From Squalus acanthias (taxonomy: Eukaryota), in the NCBI GenBank assembly GCA_030390025.1, contig CM059431.1:127660001-127724000 (forward strand): a DNA stretch of 64,000 bases. The letters run 5' to 3'. The position numbers and the translations under genes are program-made. Below are positions 1 through 64,000 of this stretch, one piece after another. Position 1 is the stretch's first letter, and every line of letters begins with the position of its first letter. A model generated the notes under the pieces. That model saw only the letters and a list, made by a program, of their open reading frames with translations, made no database searches and was not told the DNA's origin.

Positions 1-102
1 GTGCTACCACTTAATTTCGGCCGCGGGGACACTAATTTTCTCGGGGCGCAAAACCCCGGCGAAGTTAGCGCCCCAAAGAGGGCGCGACTCAATTTTTCCC
101 CC
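1..102. mobile_element. End of a GC-rich MITE (family 'C', TIR GGGGGAAAAATT), truncated by the window edge
   Basis: Ends ...CAATTTTTCCCCC. Its reverse complement resembles 29405-29500, and the same terminus occurs at ~11435 and 50973. Confidence 0.6.
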
Positions 103-891
103 TTAAATTGACCCTTGTTCTTTAACCCGTCCAACAGTTTCCAAAGTTCAGACCCATCGAACAGACAACACAAAACACAATGAATCTGTGAAAAACATCT
201 TTTTACTTAAAATCAGCAAGAGATTACAAATAAGCTCACACAACACTGTTGCATGTAATACTCCTGATTATATCTAAGCATACACAGCTTTATTCCCTTA
301 CTTTAAAATCAAGCAAAAATAAGTTTACTTAAAATCAGCAAGAGGTTACAAGTAAGCTCACAGAAAATTGTATCATATTATACCCTCGTTTATATCTAAG
401 CACACACAGGTTTATTCCCTTACTTTAAGCTCAAACGTTTACAAGCCAACATGACATACATAATAACACCAGCGAGTGGTCATTTTGGTGATGGCTAGAC
501 GACGACTTTAATTGGCAACTGACCAAGTTGCCTCCCCCGATTGCAGCAGCCCCGAGTGTCTCTTATATTCTAAAAACCTGGGCAGGCTCCTCAATGCGTA
601 TGTGTCCCAAACTGTGTGACAAATGGTCGGCAGTTGTTTTCCTCTTCTTATCAATGGGCCCCAAGGCCCTTCACGCCATTTGCCTGAAGATGTTCCTGTC
701 TTTGTAACGCCCAACCGTTTGTTCCTGCTCAGGGTCTGTCGCTTCCTTATCTGATGAACAGCTTTTGTACAATGTTCTCACAGGAACCAACCTCTCAACT
801 TCCAGAAGCATGCTGGGATATTAAATTTGGTCAACTTTTTAAGTTTGGTCAAGTTATAGCAAATCCTTACAGCAAGCAGCTTATTCTTACA
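103..891 (-). mobile_element. Probable LTR fragment (retroviral/LTR-retrotransposon)
   Basis: The minus strand begins TGTAAGAATAAG at 891, exactly where homology to the Harbinger end (cf. 56295 onward) stops. TATA-like motif near 565 and two minus-strand AATAAA within a duplicated block. Confidence 0.45.
202..434. repeat. Imperfect 2-copy direct repeat, period ~122 bp
   Basis: TTTACTTAAAATCAGCAAGAG starts at 202 and 324. Both copies continue through ...TATATCTAAGCA...TTTATTCCCTTACTTTAA. Confidence 0.85.
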
Positions 892-1325
892 AAACCGAAA
901 TCTGTGCACAAAATGGAGCCTGTAAGAGCCTTTCCCTTAGGCAACCAATGAGGTGTAAGGTGTGTGTAGTGTGTATTTATGTGGTTTTCCCAGCTCTCAA
1001 TTAATGCACTCGCAAAATGGCCACTGAGCTTCCGCCTCCCCTTCATGGGCAAGGTTCCCGAGCTGCGTGCTTCCCTTGCTCATGCCGTTAAATTCAAAAG
1101 ATGCTGTTAAAAACCCTCTTTAGGGAATGGTAACAAGCAATTAATGAGTTGAATTAGGTCGCCCGCCTCTGCCGATCGGGTCCATGGCGCGCTGGGGAAC
1201 GCACCCGAGTTAAAGGCGCAAGGAGGCGGGATGACGGTGGGGTCCCGACACGCTGCCTATTTCCGCTATTTTTACAGCCGACCCACCTCCAAAGCTGCAC
1301 AGACGGCAACGGGAAAATTCCAGCC
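892..1325 (-). mobile_element. Harbinger terminal fragment (transposase-promoter side plus TIR)
   Basis: Colinear similarity to 56295-56719; ends GGGAAAATTCCAGCC versus GGGAAAATTCTGGCCC. Confidence 0.75.
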
Positions 1326-1491
1326 TTTGTATTTGAACCCCGAGGTCTCTGTTTATCCAGAGACCTTCATTCAGAGCATTCTTCCCTACAGCATCTTTCC
1401 ACTGAGTGTACACTCCCAATAATTAAATTAAGTTCTCGATTTTAATATGTGTTTGCTCTTTTTCAATGTCATTTCAACAGTTAAACATATT

Positions 1492-1614
1492 GGGGGTGAA
1501 ATTGGTCAACGACAGTGACCAGCAGCCCATTTTACATCATGCCCGAGTGCTCAAGCACAGTGTTAAATGGTAGTAACCCATTTGGTGCTACTGACATTGA
1601 TCAATGTCACCCCC
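1492..1614. mobile_element. Short MITE with ATT TSD
   Basis: TIRs GGGGGTGAAATTGGTCAA / TTGATCAATGTCACCCCC; ATT at 1489-1491 and 1615-1617. Confidence 0.75.
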
Positions 1615-2226
1615 ATTCAGAATCTATTTTGCCTGGAACATTAAAATCACAGTATTATGCATATTGAAGGTATATTCATTTCATCTTGAAAAATTGAGTA
1701 CAGAACATGTTTATGTACAAAGTAGAAGAAGTACTTTTGCCAGGTTTAACTAAATTGAATTGGAAACTCTATGAAAGACAAAATCTGTATTAGTCTTTTA
1801 CTAACCAACCTTAGAATTGCTATGCAGTCATTCCTGATTGCAAAGAGGAAGTAATATTTGACGGCAAATGAAACAATGAGTATTTGTCAGCTGTAATATT
1901 TGTCATGAGAGATTCTTTTTACTCCTATTTTGGCAGAGAAAATTGTACCTACTATAAAATGGGGCTGAGTTCCATGTCCCCACCCAATGGGCAGAAGAGG
2001 GCTGTATCATGATGAAAATGACAGTGCAGCATTTACTGTCCCGCTCCTGCCAGTGTCCAGCTTATCATCATTTTGGTGGGGGCATTGAAATGAATGACCC
2101 AGGCTTCCACAGCAAACAGATGTGAGCCTCATTAGTCCATGCAAATCAAGGTCTTACGATGCCAATAGGACCCTGAAGCAATTTGGAAGTACCAATAGAT
2201 GGAATGTGTGCCAGGCATGTTCATTA

Positions 2227-4090
2227 AGTGTGGTGCCCAGAATTGAACACAATACTCCAGTTGAGGCCTAACCAGTGTTTTATAAAGGTTTTGCATAACT
2301 TCCTTGCCTTTGTACTCTATTCCTCTATTACTAAAGCCAAGGATCCATCTGCTTTTTTAACAGCCTTCTCAACTTGTCCTGCCACCTTCAAAGATTTGTG
2401 TACATACACCCCCCGGTCTCTCTGTTCATGCACCCCCTTTAAAATTGTACCATTTAGTTTATATCGCCTCTCCTCATTCTTCCTACCAAAATCTATCACT
2501 TCACACTTTTCTGCATTAAATTTAATCTGCCATGTGTCCGCCCATTTCACCAGTCTATGTCCTCCTGTAGTCTGTTACTATCCTCCTTAATGTTTATTAC
2601 ATTTCCAAGTTTTGTATTATCTGCAAAATTTGAAATTATGCCCTGTATACCCAAGTCCAGATCATTAATATATATCAAAAAGAGCAGTGGTCCTAATACC
2701 GACCACTGGGGAACACCACTGTATACCTCCGTCGAGGCTGAAAAACAACCATTCACCACTACTCGCTGTTTTCTGTCCCTTAGCCAATTTTGTACCCATG
2801 CTGCCACTGTCCCTTTAATGCCATTGTCTTTAATTTTTCTAACAATCCTATTATGTGGTACTTTGTCAAATGCCTTTTGAAAGTCCATGTATACAACATC
2901 AACAGCTTTACCCTCATCAACCCTCTCCGTTACTTCATCAAAGAACTCGATCAAGTTAGTCAAACACGATTTGCTGACTTTCATTTGTTAGCCCATACTT
3001 TTCCAAATGGTAATTAATTTTGTCCCGGATTATTGTCTCTAAAAGTTTCCCCACCACCTATGTTAGGTTGACTGGTCTGTAGTTGTCAGGATTATCCCTC
3101 TCCACTTTTTAAAACAGGTATGTAACATTTGCAATCCTCCAGTCCTCTGGCACTATCCCCATATCCAAGGAGGATTGGAAGATTCTGGCCAGCGCCTCTG
3201 CAATTTTTACCCTTACTTCTCTCAATAACATAGGATGCATCATCTGGACCGGGTGACTTTTCTACTTTGAGGATCGCCAACCTTTTAAGTACCTCCTCTT
3301 TATCTATTTTATCCTATCCAATATCGCTACTGCCTCCTCCTTTACTATTACATTGGCAGCATTCACTTCTCTGGTGAAGACAGATGCAAAGTATTCATTT
3401 AATACCTCAGCCATGTCTTCTGCCTCCACAAGAAGATCTCCCTTTTGGTCCTGACTTGACCCCAGCCTTCCTTTGACTACCCTTTTTCTATTTATGTGTT
3501 TATAACAGAACTTTTTGTTAGCTGCTATCTATTCTCATACTCTCTCTTTGCACCTCTTATTCCCTTTCTTAGATCTCCACTGTACTTTCCATGTTCAGCT
3601 TGGTTCTCTACTGTATTATGAACCTTACAATTGTCATAAGCCTCCTTTTTATGTCTCACTTTAACCTCGAAATCTTTATGCATCCAGTGAGCTCGAGTTT
3701 TGGATGCCCTTCCCCCTCGTGGGAATGTGTCTATTCTGTACCCAAAACATCTCCTCTTTGAAGGCCTCCCATTGTTCAATTATTGTTTTACCTACCAATA
3801 TTTGATTCCAATCCACCTGGGCAAGATCCCTTTTCAACTCACTGAAGTTAGCCCTTCTCCAGTTAAGTATCTTTATGCTTCATTGTACCTTGTCCTTTTT
3901 CATAACTATTCTAAACCTGATGATATTATGATCACTGGTCCCCAAATGCTCTCCCACTGAAACATGCTCCACTTGCCCCACTTCATTTCCCAGAACTGGA
4001 TCCAGAACTGCTTCCTTTCTCGTTGAGCTGGAAACACACTGAAAGTTCTCTTGTACATATTTCAGGAATTCCTCCATCTTTGCCCTTTAC
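2227..4090 (-). mobile_element. CR1 LINE ORF2 fragment (endonuclease C-terminus and RT), decayed
   Basis: Peptides KSCLTNLIEFFDEVT, YMDFQKAFDKVPH, SGVPQWSVLGPLLFLIYINDL, FADNTKL, GEHLGTSDHN. Confidence 0.93.
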
Positions 4091-4094
4091 ATGG

Positions 4095-5985
4095 CTACTT
4101 TTTTTCATTCGGTTAAAGGCTGTGAGCGTCGCTGGCAAGGCCAGCATTTATTGCCCATCCCTAATTGCCCTTAAGCCGCTTTCTTGAACCACTGCAGTCC
4201 ACGATTGTAAGGGTTTCGTCGTGCCTGTGTCTCAGAGAGACGGTGCTGGTGCGAGGTTAGGCCTTCGTTGCCTAATACTATTGCTTGCTCTGGTCTCCGG
4301 CCAGCCTTTTTGCAATAAGCACCTGTGAGTGGTTCGACCCACTCGCCCTTACGGTTCTAACACTGGACTTAGGTGCAGGAGCAGTAATGCAGAGAAAACT
4401 CAAATAGACCCGGTTGAATAGTACGAAATGGAAATCTTTATTGCATAGCATCCAAAATCATGAAGTACATGTCATAGGCGCAAATTAACGAGAGTACAAG
4501 TATACATACATTCATAAAGCTTGGTCTATGGAAATGAAGAACGCACGGCACATCGTAAAAAGGGGAACACATTATACTTTAACCTAAATAACCACCCTCC
4601 CTTAACAATACCTACACTACGTCTAGATTTGTAGGATTGGAAAACATGCTCACCACTCGTGTTACTTCGGAGAATTTTAAAGTGAGGCACTCGGCTCGTT
4701 TCGCTGCAGCGCCTGACTGTCACATGTTTGGAAGGGTCTCTGTACCCACTTGTTTATTTTCGCTGCTGCGACAAGCAGGCCAGGCTCCCTGTTGTCATGA
4801 AGAACTTGACAGAAACTCGGACACAGTTCAAAGAAGAGTCTTCCTGTGCTCGACACCGGTTGTCGGTAGACTTCAATGAAAAGTTCTTTATTATATTTTC
4901 GGGCGCGGTCGGGGTTTACTGACCGTGGCGGCACGTGGATTCTTCTCCTCTTCTTCTCGTCTCGTCTCGTCTCTTCGGGCCTCCGGGTCCAGACACCGTT
5001 TACCGACACTCGGGATGGTGCACCCTGCTACTTGCCCTTGTCGGGGCGGCTCGTTCCGATTGAGCTCCACCCAACATTCGAATAACCGACCAGTGCGGCT
5101 AAAAGTCAAGAGTCAACAGAGTCCAGCCCTAAAGAAGAGCTTCAGCCAGCGGTTGAGCGAGTCAAGAGAATAAAAGTTCAGCAGTAAGCAGCGAGATAAG
5201 AGAATAAGAGTTCAGCCCGAGTCAAGAGGCCGATGGACATTTGTTCACTATAGTTATAGTGCTGTGTTCCCTTATCTCCCGCTCAAATCTTAATGTTTGT
5301 CCTTTGTGTAATACTGGTGCACAAAACTCCCAGCATGGGGCGATTCTTCTCTTTAACGGGTTTCGGTAGCACCTGAAACTGGCCAACTTCCCGTTAATGT
5401 TTTCCCCATTGTTGACCCAGCCAGGATTGTATGAATCGTCTCCCTGACTGGTTTTGGGGGGCCGCCGAATACTTGCTTAATCACCCGTCGATGTCTCTCT
5501 CATTGTAGAGCCGTGGGGGTATTTGTGTATTGATGTGTCTGGATGGGCCTTCGATTGCCCAGTACAATGATCCTTGCTTGTGCATGGAAAACGATTTCAG
5601 CACTTATATCTTTGCTATTGCTCCAAATGCAAACGGGTTGCATCCTGTCTTTATCAATGTTTACCGAGTATGATCCAATCTTATATTGAATGTTTATTCG
5701 ACGCCATCTTGTCTGCCCACTGTATTTCTGGAAGCTTCTGCCACGATGCTCGGCGGCCACTTTACAGGCTTCTGTGTACTTTATTATCAGGACAGCATTT
5801 CGTTTAATAAAACTGATCAAACGAATCTGTTTCTCTTATGTTATTTCGAATCGCGATAATTGCGAAACTTTACACGATATGTCTTTGTAGCAGTTTGGTA
5901 CAACTGAGTGGCTTGCTAGGCCAGAGGGCAGTTAAGAGTCAATCACATTGCTGTGGGTCTGGAGTCACATATAGGCCAGACCAGA
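4095..5985 (-). mobile_element. SINE-like internally deleted derivative of the tRNA-headed LINE, split by a solo LTR
   Basis: 4095-4205 matches the LINE 3' tail (GGCAAGGCCAGCATTTATTGCCCATCCCTAATTGCCC). 5879-5985 matches the LINE 5' core (GTAGCAGTTTGGTACAACTGAG...GGCCAGACCAG). No coding sequence lies between them once the LTR is removed. Confidence 0.75.
4206..5874 (-). mobile_element. Long solo LTR (1669 bp) with 4-bp TSD CGAT
   Basis: Termini TGTAAGGGTTTCG...CGAAACTTTACA (imperfect inverted repeat, TG...CA). CGAT at 4202-4205 and 5875-5878. Minus-strand AATAAA near 4437. Confidence 0.85.
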
Positions 5986-8696
5986 TTTTTTTTTTACTCG
6001 TTCCTGGGATATGGTCATCACTGGCAAGGCCAGCATTTATTGCCATTCACTAATTTCCCTTGAGAAGGTGGTGGTGAGCTGCCTTCTTGAACTGCTGCAG
6101 TCCGTGTGGTGAAGGTACGCCCACAGTGCTGTTAGGGAGGGAGTTCCAGGATTTTGACTCAGCGACGATGAAGGAACGCCGATATATTTCCAAGTCAGGA
6201 TGGTGTGTGACTTGGAGGGGAACTTGCAGCTGATGGTGTTCCCATGCGCTTGCTGCCCTTGTCCTTCTGGGTGGTAAAGGTCGCAGGTTGGGGAGGTGCT
6301 GCCGAAGAAGCCTTGACGAGTTTCTGCAGTGGATCTTGTAGATGGTGCACACTGCAGTCATGGTGCACCAATGGTGGAGGGAGTGAATGTTTAAGGTGGT
6401 GGAAGGGGTGCCAATCAAATGGGCTGCTTTGTCCTGGATGACGTCGAGCTTCTTGAGTGTTGTTGGAGCTGGACTCATCCAGGCAAGTGGAGAGTATTCC
6501 ATCACACTCCTGATTGGTGCCTTGTAGATGGTTGAAAGACACTGGGGAGTAAGGAGGTGAGACACTCGCCGCAGAATACCTAGCCTCTGACCTGCTCTTG
6601 TAGCTACAGTATTTATGTGGCTGGTCCAGTTAAGTTTCTGGTCAATGGTGACCCCCAGGATTTTGATGGTGGGGAAATTCGGCGATGGTAATGCCGTTGA
6701 ATGTCAAGGGGAGGTGATTAGACTCTCGCTTTTTGAAGACAGTCATTGCCTGGCACTTGTGTGGTGCGAATGTTATTTGACACTTGTCAGTCCAAGCCTG
6801 AATGTCGTCCAGGTCTTGCTGCATGTGGGCATGCATTGCTTCATTATCCGGGGAGTTGGCAATGGAACTGAACACTGTGCAATCATTTTGTCCATGTTTG
6901 GACCAAGGCTGTAATGAGGTCTGGAGCTGAGTGGCCCTAGAGGAACACAAACTGAGCGTCGGTGAGCAGGTTATTGGTGAGTAAGTGCCACATGATAGCA
7001 CTGTCAATGATACCTCCCATCACTTTGCTGAAGATTGAGAGTAGACTGATGGGGCAGTAATTGGCCAGATTGGATTTGTCCTCCTTTTTGTGGACAGGAC
7101 ATACCTAAGCAGTTTTCCACATTGTCGGTTGGATGCCAGTGTTGTAGCTGTACTGGAACACCTTGGCTAGAGGCGCAGCTAGTTCTGGAGTACAAGTCTT
7201 CAGCACGACAGCCGGGATGTTGTCGGGGCCCATCGCCTTTGCTGTATCTAGAGTACTCAGCTGTTTCTTGATATCACGTGGAATTAATCGAATTGGCTGA
7301 AGATTGGCTTCTATGATGGTGGGGACCTCAGGAGGAGGCCAATGTGGATCAACCACTCGGCACTTCTGGTTGAAGATGGTTGCAAATGTTTCAGCACTCT
7401 CGTGCTGGGCTCCACCATCATTGAGGATGGGGATATTCATGGAGCCTCCTCCTCCCGTTAGTTGTTTAATTGTCCACCACCATTCATTACTGAATGTGGC
7501 AGGACTGCAGAGCTTTGATCTGATCCGTTGATTGTGGGATCGCTTAACTCTGTCTATAGCATGCTGCTTCTGCTTTTTAGCATGTATGTAGTCCAGTGTT
7601 GCAACTTCCCCAGGTTAACACCTCATTTTTAGGTACGCCTGGTGCTGCTCCTAGCATGCTCTTCTACACTCCTTATTGAACCAGGGTTGGTCCCCTGGCT
7701 TTATGGTAATGGTAGAGTGAGGGATATGCCGGGCCATGAGGTTACAGATTGTGGTGGAATACAATTCTGCTGCTGCTGATGGCCCACAGCGCCTCATGGA
7801 TGGCCAGTTTTGTGCTGCTAAACCTGTTCTGAATCTATCCCAGTTGGCACGGTGGTAGTGCCACACAACACGATGGAGGGTATCCTCAGTGTGAAGATGT
7901 GACTTGTTCTCCATAATGACTGTGCGGTGGTCACTGCTACCAATGCTGTCATGGACAGATGCATCTGCGCCAGGTAGATTGGTGAGGATGAGGTCAAGTA
8001 GGTTTTTCCCTCGTGTTGGTTCTCTCTTAACTCCTGCCGCAGGCCGAGTCGGGCAGTTCTGTTCTTCAGGACTCGGCCAGCTCGGTCAGTAGTGGTGCAT
8101 TGAAGCCCCCCACCCAGAGTACATTCTGTGCCCTTGCTTCTTCCAAGTGGCGTTCAAAATGGAGGAGTACTGATTCATCAGCTGAGGGAGGGCGGTAGGT
8201 GGTAATCAGCAGGAGGTTTCCTTGCCCATGCTTGACCTGAAGCCGTGAGACTCCATGGGATCCAGAGTCAATGTTGAGGACTCCCAGGGCCACTCCTTCC
8301 CGACTGTATACCACTGTGCCGCCACCTCTGGTGGGACTGTCCTGTCGGTGGGACAGGACGTACCCAGGAATGGTGATGGAGGAGTTTGGGACATTGGTTG
8401 AAAGGTATGATTCTGTGTGTATAACTATATCAGGCTGTTGCTTGACTAATCTGTGGGACAGTTTTGGACAATTTTGGCACAGGTCCCCAGATGTTAGTGA
8501 GGAGGACTTTGTAGGGTCGACTTGGCTGGGTGTGCCGTTGTTGTGTCTGAAGCCAGTGCCTAGGTCAATGCCGGGTGGTCCGTCCAGTTTATTTCTTATT
8601 TTTCGTAGCAGTTTGGTACAACTGAGCAGCTTGCTAGGCCATTTCAGAGGGCAGTTAAGAGTCAACCACATTGTCTGGAAGTCACATATAGGCCAG

Positions 8697-9689
8697 TTTA
8701 TAGGCTGGTCTTCTCTGTCAGGCTATCTATCAACTGTTCCTGGTGATATGCCAACGCCATTGTATCTCTGGTTTCACTTATTTGAGACGATCCCTCTAAC
8801 TCTCTTAGAGAGTTCCCTACACAGTCTAAGCGACAATCACACGCGGTCAAACAAGTCTTCCCGGCTTTCACAACACCAAGGGCTGTATGACTCCCGCTCT
8901 GTGATCCCACTTCTGACACCACTGTAAGAATTGGATCACAGGTCACACACAGATTACCCAAAGGGTCTTAGGAGTCATAGGTCACTTGATTAAGGAGCGG
9001 CAGTTTAAGTTAAGTGCAACATGCAATAGTAGACATACAACCCATAACAGATGAAAGCGGTTTACCGGCCCCGGAATAGAAGGACGGACGTTGAGGCAGT
9101 ACGGTGGTCTCGGATTGGATCCCTGCAGACTACGATAGTGGTCTCTTCCTCTTTGGTCATCTCCCGAGGTTGGCGGAGGTGTTAGGTCCAAGCCAGCATG
9201 GAATCCACCTCAGAGGTTGAGCTTGAACAACTTGTTAAGCCGAAGCTAGCATGAGATCCACCCCAGAGGAAGCTCTCCACCTTTCTGCCTGTTTCTGGCT
9301 TTCGGCTGCCCATTTATATACCTTATTTCAGTGGGCCGGTGGCTGCCTCGCGTCAATCATTTTTACACATTCAATTGTCTAATTACAGAGGAGTAGATAC
9401 CTATTGCAGCCCCCTCCCAGCCTCAGGAGGTCATTTTCCTCCTTATCAGTGTCTGAATGTCTTGTTGCCCTTTCAAAAGACAGCTTGTTTATTTTTAAGG
9501 CTCCTTGCTAAATCCTTTATTAGCATAGCTATGCCTTGAAGGCCTGTTTTTGTGTTCTGACCTCGTAATTCAGCTCTATTTTTCTGTCACGACTGGAATC
9601 CCTCTGTATCATCAACTTAGGCAAACTGCTGATCTAGTGAACCCGTAACAGACTACAGTATTATTTCTTCCAATCCACAATTTCTTACA
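8697..9689 (-). mobile_element. LTR retroelement remnant: one LTR (8923-9689), PBS and ~200 bp internal sequence, flanked by GCCAG direct repeats
   Basis: LTR termini TGTAAGAATTGGA...TCCACAATTTCTTACA. TATA on the minus strand near 9315. GCCAG at 8692-8696 and 9690-9694. Confidence 0.8.
8904..8921 (-). promoter_or_regulatory. Primer binding site complementary to the tRNA-Leu 3' end
   Basis: Minus strand TGGTGTCAGAAGTGGGAT lies one base from the LTR end. The plus strand reads ATCCCACTTCTGACACCA, the 3' end of vertebrate tRNA-Leu including CCA. Confidence 0.85.
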
Positions 9690-9824
9690 GCCAGACCAGG
9701 TAAAGATGGCAGATTTCCTTCCCTAAAGGGCAGTAATGAATGGGTTTTTACGACTGTTTCATGATCACTAGCTTTTTATTCTAGTTTTATTTAACTAACT
9801 GAATTTAAATTCCCCAGCTGCCGT

Positions 9825-9890
9825 GGTGGGATTTTGAACTCATGTCTCTGGATTACTAGTCATGTAACGTAACCACTATGCTACCGCACC
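9825..9890 (-). promoter_or_regulatory. tRNA-derived Pol III internal promoter (A and B boxes) at the 5' end of LINE copy 1
   Basis: Minus strand A box TAGCATAGTGG (9883-9873) and B box GTTCAAAATCC (9839-9829). Confidence 0.75.
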
Positions 9891-9914
9891 TATCTCAGTC
9901 TATATAAGAATAAT

Positions 9915-11385
9915 TACATAGGATTACATAGGAGATACAGCACAGAAACAAGCCATTCAGCCCAACCAGTCTATGCCAGTGTTTATGTTCCACTCGAGCC
10001 TCCTCCCGTCTTTCCTCATCTAACCCTCTCAGCATAATCCTCTATTCCCTTCTCCCTCATATGCTTGTCTAGCCGCCCCTTAATAGCATCTATACTATTT
10101 GCTTCAAACACTCCCTGTGGTAGCGAGTTCCACATTCTCACCACTCTTTGGGTAAAGAAGTTTCTTCTGAATTCCCTATTTGATTTCTTGGTGTCTATCT
10201 TATATTGATGGCCTCTAGTTTTGCTCTTCCCACAAGTGGAAACACTCTCTCTGTATCTACTCTATCAAAACCTTTCATGATTTTAAAGATCTTTATTAGG
10301 TCACCCCCCAGCCTTCTCTTTTCAAGAGAAAAGAGACCCAGACTGTTCATCCTTTCCTGATAGGTGTACCCTCGCATTTCTGGTATCATCCTTGTAAATC
10401 TTCTCTGCACCCTCTCCAGTGTCTCTATATTCTTTTTATACTGGCCCAAAAATTCGTGAGGAAGCCTTCGTGCGAGGGTAAGGCTTCCCCGCGATCTCTC
10501 ACTGCGCGTTGGCTTTTTCAGTTCCAGCTCGCACGAACTTGATGTTCTGGACAGCTGCTGTGCTGGGCTTGCGTATCCCACAGGCGCAGTTAATTCGTGC
10601 GAGTTGTGGGATCACGTGACTCAGTTAGAGCCAATGGCAGCACACCATCTTCCATTCATAACTTTCACACAAGTGCTGTGAAAGCTATGAATACTATAGC
10701 CCCCCAAAAGAACAGCTAAACCTCAATTAAATTAAAAAAAAACCCATCACATTAATAAAATAAGTATAGTTAAATAAATTAACCATTTTAAATCAAAAAT
10801 TAAATTTTTGAAAAAATTTAAAATCTTTTAAAAAGTTATAAAAATAAACTTACCTGTCTTTAAAGTCTCTAAAAAAGATATACCTGTTAAAAAAAATTCT
10901 AAATAATACTTAATTCACTACTTACCTTGTTAAAAGTGGGTCTTACTCCTCCTTTTTTTATGTGTAAAATCTTCCATACTTACCTGCGCGTTGAAACCAC
11001 TAAGTGCACTGCATGCGCGCAGCCTGTAGCGCGCACGCGGTTCACTTAGGAACCGCCCCCTTTTCCATTCACCAAGTGCCGGTTTTCAGCGCATGCGCAG
11101 TGCATGCAGAAAACCGGCAATTGGAGACAGAATACGCGAGAGTACGCAGTGCGTACTCTCGCGTATCAACACAAATTTTTGGGCCACTATGGCGACCAGA
11201 ACTGTATGCAGTACTCCAAGTATAGTGTAACCAGGGTTTGATACAAGTTTAGCATAACTTCATTACTTTTCAATTCTATCCCTCTAGAAATAAACCCTAG
11301 TGATTGGTTTGCTTTTTTTATGGCCTTGTAAACCTGTGTCGATACTTTTAGTGATTTGTCTATTTGTTATCCTAGATCCCTTGGC
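9915..11385 (-). mobile_element. CR1 LINE 3' fragment interrupted by a MITE
   Basis: [17 protein letters not shown]...LGLFSLEKRRLGGDLI; tail repeat ATTACATAGG; continues after 11188. Confidence 0.9.
10443..11185. mobile_element. Harbinger-like MITE with ACT TSD
   Basis: TIRs GGCCCAAAAATTCGTG / CACAAATTTTTGGGCC (15/16 match). ACT at 10440-10442 and 11186-11188. The empty site restores CR1 sequence. Confidence 0.88.
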
Positions 11386-11434
11386 TGAAGACCCCCATTA
11401 GATTTTAGAAAATCTTTAAGTCAACAGATAACTT

Positions 11435-12162
11435 GGGGGGAAAAATTTGGTTGCTTTGCGCCCCGAGGGGGGCGCTAACGGGGCGCAAAGCAACTAGCGC
11501 CAAAGAGCGGTGCCACTAATGCGCCCCATGAAATTCAGCAGGAGGTTAGCGGCGGCGGTAGCCAGTAGTGCCCCGCGGCACTGTGCATCCGGCGATTACG
11601 TCATCGTTGTGCGCAGCACCCCGCTCGCGCCCCAGCCGCAAACTTGGCTTGCGCCCCCTGACCTACCACCGGACGCTATGTCCGACAGGGTCAGGGGGGC
11701 GTTTTTGCGGCCGGGGCAGTGATAATTAAAGGGCAGGTGCCGGCCGGCCATTTTATTTTGGGCCGCCTGCCAGCAGCTGCTCCCTCTGGCCTCCTGCTGC
11801 AGGGTGCCAGCCGTGATCCGTCAACCCAGCAATCCTCTCCAGTGCTGGGCTCTTTTGTTGGCACCCCGCTCCCTGGTGGGCCAGCAGGGCCCCGGTGCGA
11901 GCTGTGCTCGGCCCCGCTCCTTTAATCAGGGGAGGGATGCCTGCAGTACCACGACGCTACATGCAGGCGCGCGTGGCGCTGCTGCACGTAGCGCTGCGAT
12001 ATTCCATGGGAGCGCCCCAAGAGGGAGGGGGAGCACTTCCAGTAGCCCCAAAGGGAGGGGGGAGTGCTTCCCCCCACCTCCTGCTTGGGGCGCTACCATT
12101 GATTTACGGGCACGGGGGTGCTAACTTTTTCGGGATAGCGCCCCAGCAAATTTAGCGCCCCC
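11435..12162 (+). mobile_element. GC/CpG-rich MITE (family 'C')
   Basis: Starts GGGGGGAAAAAATTTGG. The reverse complement matches 29405-29910 and 50749-50973. Confidence 0.7.
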
Positions 12163-13587
12163 TTGGTCTTTTGCATTCCTCTTCGCTCCTCAAACTTATT
12201 TCTCAACTATAATAGTTTATTGATGATGCTGAGAGAGTCTTGCATTTGAAGACCCATTAGAAATTAAGTACTAGTGGTTATGCACATGGAATCTATTTAT
12301 TTATACCTTTTATGAGATATTAGTTTACATTAGTTAAAAAAAATGAAATGTACACTGTTAAATTATTGAGAGCTTAGATCCCTAAAACAAATGTCAAAGA
12401 AGACACTTTAGTGGTTAATAAATTAGTGAACCCAAAATGATGTTGCAATACACAGCCTTGTGGTATGCAAGTGAAATGGAGACAGTTGTTCACTGTCCCA
12501 CATTGTGGAAATATTGCTCAATGGGTTAATGCATCGTATGAGGTATTAGTGAGCCATACTGATGAAAAAATGCACATGATTCCTCGTCATTGCTGAGATG
12601 GTTGATTTCAACCAAGGCACCAGAGGGGCTTCAGTCTACCCAGGATTGGGAGGAGAAACAAAAAGTGATTTAGCTTTTCCTCTCAGCATTCAGTGACTGC
12701 TGCTAACAGCTGTGCTTGGATGGATGTTGAATGGAGTTTCGAGTGGCCAAATAGCCATTCAACAGTCACTGTCTACTACCCAGACCAAGAGGTCATTCTT
12801 CATCTGTAGACCTAGCACTGATGGAGCCATATTCCACCATGAATCAGTGTCTTCGGTAAAAATAAAGGAAGACAATTGGTGAAAAAAAGACAGAAAAATT
12901 TAGAAAATGAATGCTGCTGTAGACTGGGAAAATATCAGTTGTTCACCATTCTGATCTGAAAATATTCTTGCATGACTATATTCTGTGGCAGAAACTATGC
13001 CGGCTAACATTCTCATATTGACATCTTGTGGTAAATCTGCACATTGCAGATCCCAGTGTATGACCAAAACATTTGGTTCACCATAGAATGAGGCAGCTGT
13101 TGTTTCTTCCATTTTTGTACACACTATTACTTGACACTAAATTAAAAATATCTTTTGATTAATCACAATTACCTTTGTGCTATATATTATTTTATGATGT
13201 AATATTTATCTATCTCCTGAAATATTTTTTGCAGAAATGCCTAAGCTGGCAAAGGTCATGCAAGTATCAGAAACATATAATAACAGTTTCCTTTACATCT
13301 CTCATACATTAATTTTGGCCATGATTGACATTCACTTTAATCAAATTTGCTTTAACTGAAATACATTAAGAGTAATCATATGAGAGCATTACGTGAACCA
13401 TAAAGGCAAATAATTTCAAAAATTAAGCACACACATTTGAAATTTAAATGCAGTACACACAAAATCATGACATTAAAATAACAGTCATAAAAAGTAAATA
13501 ATTATGCAATATGTTATAGCCATTGTGATAGAATTAATTAAAATTAAAACTGTTTGAATATCTAGCACAAAACAATAAAAAGATAAT

Positions 13588-13728
13588 TGAGTAGATTTTA
13601 ACTTTCCCCACGGGGCAGAAAACGGGCAGTGGCAGATCAGCTGCCTGTTACACACCACGCCCAATTTTCCTTCGGCCAATCTGCTACCATCAGTTTGCCT
13701 CCCGGCCTAGAATGTTAAAATCCACTCC
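13588..13728. mobile_element. Short MITE with AAT TSD
   Basis: TIRs TGAGTAGATTTTAAC / GTTAAAATCCACTCC; AAT at 13585-13587 and 13729-13731. Confidence 0.65.
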
Positions 13729-13789
13729 AATATGTTACCCTCCACATACTCATGTAACTAAGACAAAAGTTGCTACTTTCTAGAACTTA

Positions 13790-14092
13790 CTTTTAGATGA
13801 GACGTTAAACCGAGGCCCTCTCAGGTACACTTAAAAGATCCCATGGCACTATTTGAAGAAGAGCTGGGGAGTTCTCCCCAATGTCCTGACTAACATTTAT
13901 TCTTCAGCCAACACCTAAAAATAGATTATCTATTCATTTTTCTCATTGCTGTTTGTGGGACATTGCTGTGCGCTCATTGGCTGCCACTTTTCCTTATGTT
14001 ACAACAGCAACTACACTTCAAAAGTAGTTAATTGAACTTTGGGATGTCCTGAGGTCATGTAAAGAGCTATATAAATGCAAGCTCTTTCTTTA
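13790..14092 (+). mobile_element. 5'-truncated Deu-domain SINE
   Basis: GATGAGACGTTAAACCGAGGCCC...AAAAGATCCCATGGCACTATTT...GCTATATAAATGCAAG, homologous to 52220-52540. Confidence 0.8.
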
Positions 14093-14460
14093 CTTTTGGT
14101 GATGTTATCATACAATACTTAATATATTTATATAGAATTCCTTGTCTACAATTTTACTGGAGATGTTAACCCATTTTATTTTAGATCGGTTAATGCCTCT
14201 GTTAATTTAGTGGAAAAAAAGAATTGGATACGAACTCATTAAGTGTTATACTATAACAATTTTGGCAATCATTTTCTGACAACAGAGCTATGCTGGTAAA
14301 AGGCACTTATCTTTTGAAGATTTAATACAGTTTAAGGATTTTAACATGTTAATAACACTTCAAAACTAAGTAAACTGGGGAGCTAGCTTTAGAATTCTCA
14401 ATCACAAGAAAAGAAGACTTGATGGTCTGATTGGTCTGTTTCAGTGCTGTATCACTTGAT

Positions 14461-16246
14461 GGTCGCGATTTTGCCGGCGCTCAGAGTGCGGGTTCAGAGG
14501 CAGGTCCGCTGTCAAAATCGAAATGATTGACAGTGGTTTGGGAGCCTGCTCCAAACCCGCTTCCATGTAAATTTCCAAAGTGACGGGTCTGCGATTTCAG
14601 AACAGACCCGACACCAAGTGGCAGGGGAGGCATTTAACTACTATTTTGCCAGCCTATTTCTATTTTACCACTTTTTTAACGAGGTTCGCGTCGTTCGGAG
14701 ATCATGTCAGGTAAGTAGGTCAGGTTCTCTATGTCTCCTCATTGCTGTGCATAGGTGACAGCTGCAAAAGTGGTATGAAAGCTACCATTTCACAGCTGTT
14801 CACTTTCCAATGTCAGCAGCTTGAGCCTTCAGGACTTGGAAAGCACTTTTGAGCTGTATGCAGTTTGGAAGTGTTTGGAGTAAACTCTCTATCCACTGTC
14901 ACCTCCTTGGAGCAAGCTCTCTCACCATTGGCAGATCACTTCTGTCATCTCAACTTCAGCTGCCATCTATTCCAGCAACATCGGTGCCCTTAAAAAAACC
15001 TCACCTTGGTCCTCCAAATCCCTCCATGATCAGCCCCAACACCAACATCACCAGACACACCAACATCACCAACAACATCACCAACCTTCTCCGCAATCAC
15101 CTGAAGCTGCACAGGACACAGGGTATCAGCACTCGACCACAATGCTGCCCGGGAGGCCAGCGATGGCATCACCATGGCCAGATTTACTTCACTTGACATT
15201 GTACACCCTGGCTGCCACATGATGCACCAGGTTGACACCATCCCACACCAGCACCATAAAGCATCCCTACAATGTCCAAGCCATTCCTTTCACACTCATC
15301 ACAATTGGGGGGGGGGGGAGCGGGGGGCGGGGGGGGGGAGGGTAACGTTATGTCTCACCATTCACTGCAACTCACTAAGACACTTCCAAAAGTGCACACA
15401 AATGTGTCCAAGAAGGTAAAGTGTTGAAAATAAAGATTTCAATGCTTGACAACACATTAGCAGAAACTTTACATGAACATTGGCTAAAACACCCAAGTGC
15501 CTACCCTTGTGTATTGTTAGTTGGAATGATTGGACAAGGATGAGGGTGAGTGTGAGGGGTGGCTAGTGAGATGGGGAAGTGATAATGCAGATAGAGAGGG
15601 ATTGGTGGAAGGTGCAAGGTAAGTTGGTGTGAGTAAGGATGTGCAGGAGAAGGGTAGGGAAGGCAGAGTGATGGGGATGTGATGAGTGGCGCAGCAGGAT
15701 GAGGCTGAGTGTGGCTTTGCAGTAACGTTTCGTGATCTACTGAGATCATTGAAAGGTTTGCGCCACTGCAGCCTGGTCCTTCTGATCACATCCCTGCTTG
15801 TGTCCTCCTGTGCAATATGCAACCAGGCTGCGTGGGTTTCCTGGGAGGTCTCTTCTGTCCATTGGAAGGGAAGAGAACCTCCCTGCGTGCTGTGACTCCC
15901 TCCATAAACATATGGAGGGAGTCATGGGAGAGCCTGGGTGCAGCCGTTCACCTTTGTGCAGTGATTGTCAGTGTTTGCAGCACCTCAATGCTGTAGAACA
16001 CTGACAGCACAAATGTCAGAATGAATGTGGCCGTGGTCCCTTCAAGGAAACCAGCTGATGATGCGTTATCAAATTACATCATCAGACCCGCTTCCTTTCA
16101 ATTGGCCGGGAACGTCACAGGGCGGGCTTAACAAGCCCTATTAACGTAAAATCATGTCAGAGGCCTGGATCCAGACAGCTTCGGGGTCGGGACCCGCCAT
16201 AGACGTCGCCCGCCACGGACCCACCGAGGTTGGTAAAATGCAGCCC
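14461..16246 (-). mobile_element. Non-autonomous Harbinger (~1.8 kb) retaining a Myb/SANT exon and both transposase ends
   Basis: Reverse-complement homologue of 26901-28693 along its length. Myb motif 'LQWRKPFNDLSRS'. Ends GTAAAATGCAGCCC. Confidence 0.82.
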
Positions 16247-17999
16247 TAGCGTACAGGATCGAGCAAACTAGGACGGAAGTGTGTTATGAATGTAATTATG
16301 CTCGAATTTCCTCGATCTTTTATGACTGTCTATTGAATGTTGTGTCGAGCCACATCTCAGTTCATAATAATGGCTCCACCCCAGGCTAAAGATCCATACA
16401 CGTGAATTTCCTGCAATTACACTGGTTCAAAACGGGTGTAAAATTACGCCCAGACTTTTAGGTGCAGATGGAAGCAAACTAATTTTTCTGGTGTTTTATT
16501 GCGATTTTTTAAAGCAACTTTTATAAAATTACCCTCATTGTGACCTGCTCTGTATTTTCTGTTTCTTTTAATATATTTTGATAGCATCAGTACAAATCAC
16601 ATTCAAAATTGAAAAGACTGCATGATTGCAAGTTCTAAAAAATGCTGTGCTTAACGTGCATGAACATTGGTTAGATGGCTTAAACCTCTATTTTTCATAC
16701 TTATAGAAGGAATATATGGTGTGAGTTTGGCGCTTTCCTCGAACTCAAATTGTTCACACTGATTGACATTTTTATGTTCTCAAACTAACGAATGTTATGT
16801 TCTGGCATATGCTAATGAGAGCGGCAGGAAATTTAACAATAAACGGATATCGCCAAAATGGCCGCACGAATGGGCATAATTTCGGGTGTAACTTCCCAAT
16901 CATGCCCCCATGGAAAATTGCACCCCCAAGTATGGAAACCATGACATATGTACCCAGATAGACTTTTTGTCTGCACATTCCTTGTCCAATCATTAGAAAG
17001 TTCTGTCAAGCAGAATGATAGGTAGTCCTTTTGTTTAAATTTAAATAATTCTGGAAGCTACGGGCTAAAAACACATGTAACTAGCAGGTCTGGCTTCAAT
17101 CCGTAGCGAGACCTGATACTTGGCTGGTACATTTTGTCATAATATAAATTCTTTGTTACTAAACCAAAAATGACATGATAAGTAATTTCTTAGTGGTAAG
17201 CTGTTACAATAATGATTATACCTGCAATATCCTTATAAGCATCAGTCAGAATTACCAGAAATAAATTTTCCGTGTTGGTGAAATAGTGTAGCGGGAAGAT
17301 TTCTTCTATGTGTAACAAATGTGTATCCGTGTTCTTTAGAAATTAATTGATGATCTTGCTATACGTAACAGAGGTAAATCTGCCCCATTGTTGATTTTAG
17401 TATGAATTACATTGGTGTAGAGAAATCACGTTTTACTCGTGATCCTTAGAGGTTTGCCGCACTAAGATGTTAATTGAGTACAGTAAAAAATGTAACTAAT
17501 TCTACTTTGAATATGCCAAGAAAGACAGACATTGCGGCCTCGATAATTACGGGGCTGCACGTTCAGAACTGGGCGGGGGAGGCGGGGAGGAGTTATGGAC
17601 GGGAAACTCAGAAGTACGGGTTTCCCGAACGTCCGATGTCTTTTACATTTTTTCTCCAGGTTTCCCGCCCAACAGCCAGCCTGATTGATAGGCTATAAAG
17701 GCATTTACCTTTAGATCCAGCCCTTCTCGCTTCCTTTTATCTTCTGGGTTTCAACAGGGGTTAAAAATAAAAACACTGTTAAAATAAAGGCCGCAGCCTC
17801 TGTAAAAGGTTTCAACAACCAACCCGCCGCCTGAGGGTGGATTGGTCGCCCGCACACACCGCCCCCACCCCGCCCCCCGCCTCTGTCAAAACCAGAAGTG
17901 GGGGGGGTTCGAGGTGGGTTGGGTTCACATTTCAGATTTTAACTTCTTAACCTCCCACCCGACCCAAACCCACCCGTTTTTAGGGGTTAAAATTGCCTC

Positions 18000-18303
18000 C
18001 TGCATTTCTAAAGTCATTTTCAAGTCTTCATGATATCCCAAGGCACTTCACATGTGATTACTTCTGAAGTGTAGGCACTGTTGTTATGGAAGGAGACATG
18101 GCAGGCAATTCCTACAGGGCAAGAGCCCAACAAATATCACTGAGATGTATGGCCAGTTAATCTATTTTTGCACCGTTGATTGAGGGAGAAATATAAATCA
18201 TTATATTGGGAGAATGCCTTGCTCTTCATAGGGTCATAGGGTCTTTTACATCAACTTAACCAGGTATACAGGGCCTCAATTTATCATCTTATCTGAAAGA
18301 CAG
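18000..18303 (-). mobile_element. Degenerate Deu-type SINE fragment
   Basis: Diverged reverse-complement similarity to 52220-52520 (e.g. GTTGATTGAGGGAGAAATAT, GGGTCTTTTACATC). Confidence 0.5.
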
Positions 18304-18414
18304 CTGGGGGTAATTTTAACACTCCCCCCAACCCCCACAATGGGCAGGAGAGGGTCAGTGGGGGGAGGCTAAACTAGCAAATATATGAGACCCGACCTGA
18401 ATCCACCTCGATTC

Positions 18415-18572
18415 CATAAGAACATAAGAAATGGAGCAGGAGTAGGCCAGTTGGTCCCTTGAGTCTGCTCTGCCATTCAATAAGATCATGGCTGATCTTC
18501 TACCTCATCTCCACTTTCCTGCACTATCCCCATATCCCTTGATTCCCTTAATATCCAAAAATCTATCGCTCT
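18415..18572 (-). mobile_element. CR1 3' tail inserted in a MITE-like element
   Basis: CATAAGAACATAAGAA...GGAGCAGGAGTAGGCC...GATCATGGCTGATC, matching the other CR1 tails. Confidence 0.8.
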
Positions 18573-18901
18573 CTGTTTAACCGTGCCGGGTTTGGGAACA
18601 TCCCAGTAACCCACTCTGGAGAGGTGGCCTTGTGATTCTAATATGTAAATGAGGTGTCGTTTCTCAGATTTTGGCAGCCATTTAAATTTAATGCTGGCCG
18701 ACCGGGTTTCAAAAGGCTCAGGAAACCCGGCAGCCAAAGTAAGGCGGGAGCTGAGCAATCCAGTAGGTAAGTGCTTTTTAGAGCACTGCTTGTGGGCCAG
18801 GAGGAGCAGGAGTGCTTCCGCAACCCCTCAAGCAAATCTTCTGCCACGATCTTCCCACCCTGCCAGCGATTGGCTGACCGCCGGCAATCTGCCGAACCTC
18901 C

Positions 18902-20452
18902 CCACCATGTCCCGATCTTTGCCTCCCACCCTCCTCACTACCATGCTCTGATCCCCATCCCCCCACCTCCCCAACCATGTCCCGATCTTTCCCTCCCACC
19001 CTCCTCACTACCATGCTCTGATCCCCATCCCCCCACCTCCCCACCATGTCCCGATCTTTCCCTCCCATCCTCCTCACTACCATGCTCTGATCCCCATCCC
19101 CCACTCCCCCAACCATGTCCCGATCTTTGCCTCCCACCCTCCTCACTACCATGCTCTGATCCCCATCCCCCCACCTCCCCACCATGTCCCGATCTTTGCC
19201 TCCCACCCTCCTCACTACCATGCTCTGATCCCCATCCCCCACTCCCCCAACCATGTCCCGATCTTTGCCTCCCACCCTCCTCACTACCATGCTTTGATCC
19301 CCATCCCCCCACCTCCCCACCATGTCCCGATCTTTCCCTCCCATCCTCCTCACTACCATGCTCTGATCCCCATCCCCCACTCCCCCAACCATGTCCCGAT
19401 CTTTGCCTCCCACCCTCCTCACTACCATGCTCTGATCCCCATCCCCCCACCTCCCCACCATGTCCTGATCTTTGCCTCCCACCCTCCTCACTACCATGCT
19501 CTGATCCCCATCCCCCACTCCCCCAACCATGTCCCGATCTTTGCCTCCCACCCTCCTCACTACCATGCTCTGATCCCCATCCCCCCACCTCCCCACCATG
19601 TCCCGATCTTTGCCTCCCACCCTCCTCACTACCATGCTCTGATCCCCATCCCCCACTCCCCCAACCATGTCCCGATCTTTCCCTCCCATCCTCCTCACTA
19701 CCATGCTCTGATCCCCATCCCCTCACCCCCCCCAACCATGTCCCGATCTTTCCCTCCCACCCTCCTCACTACCATGCTCTGATCCCCATCCCCCACTCCC
19801 CCAACCATGTCCCGATCTTTCCCTCCCATCCTCCTCACTACCATGCTCTGATCCCCATCCCCCACTCCCCCAACCATGTCCCGATCTTTGCCTCCCACCC
19901 TCCTCACTACCATGCTCTGATCCCCATCCCCCACTCCCCCAACCATGTCCCGATCTTTGCCTCCCACCCTCCTCACTACCATGCTCTGATCCCCATCCCC
20001 CACTCCCCCAACCATGTCCCGATCTTTCCCTCCCATCCTCCTCACTACAATGCTCTGATCCCCATCCCCCCACCTCCCCACCATGTCCCGATCTTTGCCT
20101 CCCACCCTCCTCACTACCATGCTCTGATCCCCATCCCCCCACCTCCCCACCATGTCCCGATCTTTCCCTCCCACCCTCCTCACTACCATGCTCTGATCCC
20201 CATCCCCCACTCCCCCAACCATGTCCCGATCTTTGCCTCCCACCCTCCTCACTACCATGCTCTGATCCCCATCCCCTCACCCCCCCCAACCATGTCCCGA
20301 TCTTTCCCTCCCATCCTCCTCACTACCATGCTCTGATCCCCATCCCCCACTCCCCCAACCATGTCCCGATCTTTCCCTCCCATCCTCCTCACTACCATGC
20401 TCTGATCCCCATCCCCTCACCCCCCCCAACCATGTCCCGATCTTTGCCTCCC
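18902..20452. repeat. Minisatellite, 69-bp unit, about 22 copies, C-rich plus strand
   Basis: Unit ATGTCCCGATCTTT(G/C)CCTCCCA(C/T)CCTCCTCACTACCATGCTCTGATCCCCATCCCCC...CC. 23-aa periodicity in the overlapping ORFs. Confidence 0.97.
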
Positions 20453-21249
20453 TCCCTCCTTGACATCGCGCTCCGAGACACCCCACATCACCACCACCAC
20501 CATGCCCCGATCTTCTCCGATTGCCGGGGACCGTCCCCAGTGGTCAGTGTAACATTAGCTCATTACTGCAACCAAATGTCAGTCCTGGACTACTGACGAC
20601 TGTGGTCACCCAGAACAGACCATGGAACATTAATGACTTAATGCCCGATTCACAAATACGAAGGAGGCATGACAGCGATACACTCCGCTATTCCTGACAC
20701 AATTATCTGGCTTAACCACCTAAATGTAAAATGTAGTTGTTGCTCTACATCTACATCAGCCATACAAAGTAGTAGTAGTAGAGGGCAAAGGCATAGTCAA
20801 ATCTGAGTTTATTACAATAACAGAAGCAAGTCAAAACAATGAGATGCAAATTAAGAGGTACCAGGTCTTGTGCAGCATCACTACTTACATTCTGCAGGTA
20901 GTAAGACACGCACGAGTAACAATCTACTGCCTAAAATGATTTACCTAATGGAAATCTATTTATGTTAAAGGAAGCATACTTAATCACAGATAGTGGAATG
21001 TCCTCATCACTGGCATGCGCAATGATTAAATGCTTCATGCTGGGTTTTATAAATGAGCCTCCATTCTCTTTTACAAAGCTTTCCAGGCTATCAATCTAGC
21101 AAATTAAATAAGTGCTGTGAAAATGATCTAAAGTGAATTCAACAGCTGAATTAAAAACAGAAAATGCTGGAATCAACAGTTGAAATGACTTGATTGAGGC
21201 CATTTGGGTTAACCCAGCAACACCTAACTATTGCCAAATTCAGACTACT

Positions 21250-23468
21250 CCAGGCCATACTAAATTTAGTGATGAGTAATGAGCCTGAATTAGTCAATAA
21301 CCTAACGGTAAGGGAACACCTAGCTAACAGTGACCATAACACAATTGAATTCAATATTAGTTTTGAGAGGGAGAAGGGAGAATCACGAGCCAAAGTTTTA
21401 AATTTAGGTGAGGTGGACTTCGGAGGGATGATGCAGAAATTGACCACAGTAGACTGGGCAGAACTATTAATGGATAAAACTGCAGAAAAACAGTGGGAAG
21501 ACTTCAAAGAAGTATTCCTACCCCTAAAGGGGTCTACTTGTGTAATTTAACAACCTTGGTCAACAAGAGAAGTGAGAGATAGTATAAGACTAAAAGAAAG
21601 GGCTGATATGAATGCAAAGAACAGTAGGGATCCCAGAGACTGGGCGAGATATAAAGAACAGCAAAGTAGTAAGAGCTGCAAAAAGGGACTACGAGAAAAA
21701 ACTTCTGAGGGATATCAAGGTTAACATTAAAGGATTTTACAAATATATTAAGAGAAAGAGGGTGGCTAAGAGTAACGTGGGCCCCTTAAAGACAGACACA
21801 GTCAATATTGTAATTGCAAATCAGGAAATGGAATCCTTGCTAAATACTTACCTTCTATCGATCTTCACAGTAGAGGATGAGGAAAAACTACCAGAGTTAC
21901 GAGGAAAAGCAAAAATAAATCAAGGGGAGGAACTTGCTAGATTTAATGTAAGTAAAAAAATTGCAATGGAGAAAATAATGAGACTAAAGATAGATAAATC
22001 TCCAGGACCAGATGGTTTCCACCCTAGTGCTTAAAAGAAATAAGTGAGGAAATTGTAGATGCTCTCGTCATGATCTTCCAAAAGTCTCTCGATTCGAGAA
22101 TGATCCCCTTAGATTAGAAAATTGGCAATATCACTTCACTATTTAAGAAGGGTAAGAGAGATGAACTAGGAAATTATAGGCTGTTGTGGGGAAGTTACTA
22201 GAATCTGTTATTAATACAGAGTGACTGAGCACTTGGACAAACATGAATTGATCTGAGAGCCAGCATGTATTTGTAAAGAGTAAGTCATGTCTAACGAAAC
22301 TAGTTGAAAGTTTTGAGGAAGTAACTAACGTGATAGATAAGGGAGTGTCTATGGATGTTATTTATATAGACTTCCAGAGGGCATTCAATAAGGTTCACAT
22401 AAGAGACTGCTAGCAAAAATGAGAGCATATGGAATTGGAGGCAAACTATTGACAAAGGTAGCGAATTGGTTAGGAGGCAGGTTACGGAGAGTAGGGATAA
22501 TGGATACGTACTCAAACTGGCAGGATGTGACCAGTGGTGCCTCCCAGAGATCTGTACTGGGGCCTTAGCTTTTCATTATATTTTTAAATGACATGGATGA
22601 ATGAATAGAGAGTCGTATATCCATATTTACTGATGACACCAAGTTAGGTGGCACAGTAAATAGTCTAGATGGAAGTAGAATGTTACAAAGGGACATTGAC
22701 AGATTAAGTGAGTGGACAAAACTGTGGCAGATGGAGTTCAATGTGGGGAAATGTGAGGTCATCCACTTTGGACCTAAGAAAGATAGATCAGAGTATTTTC
22801 TAAATGATGAGAAGCTAAGAACAGACAGGACCAGTGAGATTTAGGGGTCCAAGTACAGAAATCACTAATAGCTAGTGGACAGGTACAGAAAATAATTAAA
22901 ATGGCTAATGGACCCCATTTAGAGTATTGCATTTAGTTCTGAGCACTGCACCTCAGGAAGGATATATTGACCTTGGAGGGGATGCAACGCAGATTCACCA
23001 GAATGATACCGGGGCTAAAAGAATTAAATTATGAGGATAGATTGCATAGACTATGCTGGTATTCCCTTGAGTATAGAAGATTAAGGGGTGACTCAATTGA
23101 GGTGTTTAAGATGATTAAAGGATTTGATAGGGTAGATAGAGAGGTATTTCCTCTGGTGGAGGAGTCCAGAACAAAGGGATATAATCTCAAAATTAAAGCT
23201 AGGCCATTCAGGGGTGATGGCAGAAAACAGTTCTTCACACAAAGGGTAGTGGAAATCTAGAACTCTCTCCCAAAAAGCAGTTGAGGCTCGGTCAATTGAA
23301 AATTTCAAAACTGAGCTTGATCGATTTTTGTTAGACAAGGGTGTTAAGGGTTATGGAACCAAAGCAGGTAGATGGAGTTAAGATATGGATCAGCCATGGT
23401 CTAATTGAATGGTGGAACAGGCTCGAGGAGCTGAATAGCCCACTCCTGTTCCTACGTTCATATGTTCA
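21250..23468 (+). mobile_element. CR1 LINE, 5'-truncated, decayed ORF2 through 3' tail
   Basis: VREHLANSDHNTIEF, DKSPGPDGFHP, LEGMQRRFTRMIPGLK, FFTQRVVEI; tail GTTCCTACGTTCATATGTTC. Confidence 0.93.
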
Positions 23469-23514
23469 CATTCAGATCCAGTTCTATTGCTTAACTGTAA
23501 TTATTTCTGGCAGA

Positions 23515-24340
23515 TAGGAACATAGGAACATAGGAACAGGAGCAGGCCATTCAGCCCCTCGAGCCTGTTCTGCTATTCAATGAGATCATGGCTGATCTGC
23601 GTCCTAACTCCATGTATCTGCCTTTGGCCCATATCCCTTAATACCCTTGGTTAACAAAAAGCTATCAATCTCCAATTTAAAATTAACAATTGATCTAGCA
23701 TCAATTGCCGTTTGCGGTCGAGAGTTCCAAACTTCTACCACCCTGTGTGTGTAGAAGTGTTTCCTAATTTCACTCCTGAAAGGTCTGGCTCTAATTTTTA
23801 GACTATGCCCCCAGTCCTAGAATCCCCAACCAGCGGAAATAGTTTCTCTCTATCTATCCTATCTGTTCCCCTTAATATCCTGAAAACTTCGATCAGACCA
23901 CGCCTTAACCTTCTAAATTCTAGGCAATACAACCCTAATTTGTGTAATCTCTCCTCATAACTTAACCTTTGAAGTCCGGGTACCATTCTGGTAAACCTAC
24001 GCTGCACTCCCTCCAAGGCCAATATATCCTTCCTAAGGTGTGGTGCCCAGAACTGCTCACAGTACTCCAGGTGTGGTCTAACCAGGGTTTTGTACAGCTG
24101 CAGCATAACTTCTGCCCCCTTCTGTCCTCTAGCTATAAAGGCCAGCATTCCATTAGCCTTTTTGATTATTTTCTGTACCTGTTCATGACATTTTAATGAT
24201 CTATGTACCTGAACACCCAAGTCTCTTTGGACATCCACTGTTTTTAGCTTTTTACCATTTAGAAAGTACCCTGTTCTATCCTTTTTAGATCTAAAGTGGA
24301 TGACCTCACATTTGCTTACATTGAAATCCATTTGCCACAG
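23515..24340 (-). mobile_element. CR1 LINE 3' fragment
   Basis: ORF 23798-24364: WQMDFNVSKCEVIHF...[19 protein letters not shown]. Tail (ATAGGAAC)n. Confidence 0.93.
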
Positions 24341-25197
24341 ATATTCTTGTTTACCAGCTATCAATACGGAGAATTCAGCCAGCAGAAATACATGTGAGTT
24401 TTAGATTTGGTCACCTGGGATCTGGTAATGTGGGGCCTTACATTATTTTTGATGAGTTTGGGAACATAAACTCCCATGCAACCAAAAGCTTTGCAGTAGA
24501 TAGATATTTATTCTTTGAGTTGACTATTGATTTTCCCCAGTATCTTCAAAGACAAATAATTTCAAGAGAGAGAGAGATTTTAAGGAGCATATAGCAACAC
24601 AAAAACTCGCCTTTTAAACATGGATAACTGATTATATTTGGGTTGACTAAACTGGCAAGGCTTTTTTTAATCTTCCTTCCTTACTTGAACAAGGACAGTT
24701 ATTAACCCCTGAATTATTTTCCAAAGAAAAACAATTGTTGAACTTTGGAATCAGAATCTTACTATTTGTGGACAGACAGGTTGGTATAGGTAGAATTGTG
24801 TCAGCTATGAGACAAAAAATCTGTCTTCCACTCTCCATCATATTGTCTTGCACAATGAAACCACGTAGGAGTATGGGGATAGGTTTTCCTCTGGTGGAAA
24901 AGTAAAATATTCAATTAGGTGATAGCACTATTACCACTCCCCCCGCTCCCCCCACCCCCCACCGCCCCCGACCACCTGAACCACATAAAAACATATTCAA
25001 CAGTTCACCCAAAAAATGGAGTGAAATTCCTGTTTAAAATATTGAAACTGAAAGAAAACTCAAGTATAGATAAAGAGAATCCAAACTTTTAACAGGTCCT
25101 TGGGAATGGAGTAAAAAAAAGATACATGACAAGCTATTACTTGTAGATTAAAATTAATATCCACAACTAAAGAAGGACTACTAGAGGGGCCGAGGGG

Positions 25198-25532
25198 CCT
25201 CACCCCTCCCTATCTCTGTAACCTCCTCCAGCCCTACAACCCTTCAATTCTGGCCTCTTGCGCATCTCCGATTTCCATCACTCCATCATGGCGGCCGTGC
25301 TTTCTGTTGCCTCGGCCCTAAGTTCTGGAATTTCCTCTCAAAACTCATCGACTCTCTACCTCTCTCTCCTCCTTTAAGATGCTCCTTAAAACCTACATCT
25401 TTGGCCAAGCTTTTGGTCACCTGTCCTACTATCTACTTATGTGGCTCAATGCCAAATGTTGTTTGATAATGCTCCTGTGAAGCGCCTTAGGTCATTTTAC
25501 TAAGTTAAAGGCCCTATATAAAGGCAAGTTGT
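25198..25532 (+). mobile_element. L2 LINE 3' end
   Basis: Reads roughly PPYLCNLLQPY...GGRAF...WN...FKMLLKTYIF. Its 3' tail AAAGGCCCTATATAAAGGCAAG is shared with the Deu SINEs. Confidence 0.75.
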
Positions 25533-26309
25533 CCTCGTAGGATGTGGACAGAAAATGCAATAGCATGAAATGATTTACAAAAGTAAAATCTCCAAATATT
25601 ATCAACAGCAGAATAAATGTCCTACAGTCCAACTCTTCAGAAACACTGCCTGTTAGTGAAAATGTAAAGGTGAGAAGCACCTCAACAGATTCAGATCAAT
25701 TTGTTATTGTTTTCAATATCTCCACGAATTATATTGTGCCCAAAGAATTATTTATGTAAGGTCATTTCTGAGGGAAGCGCTTTCTGATCAGAGATAGGAA
25801 TTGCTATGAGGAAAAGTCTGTTAGAGATTTGGGATCCCATCCAACCCAGTTTTTGCCCATTGCACAGCTGCCTTCAATATACAAATAGCATACTGCAAGG
25901 AGCGTTGGGGCATCTAAGAGAAGATGATAGCACTAATGCCACCAATCACTCTTTGCCATGTCTAACTCAAGCACTGAATTGCCAGATGTATATCGAGTAG
26001 ATCACTCTCTCCACACAGTTGAGTGAGTACTTTTCTAAAGCACAACTATCAGCCACTGCTACAACTGCATCTGTTGCCTACATTTCACAAATTGAACATT
26101 CGCCCATTGATTTAATTACTTCCTCAAAATGACAAAAAGTACAAAAAGCACACTATTTGAACATTGTGTTAATGTTTCTATGACTGTACCAATGGGGGTG
26201 GAGGCCATCTGGTTGCTGTCGGAAACAGCAACAAGAAAGTTAAAAAAAAAGCAATGGGAATTTGCACCATTACAGGTCTTTAAAGTCAGCAGCAATACAC
26301 AACGAGGTA

Positions 26310-26442
26310 GAGTTTCCAAGGAAGGGTCCCCGACTCGAAACGTTGACTCTGTTTCTCTCTCCTCGATGATGCCTGACCTGCTGAGTGTTTCCAGCATTTT
26401 CTGTTGTTATTTCAGATTTCCAGCATCCGCAGTATTTTGCTA
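26310..26442 (+). mobile_element. Penelope-like terminal fragment with degenerate hammerhead motif
   Basis: GGAAGGGTC...CTCGAAACGTTGACTCTG...TGCCTGACCTGCTGAGTGTTTCCAGCA. The same motif recurs at 35025-35168 and 45815-45875. Confidence 0.65.
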
Positions 26443-26900
26443 TTGTGTTGTTGAGGTAGAGTTTCCGCTTGTTTCCGCTCATTTTGCGCCCAGATTCCAG
26501 AGCAATCGTCATTCAGGCGCTGTAGAGGCATCGCTGGAGGCTGCCTAAAACAGGCTTTAGGCCTTATGAATATACTAATAAAGAGCCTAATACTGGTTAT
26601 AGGACACATGCTGGAAATTTGTTTGCCTTGAGCGTAACAGGCATTAGGTCTGCTGTGCTCAGAATTACCTGGTCTACATGTGGCCTAATGTGCGGTACTT
26701 AATCACTTAAGTCAAATAGTGCATCACGCAACAACCAGCAAATATCTGTCAGATTGTTTTGATGTTGTATCATAAAGCACTGCTACCAGGCACTTATAGA
26801 TATGTCTCAGTGTACCAAATGAGCATTCCACAACTGATTGTGCAGTTTATTGGATTAAATGTAGCACAATGATATTCTACTCATTGTCAGCAACATCTTA

Positions 26901-28693
26901 GGGCAGGATTTTCCCTGCGGAGGCGGGATGACGGCGGGAGAGCTGGATAGCGGGTTCCGGTTCCGGTCCCGCTCCCGTCTGCAGCCGCTCTCTGAAAATT
27001 ATTTTACGTAAATTGGCCTTGTAAAGCCCGTCCTGCGGGGTTCCCGGCCAATTAACAGGAAGCGGGTCTGCTGACATCATTTGATGACGCGTCATCAGCC
27101 GGTTTCCTTAAAGGGACCACGGCCACATTGAGTTTTGACAGTTGTGCTGTCAGTGTTCTGCAGCATTGAGGTGCTGCAAACACTGACAAGCACCGCACAA
27201 AGGTGCACGGCTGCACCCAGGCTCTACCATGACTCCCTCCATATGCTTATGGAGGGAGTCACAGCACGCAGAGAGATTTTCTTCCCTTCCCATGGGCGGA
27301 AGAGACCTCCCCAGTCTGGTTACACATTGCACAGGAGGACACAAGCAGGGATGTCGTCAGGAGGACCAGGCTGCAGTGGCGCCAACCTTTCAATGATCTC
27401 AGTAGATCACGAAATGTTACTGCAAAGACACAATCAACCTCACCCTGCTGTGCCACTCATCACACCCCCATCACTCTGCCTTCCTTACCCTACTCCTGCA
27501 CATCCTTACTCACACCAACTTATCTTGCACCTCCACCCATCCCTCTCTATCTACATTATCACTTCCTCATCTCACTAGCCACCCCTCACACTCACCCTCA
27601 TCCTACTTCAAGCAGACCAACTAACAACACACAAGGGTAGGCACTTGAGAGGTTTAGCCAATATTCATGTGAAGTTTCTGGTAATGTGTTATCAAAACAT
27701 TGAAATCTGTATTGTCGACACTTCACCTTATTGAACAGATCTGTGCGCACATTGAGAAGTGTCTTAGTGAGTTCCGGTGTCTGTTGAGGCATAACTCCTA
27801 CCCCCCACCCCTGCTATTGTGATGAGTGTGAAAGGAATGGCTTGGACATTATAGGGATGCTTTATGGTGCTGGTGTGGGATGGTGTCAACCTGGCACATC
27901 ATGTGGCAGCCAGGGTGAACAGTGTCAAGTGAAGTAAATTTGGCCATGGTGATGCCATCGCTGGCCTCCCGGGCAGCAATGTTGTCAGGGGCTGATGCCC
28001 TGTGTCCTGTGCAGCATCAGGTAATGGCGGAGAAGGTTGGTGTTGTTGTTGATGATGTTGTTGGTGATGTTGTTGGTGATGTTGGTGTTGGGGCCGAATG
28101 ATCGTGGAAGGATTCAGCGGACCAAGGTGTGATTTTTTCAAGGGCACCGATGTTGCTGGAATAGATGGCAGCTGGAGGTGAGATGACAGAAGTGATCTGT
28201 CAATGGTGAGAGAGGTTGTTCCAAGGAGGTGACACTGGATAGAGAGTTGGCTCTAAACACTTGCAAGCTAAATAAATCTCTATATGTCTCACAAATGCAG
28301 TAACCAACAGTTTCTGAGCTCTGAAACTGAACAGCTGCAATATGGTATCCTTTACACCACTTCTGCAGCTGTCAGGTTATCAGATACATCAAAGCAGACT
28401 CAACTCACGACAGGGTGAGCTGGCGTGTTCCCCGAGCAGTGGGTAATCCATGGGGGAGCACGTAAAATTACAAGGTAGGCTCAAAATAGCATTACATTGG
28501 CTGTTAACAGTCCATTTAATGATCTCAATTGTCTCCCCCGTGTCGGGTCAGTTCTGTGCAGACAGACCCGACACCTGGGAGACTCGCGTGGAGGCGGGTT
28601 GACAGCGGATTTCCTACCTGCTGTCAATCTTTGCTATTTTGACAGCGGACCCGCCTCTAAACCCGCACTCTGAGCGCCGGCAAAATTCAGTCA
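26901..28693 (+). mobile_element. Non-autonomous Harbinger (~1.8 kb), second copy
   Basis: TTA|GGGCAGGATTTT start. Myb exon AAPRLYHDSLHMLMEGVTARREIFFPSHGRKRPP. 27900-28020 matches the transposase 3' end near 55085-55130. Confidence 0.82.
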
Positions 28694-29232
28694 ATATTTA
28701 AAAAGAGGGCTGATTTTCATTTGGGAAAATCAGCATTAACAGGGTGGCAAAGGCCTAAAAATGATATCAGTAGCCTTGCCATCTTTCTAAGCTCAACGAT
28801 TGGCCCACCGCCATTTTGAACGGGGCGTATTGTTTGACGGTTAAAGCGTTTACCTGAAACAAGTGGTAGGCCACTTTTAATATGAAAATTGGAGTCCTAT
28901 GACATACAATGTATGCACAATCCAATCAGTTTCACGGGTGATAGAGCCAAATAGGACCAGCAGAGATAAAATTGAAAATATTTGTGTGGGGCCCTGAGGA
29001 GCACTGCCCCCCCCACCCCCCTGCGATCATAATGTAATGCCCCTTCCATACTTACCTTGCTGTCAGCTGGGGTGGTCTGATATTGGTCAGCCTTAATCCG
29101 GTGAGCTGCATCGGGACCACCATTTGGCGAAGTAGCTCTCCGGTCCAATGCAATTGAGACCAGGCCTCAAAATCATGGCCGGCTTTTCAGCGGCATTTGG
29201 GCGGCCAGCCCAAAACTCAAGATTGACACAAA

Positions 29233-29403
29233 GGGGGGGAAATTCGACATCGTTGGTAATGAAAACCAGGCAATAGTGAATCAACAGACTGCTTTACACC
29301 CTGCCCAATTTTATTTTCCATTGAAGTCAATTAAAAAGAAAATTGCATGCTGTGTAAAGCGGGCTGACTATCGCCTGTTACCGCCAAAGCATATTTCACC
29401 CCC
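29233..29403. mobile_element. Short foldback MITE
   Basis: GGGGGGAAAT...ATTTCACCCCC termini. Internal inverted GCTTTACAC / TGTAAAGC around a central CCATTGAAGTCAAT. Confidence 0.55.
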
Positions 29404-29404
29404 A

Positions 29405-29910
29405 GGGGGAAAAATTCGGTCGTGCCCCTTTGGGGCACTATCTTCGCCGGGGTGCTACTTTAACGCCCCGAAAAAGTTAGCACCCCTGCGCCGTAAATTC
29501 ATTGGAGGCGCCCCAAGCAGGAGGCAAGGTGCTAATGGAAGTGCTCCCCCTCCTTCCTGGGGCGCTATCAGTGAATATCGCAGTGCTACGTCCCACAGCA
29601 GCACACGCGTCGGCACGTAGCGCCGTGGTATTACAGGCCTCCCTCCCCTGATTAAAGGGGCGGGGCCTAGTGCTGCGTGCACTGGGGCCCTGCTGGACCA
29701 CCAGGGAGCGGTGTGCCAGGAAAGCAACCCGGCACTCAAGAGGAGTGCCGGGCTGAACGATCGCGGCCGGCACCCCAAATAAAAGAGGGGAAGGGGGCAG
29801 GTGCTGGCAGGCGGCCAGAAAAAAAAATGGCCACCTGACACCTGCCCCTTTAAATACCGCTGCCGCGGCTGCAAAAACACCACCCTGACACTGTCGGACA
29901 TATCGTCTGT
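29405..29910 (-). mobile_element. GC-rich MITE (family 'C'), partial
   Basis: Reverse complement of ~11670-12135; begins GGGGGAAAAATTCGG. Confidence 0.72.
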
Positions 29911-30234
29911 GCGAACAGCTGATTGAAGATCCAACTTTAATTGAAATGAGCAGAGCTTCTTAAATTGGTATGTACAGGGTAAGTACTTATTGACCTGCCT
30001 AAACTGTTGGTGCACTTCATACGTTTTAAGCAATTCCTTTGTTATTGACTCCTAGGGTAATGGCAAATGTTTAGCGCCATTTGCCCGATATAGATGGAAG
30101 CCCATGATAAACATGGCTGATGTAAGTGGTGAGGACTGTATCCCCCAAAATAGTTCGTGGGAATTCCTGATTTGAATAATTGTGAATCACATTTGAAAAT
30201 AACTGGCTTTCATATATATAACTAAACAAATCCT

Positions 30235-30592
30235 ACCACCTGTGTTTGTCTGATAGTAGCTTGGTTAGATAGGAATGATGGAAGGAGGCTCGAGTAGAGC
30301 ATAAACACCGGCATGGACTGGTTGGGCCAAATGGGCTGTTTTTGTGCTGTATATTCTGTGTAATTCTATGTGCACCAGGTAGTGACAGTTTTAATATTTG
30401 AGCTGACCTATAGGGCAGGACCTTGCCTGAACAGTCCAACCAATGGAATCATAGAATAGTACAGCACAGAAGGAGGCTCTTTGGTCCATTGAGTCTGCGC
30501 CGGCTCTTTCGAAGAGCAATCCAGTTAGTCCCACTCCCCAGCTCTTTCCCCATATCCCTGCAATTTTTTCTTCTTCAAGTATTTATCCAATT
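30235..30592. mobile_element. Two CR1 3' tails in opposite orientation (30235-30372 plus; 30445-30592 minus)
   Basis: First matches the reverse complement of 9915-10050; second matches 61154-61310. Confidence 0.7.
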
Positions 30593-33500
30593 GAACTTCA
30601 AATCTATTGGGTTTCACCTCACGGGTTTGAACCCTGCTTACAGCGGATCTGCTCAGTCAAAAAAGGAGAGCATAAACCAATATGTCGGCCAATGTATTTT
30701 GTGCACACTTCCGGAGTGGGATGTCTCACCACAAATTTGGTATGTGGAACAATGATTCTGTACCCCAAAACTGGGTGAACTGCAATTGAATTTCTATCCT
30801 GCAAAATCCATTGTAATAAGCATTTGTTTGAATGGAACTGAACCAAATCTCTGGTGTTTGTGAAAGCTCGTTCATCACTGGAGGTTTTCAGAAACCAGAA
30901 GGCTTGAAGACACAATTTTGTGTCCAAAAACATACTCACATTTTATAAAGAGTATTATTTGCCCGACTGTGACTGGTTCTACACAAATACTAACCCAGCA
31001 AAGCTGATCATAACTTCAAAGATGCTGACACCACCCCAGAAAATAACTGACAGTTGAAAACTTTCTTGAATTTAGACTTTCTGACACATGAAGACAACAA
31101 AGTAGGTGAAAAGTGCAGTGGGACACAAGGCTTGTCATAATGTAAGCTGCAAATATACCCAGCATTCCATTACTTTTATTGCAGAGGGAAAATATTCTAC
31201 ATTCATTAGACAAAACTGGCTGTCCCTTTTCCTGGAACCATGGCAGCCCAGAAGCAGATGGGAATGACTTGGATTCAGGCCAGTTGATTGAACTATAAAT
31301 AAACAATGTTTATTTTTAAGTGGCTTCAGGAAGGATTAGGGTGAGTCAATTCATTGAAACAAAACTTTTGAATCAAGTTCTGACGACACTGAAAGGTTAA
31401 TCTACCTTTTCCTCATTTAAATGCTGATTAGCTTCCTGTGCATTTCAAATAATTTCTGATTCTAAAACCTGAAAAAATGAATTACTGTTGGTGACATGGA
31501 TGGACACTTAATACATCCATGATATTTTTCTCTACGCTATTTTAACATTGACATTCACCCATTTAAAGTAAACTGGTTAGCACCCCGACTAAAATAGCAG
31601 AGAGAGCCAAGCCATCTGAATACTTCAAGCACTTGTTACCAATTGTAATTTCTAGTCTTTATTTCTCTTTTATTTAGTTGTACATGCGGGAATCATTTAA
31701 ACAAAAAAACCGAAGTGCACAAACATGTGATTTGCAGGCACTGGAAGCTGAATTTGGCACTCTTAGGTAGATTTGACTGATTGCCTTCAGTCCGGGGTTT
31801 TCAACCAATTATACTGTTAATCATTATGAATGTAACTCTTCGCATTTCCCCATGGATGTTAACTACTCTAATATGGATGGTGTGGACTCACTTTCAGGTT
31901 GCTGCATGGTAATCAGCATGTAAATAAACTGAAAATACCTTTCAACATTGCAGAATATAGCCAAGACCTGTAACTCACCCATAAACAAGCCAACTATCTG
32001 CATTGCATCACAGAAGCAAGCTGTTGTAAAGTCCTCAATATAGGAATCTCAATTTAATTTTCTAAGTCAAGTAATACTCCAACATAATTTCATATTTTAT
32101 TTCCAAACCCTGGTAATTCCACAAGGGCAATGACAGGAATGCTCAAATAATGCCCATTAATACATTCACAAAAAGAATATCCTCCTCATTTTAAAAAGCA
32201 CTGTAATTCATCTTGAAGAAAGTCAACCTTCACATAAGTAGCATGGTATGCCTCAGAAAGTTTCTTTGAGGAAAATTAAAACTTTGTTAAAAGTTACATT
32301 TTAGAAGCTTATTATATATAACGCTTGGGGGACAAAAACTAAATAACTGCACCTATAACTTCAACTCTCAGAAACCATCAGCTCATCTAAAAACGTTTCT
32401 GTCTCACGTTCATGTGCAACCAAGAATGGGAGTAGCATCTGATTGATAGATTGAGACAAGCTCTAATCCGACCTCTGACCTCTCTGATTGGTTCTGACAA
32501 GCTCCAGTGCTGCCCCTGAATCAATCTGATTGCTTCGAACAGCCTTCAGTTTCACCTTCGAGCGAGTCTGAATAGTTGATACTGACAATCTCCAATCTCG
32601 GGGAGTAAGTTGAATTTTCTTATGAAATGCTAACAAGCTGATGTGTGGGTTGAAATGCTGACTGTCCGTTTGAAATACTTGTGGTTGGCACATCTGCTAA
32701 TACCACACCAGTGAGCAGTGGATGAATATAACAGTTGTGATGTAACTGCCAATCTGTTTCAATTGTCAACAGAGCCAAGCTTTTTCTTACACAATTTTAG
32801 GGATGTTTTCTGGCAGTATTGTTGGCAATGATTAGCAAATAAAAACTGAAGGCTAGAGATTAAACAAGGCAGATTTCAAACAGGGAAAAATATTATCACA
32901 GTAGGCCTCAAATCTTCCCTGAGGAGGATCTGATGTTGGAGGTCTGACACAGCTGCAGGTATATTGTGTCCACAATACATCAGTCATTGTTAATGAAGTT
33001 ACAAAATGTCTAACAGAATGGAGTAAGTCATTATCACAGCCGCAGAGCTGCAAACCTCTGGGTGCATGTGAAAGGAAAACATTGGGATTTGTCCCTACTT
33101 GTGTTACTGAAGAGGTGTAACCCTTGGTGAGATGTTCCTGGATCTGGGCGCTCTCAGTGATGGGTGTAACAACAGTTGCCTCCAGTACTTCATTGCTGTT
33201 GATATCTACCATCACAAGGCTTACGTTTGACCTACTGCCTAGCTTCCATTTCCAGTTGTCTTTTGACCCCAGAAACTAAGTGAGAAAACTAGGAGTCTCT
33301 ATACTTAAAATAATTTCAAATTAACCTGAGATGCGGGTGGCCCAGAAAATGAGACCTGCTCCAAAAACAAACATCTCCTGCCTGTTTTGAATTTTGATAA
33401 AAAGCAAACGGTCCAGGCAAAAATCTGGCAACACTAAGACTGGAACACGCACCTGGAGTTTCCACTAGATTGTGCTGTTATTTCCAGCACAATTCACTTA

Positions 33501-35024
33501 AAATTGGATAAACCAGCGCAGAAGATCGGGGAATTTCAAGCTCAAATTACGTCCAGTTCAGATCAAGTTTCCGCGAATATTTGCACTAGTTTAAAAAACA
33601 TCGCACTGGAAGCCATCCCCGCCCACAAAACTGGCCACTTCCCCAGATCAAATTGATCACCATGGCGGGTTTCTGCTAATTGCGTCCGTTTGCAGGCCTT
33701 TGAGGAGGCTCTTAAAATTAAGTTGATTTCTCAAGGGCACGAAAAGGAACCTTTTAAAAACTTTTAAATATATATTTTTTTAATTTACTAGGAAACTGAC
33801 TACTGTACACCAATGAAACTAGTAAATGGTTCTGTATAGCTTTTTTTTAAAGTCATGTTCAGTTATTTAAAATTGGGTAACTCACAGGTGATGAACTGGA
33901 CACTGTGATTAAAATGCTTATTTTTTGTGATAAATCCATTTTCAGCTGTATTAATAAAACTGCACCAGGTTATCACTTTTAAATATATCAAGGAATATCT
34001 TTTAAAGCAACTTAAAAAAAATTACATTCTAAAATGTTGCCTGATTGCGCTAGTTCATGGAAGATTTTACATTAGAGATATGCAAATGAGTTTGAGCGTA
34101 AACTTGAGCAAAAAATTTGCTGTGCAAAACTAGCACAATTTTTGGCGCAATTTGCGCCCGGATCGCCGATTGCGCCCAAACTGGAAACACTTGGCCATAA
34201 AGTTTTAACAGAAGTAAATCGATCTGGACAAAATATTGTTTAAATAGAAGCTTTTGTTTGAAGATCACTCTGTTTAAATTCTTCAACTTTGTTGCTATAG
34301 AAAGTGTTGCAGTCGATTTGCAGTCATAAATATGGCAGCCCTTTAAATAAATACAAAAGGATGGATTTCACCTAACATCTGGGATTCTATCTGGGAAGAC
34401 CTTAACAGCAGCATATTATGCAAGTTGAGATGTTATAAATTATGACTCACCAATATCTGAGCACTAACTTCTTGGTTTATACAATTCCATTTGAAAAATA
34501 AGTCTTCAGATATTATCCATGCAATATTATTCATGAAAAGTCTTTGTGCTAAAATTTCGGGGGCTTTACGCCATCTGTTATTGGCAAAAAATAGCAAAAA
34601 GAGGGCGGCCGTCACTTTTTCGCCAGCTGGTGGGCGGTCTCGCGGCGTCTTCCATTTTCCCAGGCCCGGCAGCGCTGTCATCCATCGCCCTGCAAATTAA
34701 AATGAGGGAGCGGTGATGTCAATCGCCATGCAATGCCGACTTAACGTCACCACGGCGAACATGGATCCTTGCACTGGGTTCAGCGCTGGGTCCTAAGCTT
34801 ACCATGTAAACCCAGCGTGCAGCAGACTCACAGAGGTGCTGTCAGCAACTCTTAAAGGGACACACACATCTTTCAGGTAAGTTTGCATTTCAGCTTTTGG
34901 AATGCTTTTGTTTAGTTTACTGAAGTAGTCGCTTGCTGCAATAGATGTTAAAAGTTTTTTAATTATGTAGGGAGTGCTCCTGGATGCTTGCAAGGCCTTG
35001 GATGGTAAAGGAAGACCTCTGAGA

Positions 35025-35168
35025 AGACAAAAAATGCTGCAAATACTCAGCAGGTCAGGCAATATCCGTGGAGAGAAAAACAGAGTTCACGTCTCAGGTC
35101 AAGATGATGCCTGACCTGCTGAGTATTTCCAGCATTTTAAGCTGTCATTTCAGGTTTACAGCATCCGC
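35025..35168. mobile_element. Penelope-derived inverted fragment
   Basis: AAAATGCTGCAAATACTCAGCAGGTCAGGCA...TGCCTGACCTGCTGAGTATTTCCAGCATTTT inverted pair. Confidence 0.65.
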
Positions 35169-35565
35169 TCGCAGAGGGAAGAGGAAGACACAGAAGAAGA
35201 AGAAACAGAAAAGGAAGAAGCCAAAGAGGAGGAAACAGAAGAGGAGGAAGCAGAAGAGGAAGAAGCAGAAGGAAGGATGGAACTCCAGACAGCCCCTTTC
35301 TGTCTGGGATATCCAAGATGGATACATCCGCCTGCGGTAGTAGTGACCACAAACACAATTCCTCTTTCAACATTAGTCCCACATCTTACCTTCCCTCTGT
35401 TACTGACTATCACAGCGTCCTCTTGGCCACGGTGCTGAAATAAAAGCCACCACAAAGCATGCTTTCCAATCCAACTTTATACATCTGTCCATCCAATATG
35501 ACATCAAGAAATCAACTCATCACCCTGATGCATTTTCTTAGTGACTGTTTTGTGTGTGCCTTTGC

Positions 35566-36340
35566 CTATCCTACTGATGTCAGGCATTGCCACCCCAGTG
35601 GCTGCAGCATGGCTGGTGGAAGGCTGCTGATTTTCAGTGGGGGAAACTGGAAATGTCCTTGCTGGTTGCCCTTGAGGAGCTGGTGGCTGGGAGTGTAAAA
35701 TTGAACAATGGTGATTCTTGTACTACTTGTTCTTGTTCTTCTTGTTCTTGTTCTTGTTCTTCTCTCTCCTCGCCCTCTCCTTGGCCAACCACTGTCTGGG
35801 CAGGCTGCATTTCTTGGGTGTGTGAAATGAGGAAGGCACAAGGGTGGAGTTGTGGTGAGGGGAGGGCGGGAAAGCAAGAGGTACATTCCAGAAGGAGGAT
35901 AACGTATGAGGATACAAACATCTTGTATCCTTTCTGCCCCACCACTGGCCAAGGGCTCAGCCATGCCCCTGCCAAGAATGGCCAACACCGTCTCATCCAA
36001 AGGGATGAGTTAAGGCTTGGAATTGGAGATGTGCCTCGTGATTGGTGCAGATTGTTGGTAGGTGAGTGATTGGGGGTGGGGGGTGCCACGCATTGAGCAG
36101 TGTGTGAGGCTAGTGGTGCAGTTGGTAGGAGACGGCGTTTGAAGATGCATTCACTGACCTTGACCAGTGGTCTGAGGTCATGAAGCTTCTTTGGGCACTG
36201 GAGCCAGGTGGTGGGAGCAACACTGCTGGCAGTGATGGCCTCAGTGATGTGGTCCCACATTGTTTTTTCTAGAGGGCCTCCAGGCCACTGTGGGTGGAGG
36301 TCCTGTCTTGCAGTCTTGATCCCCTGCACAAAGCTGGAGT
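35566..36340 (-). pseudogene. Harbinger Myb/SANT-like DNA-binding protein, decayed
   Basis: MWDHITEAITASSVAPTTWLQCPKKLHDL...K|gtcagt donor. Next exon ...MDETVLAILGRGMAEPLASGG. Similar to 51625-52727. Confidence 0.75.
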
Positions 36341-36388
36341 ACTTTAAAGGGATCATCTGCAACCACTTACACCTGGCATGTTGTTCAG

Positions 36389-36883
36389 TGAAGGGGTTAA
36401 AAGTTAGATTAGCGACTTAACTGACTAGCTAGCTGATGTAATAAAGGAGCAGTCTGGCAGAACAAAGACAGTTGGAAAAAGCATATTACACGATGATTGG
36501 GGGAGTGAAAGAAGGCCATACATTGAACAATGGGCCGCCAATGTGATTTGCGAAGGTGTGGTTTAGTGTATGAAATTGGATAAGAGCTAAACAGTAGCAC
36601 AATGGCAGATGTGGAAACAGGGCAAATGAGATAAACAAGATGATGTTTTGTGGAGATGTGATTAAGTGTACGTGACTTGGACAATTAATTGGCCAAGTCC
36701 CGAAGATGTGAAGGAAACAAGATGTCAGATTGTATATAAGCCAACTGCTCAAATGTAAAAATTAGACTCCCGGCTCAGCTCAGACTGCGAGTGCCTCTCC
36801 CTGCACGTGCTTGAATAAAGATCACTTGGAACCAGTACACGCTCGTCTCCATCTGCTTTGGGGCAGAGAGAAATCCCACAACA
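36389..36883 (+). mobile_element. Solo LTR (495 bp), ERV-like, 5-bp TSD TTCAG
   Basis: TGAAGGGG...CCCACAACA. TATATAA near 36733 and AATAAA near 36814. TTCAG at 36384-36388 and 36884-36888. Confidence 0.85.
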
Positions 36884-37783
36884 TTCAGTTTGACTGGCTC
36901 AGTGAAACTTTCTGCAACTCCAGCAGCTTTATTAACAGGTAACAGAGAGGTTGTTGCAAGTGGAGAGCGCCTTCATTATTATTTAAAGGCTTCTGCTCAC
37001 AACACTTGCTCACAGTCATGGGGACTGTACTGGCAGTCCACCTCATGCTCAACTATCTTCAGGAGAGGGAGCGGAGGCAGCAAATTAGACGGGAAGATGC
37101 GCGCAGAGGGAGGAGTAGGGCCAGGAGGGCTCTCAGCAGGAGGCCTTACCCACCTAGTATCTTCCGAGAGCACTTCTCTTATATCCATTTAAGTGAAGAG
37201 CAGAGTATTAGAAGGCTCCACTTCACCAAAGAGGTAGTCACGGAACTCTGCCACCTCCTGCAACCAGACCTGCAGCCTGAGAGAAGGGCGAACACGGCTC
37301 TCTCTCCCAGTGGCCCTAAAGGTTAACATGGCCCTCAATTTCTTCGCCTGTGGATCCTTCCAGTCTGCAGCAGGGGACATAGCGAACATCTCACAGTTTG
37401 CTGTCCATTGATGCATCCGCGAGGTCACGGAGGCTCTCTACACCAGGAGAAGGGACTTCATTGTCTTCTCCCTGAGCAGAGAGGAGCAGGACGAGTGCGC
37501 AAGTGGCTTTGCCAGGATAGTGGGCTTTCCCATGGTGCAGGGCGCCACTGACTGCACACACGTGGCTTTGCAAGCACTGTATAACAATCCTGAGATCTTT
37601 TGTAACCGCAAAGGCTGCCACTCACTTAATGTGCAGTTGGTGTGCGACCACGCCCAGCGATTCTTGATGGTCAAAGCCTGCTGTCCTGGCAGCAGCCATG
37701 ATGCCTTCATTCTGCGTCAGTCCAGTGTGCCAGCAATCTTTCAGCCACCACAGCAAACTCGAGGGTGGCTTGTCGGAGACAAG

Positions 37784-39403
37784 GGGCTGGATTTTCAATG
37801 ACCCGTGGAGTCGGGTTTGGAGGCGTGTGGGGGGTTAAATTTGCGGGGTCGGGGGTCCCGACCCCATCCCGACTCCATTCCGCCTCCACGCAATTTTGAG
37901 AAGATCGGTTGCGGGGTTACCGACTCCGTCCCGCCTCCAAGAGGCGGGAGAGGCCATTAAAGCCCTTAACAAGCCCTAAATTGGCTCTGTAATGCCATTT
38001 TGAAACGTTTTAGCTAGTTTAACCCTTTTCCGACGTGAAGTACGCCTGATGTGAAACACGCCAGTGAAACCTGGCGGGAGCACAAGTGGATAGCTGACTA
38101 TCAGCTGCAGGTCCACTATTACAACGGAGATGTGATGAAGGTAGTAGTAGTATTGTGATGAAGGTAGCAGCAGTATTAGGTCTGAAAGTCGCCTCTGATG
38201 CTGTTGCATTGAATGTCTTCAGAGACTGCCTGGGAGGACTTGGTTGCAAAAAAAATTCTCTCTCTCTCTCTCTCTCTGTGGGCTGGATTTTCAATGACCC
38301 GTGGAGTCGAGTTTGGAGGCGGGGAGGGGGGGGGTGGGGTTTAAAGTTGCAGATTCGGGGGTCCCGACTCCAACCCGCCTCCATGGCAGTTTCTCTGGCA
38401 GTGGTTATCCGACCTGTGCTGAGACCCGACTCCCCGAGGCGGGAAGGGATTAGTGACAATTAACTGCCTATTAACAGGTAGTTAACAGGCAGTTTTTTGC
38501 ATAATCCCTATTTTTTTTTAAAAAGTGTGGGCTTCCCGACAGGTGGCAACCACTCCAAGTTATCGGGGCGGACCGTGGGTCTGCAGGGGTTGGAGGGGTC
38601 AATATGTCCGGTGGGCAGGTGAGTGATGGGTGCATGTGTGCAGAGGTAAGTGTGTAAGGTAAGTGCTAAGTGTGGGAAAAAGTTTTACTTACCTTAACTT
38701 CCTCCTGCAGGTGTCAGCCCTTCAGTTCTCGGGAGTTAGAAATCTCACCGGCACAGAAAGCAGGAAAGCCGTGGTTCTGTCAAAACCTGCAGCCTTCTGT
38801 TTTCTGTGCTGGAATGATTTCTAACTCGGCCTGAAAGGAAGGACTGAAGTTAGAAATCATATTGTGAGTGTTTGACAGCTTCACAGAGCTGTCAAACGCT
38901 GATATTTAATCTGTCAAAAGCTCTTTACAGATGAAATGTCAGTCTGTGACGTCACCTGTTGCCGGGTGGCCCTTAATTGGCCTGCTGAGCCCACTGGGCG
39001 GGCTCAACAAGGTCAATCAAGGGAAAATACAGTGGGTTGGCCACATCTCGATGGAGGCGGGTTCACAAGCCAGAATTTGTGATTCCCGACCCCAACCCGA
39101 CTCCAACTTCAAAATCCAGCCCCTTCTCTCTCTCTCTCTCAGATGCTGCTCATTTTGCATCCAGGTCCTCTCACAGCAAAGGCCAGGCAGTCTCTGACCT
39201 GCAATGCAGCAACAATGATGACATCATCAGAGGTGACTTTCAGACTGAAACCACTAATTGGTTCATGGGTTCCCACATGCTAAAACTCAATTGCCCAATT
39301 AGGTGAAAATCGCATCAATCTCCCACATCCAATTGCAGTCGGGTGGATAACACGAAAAGCGGATGACACGACCCCAACCCGCCCCAGTATCAAAATCCAG
39401 CCC
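37784..39403. mobile_element. Harbinger MITE (outer) with AAG TSD
   Basis: GGGCTGGATTTT...AAAATCCAGCCC; AAG at 37781-37783 and 39404-39406. Confidence 0.88.
38280..39122. mobile_element. Harbinger MITE (inner), inserted in a (CT)n tract of the outer MITE
   Basis: GGGCTGGATTTTCAATGACCCGTGGAGTCG...AAAATCCAGCCC; (CT)n on both sides. Confidence 0.82.
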
Positions 39404-39965
39404 AAGGACTATCCACTCTCCACCTGGCTTGTGACTCCCCTCCGCAAACCCAACACTCGTGCCCAGCACTCGTAAAATGAGAGCTATGATTCCACCAGGG
39501 ACACCATCGAGCAGACCATCAGGCTACTGAAGCAACAGTTCCGCTACTTTGACCACTCAGGAGGAGCCCTCCAGTACACGCCGAAGCAGGTGTCCCATTT
39601 TGTGGTGGTCTGCTGCATGCTTCACAACTTGGCCATCATGAGGACACAATCCTTTCCAGCAGGGACACCGGGCCACCTCAGGAGGAGGAGGAGGGAGAGG
39701 TGAAGGAGGAGGAGGAGGAGGGAGAGAGGAGGCAGGCAACCAATCCCCCTTCCAGATGGGCTGTCCATGAATGGCTCATCAGACTCTGATTCCAATGAAT
39801 GAAACCCCAGATCCCAGTTGCTCACCACATCCCCGTTGCTCACCACATCCCCACCATACCATCCCTCTGGCATGGAATATCACAGTGTCCTCCTGCGAAC
39901 AAAGCTGAAATAAGAGACACCACAAAAGATTCCAAACAAAATTAATAAATTGATCAAAAATCACT

Positions 39966-40880
39966 TCACACATGTTTACAGTAACAATGTGAACTAATCA
40001 TACTTGTGCAATGCCTTAGTGCCTGTTGTTCGGGTGCCCTTTCTGTCTTAGTGCTCCTACGAAGTGCTCCCCCAGTAGCTGCAGCATGGCTGGTGGAAGG
40101 CTGCTGAGTTTCCATGGGGGAGACTTCAGATGGCCTTGCAGGATGACCTCCAGCAGCTCCGGCCCTAGAAGGCCTGGCTGCAGAGTGCACCACCTCGGCA
40201 TGGGCGGCAGCAGTCTGGGCTGGCTGGATGAGAGGCAGTGGCACGCGCAATGGCGGAGTGGCAGTGGTGGGAACAGGAATGCTGCCATCCTGAGAGAGGA
40301 CAGTAGGGTCCTGCTCCACTGACACTCCCCCGGGGTGGCGCCTCAGCATTCCTCGCAATCTGTTGGAGCACAGATTGCTGACCTGCTGCGACACCTTGCA
40401 AACCCCGCTCGACACTGGTAAACCCAGCCACGATGGCAGCAGTCAGAGCTCGGGTGTCATCAAGCTGAGACTGCATGAGAGCAGCCTGAGTTTCGCTGGC
40501 ACCAAGCAGAGACTGCATGATAGCGGTCTGTGCTTTCACTGCAGCACTAAGATGTTGGGTCGCTTCCGCCTGTGCTGCAATGACAACCTCGACATCGCTC
40601 TTCACGTGCACCATCACATCTGGGCTGACACGGTCTCTTCAGGAGTTTTCAATCATATCCAGCCTGGAAATCCTGGGCTCCATGCTCTGCGCTGAGCCCC
40701 ATGCAATTTTGGAGGCGGACTCCTCCATGCTCCTTGACATTGCCATGAGGCTCTCTGGCAGGCTTGCCATTACACCTATCAATTCGGTATGCATGCCCAT
40801 CACCCTTCTTTTGAAGGCCGCCCTATCGAGGTCCTTATCTGAGTCCTGTGCAGCAGAACTCTCGTGCGAAGTCCATGTCA
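39966..40880 (-). pseudogene. 3' coding portion of the Harbinger Myb/SANT partner gene (helical and low-complexity region)
   Basis: Convergent with the transposase. Peptides AFKRRVMGMHTELIG...MEES and QPSTSHAAATGGALRRST, similar to 35566-35700 and 54015-54200. Confidence 0.6.
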
Positions 40881-41125
40881 TTAATGTATATCAAAAGTAA
40901 CAGTGGCCCCAGTCCTGACCCTTAGGAAACTCCACTGTACACCCTCCTCCAGTCTGAAAAACAGCCACTCACAACAACTCTCTATCACTTAGCTAATTTT
41001 ATATCCATGCTGCTACTGCCCCTTTAATCACATGTTAAAATAGCGTAGAGAAAAATAGCATTACTATAGGAACACAGGAACATAGGAACAGGAGAAGGCC
41101 ATTCAGCCCCTCGAGCCTGTTCCGC
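40880..41125 (-). mobile_element. CR1 fragments (RT piece and tail)
   Basis: Matches 62120-62270 and the (ATAGGAAC)n tail at 23515. Confidence 0.7.
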
Positions 41126-41303
41126 AAATGTGCTCAGCAGTAACTTAGGTGGTGACATGAGCTCCATTGTATTTGCGCTCTGATGCTATTTGGAGTGTAC
41201 AACTGGGGTCATGAGTATGCTAGATACTATTATAGATACTATTTATAGAAGTAGACAAATGACGGCAATCAAAAAAAAATGGGAGTTGAACAATAACGAC
41301 ACT

Positions 41304-44300
41304 GGCCTAGAAATTCAGCTCCATAGCAACTGGGTTTTCAGCGCTACGATTGCCGTTTTGTGTCCAAAATGGCACCCGAGCCGTATGCTCACAATTCTGG
41401 TGCGGGCCGCACTGGGAACCATCTTTTTTTAAATTCGCTTATGGGATCTGGGCGTCGCTGGCAAGGCCAGCATTTATTGCCCATCCCCAGTTGAAGTTGA
41501 ACCGCTGCAGTCCGTGTGGTGAAGGTACTCCCACAGTGCTGTTAGGGAGGGAGTTCCAGGATTTTGACCCAGAGAGGATGAAGGATCGACGCTTTACTTC
41601 TACGTTAGGATGGTGTGTGACTTGAAGGGGAATTTAGAGGTGGTGGTGTTCCCATGCGCCTGCTGCCCTTGTCCTTCTAGGTGGAAGAGGTCTGCGAGTT
41701 TGGGAGGTGCTGCCGAAGAAGCCTTGGCGAGTTGCTGCAGTGCGTCTTGTAGATGGTACACACTGCAGCCATAGTACGCCGGTGGTGGAGGGAATGAATG
41801 TTTAAGGTGGTGGATGGGGTGCCAATCAAACGGGCTGCTTTTTCCTGGATAGTGTCGAGATTCTTGAGTGTTGTTGCAGCTGCACTCATCCAGGCAAGTG
41901 GAGAGTATTCCATCACACTCCTTACTTGTGCCTCATAGATGGTGGAAAGGCTTTGGGGAGTCAGGAGGTGAGACATTCACAGCAGAATACCCAGCCTCTG
42001 ACCTGCTCTTGTTGCCACAGTATTTATGTGGCTGGTTCGGTAAAGTTTCTGGACAATGGTGACCCCCAGGATGTTGAGGGATTCGGCGATGGTAATGCCG
42101 TTGAATATCATGGGGAGGTGGTTCGACTCTCGCTTGTTGGAGATAGTCATTGCCTGGCACTTCTGTGGCGCGAATGTTACCTGCCAGATATCAGCCCAAG
42201 CCTGAACATCGTCCAGGTCTTGTTGCATGCGGGCATGGACTGTTCATTATCTGAGGAGTTGTGAATGGCGCTGAACACTGTGCAGTCATCAGCGAACATC
42301 CCCATTTCTGACCTTATGTTGGAGGGAAGGTCATTGATGAAGCAGCTGAAGATGGTTGGGCCTAGGATACTGCCTGAGCAACTCCTGCAGCGATGTCCTG
42401 GGGCTGTGATGATTGACCTTCAATCACCACAATCATCTCCCTTTGTGCTAGGTATGACTCCAGCCAGTGAAGCGTTTTCTCCCTGATTCCCATTGACTTT
42501 AGTTTTACTAGTGCTCCTTGATGCCACACTCGGTCAAATGCTGCCTTGATGTCAAGGGCAGTCACTCTCACCTCACCTCTAGAACTCAGCTCCTTTGTCC
42601 ATGTTTTGACCAAGGCTGTAACGAGGTCGGGAACCGAGTGGCCTTGGCGGAACCCAAACTGGGCATCAGTGAGCAGGATATTGGTGAGTAAGTGCCGCTT
42701 GATAATGATTGAGAGTAGACTGATGGGGTGGTAATTGGCCGGGTTGTATTTGTCCTGCTTCTTGTGGACAGGACATACCTGGGCACCTTTCCACATTGTC
42801 AGATAGATGCCAGTGTTGTAGCTGTACTGGAACAGCTTAGCTAATTCTGGAGCACAAGTCTTCAGCACGATTGCCGGGATCCATAGCCTTTTCTGTATCC
42901 AGTGCGCTCAGCCGTTTCTTGATATCACGTGGAGTGAATTGAATTGGCTGAAGACTGGCTTCAGGAGTAGGCCGATATGGATCATCCACTTGGCACTTTT
43001 GACTGAAGATGGTTGCAAACGCTTCAGCCTTGTCTTTTGCACTCACGTGCTGGGCTCCACCATCATTGAGGATATTCATGAAGCCCCCTCCTCCCGTTAG
43101 TTGTTGAATGGTCCACCACCATTCACAACTGGATGTGGCAGGACTGCAGAGCTTTGATCTGTCTATAGCATGCTGCTTCAGTTTTTTAGCCCTGTGTTGC
43201 AGCTTCTCCAGGTTGGCACCTCATTTTTAGGTACGCCTGGTGCTGCTCTTCTACACTCCTTATTGAACCAGGGGTTGGTCCCCTAGCTAGGTGGTAATGG
43301 TAGAGTGAGGGATGAGCCAGGCCATGAGGTTACAGATTGTGGTGGAATACAATTCTGCTGCTGCACAGCTGCCCAGTTTTGAGCTGCTTAGATCTGTTCT
43401 GAATCTATCCCATTTAGCACAGTGGTAGTGCCACACAACACGATGGAGGGTGTTCTCAGTGTGACTGTGCGGTGGTCACTGCTGCCAATACTGTCAAGTA
43501 GGTGTTGGTCCTCTCACCACCTGTCGCAGGCCCAGACTGGCAGTTATGTCCTTCATGACTCCGCCAGTAGTGGAACCACTCTTGGTGATGAACATTGAAG
43601 GTCCCCCACCCAGAGTACATTCTGTGCTTCTTCCAAGTGGTTTTCTACATGGAGGAGTACAGATTCATCAGCTGAGGGAGGGCAGTAGGTGATAATCAGC
43701 AGGAGGTATCCTTGCCCATGCTTGACCTGAAGCCGTGAGACTTCATGGGGTCCGGAGTCAATGTTGAGGACTCCCAGGTACACTCCACCCCTGGAGCCAG
43801 CAGGACAGGACATACCCAGGATGGTGATGGAGGAGCTTGGGACATTGGCTGAAATGAATGATTCTGGGAGTATGACTATGTCAGGCTGTTGCGTTCACAA
43901 TTTTGGCACAAGTCCCCAGATGTTGGTGAGGACTTTGCAGGGTTGCTCTGGGTTGGGTGTGCCGTTGCCGGTGTTGAGGTTGATGCCAGGTTTCATTCTT
44001 ATTATGTTTTGTAGCAGTTAGTTATAACTGAGTGGTTTGTTAGGCCATTTCAGAGAGCAGTTAAGAGTCAACCACATTGCTGTGGGTCTGGAGTCACATA
44101 TAGGCCAGACCAGGTAAGGATAGCAGATTCCCTTCCCTAAAGGACATTTACGACAATCCAATAGTTTCATGGTTGTCATCATTATTCCAGATTTATTTAA
44201 TTGAATCTAAATTCCCCAGCTGCCGTGGTGGGATTTGAACTCACGTCTCTGGATCATTAGTCCAGGCCTCAGGGATTACCAGCCCAGTGACATTACCACT

Positions 44301-44890
44301 ACGCTACCGTCCCACCTTGGTAAAAAGCCAAACAAGAGGCGTCCTTTATCCACATTTAAAGCAGGCATTATCCATTAACATATGCAAATAAGGGGCCCAA
44401 CGCCTGCTTCTGCTCCCTCTTGCAACTTTGGTTTGCATCTGAGGCAGTCAGCACCAGTGCTGTTTGCCTCCAGGAAAACCAACGCTAAACAGCACGGAAT
44501 TAAATAAAGGTCAGTACTTACCATAATCACCGGTCCCAAGATCTCCGACCTCACTCCCAACCCAAACTCCAGCCCCCTCCCCGACCTCCCCCCGGTCCCA
44601 GCCCCGACCTTCTAGCCCCCCTGACAGCACTCCCGACCCACCACCAATACTCCAGCCCAATGTTCCCTCTAACTTTTTTTTGGGGTCGCAAGGCCCATTC
44701 AAAAATCCGTGCATGCGTGGTTTTTACATTTAAAAGCTGGCGAGCCAGCTGTGCGAGAGCTCCCGGCCCCGGCCCCGGCCCCGAACTCCGAGCTCCCCAC
44801 CGACAGCACCTCCGACCCCCCCCCCGGCCCCGCCAATCTCCCTCCTGCCCCGGCCCGGCCTCCTAATGGCTGCGATCGAATTTCTAGTCC
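41304..44890. mobile_element. MITE split by the LINE at 41424-44313
   Basis: TIRs GGCCTAGAAATTC / GAATTTCTAGTCC (12/13). Confidence 0.6.
41424..44313 (-). mobile_element. Compact APE-RT LINE, copy 2, near full length with tRNA-like 5' head
   Basis: ALDIKAAFDRVWH, QFGFRQGHS, MFADDCT (by reading 42280-42300), YCPPSADES. A box TAGCGTAGTGG (44306-44296) and B box GTTCAAATCC (44240-44231). Confidence 0.92.
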
Positions 44891-45344
44891 CTGGTCTTTT
44901 TTAACTATAGCCGGCCAGGCCTGTTCAGTTGTTTTGTGCCCAGTTTATGAAGGGGAGCTATGCACTGTGAGTGGCGCTCCACCAAACATTGTAAAATTCA
45001 GCGTGAGGCCTAATAGCTGGCCCAGTTAAATGAAGCCCTGTCGCGGGGCCTCCATCAGCCCCTGATTACACCTGGTTTGCCAGCCTGTAGAAGACACCGG
45101 CAGGGCCCATACACCAGCAGTGAAGCCCTGTAAATTCAAAAGCTAATGCCTCATGCTGTTACTGAAAGACAGTTTTACTCAGAAGAAGAAAGATAGATGA
45201 ACTAATTACTCATTTAGATCATTTATAAAGGTTAGCTATAAATGATATAGTAGGTAACAACAAACAAGAGAGTGCGATCAGTATTCTGATCTTCATAGTG
45301 CCACACAACTTCATCCCCTACCTCACTCAGTTGTTAACATTTAT

Positions 45345-45815
45345 AGTGCTGGAAATTCATTATAGCCCAGGAATGGGCAGTATCATCAGAAAAGTTTGAG
45401 AATTAGCGCCAGGCACGCAAAATTCATTATCTCCGCTCAAAGAAATGATTGGGGCTCTAATTCAAGTCTTAAAGGCCTAGCTCAGTGGTGTTACACTCAA
45501 AGGGTGGACCAATATCAGGTACAGTCTAATCTCAAATCATCATTGCCACAGGCTTTACCCAGTACTTAAAGGGGAGGTTCATTGATACTGCAGCACCTCA
45601 TTCTCAGTATTGCTGGCTGTGCAGCTGCCTCAGCAAGTAGAAACACAACAAGGAGAAGGAGCCAGAGGACTGAAGCAGGTGTGCTCATGGCAGATCCACC
45701 TCACTCGGGTGGTCAGGGTGATTGAATGCTTCAACAAATGCTACATACCACCATCTGTACCACAAGCTTCACACTGCCCAAAGCACCACACCCCCAGCGC
45801 TCACCCACCAACAAT
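45345..45815 (+). mobile_element. Harbinger left end with internally deleted Myb exon
   Basis: Colinear with 51282-51970, but ATGGCAGATCCAC is joined directly to CTCACTCGGGTGGTCAG. Confidence 0.75.
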
Positions 45816-47469
45816 CTCTCTCCACAGATGCTGCCTGACCTGCTGAGTGTTTCCAGCACTTTCTGGTTTTATTACTTCAATCGGGTCCTATGCCGTAGGA
45901 CCTTTGACGCAATATTGTTGATCCAGTGGTCGCAGTGCGCACTCCGTCTAGTGGAACTGAGAGTGTTCAGCCAAATAACCAGTGGCCCTTAAAGAGACCA
46001 TTGTAAGACACTCCAAAATACCCAAAGAAAAAGTGGTGCCACTGATTATTGTGGGGCTGGGAGGACCCCCAATGCCAGGTTCGTTGTGTGTTCACCCCCT
46101 CTCCAGGATAGCTCTCCCCCCTGCCCCCTTTAAAGGCTCCGCAGAGGAACCATCAAATTTCCCATCCCACCTGATCTGCAGCTCGCCAATCAAACTAGAG
46201 GCTCAACCACAATGCGATCACTCCTCCCACTGAGCGCCCGATGTGCAGACAAACCGACAAGTGGCCCCTGTACTTCCGAAATCCACAAGATGTGCACAGC
46301 TCTTAACCAGCAGGCAGTCAAATACCTGGCTGTTTCCTGCCGCCATGTTCTTGGAATGCCTTTTATCGAATGGCAGTTAATGCATTCTTACCTCAGAGAT
46401 TATACATGGAGTGTGTTCAGGAATAAAAAAAGATATGACTGTTACAGACAATCCATTACTTTTCTACTGAACCATTATAACAGGGTGGGAGGGTAGCGTA
46501 AGCATTCCTCATACAGACCCATTACTTTTATCCGCGGCTGACAGAGTAGTCATTACCATTAATGACAATAGCTATTCCCAGCAAACCACAATATTCAGTG
46601 TTTTGACAAGGAGTAAGTCAAGTTGGTGGTGATGTCGTACAGGTATACACGTCTAGTAATGTATTTGTCATTATTTATGTTATTTAAAAGACAGAAACGA
46701 TCTGCTTCAAAAAATAAACTGTACTTATATTTTATCAAACAGATTAAAGTAAGGGGGATGAACATCTGCTATAAAGAGCAACACTCTACACATTGAATTA
46801 AATATGGATGGCTACAGAACTGCTTCGTGAATCAACATTTGATTTTTTTCTCACCAGCCTTTCAATGGGCAGATAGTTAGATATGGGTGGCTGTCTGCTT
46901 AATGTATCATTTATTTCATTTCGCCTCTACAGGGAGGGAGAGAATGGTTCTTATAAAATGTTCATAACACTGCTACACATGTTGATTTTAACTCTGAGCA
47001 GGTTTCAGGCGAGCAGTGGACAGGGTGAATTTTTTATTTATTTATTTTTTTAAATTCGTTTTTTATGGGATGTGGGCATCGCTGGCAAGACCAGCATTTA
47101 TTGCCCATCCCTAATTGCCCTTGAGAAGGTGGTGCTGAGCGGCCTTCTTGAACCGCTGCAGTGCAAATAATGTTATGAGGCTCCTGCCTGCTTCCAGCGG
47201 GTGCCTCACCCACTGAACTGGTGGCCAGTGCAATTCCAGTAGCGTTGGGACAGTAAGATTGAACACCCCATTTTAAAGAACACTCTCCCCAGTCCCACCG
47301 GGCGGGGTGGGTTCAAATTCTCTCTGCAGTGTGGGTGAAAAGCCCACACTACCAGTGCTACAATATTTTATTTAAGGAACTGAAAATCAGTAATTAAAAG
47401 ACACTGACAAACTCATCCTTTTTCAAATTGGTGGAAGATATATTGTTGCTGGGACACAATCTATATATA

Positions 47470-48045
47470 AACATAGAAGATAGGAGCAGGAGTAGGCCAT
47501 TCGGCCCCTCGAGTCTGCTCTGCCATTCGATGAGATCATGGCCGATCATCCAAACTCAGTACCCTGTACCTGCCTTCTCCCAATATCCCTTGATACCTTT
47601 AGCTTTAAGAAATATATCTAACTCATTCTTGAATATATTTAATGACTTGGCCTCAACTACCTTCTGTGGTAGAGAATTCCACAGGTTCACCACTCTCTGG
47701 GTGAAGAAATTCTTCCTCATTTCTGTCCTAAATGGCTTACCCCTTATCCTTAGATTATGACCCCTGGTTCTGGACTCTCCGACCATTGGGAACATTCTTC
47801 CTGCATCTAGTTTGTCCAGACCTGTCAGAATTTTATATGTTTCGATGAGATCCCCTCTCATTCTTCCATACTCCAGCGAGTATAAGCCCAATCGACCCAA
47901 TCTCTCCTCATATGTCATTCCTGCCATCCCAGGTATCAGCCTTGTGAATCTTCGCTGAACTCCTTCCATGGCAAGAACATCCTTCCTCAGATAAGGCGAC
48001 CAAAACTGCACACAGTACTCAAGGTGTGGTCTCACCAAGGCCCTG
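47470..48045 (-). mobile_element. CR1 LINE 3' fragment
   Basis: ORF 47556-48038 [19 protein letters not shown]...FFTQRVVNLWNSLP. Confidence 0.93.
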
Positions 48046-48259
48046 CACCTATGTCTTAGGCTTGAGCTTCATATCCCATCCTAAACACTCTTAGCCATTT
48101 TCAGGTATATACATATATATATATATAGAAAACATTTTTTTTCAATATCAGCATCACCTCAGGAGAAAGTATAGTGTGTTGGGTAGATCAGTTCTGAGTT
48201 GTGCATTCTTACAGAAAGATGCATCTACCTTTTTGTACGTAAGAAACTATATCCACCCT

Positions 48260-49962
48260 TTCTTTTCATTCGTTCACGGGATCTGGGCGTCACTGGCAAG
48301 GCCAGCATTTATTGCCCATGCCTAATTGCCCTTCAGAAGGTGGTGGTGAGCCGCCTTCTTGAACCGCTGCAGTCCGTGTGGTAAAGGTACTCCCACAGTG
48401 CTGTTAGGTAGGGAATTCCAGGAATTCGACCCAGTGACGATGAAGGAATGGCGATATATTTCCAAGTCAGGATGGTGTGTGACTTGGAGGGGAACTTGCA
48501 AGTGATGTTGTTCCCATGCGCTTGCTGCCCTTGTCCTTCTAGGTGGTAGAGGTTATGGGCTTGGGAAGTGCAGTCGAAGAAGCCTTGGCGAGTTGCTGCA
48601 GTGCATCTTGTAGATGGTACACACTGCAGCCATGGTGCACCAGTGGTGGAGGGAGTGAATGTCTAAGGTGGTAAATGGGATGCCAATCAACCAAGCTGCT
48701 TTGTCCTGGATGGTGTCGAGCTTCTTGAGTGTTGTTGAAGTTGCACTCATACAGGCAAGTGGAGAGTATTCCATCAAACTCCTGACTTGTTTCAGGAGGT
48801 GAGTCCTGAGTTGCTGCACAATACACAGCCTCTGACCTGCTCTTGTAGCCACAGTATTTATGTGGCTCGTCCAGTTAAGTTTCTGGACAATGGTGATGAC
48901 CAGGATGTTGATGGTGGGGGATTCGATGATGGTAATGCCATTGAATGTCAAGGGGAGGTGGTTAGACTCTCTCTTGTTTGAAACAGTCATTGCCTGGCAC
49001 TTGTGTGGCGCGAATGTTACTTGCCACTTTTCAGCCCAAGCCTGAATGTTGTCCAGGTTTTGCTGCATGTAGGCATGGACTGCTTCATTATCTGAGGAGT
49101 TGCGAATGGAACTGAACCCTGTGCAATCATCAGCGAACATCCCCACTTCTGATCTTATGATGGAGGGAAGGTCATTGATGAAGCAGCTGAAGATGGTTGG
49201 GCCTAGGACACTGCCCTGAGGAACTCCTGCAGTGATGTCCTGGGGCTGAGATGATTGGCTTCCAACAACCACAACCATTTTCCTTTGTGCTAGGTATGAC
49301 TCCAGCCAGTGGAGAGTTTTCCCCCTGATTCCCAATTACTTCAATTTTACTTGGGCTCCTTGATGCCACACTCGGTCAAATGTTGCCTTGATGTCAAAGG
49401 CAGTCACGCTCACATCACCTCTGGAATTCAGCTCTTTTGTCCATGTTTGGACTAAGGCTGTAATGAGGTATGGAGCAGAGTGGTCCTGGCAGAACCCGAA
49501 CTGAGCATCGGTGAGTAGGCTATTGGTGAGTAAGTGATATCACTGTCAACGACACCTTCCATCACTTTGCTGACGATTGAGAGTAGATTGATGTGGCAGA
49601 AATTGGCCGGGTTGGATTTGTCCTGCTTTTTGTGGAAAGGGCAGTTTTCCACATTGTCGGATAGATGCCAGTGTTGTAGCGTTACTGGAACAGCTTGTCT
49701 AAAGGCACACCTAGTTCTGGATCACGTCTTTAGCACGACAGCCTGGCTATTGTCGGGGCCTATAGCTTTTGCTGTATCCTGTGCGCTCAGCCGTTTCTTG
49801 ATATCATGTAGACTGATCGAATTGGCTGAATACTGGCTTCTGTGATGGTGGGGACCTCAGGAGGAACAGCAAAGGTTCCCACAGGGCCTCATGTACGCCC
49901 AGTTTTGAGCTGCTAGATCTATTCTGAATCTATCCCATTTAGCACAGTGGTAGTGCCACACA
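48260..49962 (-). mobile_element. Compact APE-RT LINE, copy 3, 5'-truncated
   Basis: ORF 48553-49335 GVPQGSVLGPTIFSCFINDLP...MFADDCT...WQVTFAPHKC. Confidence 0.92.
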
Positions 49963-50360
49963 ATAGAACATAGAACATAGAACAGTACAGCACAGTACAG
50001 GCCCTTCGGCCCTTGATGTTGTGCCGAGCATTGTCCGAAACCAAGATCAAGCTATCCCACTCCCTATCATTCTGGTGTGCTCCATGTGCTTATCCAATAA
50101 CCGCTTGAAAGTTCCTAAAGTGTCCAACTCCACTATCACAGCAGGCAGTCCATTCCACACCCCAACCACTCTCTGAGTAAAGAATCTACCTCGGACATCC
50201 CTTCTATATCTCCCCCCATGCACCTTATAGTTATGCCCCCTTGTAACAGCTACATCCACCCGAGGAAATAGTCTCTGAACATCCACTCTATCTATCCCCC
50301 TCATCATCTTATAAACCTCTATTAAGTCGCCTCTCATCCTCCTCTGCTCTAAAGAGAAAA

Positions 50361-50564
50361 TGATGCGGAGATGCCGGTGTTGGACTGGGGTGGACAAAAA
50401 TGAGAAGTCGCACAACACCAGGTTATAGTCCAACAGTTTTATTTGAAATCACAAGCTTTCGGAGCTTACGTGGCCCCTTCCTCAGGTGAAGCCACGTAAG
50501 CTCCGAAAGCTTGTGATTTCAAATAAAACTGTTGGACTATAACCTGGTGTTGTGCGACTTCTCA
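50361..50564. mobile_element. Penelope-like terminal insertion with perfect 74-bp inverted repeat and 12-bp TSD
   Basis: Arms 50401-50474 and 50491-50564, 16-nt spacer. CTAAAGAGAAAA at 50349-50360 and 50565-50576. Confidence 0.88.
50447..50490 (-). ncRNA. Minimal type I hammerhead ribozyme motif (Penelope-associated)
   Basis: Minus strand UCAC-CUGAGGA-A-GGGGC-CACGUAA-GCUCC-GAAA-GCUU-GUGA: core CUGANGA and GAAA, stem I UCAC/GUGA, stem II GGGGC/GCUCC, palindromic AAGCUU. Confidence 0.72.
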
Positions 50565-50748
50565 CTAAAGAGAAAAGCCCTAGCTCCCTCAATCTTTCCT
50601 CATAAGACCTCCCCCCCAAACCAGGCAGCATCCTGGTAAATCTCCTTTGCACTCTTTCCAATGCTTCCACGTCCTTCCTATAGTGAGGTGACCAGAACTG
50701 CACACAATATTCCAAATGTGGTCTCACCAAGGTCCTGTACAGTTGCAG

Positions 50749-50973
50749 ACTGAAGATCGCGGCTGGAGCGCGAGCGGGGTGCTGCGCACGGCGATGACGT
50801 CATCGCTGGCGGCGCAGCGCCACAGGGCACTACCGGCTGGCGCCGCCGCTAACCTCCCGCTGAATTTTTCGGGAGGCGTGGGCGGCGCTGCGCCCGGGCG
50901 TTAGCTGCTTTACGCCCCATTAGCGCCCTCTTAAGGCGCTAACGGGAGGCGCAAGCAGCTGAATTTTTCCCCC
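50749..50973 (-). mobile_element. MITE family 'C' terminal fragment
   Basis: Reverse complement of ~11435-11640; ends GAATTTTTCCCCC. Confidence 0.7.
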
Positions 50974-51624
50974 TATAGGCCTTCTTTACTGCTCTATCCA
51001 CTTGAGTGGCAACCTTCAGAGATCTGTGGATATGAACCCCCAGATCCCTCTGTTCCTCCACGTTCCTCAGAACCCTGCCGTTGACCCTGTAATCCTTATT
51101 CAAATTTGCCCTACCAAAATGAATCACCTCACACTTATCAGGGTTAAATTCCATCTGCCATTTTTCGGCCCAGCTCTGCATCCTATCAATGTCTCTTTGC
51201 AGCCTACAACAGCCCTCCACCTCATCCACTACTCCACCAACAATACGATGGAGCATGTCATCAGTCTGAAGAAGGCACTTTGGGCTATAAATTCATTATA
51301 GCCCAGGAATGGACGGTATCAGTAGAAAAGTTGGAGAATTAGCGCCAGGCGCTAATTCTTTAGACTGCATGCAAAATTTGTGCTCACTGCTCAGAAAAAT
51401 GATTGGAGTCCTAATTCAAGCCTTAAAGCCCAAGTTCATTGGCGTTACACTCAATATCAGCTGCAGTCTAATTACAAATCAAGATTGCCACAGGCTTTTT
51501 CTGTACTTCAAGGGGAGGCTCATTGATGCTGCAGCACCTCATTCTCAGTGTTGCTGACTGTGCAGCTGTCTCAGCAAGCAGAAGCACAAGGAGAAGGAGT
51601 CAGAAGACTGAAGCAGGTGTACTC

Positions 51625-52727
51625 ATGGCAGATCCACGTCCCAGGGAGAGAGCCCGCAGATTCACTGATCAAGCATTGGAGGCATTGGTTTTCGCTGTGG
51701 AGAGACGGAGGGTGGTGCTCTACCCGACAAGAGGCAGGAGGCCCTCACCGCATTTCTTCCGCAACATGTGGAGGGACATAGCGCAACACATCTTGGGCAG
51801 CACTGTGGTCCCCAGGACCCACACACAGTGCAGGAAGAAATTTAATGATCTCACTCGGGTGGTCAGTGTGAGTGAATGCTTCAACAAATGCTACATACCA
51901 CCATCTGAACTTCAGTCTACACACACTGCCCAAAGCACCACACCCCCAGCATTCACCCACTAACAATCTCTACCTACCTAAACTCACATCCACATCTCAC
52001 ACCTTGCACAAAATGGCAGCTATTCAACTATGGGAGGCACATCATGCAAACACATTGCTCCACACAATTTGTGTCAGCTGTGGCTCAGTGGTAGCACTCT
52101 TGCCTGTGAGTCCGACAGTTATGGGTTCAAGTCCCACTCCAGGAACTTGAGCACAAAAATCTAGGCTGACACTCCAGTGCAGTGCTGAGGGAGTGTTGCA
52201 TTGTCAGGAGGTGCTTTCTTTTGGATGAGATGTTAAACCAAGGCCCCGTCTGCTCTCTCAAATGGACGTAAAAGATCCCATGGCACTATTTCAAACAAGA
52301 GCAGGGGAGGTATCCCCGGTGTCCTGGCCAATATTTATCCCTCAATCAACATAACAAAAACAGATTATCTGGTCATTATCACATTGTTGTTTGTGGGAGC
52401 TTGCTGTATGCAAATTGGCTGCCACGTTTCCCACATTACAACATTGACTACACTCCAAAAGTACTTAATTGGCAGTAAAAAAGCGCTTTGAGACATCCGG
52501 TGGTCGTGAAAGGCGCTATATAAATGCAAGTCTTTCTTTTTTCTTTCTTTCACACTCACTCACACACTTTCCTTTCTCTTGCAGGCCAAGGTGGCTAACC
52601 ATAGGACAGAGCAGGAGGGAGCAGGCTGGGGACAAGCCGACACCCAACCACTGCCTGCGCTGGAGAATAGAGTGCTGCAGATTATTGGGCACCAGGTGGT
52701 GGGTGCCGTGGCCACCGGCAATGTACG
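51625..52727 (+). pseudogene. Harbinger Myb/SANT-like gene, type 1 (exons 51625-51867 and 52585-52727)
   Basis: MADPRPRERARRFTDQALEALV...WRDIA...RTHTQCRKKFNDL. gtgagt donor and ttgcag acceptor. Exon 2 AKVANHRTEQ...LENRVLQIIG. Confidence 0.85.
52071..52550 (+). mobile_element. Full-length tRNA-derived Deu-domain SINE (SacSINE1-like) in the Myb intron
   Basis: A box TGGCTCAGTGG and B box GGTTCAAGTCC. Central GATGAGATGTTAAACC...AAAAGATCCCATGGCACTATTT. L2-type tail with (TTTC)n. Confidence 0.85.
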
Positions 52728-52836
52728 GTATGTTCATCCCTACTCCTTCTTCTCACATCCCACTTATACCTCACCCCACAAGCGTTTCACACTTTCCAAC
52801 TAATCATGCTGTATGCATGCATTTCTCCCTTGGCAG

Positions 52837-54760
52837 AGGGCCGCACCAAGATTTAGTGATTCGTCCTTCGATGTTCTGGTGCAGGCAGTGAGAGCACGCA
52901 GAGAGGTCCTCTTCCCTGCTGATAGGCTTAAAAGACCACCCAAAGATACCAAAAGAGCATGGTTAGAGATCACAGAGGAGGTCAGCAGCAGGGATGTGGT
53001 GAGGAGGATGTGGATCCAGTGCCAGAAAAGATTCAATGATCTCATGAGGTCAGGAAAGGTGAGTGCAATGCCACACTCACCTTCATCCTGATGTACCGGT
53101 CACCACATCCCCATCACTCTGCCTTCCGAAGCCTACTCCTGTACATCATTCCTCACGCCAACATACCTTCCAGGTCCACCCATCCCTCTCTGTCTATGTA
53201 CATACTCACATCCCCATCTGACTATCCACCACAGACACTCACCCTCATCCTAATGCAATCATAGCAAGTAATACCACAGAAGGAGGCCATTTGGTAATGT
53301 CATGCCACTCCCTCATAGCCACCCTCTACAGATGTAGCCCTTTCATTCCTTAAACACATTCCTCACTCTCACTCAAAGTTCTCTTATTTCCCTTCTTGCA
53401 GGAGAAGAGAGCCCAGTAAATAGGGAGAGACAGCGAATCGGAGGTGGCCCTCCAATATTCACACAATTGACTCCAGCAGAGGAGGAGGCCCTGGAGATAT
53501 CTCGAGTTGCAGAGCTGCTGGTGGTGTGAGATGGAGAGAGGGGGACATCCCAGCAACCTGGTGACAGAATTACATCTCATACAGGCACATGGCATACAGC
53601 AGTCCCTCATATGGAGACTGTTGTCAGCAGCCAATTAATTTTCATCATGTGCATAATGGTAACATAACCCATTCTTAAAATAACACTTCTAAATTAACTC
53701 TTTACTCTCCCACAGGTCCATCAATTTCACCCCCCCCCCCCCCACCCACTGTCCAGCTGGAGGAGGAAGACGAGTCCTCAGAGAGGCTCCACTCACTGAG
53801 GGTGCACCGTCAGCAGACCCAAGCGCAGCCAGCACCAGCGCAGATACGCGCACCTCGGTGGGTCCTGTGCGAGATAGAATAGTGTTGTCACCCGCTGTCT
53901 CTCACATCACAAGTGAACAAGAGCAGATGGTGTTGACAGGGACAGCAGTGGAGACTCCTCGCCGGAGGGTGCAGGACGCTCCCAGCTCTGCTGAGCTCAT
54001 GCAGACACTGAGCCTCAGAGGCCATCGAGAAAGAGGGTGATCTTGGAGGGGCAGCAACAATTGCATGAGGCTCTGGCAGCTTTTGCAGCCGCGCTGCCTG
54101 CAAATGTGCAGAGAATGGAGGAGTCCATCTCCAACATGAGCACCACCAAGTCTCTGGCGATGGTGATGATGTTCCGTTCCACGGAAAGGTTGGCCACCTG
54201 CATGAAGCAGCAAAGGTGGCAGTCACAAGAGCACAGGCTTCCTGGAGCTTCCTCTGAGGAGTCGTCTTCCTCCTCCGGCTGGACAGCCGGTGGGGGGGGG
54301 GGCACTTGATAGACCTGTGGGAGAGTAAACAGATGGCAGATGCTCATAGACCTCATCTCTAGGAGGGATACAAACGTATACTTGTTCCTTCATTGGCTTC
54401 CTTTCTAGCAGGGAAATGCGGGTGGCCCATGAGTGGGATGATGTTGAGAGTGGACATGGAAGTGGAGGCTCTTCTCAAAGTGCTCCCACTTTCCCCCATT
54501 GCCTCCCCCTCAGTCAGAGGCCCACATGCTTCCTCGGATCCTGATGGCCGAGTCTGCCCCTGCACAGTTGCAGGAGGAGCAGACTTTGGCGGGGCCCTCA
54601 CACACTCCAAAACCCAGAGGACGTCCGCCAAAAGTGTCACTGTCGAAACCAGTTGCAGCAGGGAAGTGAGCAGCCTGCCTCTACCTCTGCTCAAGCCACA
54701 GGGGTTGGACCTCATAGCAGCACTCGGTAAAGAAAAAAGACACAATCCTAGATGCACAAG
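52837..54760 (+). pseudogene. Harbinger Myb/SANT-like gene, type 2 (exons 52837-53058, 53402-53560, 53716 onward)
   Basis: RAAPRFSDSSFDVLVQAVRARREVLFP...AWLEITEEV...IQCQKRFNDL. Canonical GT/AG. Stop and frameshift in later exons. Confidence 0.82.
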
Positions 54761-55074
54761 GGTATGTACATGGGTGTATGAACAACTGTTAGTGTCAAGT
54801 TTCAGTAATTTTTATGACACAGATAAATGTATTTCTTTGCACCACTTTCCGGTCTTGTCCATTTTTGCCTGCTACCTTGGAAGTGGCTTTGTCACTTGGA
54901 GTGAATGGTGAGACATTACTTAACCTCGAGCAATGGAGGTTTGCATGACAGGAATGGCTTAGTCATTGTAGGGAAGCTTTATGGTGTAGTTGGCAGGGGT
55001 GGGAGGCGGGGGGTTTGGGGGGTGGGGGGGATTCAGTATAGCCTGTGGCAGCCATATGGGTGCATTGGAGCAAG

Positions 55075-56170
55075 TTAAGCAAATCTGGCCATGATGAGGC
55101 CATCCCTGGCCTCCCGGGCAGCAATGTGCATTGCTGCTGGTGCCATGCCATCTCCACCTCAGGTTCCTCCTCCTCCTCCTCATCGTCTTCCACCTGCTCC
55201 TACTACTCCTCCTCCTCCTCCTCTGAAGAGGCTGTGCGCTCTGTGCCTTGCTCCTCCTGCAGCTCCTATCCTCGCTGCTGCGCTATGTTGTGCAGCGCGC
55301 AGCAAACGATGATGATTCTGGAGACCCTGGCTGGTGCGTACTGCCAGATCCTCCAGATCTGTCAAGGCATCTGAAGCGCATCTTCAGCCGGTAAGTCTGT
55401 TTGTCGGTGCGAAGAGCTGAGGGAGGGTGGACTGGCGCAGCACGAAAGAGTCATGACAGCTGCCAGGGAATCTGGCGCACACATGCATGATGATCTTTTT
55501 ACGGTTGCAGACGAGCTGCACATTGAGGGAGTGGAAGGCCTTACTGTTGACAAACACTCCTGGGTGATGAGGGGATGCCTTGATGACCACATGTGTGCAG
55601 TTGATGACACCCTGTATCTGTGGGAAGCCAGCCAGAGCTGCAAAGCCGAGCGCCCGCTCAGTAACACTGGCTTCACAGTTTACATAATTGTCTGACTGGT
55701 CAAACATGGCATCGGTCACCTGGGTGATGCATCTGTGGGCGGCCGACTGCAATATCCCACAAATGTCTGCTGCAGATCCCTGGAAGGAGCCTGAGGCGAA
55801 GAAGTTGAGGGCGGTGGTGACTTTGATAGCCATTAGTAAGGCATGTCCACCAGGTCCTCTGGGCAGGAGGTTTTGTTCCAACAAGCTACAAATGTCTGTG
55901 ACGACCTGGCGTGATTGCCTGAGCCTCCTTTGGCACTGCTGTTCAGTCATGTCCAGGAAGCTCATCCTCTGCCTGTATACCCTGTGTTGGGGGTATCACC
56001 TCCGGTGCGGTGCAGCCCTGTGCTGATCACCTCGCTCCTGTGGAACATCAAGTCGCTGAGGAGAAGGCTGCTGTTGTGACTGCTGCTGCTGCTGGTGCTG
56101 CTGGTGTTGGTGTTGGGGCTCATCTTGGTCTGATTGCGGTCCAAGGTGAGAGAACATAAGCGGCACCCAT
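55075..56170 (-). pseudogene. HARBI1-like Harbinger transposase with internal deletion
   Basis: ORF 55384-55965: [45 protein letters not shown]. The GDxGY-to-E segment is missing. Acidic C-terminal tail. Confidence 0.92.
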
Positions 56171-56294
56171 GCTGATGTAATAGATGGCAGGTAAAGTGGA
56201 GATCAGAGGGCTAATCCTTCAATGTTGTGATAGTGACTAGCAATGTGGTGAAAGTGGCTTCTGAAGTTGCAGAAATGACCTGCAAACTGCTGAA

Positions 56295-56719
56295 AGCTAA
56301 ATCTCTGCACAAAATGGAGTCAGCCAGAGCCTTTCCATTAGCCAAGTAATCAGGTGTAATGTGTGTGTATTTATGTGTTTTTCACAGCTCTCAATTAATG
56401 GACTTGCACAATGGCCACTGAGCTTCCGCCGCCCCTTCACAGGCGATGTTCCCGAGGTGCGTGATACCCGTGCTCCTGAAGTTAAAGCCAAAGGTTGCTG
56501 TTAAAATCCCTTTAAGGGTCTCTCAACAAGCATTTAATTACTCGAATGAGGTCGCCTGCCTTGCCCGATCAGGTCCGTGGCGTGCCTCCAAACACGCTCG
56601 AGTTAAATGCAGAAGTCGGCGGGATGATGGTGGGTTCCTAACACACTGGCAATTTCGGCGATTTCTACTGCTGACCCGCCTCCAAACCTGCACGCTCGGC
56701 AATGGGAAAATTCTGGCCC
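56295..56719 (-). mobile_element. Harbinger terminal region and TIR
   Basis: Ends GGGAAAATTCTGGCCC; homologous to 892-1325. Confidence 0.75.
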
Positions 56720-56808
56720 AAATCTCCGGATCATTAGTTCAGGCTTCTGGAATACTAGTCCAGTAACATAACCACTATGCTACTGTACCCTGTACCATAC
56801 CGTACGGG

Positions 56809-57639
56809 ATGGCTATTAAAGTCATCACCACCCTCAACAGTTTTGCTTCCGGATCCTTCCAGGGCTTTGCCGGAGACATATCCAGGATCTCCCAGTCGGC
56901 GGCCCACAAATGCATAAGACAGGCGACTGATGGCTGGTTTGCCAGGGCCGGCAATTATGTGAACTTTGTCTGTGCAGTGGTGCAGGGCGCTATTGACTGC
57001 ACACCTGTGGCAATCTGGGCACTAACAGATTAACCAGGAGTATTCGGCAACCACAAGGGCTTCCACTCCATCGATGTGCAACCACACCAAGATATTTCTG
57101 CAGGTGTGCGCCAGATTTCCAGAGATCTGCCATGATGCTTTTGTCCTGCGGGAGTCCAAGCTCCCTGGCATCTTTGGACCTGCAAGCAGACTTAAGGGGT
57201 GGCTGCTCGGAGACAAGGAATACCCACTTCAAACTTGGCTCATGATACCCGTCAGAAATCCAACCAATAAAGCCCAAAAGCACTGCAAAGAATGCCCAAA
57301 TGCCATATGACCATCAGATGTGTGATCAAACAAGCCGTAGGCATGCTGAAGATGCACTTCAGGTGCCTCGACAGATCGGGAGGCACCCTTCAGTATGCAC
57401 CAGGCAGGGACTCCGGGATGGTCGTGGTGTGCTGCGCTCAGCACAACATTGCGCAACAGCGAGGTTTGGACCTGCAGGAGGAACAAGGCAAAGAGCTTAG
57501 ATTCTCTTCTGGCGATTCCAAGGAGGAGGAGGAGGAGTTAGATGAGGAGGAGGAAGGTGATGAAGATAATGCACCACCAGCTGCTCACATTGCTGCCCGG
57601 GATGCCAGGGATGCCCTTATGAATGCAAGGTTTATTTAG
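56809..57639 (+). pseudogene. HARBI1-like Harbinger transposase, 5'-truncated
   Basis: [61 protein letters not shown]. Confidence 0.92.
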
Positions 57640-57899
57640 GTTGCACCAGTGGACCCATGTCACAAGCACATGCAACGGCCACCCTTCCTGCCCCCACCCC
57701 TCCATTGCCACTGACACAAAGCAGCTCTGAAAACAACCAACCACACCTTGCACATCTCCTCATCTGTCCCCATCAGTTCATGTCTTCCCATTCATCATCA
57801 AGCAACTTAAAAGGCGATTTGCCACCCAGCAACCAAGAATGGGCATGACAGGAAAGTGGTGCAAAAGAATAATATTTATGTGCTTTAACAAGACAACAG

Positions 57900-58905
57900 A
57901 AAATTAACATTATATTTTATCATACACCCATGTGCATACCCTTGTGCAACTACAATCCTCACTGTTGCCTTTCCTACTATGTGGTGCGACCCCTGTGGCT
58001 TGAGCAGAGGTAGAGTTAGGCTGCTCAGACTGCTGAGACGCTCTTGGCCGACGTCCTCTGGGTTTTGGAGCCTGTGAGGGCCCCGCCAAAGACGGTTCCA
58101 CCTGCACCTGGACACGATGCATGAGTCCTGTGACAGTGCACTCTCAGAAGGACTCAGCTCCTCCGAGGAATCGGTGGCGGCGACCTCCACTGACTTCTGC
58201 TACACGCGTGAAGGTCCTGTTGGAGATAAAAAAAACTTGAATTAATACTGCCAAGATATCATTATGCAACTTATCATTATGAAGATGATCATATTTCACG
58301 CACTGTTGAAATCAAGTCAACATGATTAAGTGCCGTATGACATGTGTGTCGCTAGTATTTAATTGTGGAACCTGGTAGCTGGGAGCTCCCCATCTCTGAC
58401 GGCCAGGGTTGGCGAAACTCCACTTATCTCCAGCGTCTCCTCCTCTGCACTTGTGAGCTGGGAAATAATGTGTAGACTCACCTCCTGTTCTGTCCCTCTC
58501 ACTCGTGCTCTGTGCTCTCTTCTCCTGCAATGGGGCAAAGAACAGGCGCATGAGTGAGTGTAATGGCATGTGTTCACTCGATGGATGGAGTGCATTTAGT
58601 GAGGGTGACTATCGGGGAGAGGAATGATACTGCATAAGGATGAGGGTACGTGGCAGTGGTGGATAGATAGATGGGGATGTGAGGAAGTGCATAGAAAGAG
58701 AAGGATGGGTGGGCGTGCAAGATAAGTGGGTGTGAGGAGTGATGTGATGAAGTAGGTTTAACAAGGCAGAGTGAGGGGGTGGGTGATGCACACAGCAGGA
58801 TGTAGGTGAATGTGAAACTATACTCACCTTTCCTGAGCTGGTGAGGTCATTAAAGCGCTTCCTGCACTGAATTCAGGAGTGTGGCACTACGCTCCTGCTG
58901 CTCAC
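57900..58905 (-). pseudogene. Type 2 Myb/SANT gene fragments convergent with the 56809 transposase
   Basis: IQCRKRFNDLTSSGK|gtgagt by reading 58825-58875; QEKRAQ...LTSAEEETLEISG. Homologous to 52837-53560. Confidence 0.75.
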
Positions 58906-59432
58906 TGAAAAAATGGGGGCAGAGGTTATGATCTGAAATTGTTAAACTCAATGTTGAGTCCGGAAGGCTGTAAAGTACCTAATCGAAAGATGAGGTGCTG
59001 TTCCTCGAGCTTATGTTGAGATTTATTGGAACAGTGTAAAAGGCCGAGTGGGAATGGAGCAAAGAATTAAAGTGACAGGCGACCAGAAGCTCGGGGTCAC
59101 GCTTGCAGACTGAATGGAGGTGTTCCGCAAAGTGGTCACCCAATCTTGCGTTTGGTCTCCCCAATGTAGAGGAGACCGCATCGTGAGCAGTGATTACAGT
59201 ATACTAGATTGCAAGAAGTACAAATAAATCGCTGTTTCACCTAGAAGGAGTGTTTGGGGCCCTGGACGGTGGGAAGGGAGGAGGTAAAAGGGCATGTGTT
59301 GCATCTCCTGCGCTTGCACGGGAAGGTGTCGTGGGAAGGGGAGGGGGTGTTGGGGGTAATTGAGAAGTGGACCAGGGTATTGTGGAAGGAGCGGTCCCTT
59401 CGGAATGCTGAAAGGGGAGGGGAGGGGAAGAT
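58906..59432 (-). mobile_element. Penelope-like element, GIY-YIG endonuclease region, decayed
   Basis: RLGDHFAEHLHSV...LVACHFNS. Upstream frames read as TFPCKRRRCNTCPF and LVYCN..C..LYIG. Confidence 0.85.
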
Positions 59433-59434
59433 GC

Positions 59435-59670
59435 ATTTTATATATTTCCTGATGTTCGGTGCTCAAAACTCAATGCAATACTTTAAATGGGGCCTGACCA
59501 AGCTCTGTACAACTGAAGCATCACTTCCACACTTTTTAATTCCAACCCTTTTTAGATAAAGGCCAACATTCCATTAGCCTTTTTGATTGCTCTTTATACC
59601 TGAGCACTAGCTTGCAGTGATTTATGTACATGGACACACCTAAATTCCTTTGGTCCTCCACTGCTCCTAA
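59435..59670 (-). mobile_element. Old CR1 fragment
   Basis: ATAAAGGCCAACATTCCATTAGCCTTTTTGATT matches 24136-24168. Confidence 0.65.
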
Positions 59671-61153
59671 TCAGCAGTATGAAATATGGGACACTCCATG
59701 ATTTTGCAAATTATGAACAGATGAATAGGCTTGAAAATTTGAAATTTACATCCATATTAATACAAATTAGACTAATTCAAGTTTGTGCGGAAAAAAAATC
59801 AAATTGTAGGAGAATTTAGATGACTTGGATTTGGATTTGGATTCCACTTAATAGCTAGAAAGCAGCAACTAGCAATCAGGTGTCAACTTGTTTTTAAAAA
59901 TGGATTATCACTGCCACTAAAAAGCAGAAGAAAGAATGTCATACAAACACATTAAACATCCATTTGCTAATATCACATCAGTAATTTCTAGAGTTTAATT
60001 GCATTAATAGGACACTATTTTTGCACAGTGCAATTTCAATGTTAAACAGGAGACATTACATTAGAATTACATTCAATCAGAGAAGGAGCAGAAGTGTATT
60101 ATGATTCAACACAATATATAAATGAAAAGTAAAGGAAAAGGAAGTATTAATTGGAATGCTTCAGCCATATAATTGTTAAGAATCTAATTGTTGTGCTTGT
60201 TAAGATGAAGAAGATTTTTAGTGAATGATTAGGGCTCAAATTCTATTGTTAAAGTGAAATTCTCTGTCATGCAGAAATGACATCCTTAATTCTATAGGAA
60301 ATATTAGCCTAGACTTTCCTATGAACACTACATCATTTTCAGGTTTTATTCTGATGGGTGCAAGCAGGAAATGGGTCAAAATTTCACTATGCCAGATGCC
60401 CAGAAATCTGCCATCATTTCCGGCAGATGGTGAAAGTACCGGCGTTAAAAAGGTGGGCTTATTTAAAAGAGGATTTAATAACACATGCATTCCATTTTCC
60501 ATCGGCCCAAATTTTCAGTGGTTGAGGCGCTTGAATGGTGAAAAAGAAAGAGGAAACTATGGAGTAAGTATGGTCACACCATCACGCTTCATATGTTCCT
60601 CAGGCTTCTTCGCTGCTCCGCAGTCAACCCTTACCAGAAACAGTTGGAAGCTCATTTTCATAGCTCCATACCCCCACCCCCGCCTCCTGGTGGGCCTGCT
60701 TCTCGAACGGTATGAGCCGGTCTGAAGGTAGAGAACAGGCTCACCACAACTGTGAAATCTCCATGCTTTTGACGCTTTAACAATGTGGTGTAAACGGAAA
60801 TAGGCTGACCGATTCCACCGAGATCGGAGTAGGAGGAGTGCTTTCAATGCATGCCAAACTTTGGCATTGTATAAAAGCTGGTTGCCATCCTGATTATATA
60901 TTCATCGAATCTCTGAGGAAGAAAAGGCCGCTTCCGATTCATTGCCATCCCCGCTGCCGTATATTCTAATTACAAATGCAAGAAAATGTGGAGGACCAGT
61001 GTGCGATATGGTTACATTGATTTTGCTGTTGTAGGAGAATCTGAGCCATCATTCCTGCTCCCCTTTTAAATGTGTTGCCGCCAATGGTCCCACAGCAGCA
61101 TCCAAATTTCCAATGCCAAATGGCAAGCTCCCACTCAGTAACATTCCTGATGT

Positions 61154-62450
61154 TAGAATCATAGAATTATAGAATGGTTACAGCACAGAAGGAGGCCATT
61201 CGGCTCATCGAGCCCGTGCCGGCTCATTGCAAGAGCACTTCAGCTAGTCCCACTCCCCCGCCCTTTCCCTGTAGCCCTGAATTTTTTTTTCCTTCAGGTA
61301 CTTATCCAACTCCCTTTTGAAAGCCGTGATTGAATCTGACTCTACCACCCTTTCAGGCAGTGCATGCCAGATCCTAACCACTCACTGCGTAAAAAAGGTT
61401 TTCCTCATGTCGCCTTTGGTTCTTCTGCTAATCACCTTAAATCTGTGTCCTCTGGTTCTCGACCCTTCCGCCAATGGGAACAGTTTCTCTCTCTCTAATC
61501 TGTCCAGACCCCTCATGATTTTGAACACCTCTATCAAGTCTCCTCTCAATCTTCTCTGCTCTAAGGAGAACAACCCCAGTTTCTCCAGTCTAGCCACATA
61601 ACTGAAGTCCTGCATCCCTGGAATCATTCTCGTAAATCTTTTCTGCACCCTCTCTAAGGCCTTCACATCCTTCCTAAAGTGCGGTGCCCAGAATTGGATA
61701 CAATACTCCAGTTGAAGCCAAACCAATATTTTATAAAGGTTCATCATAATTTCCACGCTTTTGTACTCTATACCTCTATTCATGAAGCCCAAGATCCCGT
61801 AAGCTTTTTTAACTGCTTTCTCAACCTGCCCTGCCACCTTCAACGATTTGTGTACATATACCCCCAGGTCTCTCTGTTTATGCACCCCCTTTAGGATTGT
61901 ACCCTTTAGTTTATATTCCTCTCTTCATTCTTTCTACCAAAATGTATCACTTCACACTTTTCTGCGTTAAATTTCATCTGCCACGTGTCTGCCCATTCCA
62001 CCAGCCTGTCTATGTTCTCTTGAAGTCTATCACTATCCTCCTCACTGTTCACTATACTTCCAAGTTTTGTGTCATCTGCAAATTTTGAAATTGTACCCTG
62101 TACACCCACATCCAAGTCATTAATATATATCAAGAAAAGCAGTGGTCCTAGAACCAATCCCTGGGGAACACCACTGTGTACCTTCCTCCAGTCTGAAAAA
62201 CAACTGTTCATCACTACTCTCTGTTTCCTGTCACTTAGCCAATTTCGTATCCATGCTGCCACTATCCCTTTTATTCCATGGGCTTCAACTTTGCTGGCCA
62301 GCCTATTATGTTGCACTTTGTTGAACGTCTTTTGGAAATCCATGTACACTACATCAACCGCATTGCCCTCATCAACCCTCTGTTACCTCATCAAAAAACT
62401 CGATCAAGTTGGTTAAACACGATTTTCCTTTAACAAACCGTGTTTGGCTT
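61154..62450 (-). mobile_element. CR1 LINE RT and 3' end
   Basis: SGVPQGLVLGPLLFLIYINDL, KFADDTKLG, LERVQKRFTRMIPG; tail (ATAGAAT)n. Confidence 0.93.
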
Positions 62451-62479
62451 TACATAGAATCATATGTTGGGAGCTTGTT

Positions 62480-63176
62480 GCCATTGGATTTTGCTGTAAT
62501 AATAAGTGAGGCTATCAGTGCTCGCCGTTATTACAGGGTAAATCTGATAGCAACTTCTGGCGTCCGTACATGCTTAATTAAATGTGGAAATCCAGAAGTT
62601 GCTGTCAGAGATACCCTACTCCTCCACAGGCATTGAAATTATTAATGGCATGAACTTAGGTTACTTACCCACGAGTTCCGTACTAAAGAAGGCTGAAAAA
62701 ATTAGGGTTGGGGCATTTAGGAATAAGTGAGTTTTTAATGGCATAATAAGTAATAATTACTGCTGAACAATCTCTCTGGCCCTGAAAAAATCATTTTACA
62801 AAGGTGGAGTCTCATTACCTCAGGAGAAAAGATTTAAAAAAAATGTTTTTGACTTTTTCTGTTTGTCTCTTTTATCTCTCTCCCTTAATCCCATTTGTAT
62901 TTCCAAATCTTTATTTTGCTTCCTGTACATGATTTAAATGTAATTTCTATTTCCTGATTTTTACTTCCTGGTTTGCATTCTGCATATTTCAGTGAGGATA
63001 CTTCAATCTGATTGGGTAAAGAGCCTTGCTGTTGCTTGCCTGGCTCACAGACACACTGTAGGGGATGCTGCATTGAAAATCCACGCTGACAAGCCCGCTA
63101 AAAGTCTCTGGGCAACTGTAAGCGAGGTGAATGGCAAAAGCCGTTCCTTTGCCACTGAGAGCAAAATCTGGGCCAT
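62480..63176. mobile_element. Probable MITE
   Basis: GGATTTTGCT... start and ...AGCAAAATCTGGGCC end. Internal inverted GCAACTTCTGG / CCAGAAGTTGC. Confidence 0.45.
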
Positions 63177-64000
63177 TATGGTAAACTAGACTGACCTCAG
63201 AAACTTCAGTGGGCTCAGGAAGTGAGAAAGAATTTCACCCTGTTATTATTCCACCTGGAATTTTGCCAAAGCAGAAATTCTGGGCTGTTATGCACACCTG
63301 TAATATTAATTAAACCATGGCCTACTGTTAGGTGCAAATAGACTCAGTAGATTTTTTTAATTGCTTGCTAATATATCAAGGGCTCGACTAATAGTCTTTG
63401 TCATGCTTTTGCTATATTTCATAGGTTCATTAAGCAGCCACTGATGGATGAGGAACAGATTAACTGGAATCCCTTTAATTGATGGTGACTGTCTCCCCAA
63501 CATCTGAACATCAGATAAGATTTGCAAACCATGTTTGACAGAAGATGATGTGTTGGTTTAACCTTCAACTCATGAAAATGTCAATTCTTTGAGAAGGATG
63601 AAAATTCTTCATCACGTGGCTATGCTAAAGGTACATGTGCCTGATCCTAGTAAAGCTGTATACTTTTCTTGCCAAGCAACAGATTTATTAACTTGTATAT
63701 CGGTATTGGAGTTTAATTCTCAGGGGCAACTATTCCTTTAAAAATGTATTATAAAAATATGAAAAACTAGAAATGGTGAAGTTTCCAACAAAGTGAATAA
63801 GAAATGGCCCCGATTTTAACTCTGGTCGGGTTTTGGGTGGCGGCGTGAGTTAAAAACTCACTCGCTGCTCCAGAAATGAGGCATAGGGTAATTTGAATCC
63901 CCGGCTTCATTTAAATCCCACTGGCTGACTTCCCAACCATTCCAGGTGGGAAATGGTAGAAAATCACATGGCCTGGAGGCCACCCACTGACAGCAGATGG

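What the first reader, a model, noticed from the sequence alone, without database searches (positions are those of the whole stretch)
41424..44313. Candidate Pol III-transcribed autonomous LINE: tRNA head plus ~3 kb coding body with no TTTT terminator
Seen: the 5' end is tRNA-like (A box 44306-44296, B box 44240-44231). After a non-coding core of a few hundred bases the APE endonuclease begins, leaving no room for ORF1. Scanning by eye for sense-strand TTTT (AAAA on plus), I find none in this copy (~2.9 kb) and none in copy 3 (48260-49962). Copy 1 has one (8156-8159), at a site where copy 2 lacks it, so it is probably a later mutation. Even TTT is scarce, whereas sense AAAA runs are common and neighbouring CR1 copies have many sense TTTT. 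Established: vertebrate Pol III terminates at runs of four or more T, and LINEs normally use Pol II. Inference: the RT-coding RNA was made by Pol III and selected against terminators, which would also imply an unusual, cap-independent route to translation. The family may already be catalogued; the terminator depletion is the point to test.
Basis: partly seen in the sequence, partly recalled or inferred. Interest (0 to 1): 0.85.

Follow-up and report, generated by a model that had tools for sequence, protein, structure and literature searches.

The report
LINE retrotransposon with SINE-type tRNA head
This is a decayed copy of an abundant 3.3 kb jumping gene that codes for its own copying enzymes yet begins like a short SINE, with a tRNA-derived RNA polymerase III promoter, and almost wholly lacks that polymerase's stop signal, so it may be a protein-coding element transcribed by the 'wrong' polymerase.

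Summary
Window 44313-41424 (minus strand) is one decayed copy of a large family of about 3.3 kb. Each full copy has a tRNA-derived head with A and B boxes, a non-coding core of about 260 nt, one APE+RT ORF of about 960 codons, a hairpin 3' UTR of about 54 nt and a GAAT(T)n(A)n tail. There is no room for ORF1.

The head belongs to the family. 20 of 29 loci picked by the endonuclease region alone start within 10 nt of head +1, and none runs further upstream. 43 head-starting copies have unrelated upstream flanks.

No internal sense-strand T4 is ancestral. I found 15 T4+ runs in 141,778 nt of copies, each in at most 3 of about 51 copies. Composition predicts about 181 in 129,934 nt. Other LINEs are not depleted: 15 from this genome scored 40 against 24.9 expected, and 33 long relatives carry 5-43 each.

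The caveat is that TT and TTT are also depleted. Dinucleotide, trinucleotide and codon-preserving shuffles therefore expect only 1.8, 0.9 and 1.9 per copy. One lineage cannot settle the question.

Pol III transcription is the best reading, at about 0.45, but it is not shown. A SINE form that lacks the ORF coexists with the LINE. I found no paper describing such a LINE.

The parts
41424..44313 (-). Copy 2 (W2). One decayed, head-to-tail copy of the family, 2890 nt, with many small deletions. The family's full length is about 3.15-3.3 kb.
   Evidence: It is 88-92% identical at aligned positions to 9 other full-length copies.
44228..44313 (-). tRNA-derived head. The 5' terminus of the element coincides with tRNA position -1/+1.
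   Evidence: Rfam tRNA 21.7 bits, E=0.05. 43 copies start here with unrelated upstream flanks.
44296..44306 (-). A box-like motif TAGCGTAGTGG.
   Evidence: The consensus TRGCNNAGTGG is recalled, not taken from a tool.
44231..44240 (-). B box-like motif GTTCAAATCC.
   Evidence: The consensus GGTTCGANNCC is recalled.
43997..44227 (-). Non-coding core, the rest of the 5' UTR. It is shared with the short SINE form and carries several upstream ATGs and one AATAAA (44197-44192).
   Evidence: Its identity as the 'Deu' SINE domain is recalled, not tested.
43994..43996 (-). Start codon of the single ORF (MKPG...), in frame with the APE N-terminus in this copy.
   Evidence: Read; position.
43440..43960 (-). 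Apurinic/apyrimidinic-type endonuclease domain, broken by frameshifts. Limits are approximate.
   Evidence: Pfam Exo_endo_phos_2 and Exo_endo_phos on the equivalent ORFs of L023 and L019. Mapped through.
42170..42920 (-). Reverse transcriptase domain with an FADD motif at 42296-42285. Limits are approximate.
   Evidence: Pfam RVT_1 on window:42362-42907 and on L010, L017 and L021.
41443..41487 (-). 3' UTR hairpin (GGGATGGGC ... GCCCAGATCCC) with AATAAA in its loop region (41478-41473).
   Evidence: Fold z-score is only -1.4 to -1.5.
41424..41437 (-). Tail CGAATTTAAAAAAA. Across copies it reads GAAT(T)1-5(A)n.
   Evidence: T4-T5 in 6 of 27 3' ends.
6005..8696 (-). Copy 1 body (reference 242-2104 and 2408-3288). 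It has one private sense T4.
9689..9861 (-). Head/core fragment (reference 51-247), probably copy 1's 5' end split from its body by a foreign insertion of about 1 kb.
   Evidence: That it belongs to copy 1 is an inference.
48268..49863 (-). Copy 3, 5'-truncated (reference 1657-3297), with no sense T4.
5878..5984 (-). Isolated core fragment (reference 237-347).
56723..56789 (-). Isolated head fragment (reference 1-67).
47063..47165 (-). Isolated 3' tail (reference 3189-3291).
4107..4201 (-). Older, diverged 3' tail (76% identity).

Best explanation
Shown: this is a single-ORF (APE+RT) LINE family whose 5' UTR is the front of a tRNA-derived SINE, a head with A and B boxes plus a conserved core. 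The whole 3.3 kb unit retrotransposes as one piece. The template RNA begins at tRNA position -1/+1 and ends at a GAAT(T)n(A)n tail. A short SINE form, made of the 5' UTR plus the last 80-130 nt, and internal-deletion derivatives coexist with it.

Inferred: RNA polymerase III makes the full-length RNA, starting from the internal type-2 promoter in the head. That promoter travels with every full-length copy, so each copy can be transcribed wherever it lands. The polymerase can cross 3.3 kb because the sense strand has been kept free of T4 terminators. It stops at the terminal T-run where one is present (T4-5 in 6 of 27 ends) or at the first T-run in the flank.

The T-run followed by an A-run, with AATAAA 41 nt upstream, resembles the 3' end of mammalian T+ SINEs, whose Pol III transcripts become polyadenylated. 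Translation of the single ORF, which lies behind a 353-nt UTR with about 9 upstream ATGs, would then need a non-canonical, cap-independent route.

The likely origin is a 5'-end switch in which a LINE acquired its partner SINE's front. The converse is also possible: the SINE may be this LINE's ORF-deleted derivative.
For: The head belongs to the family:
- The head-to-APE junction recurs genome-wide.
- 20 of 29 loci chosen with an APE-only query start within 10 nt of head +1. The other 9 are truncated at positions 33-419, and none extends upstream.
- 43 head-starting copies have upstream flanks with 0 mutual BLAST hits.
- 38 of 40 further head hits begin at query positions 9-25, where head +1 is position 18.
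- A and B boxes are present, and the head has a weak Rfam tRNA match.

Coding content:
- One ORF with APE and RT and no room for ORF1.

T4 depletion:
- 15 T4+ runs in 141,778 nt over 80 pieces, at 11 sites, each held by at most 3 of about 51 copies. The source sequence therefore had none.
- 13 observed against 181 expected from composition in 129,934 nt. For A4 the figures are 624 against 622.
- Other LINE ORFs of the same genome: 40 against 24.9 expected in 9,711 nt.
- 80 related LINE ORF regions from metagenomes: 1119 observed against 919 (mononucleotide), 1015 (k=2) and 1071 (k=3) expected. Only 1 of 80 has a ratio below 0.25.
- All 33 relatives of 2,400 nt or more carry 5-43 T4. Two relatives of like composition (L105, L123) have ratios of 2.6 and 1.7.
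- None of the 80 has the A/B-box pattern that detects this head.
- The depletion grows with run length: rho(TT) 0.81, rho(TTT) 0.43. TTT/(TTT+TTC) is 0.19 against 0.36 for other NNT/NNY pairs. In control LINEs the figures are 1.10, 1.44 and 0.71 against 0.61.

Other support:
- Terminal T4-5 followed by an A-run in 6 of 27 ends.
- The SINE form appears as joints that skip about 2.9 kb in contigs of 4 runs from 4 organisms, and as L027.
- In the human L1 system, Pol III-made templates did not need ORF1p (Kroutter 2009, PMC2666806, abstract read).
Against: - There is no RNA, polymerase-occupancy or 5'-end chemistry evidence. The only runs available are contigs of guessed type.
- The copies share one ancestry (median 94% identity to one copy), so the T4 result is in effect one 3.3 kb sequence.
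- Against nulls that keep dinucleotides, trinucleotides or codons, the expected counts are only 1.8, 0.86 and 1.9 per copy against 0 in the source. P(0) is then about 0.15 to 0.4.
- The family is C-rich at all three codon positions. Part of the T-run deficit may therefore be general composition.
- 21 of 27 3' ends have only T1-T3.
- An AATAAA near the 3' end plus an A-tail is also what a Pol II mRNA would show.
- From recall, no natural Pol III transcript of this length, and none that codes for protein, is known.
- The head does not fold as a cloverleaf.
- No intact ORF was seen. The longest was 313 aa among the 14 copies tabulated, so the family may be extinct.
Confidence: 0.45

Rival explanations
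1. This is a Pol II LINE with a borrowed SINE front. The head plus core serves as an ordinary 5' UTR and internal Pol II promoter that starts transcription at or near position +1. The A and B boxes are inherited baggage, or drive only short Pol III RNAs. The T-run deficit is a by-product of C-rich, T-poor codon usage.
For: - LINEs are normally transcribed by Pol II and often switch 5' ends (Kojima 2018, PMC5786205, passages read; bioRxiv 10.1101/2022.11.04.512097, passages read).
- AATAAA lies 41 nt before an A-tail.
- Shuffles that preserve dinucleotides, trinucleotides or codons expect only 0.9-1.9 T4 per copy.
- C is high at all codon positions.
- About 36 of 43 copies have a G just before GGAACGG (counted by eye). 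This could be a copied cap G, although it could equally belong to the element.
Against: - It does not explain why T-runs specifically fade with length while A-runs sit at expectation.
- It does not explain why relatives of the same composition keep normal T4 counts.
- Two AATAAA within the first 140 nt of the reference copy and about 9 upstream ATGs sit badly with a scanned Pol II mRNA.
- The 5' end is sharp and falls where a type-2 Pol III promoter would start.
Confidence: 0.33
2. The head is a processing signal. Copies are co-transcribed with host or flanking Pol II units, and RNase P cuts at the tRNA-like head to create the element's exact 5' end. This would parallel the HDV-like ribozymes at the 5' ends of R2, RTE and L1Tc.
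For: - The 5' end falls at tRNA -1/+1 in 43 copies.
- Ribozyme-defined 5' ends in other LINEs give a precedent (abstracts of PMC3383444 and PMC3414825, seen in the listings).
Against: - The head is a poor tRNA. It scores 21.7 bits against a gathering score of 29, ARAGORN finds none, and there is no acceptor-stem pairing or cloverleaf in the fold.
- RNase Z would be expected to cut the head off the body, yet copies keep it.
- The model gives no reason for the T4 depletion.
Confidence: 0.08
3. The arrangement is chance adjacency or a one-off chimera: a SINE happened to insert next to a 5'-truncated LINE in this window.
For: A single copy viewed alone cannot exclude it.
Against: The same junction recurs at many chromosomal sites with unrelated flanks. 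10 uninterrupted full-length copies are 88-95% identical along their whole length, head included.
Confidence: 0.01

Closest known systems
tRNA-derived Deu-SINEs of cartilaginous fish and coelacanth (SacSINE1, LmeSINE1) and their L2/CR1-type partner LINE (L2-2_CM; 'CR1-4_DR-like')
   Same: Both have a tRNA head with A and B boxes, a conserved core and a LINE-type 3' tail. The short form seen here (5' UTR plus the last 80-130 nt) has exactly that layout. SacSINE1 is reported in sharks (Luchetti 2017, PMC5499810, passages read; Ohshima 2013, PMC3747384, table read).
   Different: Here the head and core are joined to a 960-codon APE+RT ORF. Those papers report only tail homology between SINE and LINE. 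That this core is the Deu domain is my recall. No reference sequence was available, and a 24-nt word search of papers found nothing.
Bipartite non-autonomous LINEs and SINEs whose bodies derive from LINE 5' UTRs (RTE: Bov-tA, AfroSINE; Vingi: SINE2-1_ACar, SINE2-1_AMi)
   Same: The SINE body equals the LINE 5' part and the SINE tail equals the LINE 3' part. The parent LINEs have a single ORF of about 3-4 kb and produce internal-deletion derivatives (Kojima 2018, PMC5786205). L005 and L006 are such derivatives here.
   Different: In those cases the tRNA head sits only on the SINE, and the autonomous LINE is assumed to be Pol II-transcribed. Here the autonomous element itself carries the head. 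Kojima states that no LINE match to the widely conserved SINE bodies had been found.
RTE-1_DAn and relatives (LINEs noted to contain a tRNA-like sequence)
   Same: A tRNA-like sequence lies inside an autonomous LINE entry (one sentence in Kojima 2018).
   Different: That paper treats these as nuisance hits and gives no position, function or T-run analysis. They belong to a different clade and host, as the name suggests.
T+ SINEs of mammals (B2, Dip, Ves)
   Same: AATAAA, then a short T-run terminator, then an A-rich tail at the 3' end. Their Pol III transcripts are polyadenylated (PMC8466645, abstract seen in the listing).
   Different: Those are short, non-coding and L1-dependent. Here only 6 of 27 ends have T4-5, and polyadenylation is untested.
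Small-RNA-promoter LTR elements (Cassandra, Helenus, Ajax)
   Same: Retroelements longer than SINEs that carry a 5S or tRNA Pol III promoter (Kojima 2024, PMC10886601, passages read).
   Different: Those are non-autonomous LTR elements without an RT gene.

Membership tests
APE-type non-LTR retrotransposon (LINE) | Encodes an apurinic-type endonuclease and a reverse transcriptase on one strand. | tested here: met
   Pfam Exo_endo_phos_2 (5.5e-13) and RVT_1 (down to 2.2e-27) on ORF pieces of L023, L019, L010, L017, L021 and the window copy.
APE-type non-LTR retrotransposon (LINE) | Many copies share the 3' end and are truncated at varied 5' positions. | tested here: met
   39 of 40 non-self places in the main alignments lack the 5' part; 9 of 29 are truncated at positions 33-419. 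Contig depth rises towards the 3' end in 4 runs.
APE-type non-LTR retrotransposon (LINE) | Target-site duplications flank the copy. | tested here: inconclusive
   4 of 14 copies (L015, L017, L011, L016) show abutting 7-10 bp repeats. The longest-shared-word statistic is not above the mismatched-pair null.
tRNA-derived SINE (SINE2) | 5' head derived from tRNA, with A and B boxes. | tested here: met
   The Rfam score is below the gathering threshold, and the box consensus is recalled.
tRNA-derived SINE (SINE2) | Short (under about 0.7 kb) and non-coding. | tested here: not met
   The element is about 3.3 kb with an APE+RT ORF of about 960 codons. Only the deleted form fits.
Deu-SINE superfamily / SacSINE1 | Core similar to the Deu domain consensus. 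| not testable with these tools
   No Repbase, Dfam or SINEBase sequence is held. The supplements of PMC5499810 were unavailable and a word search found nothing. The resemblance is recalled.
L2/CR1-group LINE | The RT groups with L2/CR1 in a phylogeny. | not tested
   No reference RT sequences were available. The best database relatives (43-50% identity, single ORFs of 908-993 aa on contigs mostly of 3.3-4.0 kb) are unnamed.
L2/CR1-group LINE | Conserved 3' UTR stem-loop recognised by the RT. | tested here: inconclusive
   A hairpin is predicted in two copies, with z-scores of only -1.4 and -1.5.
Type-2 RNA polymerase III transcription unit | Internal A and B boxes at a workable spacing, with the RNA start just upstream of the A box. 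| tested here: met
   The A box starts at about element position 8 and the B box at about position 71. Copies start 7-8 nt before the A box. The start is inferred from DNA copies, not from RNA.
Type-2 RNA polymerase III transcription unit | No internal run of four or more T on the sense strand. | tested here: met
   No T4 site is held by more than 3 of about 51 copies.
Type-2 RNA polymerase III transcription unit | T-run terminator at the 3' end. | tested here: inconclusive
   T4-T5 in 6 of 27 3' ends and T1-T3 in most others.
Type-2 RNA polymerase III transcription unit | Pol III occupancy, inhibitor sensitivity and a 5' triphosphate. | not testable with these tools
   No run is on record as RNA. 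Contigs cannot show starts.

The most novel reading that the evidence does not exclude
An autonomous vertebrate LINE is transcribed end to end by RNA polymerase III from a tRNA-type promoter. It would be a natural protein-coding Pol III transcript of 3.3 kb. The widely conserved 'Deu' SINE body would then be this LINE's 5' UTR, and Deu-type SINEs would arise simply by loss of the ORF. That would explain both the unknown origin of a conserved SINE body and why ORF1 is dispensable.
Probability: 0.3. Interest if true: 0.9.

Novelty: new variant of a known kind. Interest (0 to 1): 0.72.

Why it matters
LINEs are taken to be Pol II elements and SINEs to be Pol III parasites that borrow LINE proteins. 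A LINE that carries the SINE-type promoter blurs that division. It would give every full-length copy a portable promoter. It would imply translation of an uncapped Pol III RNA. It also offers a concrete, testable origin for a conserved SINE body whose source Kojima (2018) calls completely unknown.

Even if Pol II makes the RNA, the family shows that a LINE and its SINE can be the same element with and without the ORF. The Pol III idea can be tested directly in shark cells or by reporter assays.

Tried and rejected
- RNA evidence. The look-up of sequencing runs listed no holder on record as RNA. Contigs of 4 runs of guessed type, from 4 coded organisms, cover 29 of 30 bins and show the ORF-less joints. 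They cannot show starts, strand or expression.
- ARAGORN found no tRNA in the window or in 60 of the 80 metagenome loci. It also misses this head, so that blank says little.
I did not ask again, so 3' ends and whole-copy counts rest on the loci already held.
- I looked for independent head-bearing lineages. The 80 metagenome relatives share 25-42% protein identity with the query. None has the A/B-box pattern on the sense strand, though many contigs lack their 5' ends. One partial contig (L112) is T4-free over its 1.86 kb of ORF, with four T4 just after it. Its 5' end is missing, so it is only a lead.
- Older pieces in the held loci (84-91% identity) also carry 0-1 T4, but they are not independent lineages.
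- Deu identity. A 24-nt word search of papers found nothing, and the supplements of PMC5499810 are not held.
- Earlier scan notes held nothing relevant for this genome or sequence.
- Literature searches for a Pol III-driven or tRNA-headed autonomous LINE found none. Only the remark on RTE-1_DAn came up. Repbase and Dfam could not be searched, so the family may be catalogued there.
- The TSD statistic was not above its null.
- The chance-adjacency reading is rejected.
Full report
WHAT IS THERE

The window lies in a 3.7 Gb genome. On the minus strand, 44313-41424 reads as follows:
- a tRNA-like head, with the A box TAGCGTAGTGG at 44306-44296 and the B box GTTCAAATCC at 44240-44231;
- a non-coding core;
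- an ATG at 43996-43994;
- a broken APE and RT reading frame;
- a short hairpin 3' UTR containing AATAAA;
- the tail CGAATTTAAAAAAA.

Rfam matches tRNA at 21.7 bits (E=0.05), below the gathering score. ARAGORN calls nothing. Pfam confirms Exo_endo_phos_2/Exo_endo_phos and RVT_1 in this copy and in better-preserved copies.

In the reference copy (L023:1972-5268) the ORF opens at about 354 and stops at about 3241. That leaves a 353-nt 5' UTR and a 54-nt 3' UTR, with no room for ORF1.

THE HEAD IS PART OF THE ELEMENT

A query from the head to the APE finds many places in the genome that align across the junction. Of the 20 regions fetched, 13 held copies aligning from the head to the 3' end; 9 of these were uninterrupted and 4 carried foreign insertions.

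Ten uninterrupted copies, the window copy included, are 88-95% identical at aligned positions, evenly along their length and including the head. The low BLAST identities of the window copy come from its many small deletions.

I then made a test that does not select for the head. A 601-nt query from the APE region alone gave 29 independent loci:
- 20 begin within 10 nt of head +1;
- 9 are truncated at positions 33-419;
- none continues upstream.

43 head-starting copies have upstream flanks with no similarity to one another. 38 of 40 further head matches begin at the same place. The RNA template therefore began at tRNA position -1/+1. Two loci (L005, L006) are internal-deletion derivatives that keep the head.

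A SINE FORM

One locus (L027) holds reference 48-327 joined to 3196-3288.

Contigs from four public runs of four coded organisms cover the family in 29 of 30 bins. They show many joints from about 289-327 to about 3193-3244, which skip the ORF. Depth is much higher over the core and the tail.

The LINE and a SINE of the layout head + core + tail are thus the same element with and without the ORF. SacSINE1, a tRNA + Deu + L2-type-tail SINE, is reported in sharks (PMC5499810; PMC3747384). That the core here is the Deu domain is my recollection and could not be tested.

T-RUN DEPLETION

The window copy has no sense T4 between 44313 and 41424. The nearest runs lie 13 nt upstream and 55 nt downstream.

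Within the family:
- Over 80 family pieces (141,778 nt) there are 15 T4+ runs at 11 sites. Each is held by at most 3 of about 51 copies, and they sit at CTTT or TTTC contexts. The source sequence therefore had none.
- Copy 1's T4 is one of these private changes.
- In 129,934 nt, T4+ is 13 against 181 expected from base frequency. A is 624 against 622, C is 357 against 571 and G is 360 against 279.

Compared with other LINEs:
- Fifteen ORF fragments of other LINE families of this genome (25-35% protein identity where a match was found, 3 with none) have 40 against 24.9 expected.
- Eighty related LINE ORF regions from metagenome contigs have 1119 against 919 expected.
- Only 1 of those 80 has a ratio below 0.25.
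- All 33 regions of 2,400 nt or more carry 5-43 T4.
- Two relatives of the same T and C content have ratios of 1.7 and 2.6.
- None of the 80 shows the A/B-box pattern that detects this head.

THE CAVEAT

The family is also poor in TT and TTT: rho is 0.81 and 0.43, against 1.10 and 1.44 in controls. TTT is avoided among Phe codons (5 of 27). C is high at every codon position.

Shuffles that keep these features therefore expect few T4:
- 4.33 per copy for mononucleotides;
- 1.80 for dinucleotides;
- 0.86 for trinucleotides;
- 1.9 for synonymous-codon or codon-order shuffles, with a summed observation of 5 against 19.3 and 18.9 over ten related copies.

The copies descend from one source (median 94% identity). 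The test is therefore one sequence with 0 against 0.9-4.3 expected. That is suggestive under strict nulls. It is striking only against composition and against other LINEs. The graded loss of T-runs with length, at normal A-run frequency, is what selection against Pol III terminators would produce. A general C-for-T codon bias is not excluded.

THE 3' END

In 27 3' ends the tail reads GAA-T(1-5)-A(n). T4 or T5 occurs in 6 of them (L009, L019, L006, L007, L026, L049), T3 in 4, and T1-2 in most others. With AATAAA 41 nt upstream, this resembles the T+ SINE arrangement of signal, terminator and A-tail. It is equally compatible with ordinary polyadenylation. TSDs are seen in 4 of 14 copies, and the statistic is not above its null.

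MECHANISM

Three routes can give an RNA that starts exactly at the head:
- Pol III initiation from the A and B boxes;
- an internal Pol II promoter that fires at the same point;
- RNase P-type trimming of read-through RNA.

The head is a poor tRNA fold, which weakens the third route. Only the first route predicts the T-run pattern. It also fits the lack of ORF1, given that Pol III-made templates were ORF1-independent in the L1 system (PMC2666806, abstract). I put Pol III at about 0.45, Pol II at about 0.33 and processing at about 0.08. The translation route is pure inference. About 9 upstream ATGs in the UTR argue against simple scanning.

NOVELTY

Kojima (2018) found LINE 5' parts in SINE bodies only for RTE and Vingi. 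He calls the origin of the conserved SINE bodies unknown and assumes Pol II for autonomous LINEs. [quoted passage not shown] Four literature searches found no autonomous LINE described with a functional tRNA-type head. Repbase and Dfam could not be consulted. 5'-end switching of LINEs is known in plants.

LIMITS

- No intact ORF was seen.
- The LINE clade was not determined.
That step is referred.

Noticed in passing
window 18896-20460: A C-rich tandem array of a 69-bp unit, 22.6 copies at 93% match. It explains the long spurious ORFs on both strands and the GC skew of -0.49 there.
   Followed up: partly
window 51472-51960 (+) and 55387-55995 (-): ORFs with a Myb/SANT-like DNA-binding domain (PF13873) and a DDE_Tnp_4 transposase domain (PF13359). 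These are remnants of a Harbinger/PIF-type DNA transposon. Similar Myb-like ORFs occur in L026 and L045.
   Followed up: no
window 2550-2987 (-) and 61385-62382 (-): RT fragments of other LINE families, 31-35% identical to this family's RT, with ordinary numbers of sense T4 (3 in 438 nt and 3 in 474 nt).
   Followed up: partly
L112 (metagenome contig, 2037 nt): A related LINE (38-44% RT identity) with no sense T4 over its 1.86 kb of ORF and four T4 runs directly after the ORF. Its 5' end is missing. It may be a second T4-free lineage.
   Followed up: partly
proteins P0001-P0009: The closest database relatives (43-50% identity over the RT) are mostly unnamed single ORFs of 908-993 aa, most on contigs of only 3.3-4.0 kb. 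That is the same compact one-ORF layout. Their DNA could not be fetched to look for heads.
   Followed up: no
L005 and L006 (own genome): Head-bearing internal-deletion derivatives of the LINE. In L006, reference 1-555 is joined to 1962-3291. These are intermediates between the LINE and the SINE form.
   Followed up: partly
5' junctions of L030, L051, L052, L058 and others: Several copies carry an extra (G)AACG just before GGAACGG. This looks like a short duplication of the element's own 5' end, perhaps from slippage or microhomology at the end of reverse transcription.
   Followed up: no
3' flanks of L023, L024 and L011: T6-T9 runs lie within a few bases after the tail in some copies. This may reflect a preference for A/T-run targets, and it would also supply a Pol III terminator.
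   Followed up: no
L023 reference positions about 360-420: A CpG-rich, CGG/CGGC-repetitive stretch lies directly after the start codon. In the window copy it is largely decayed or deleted.
   Followed up: no
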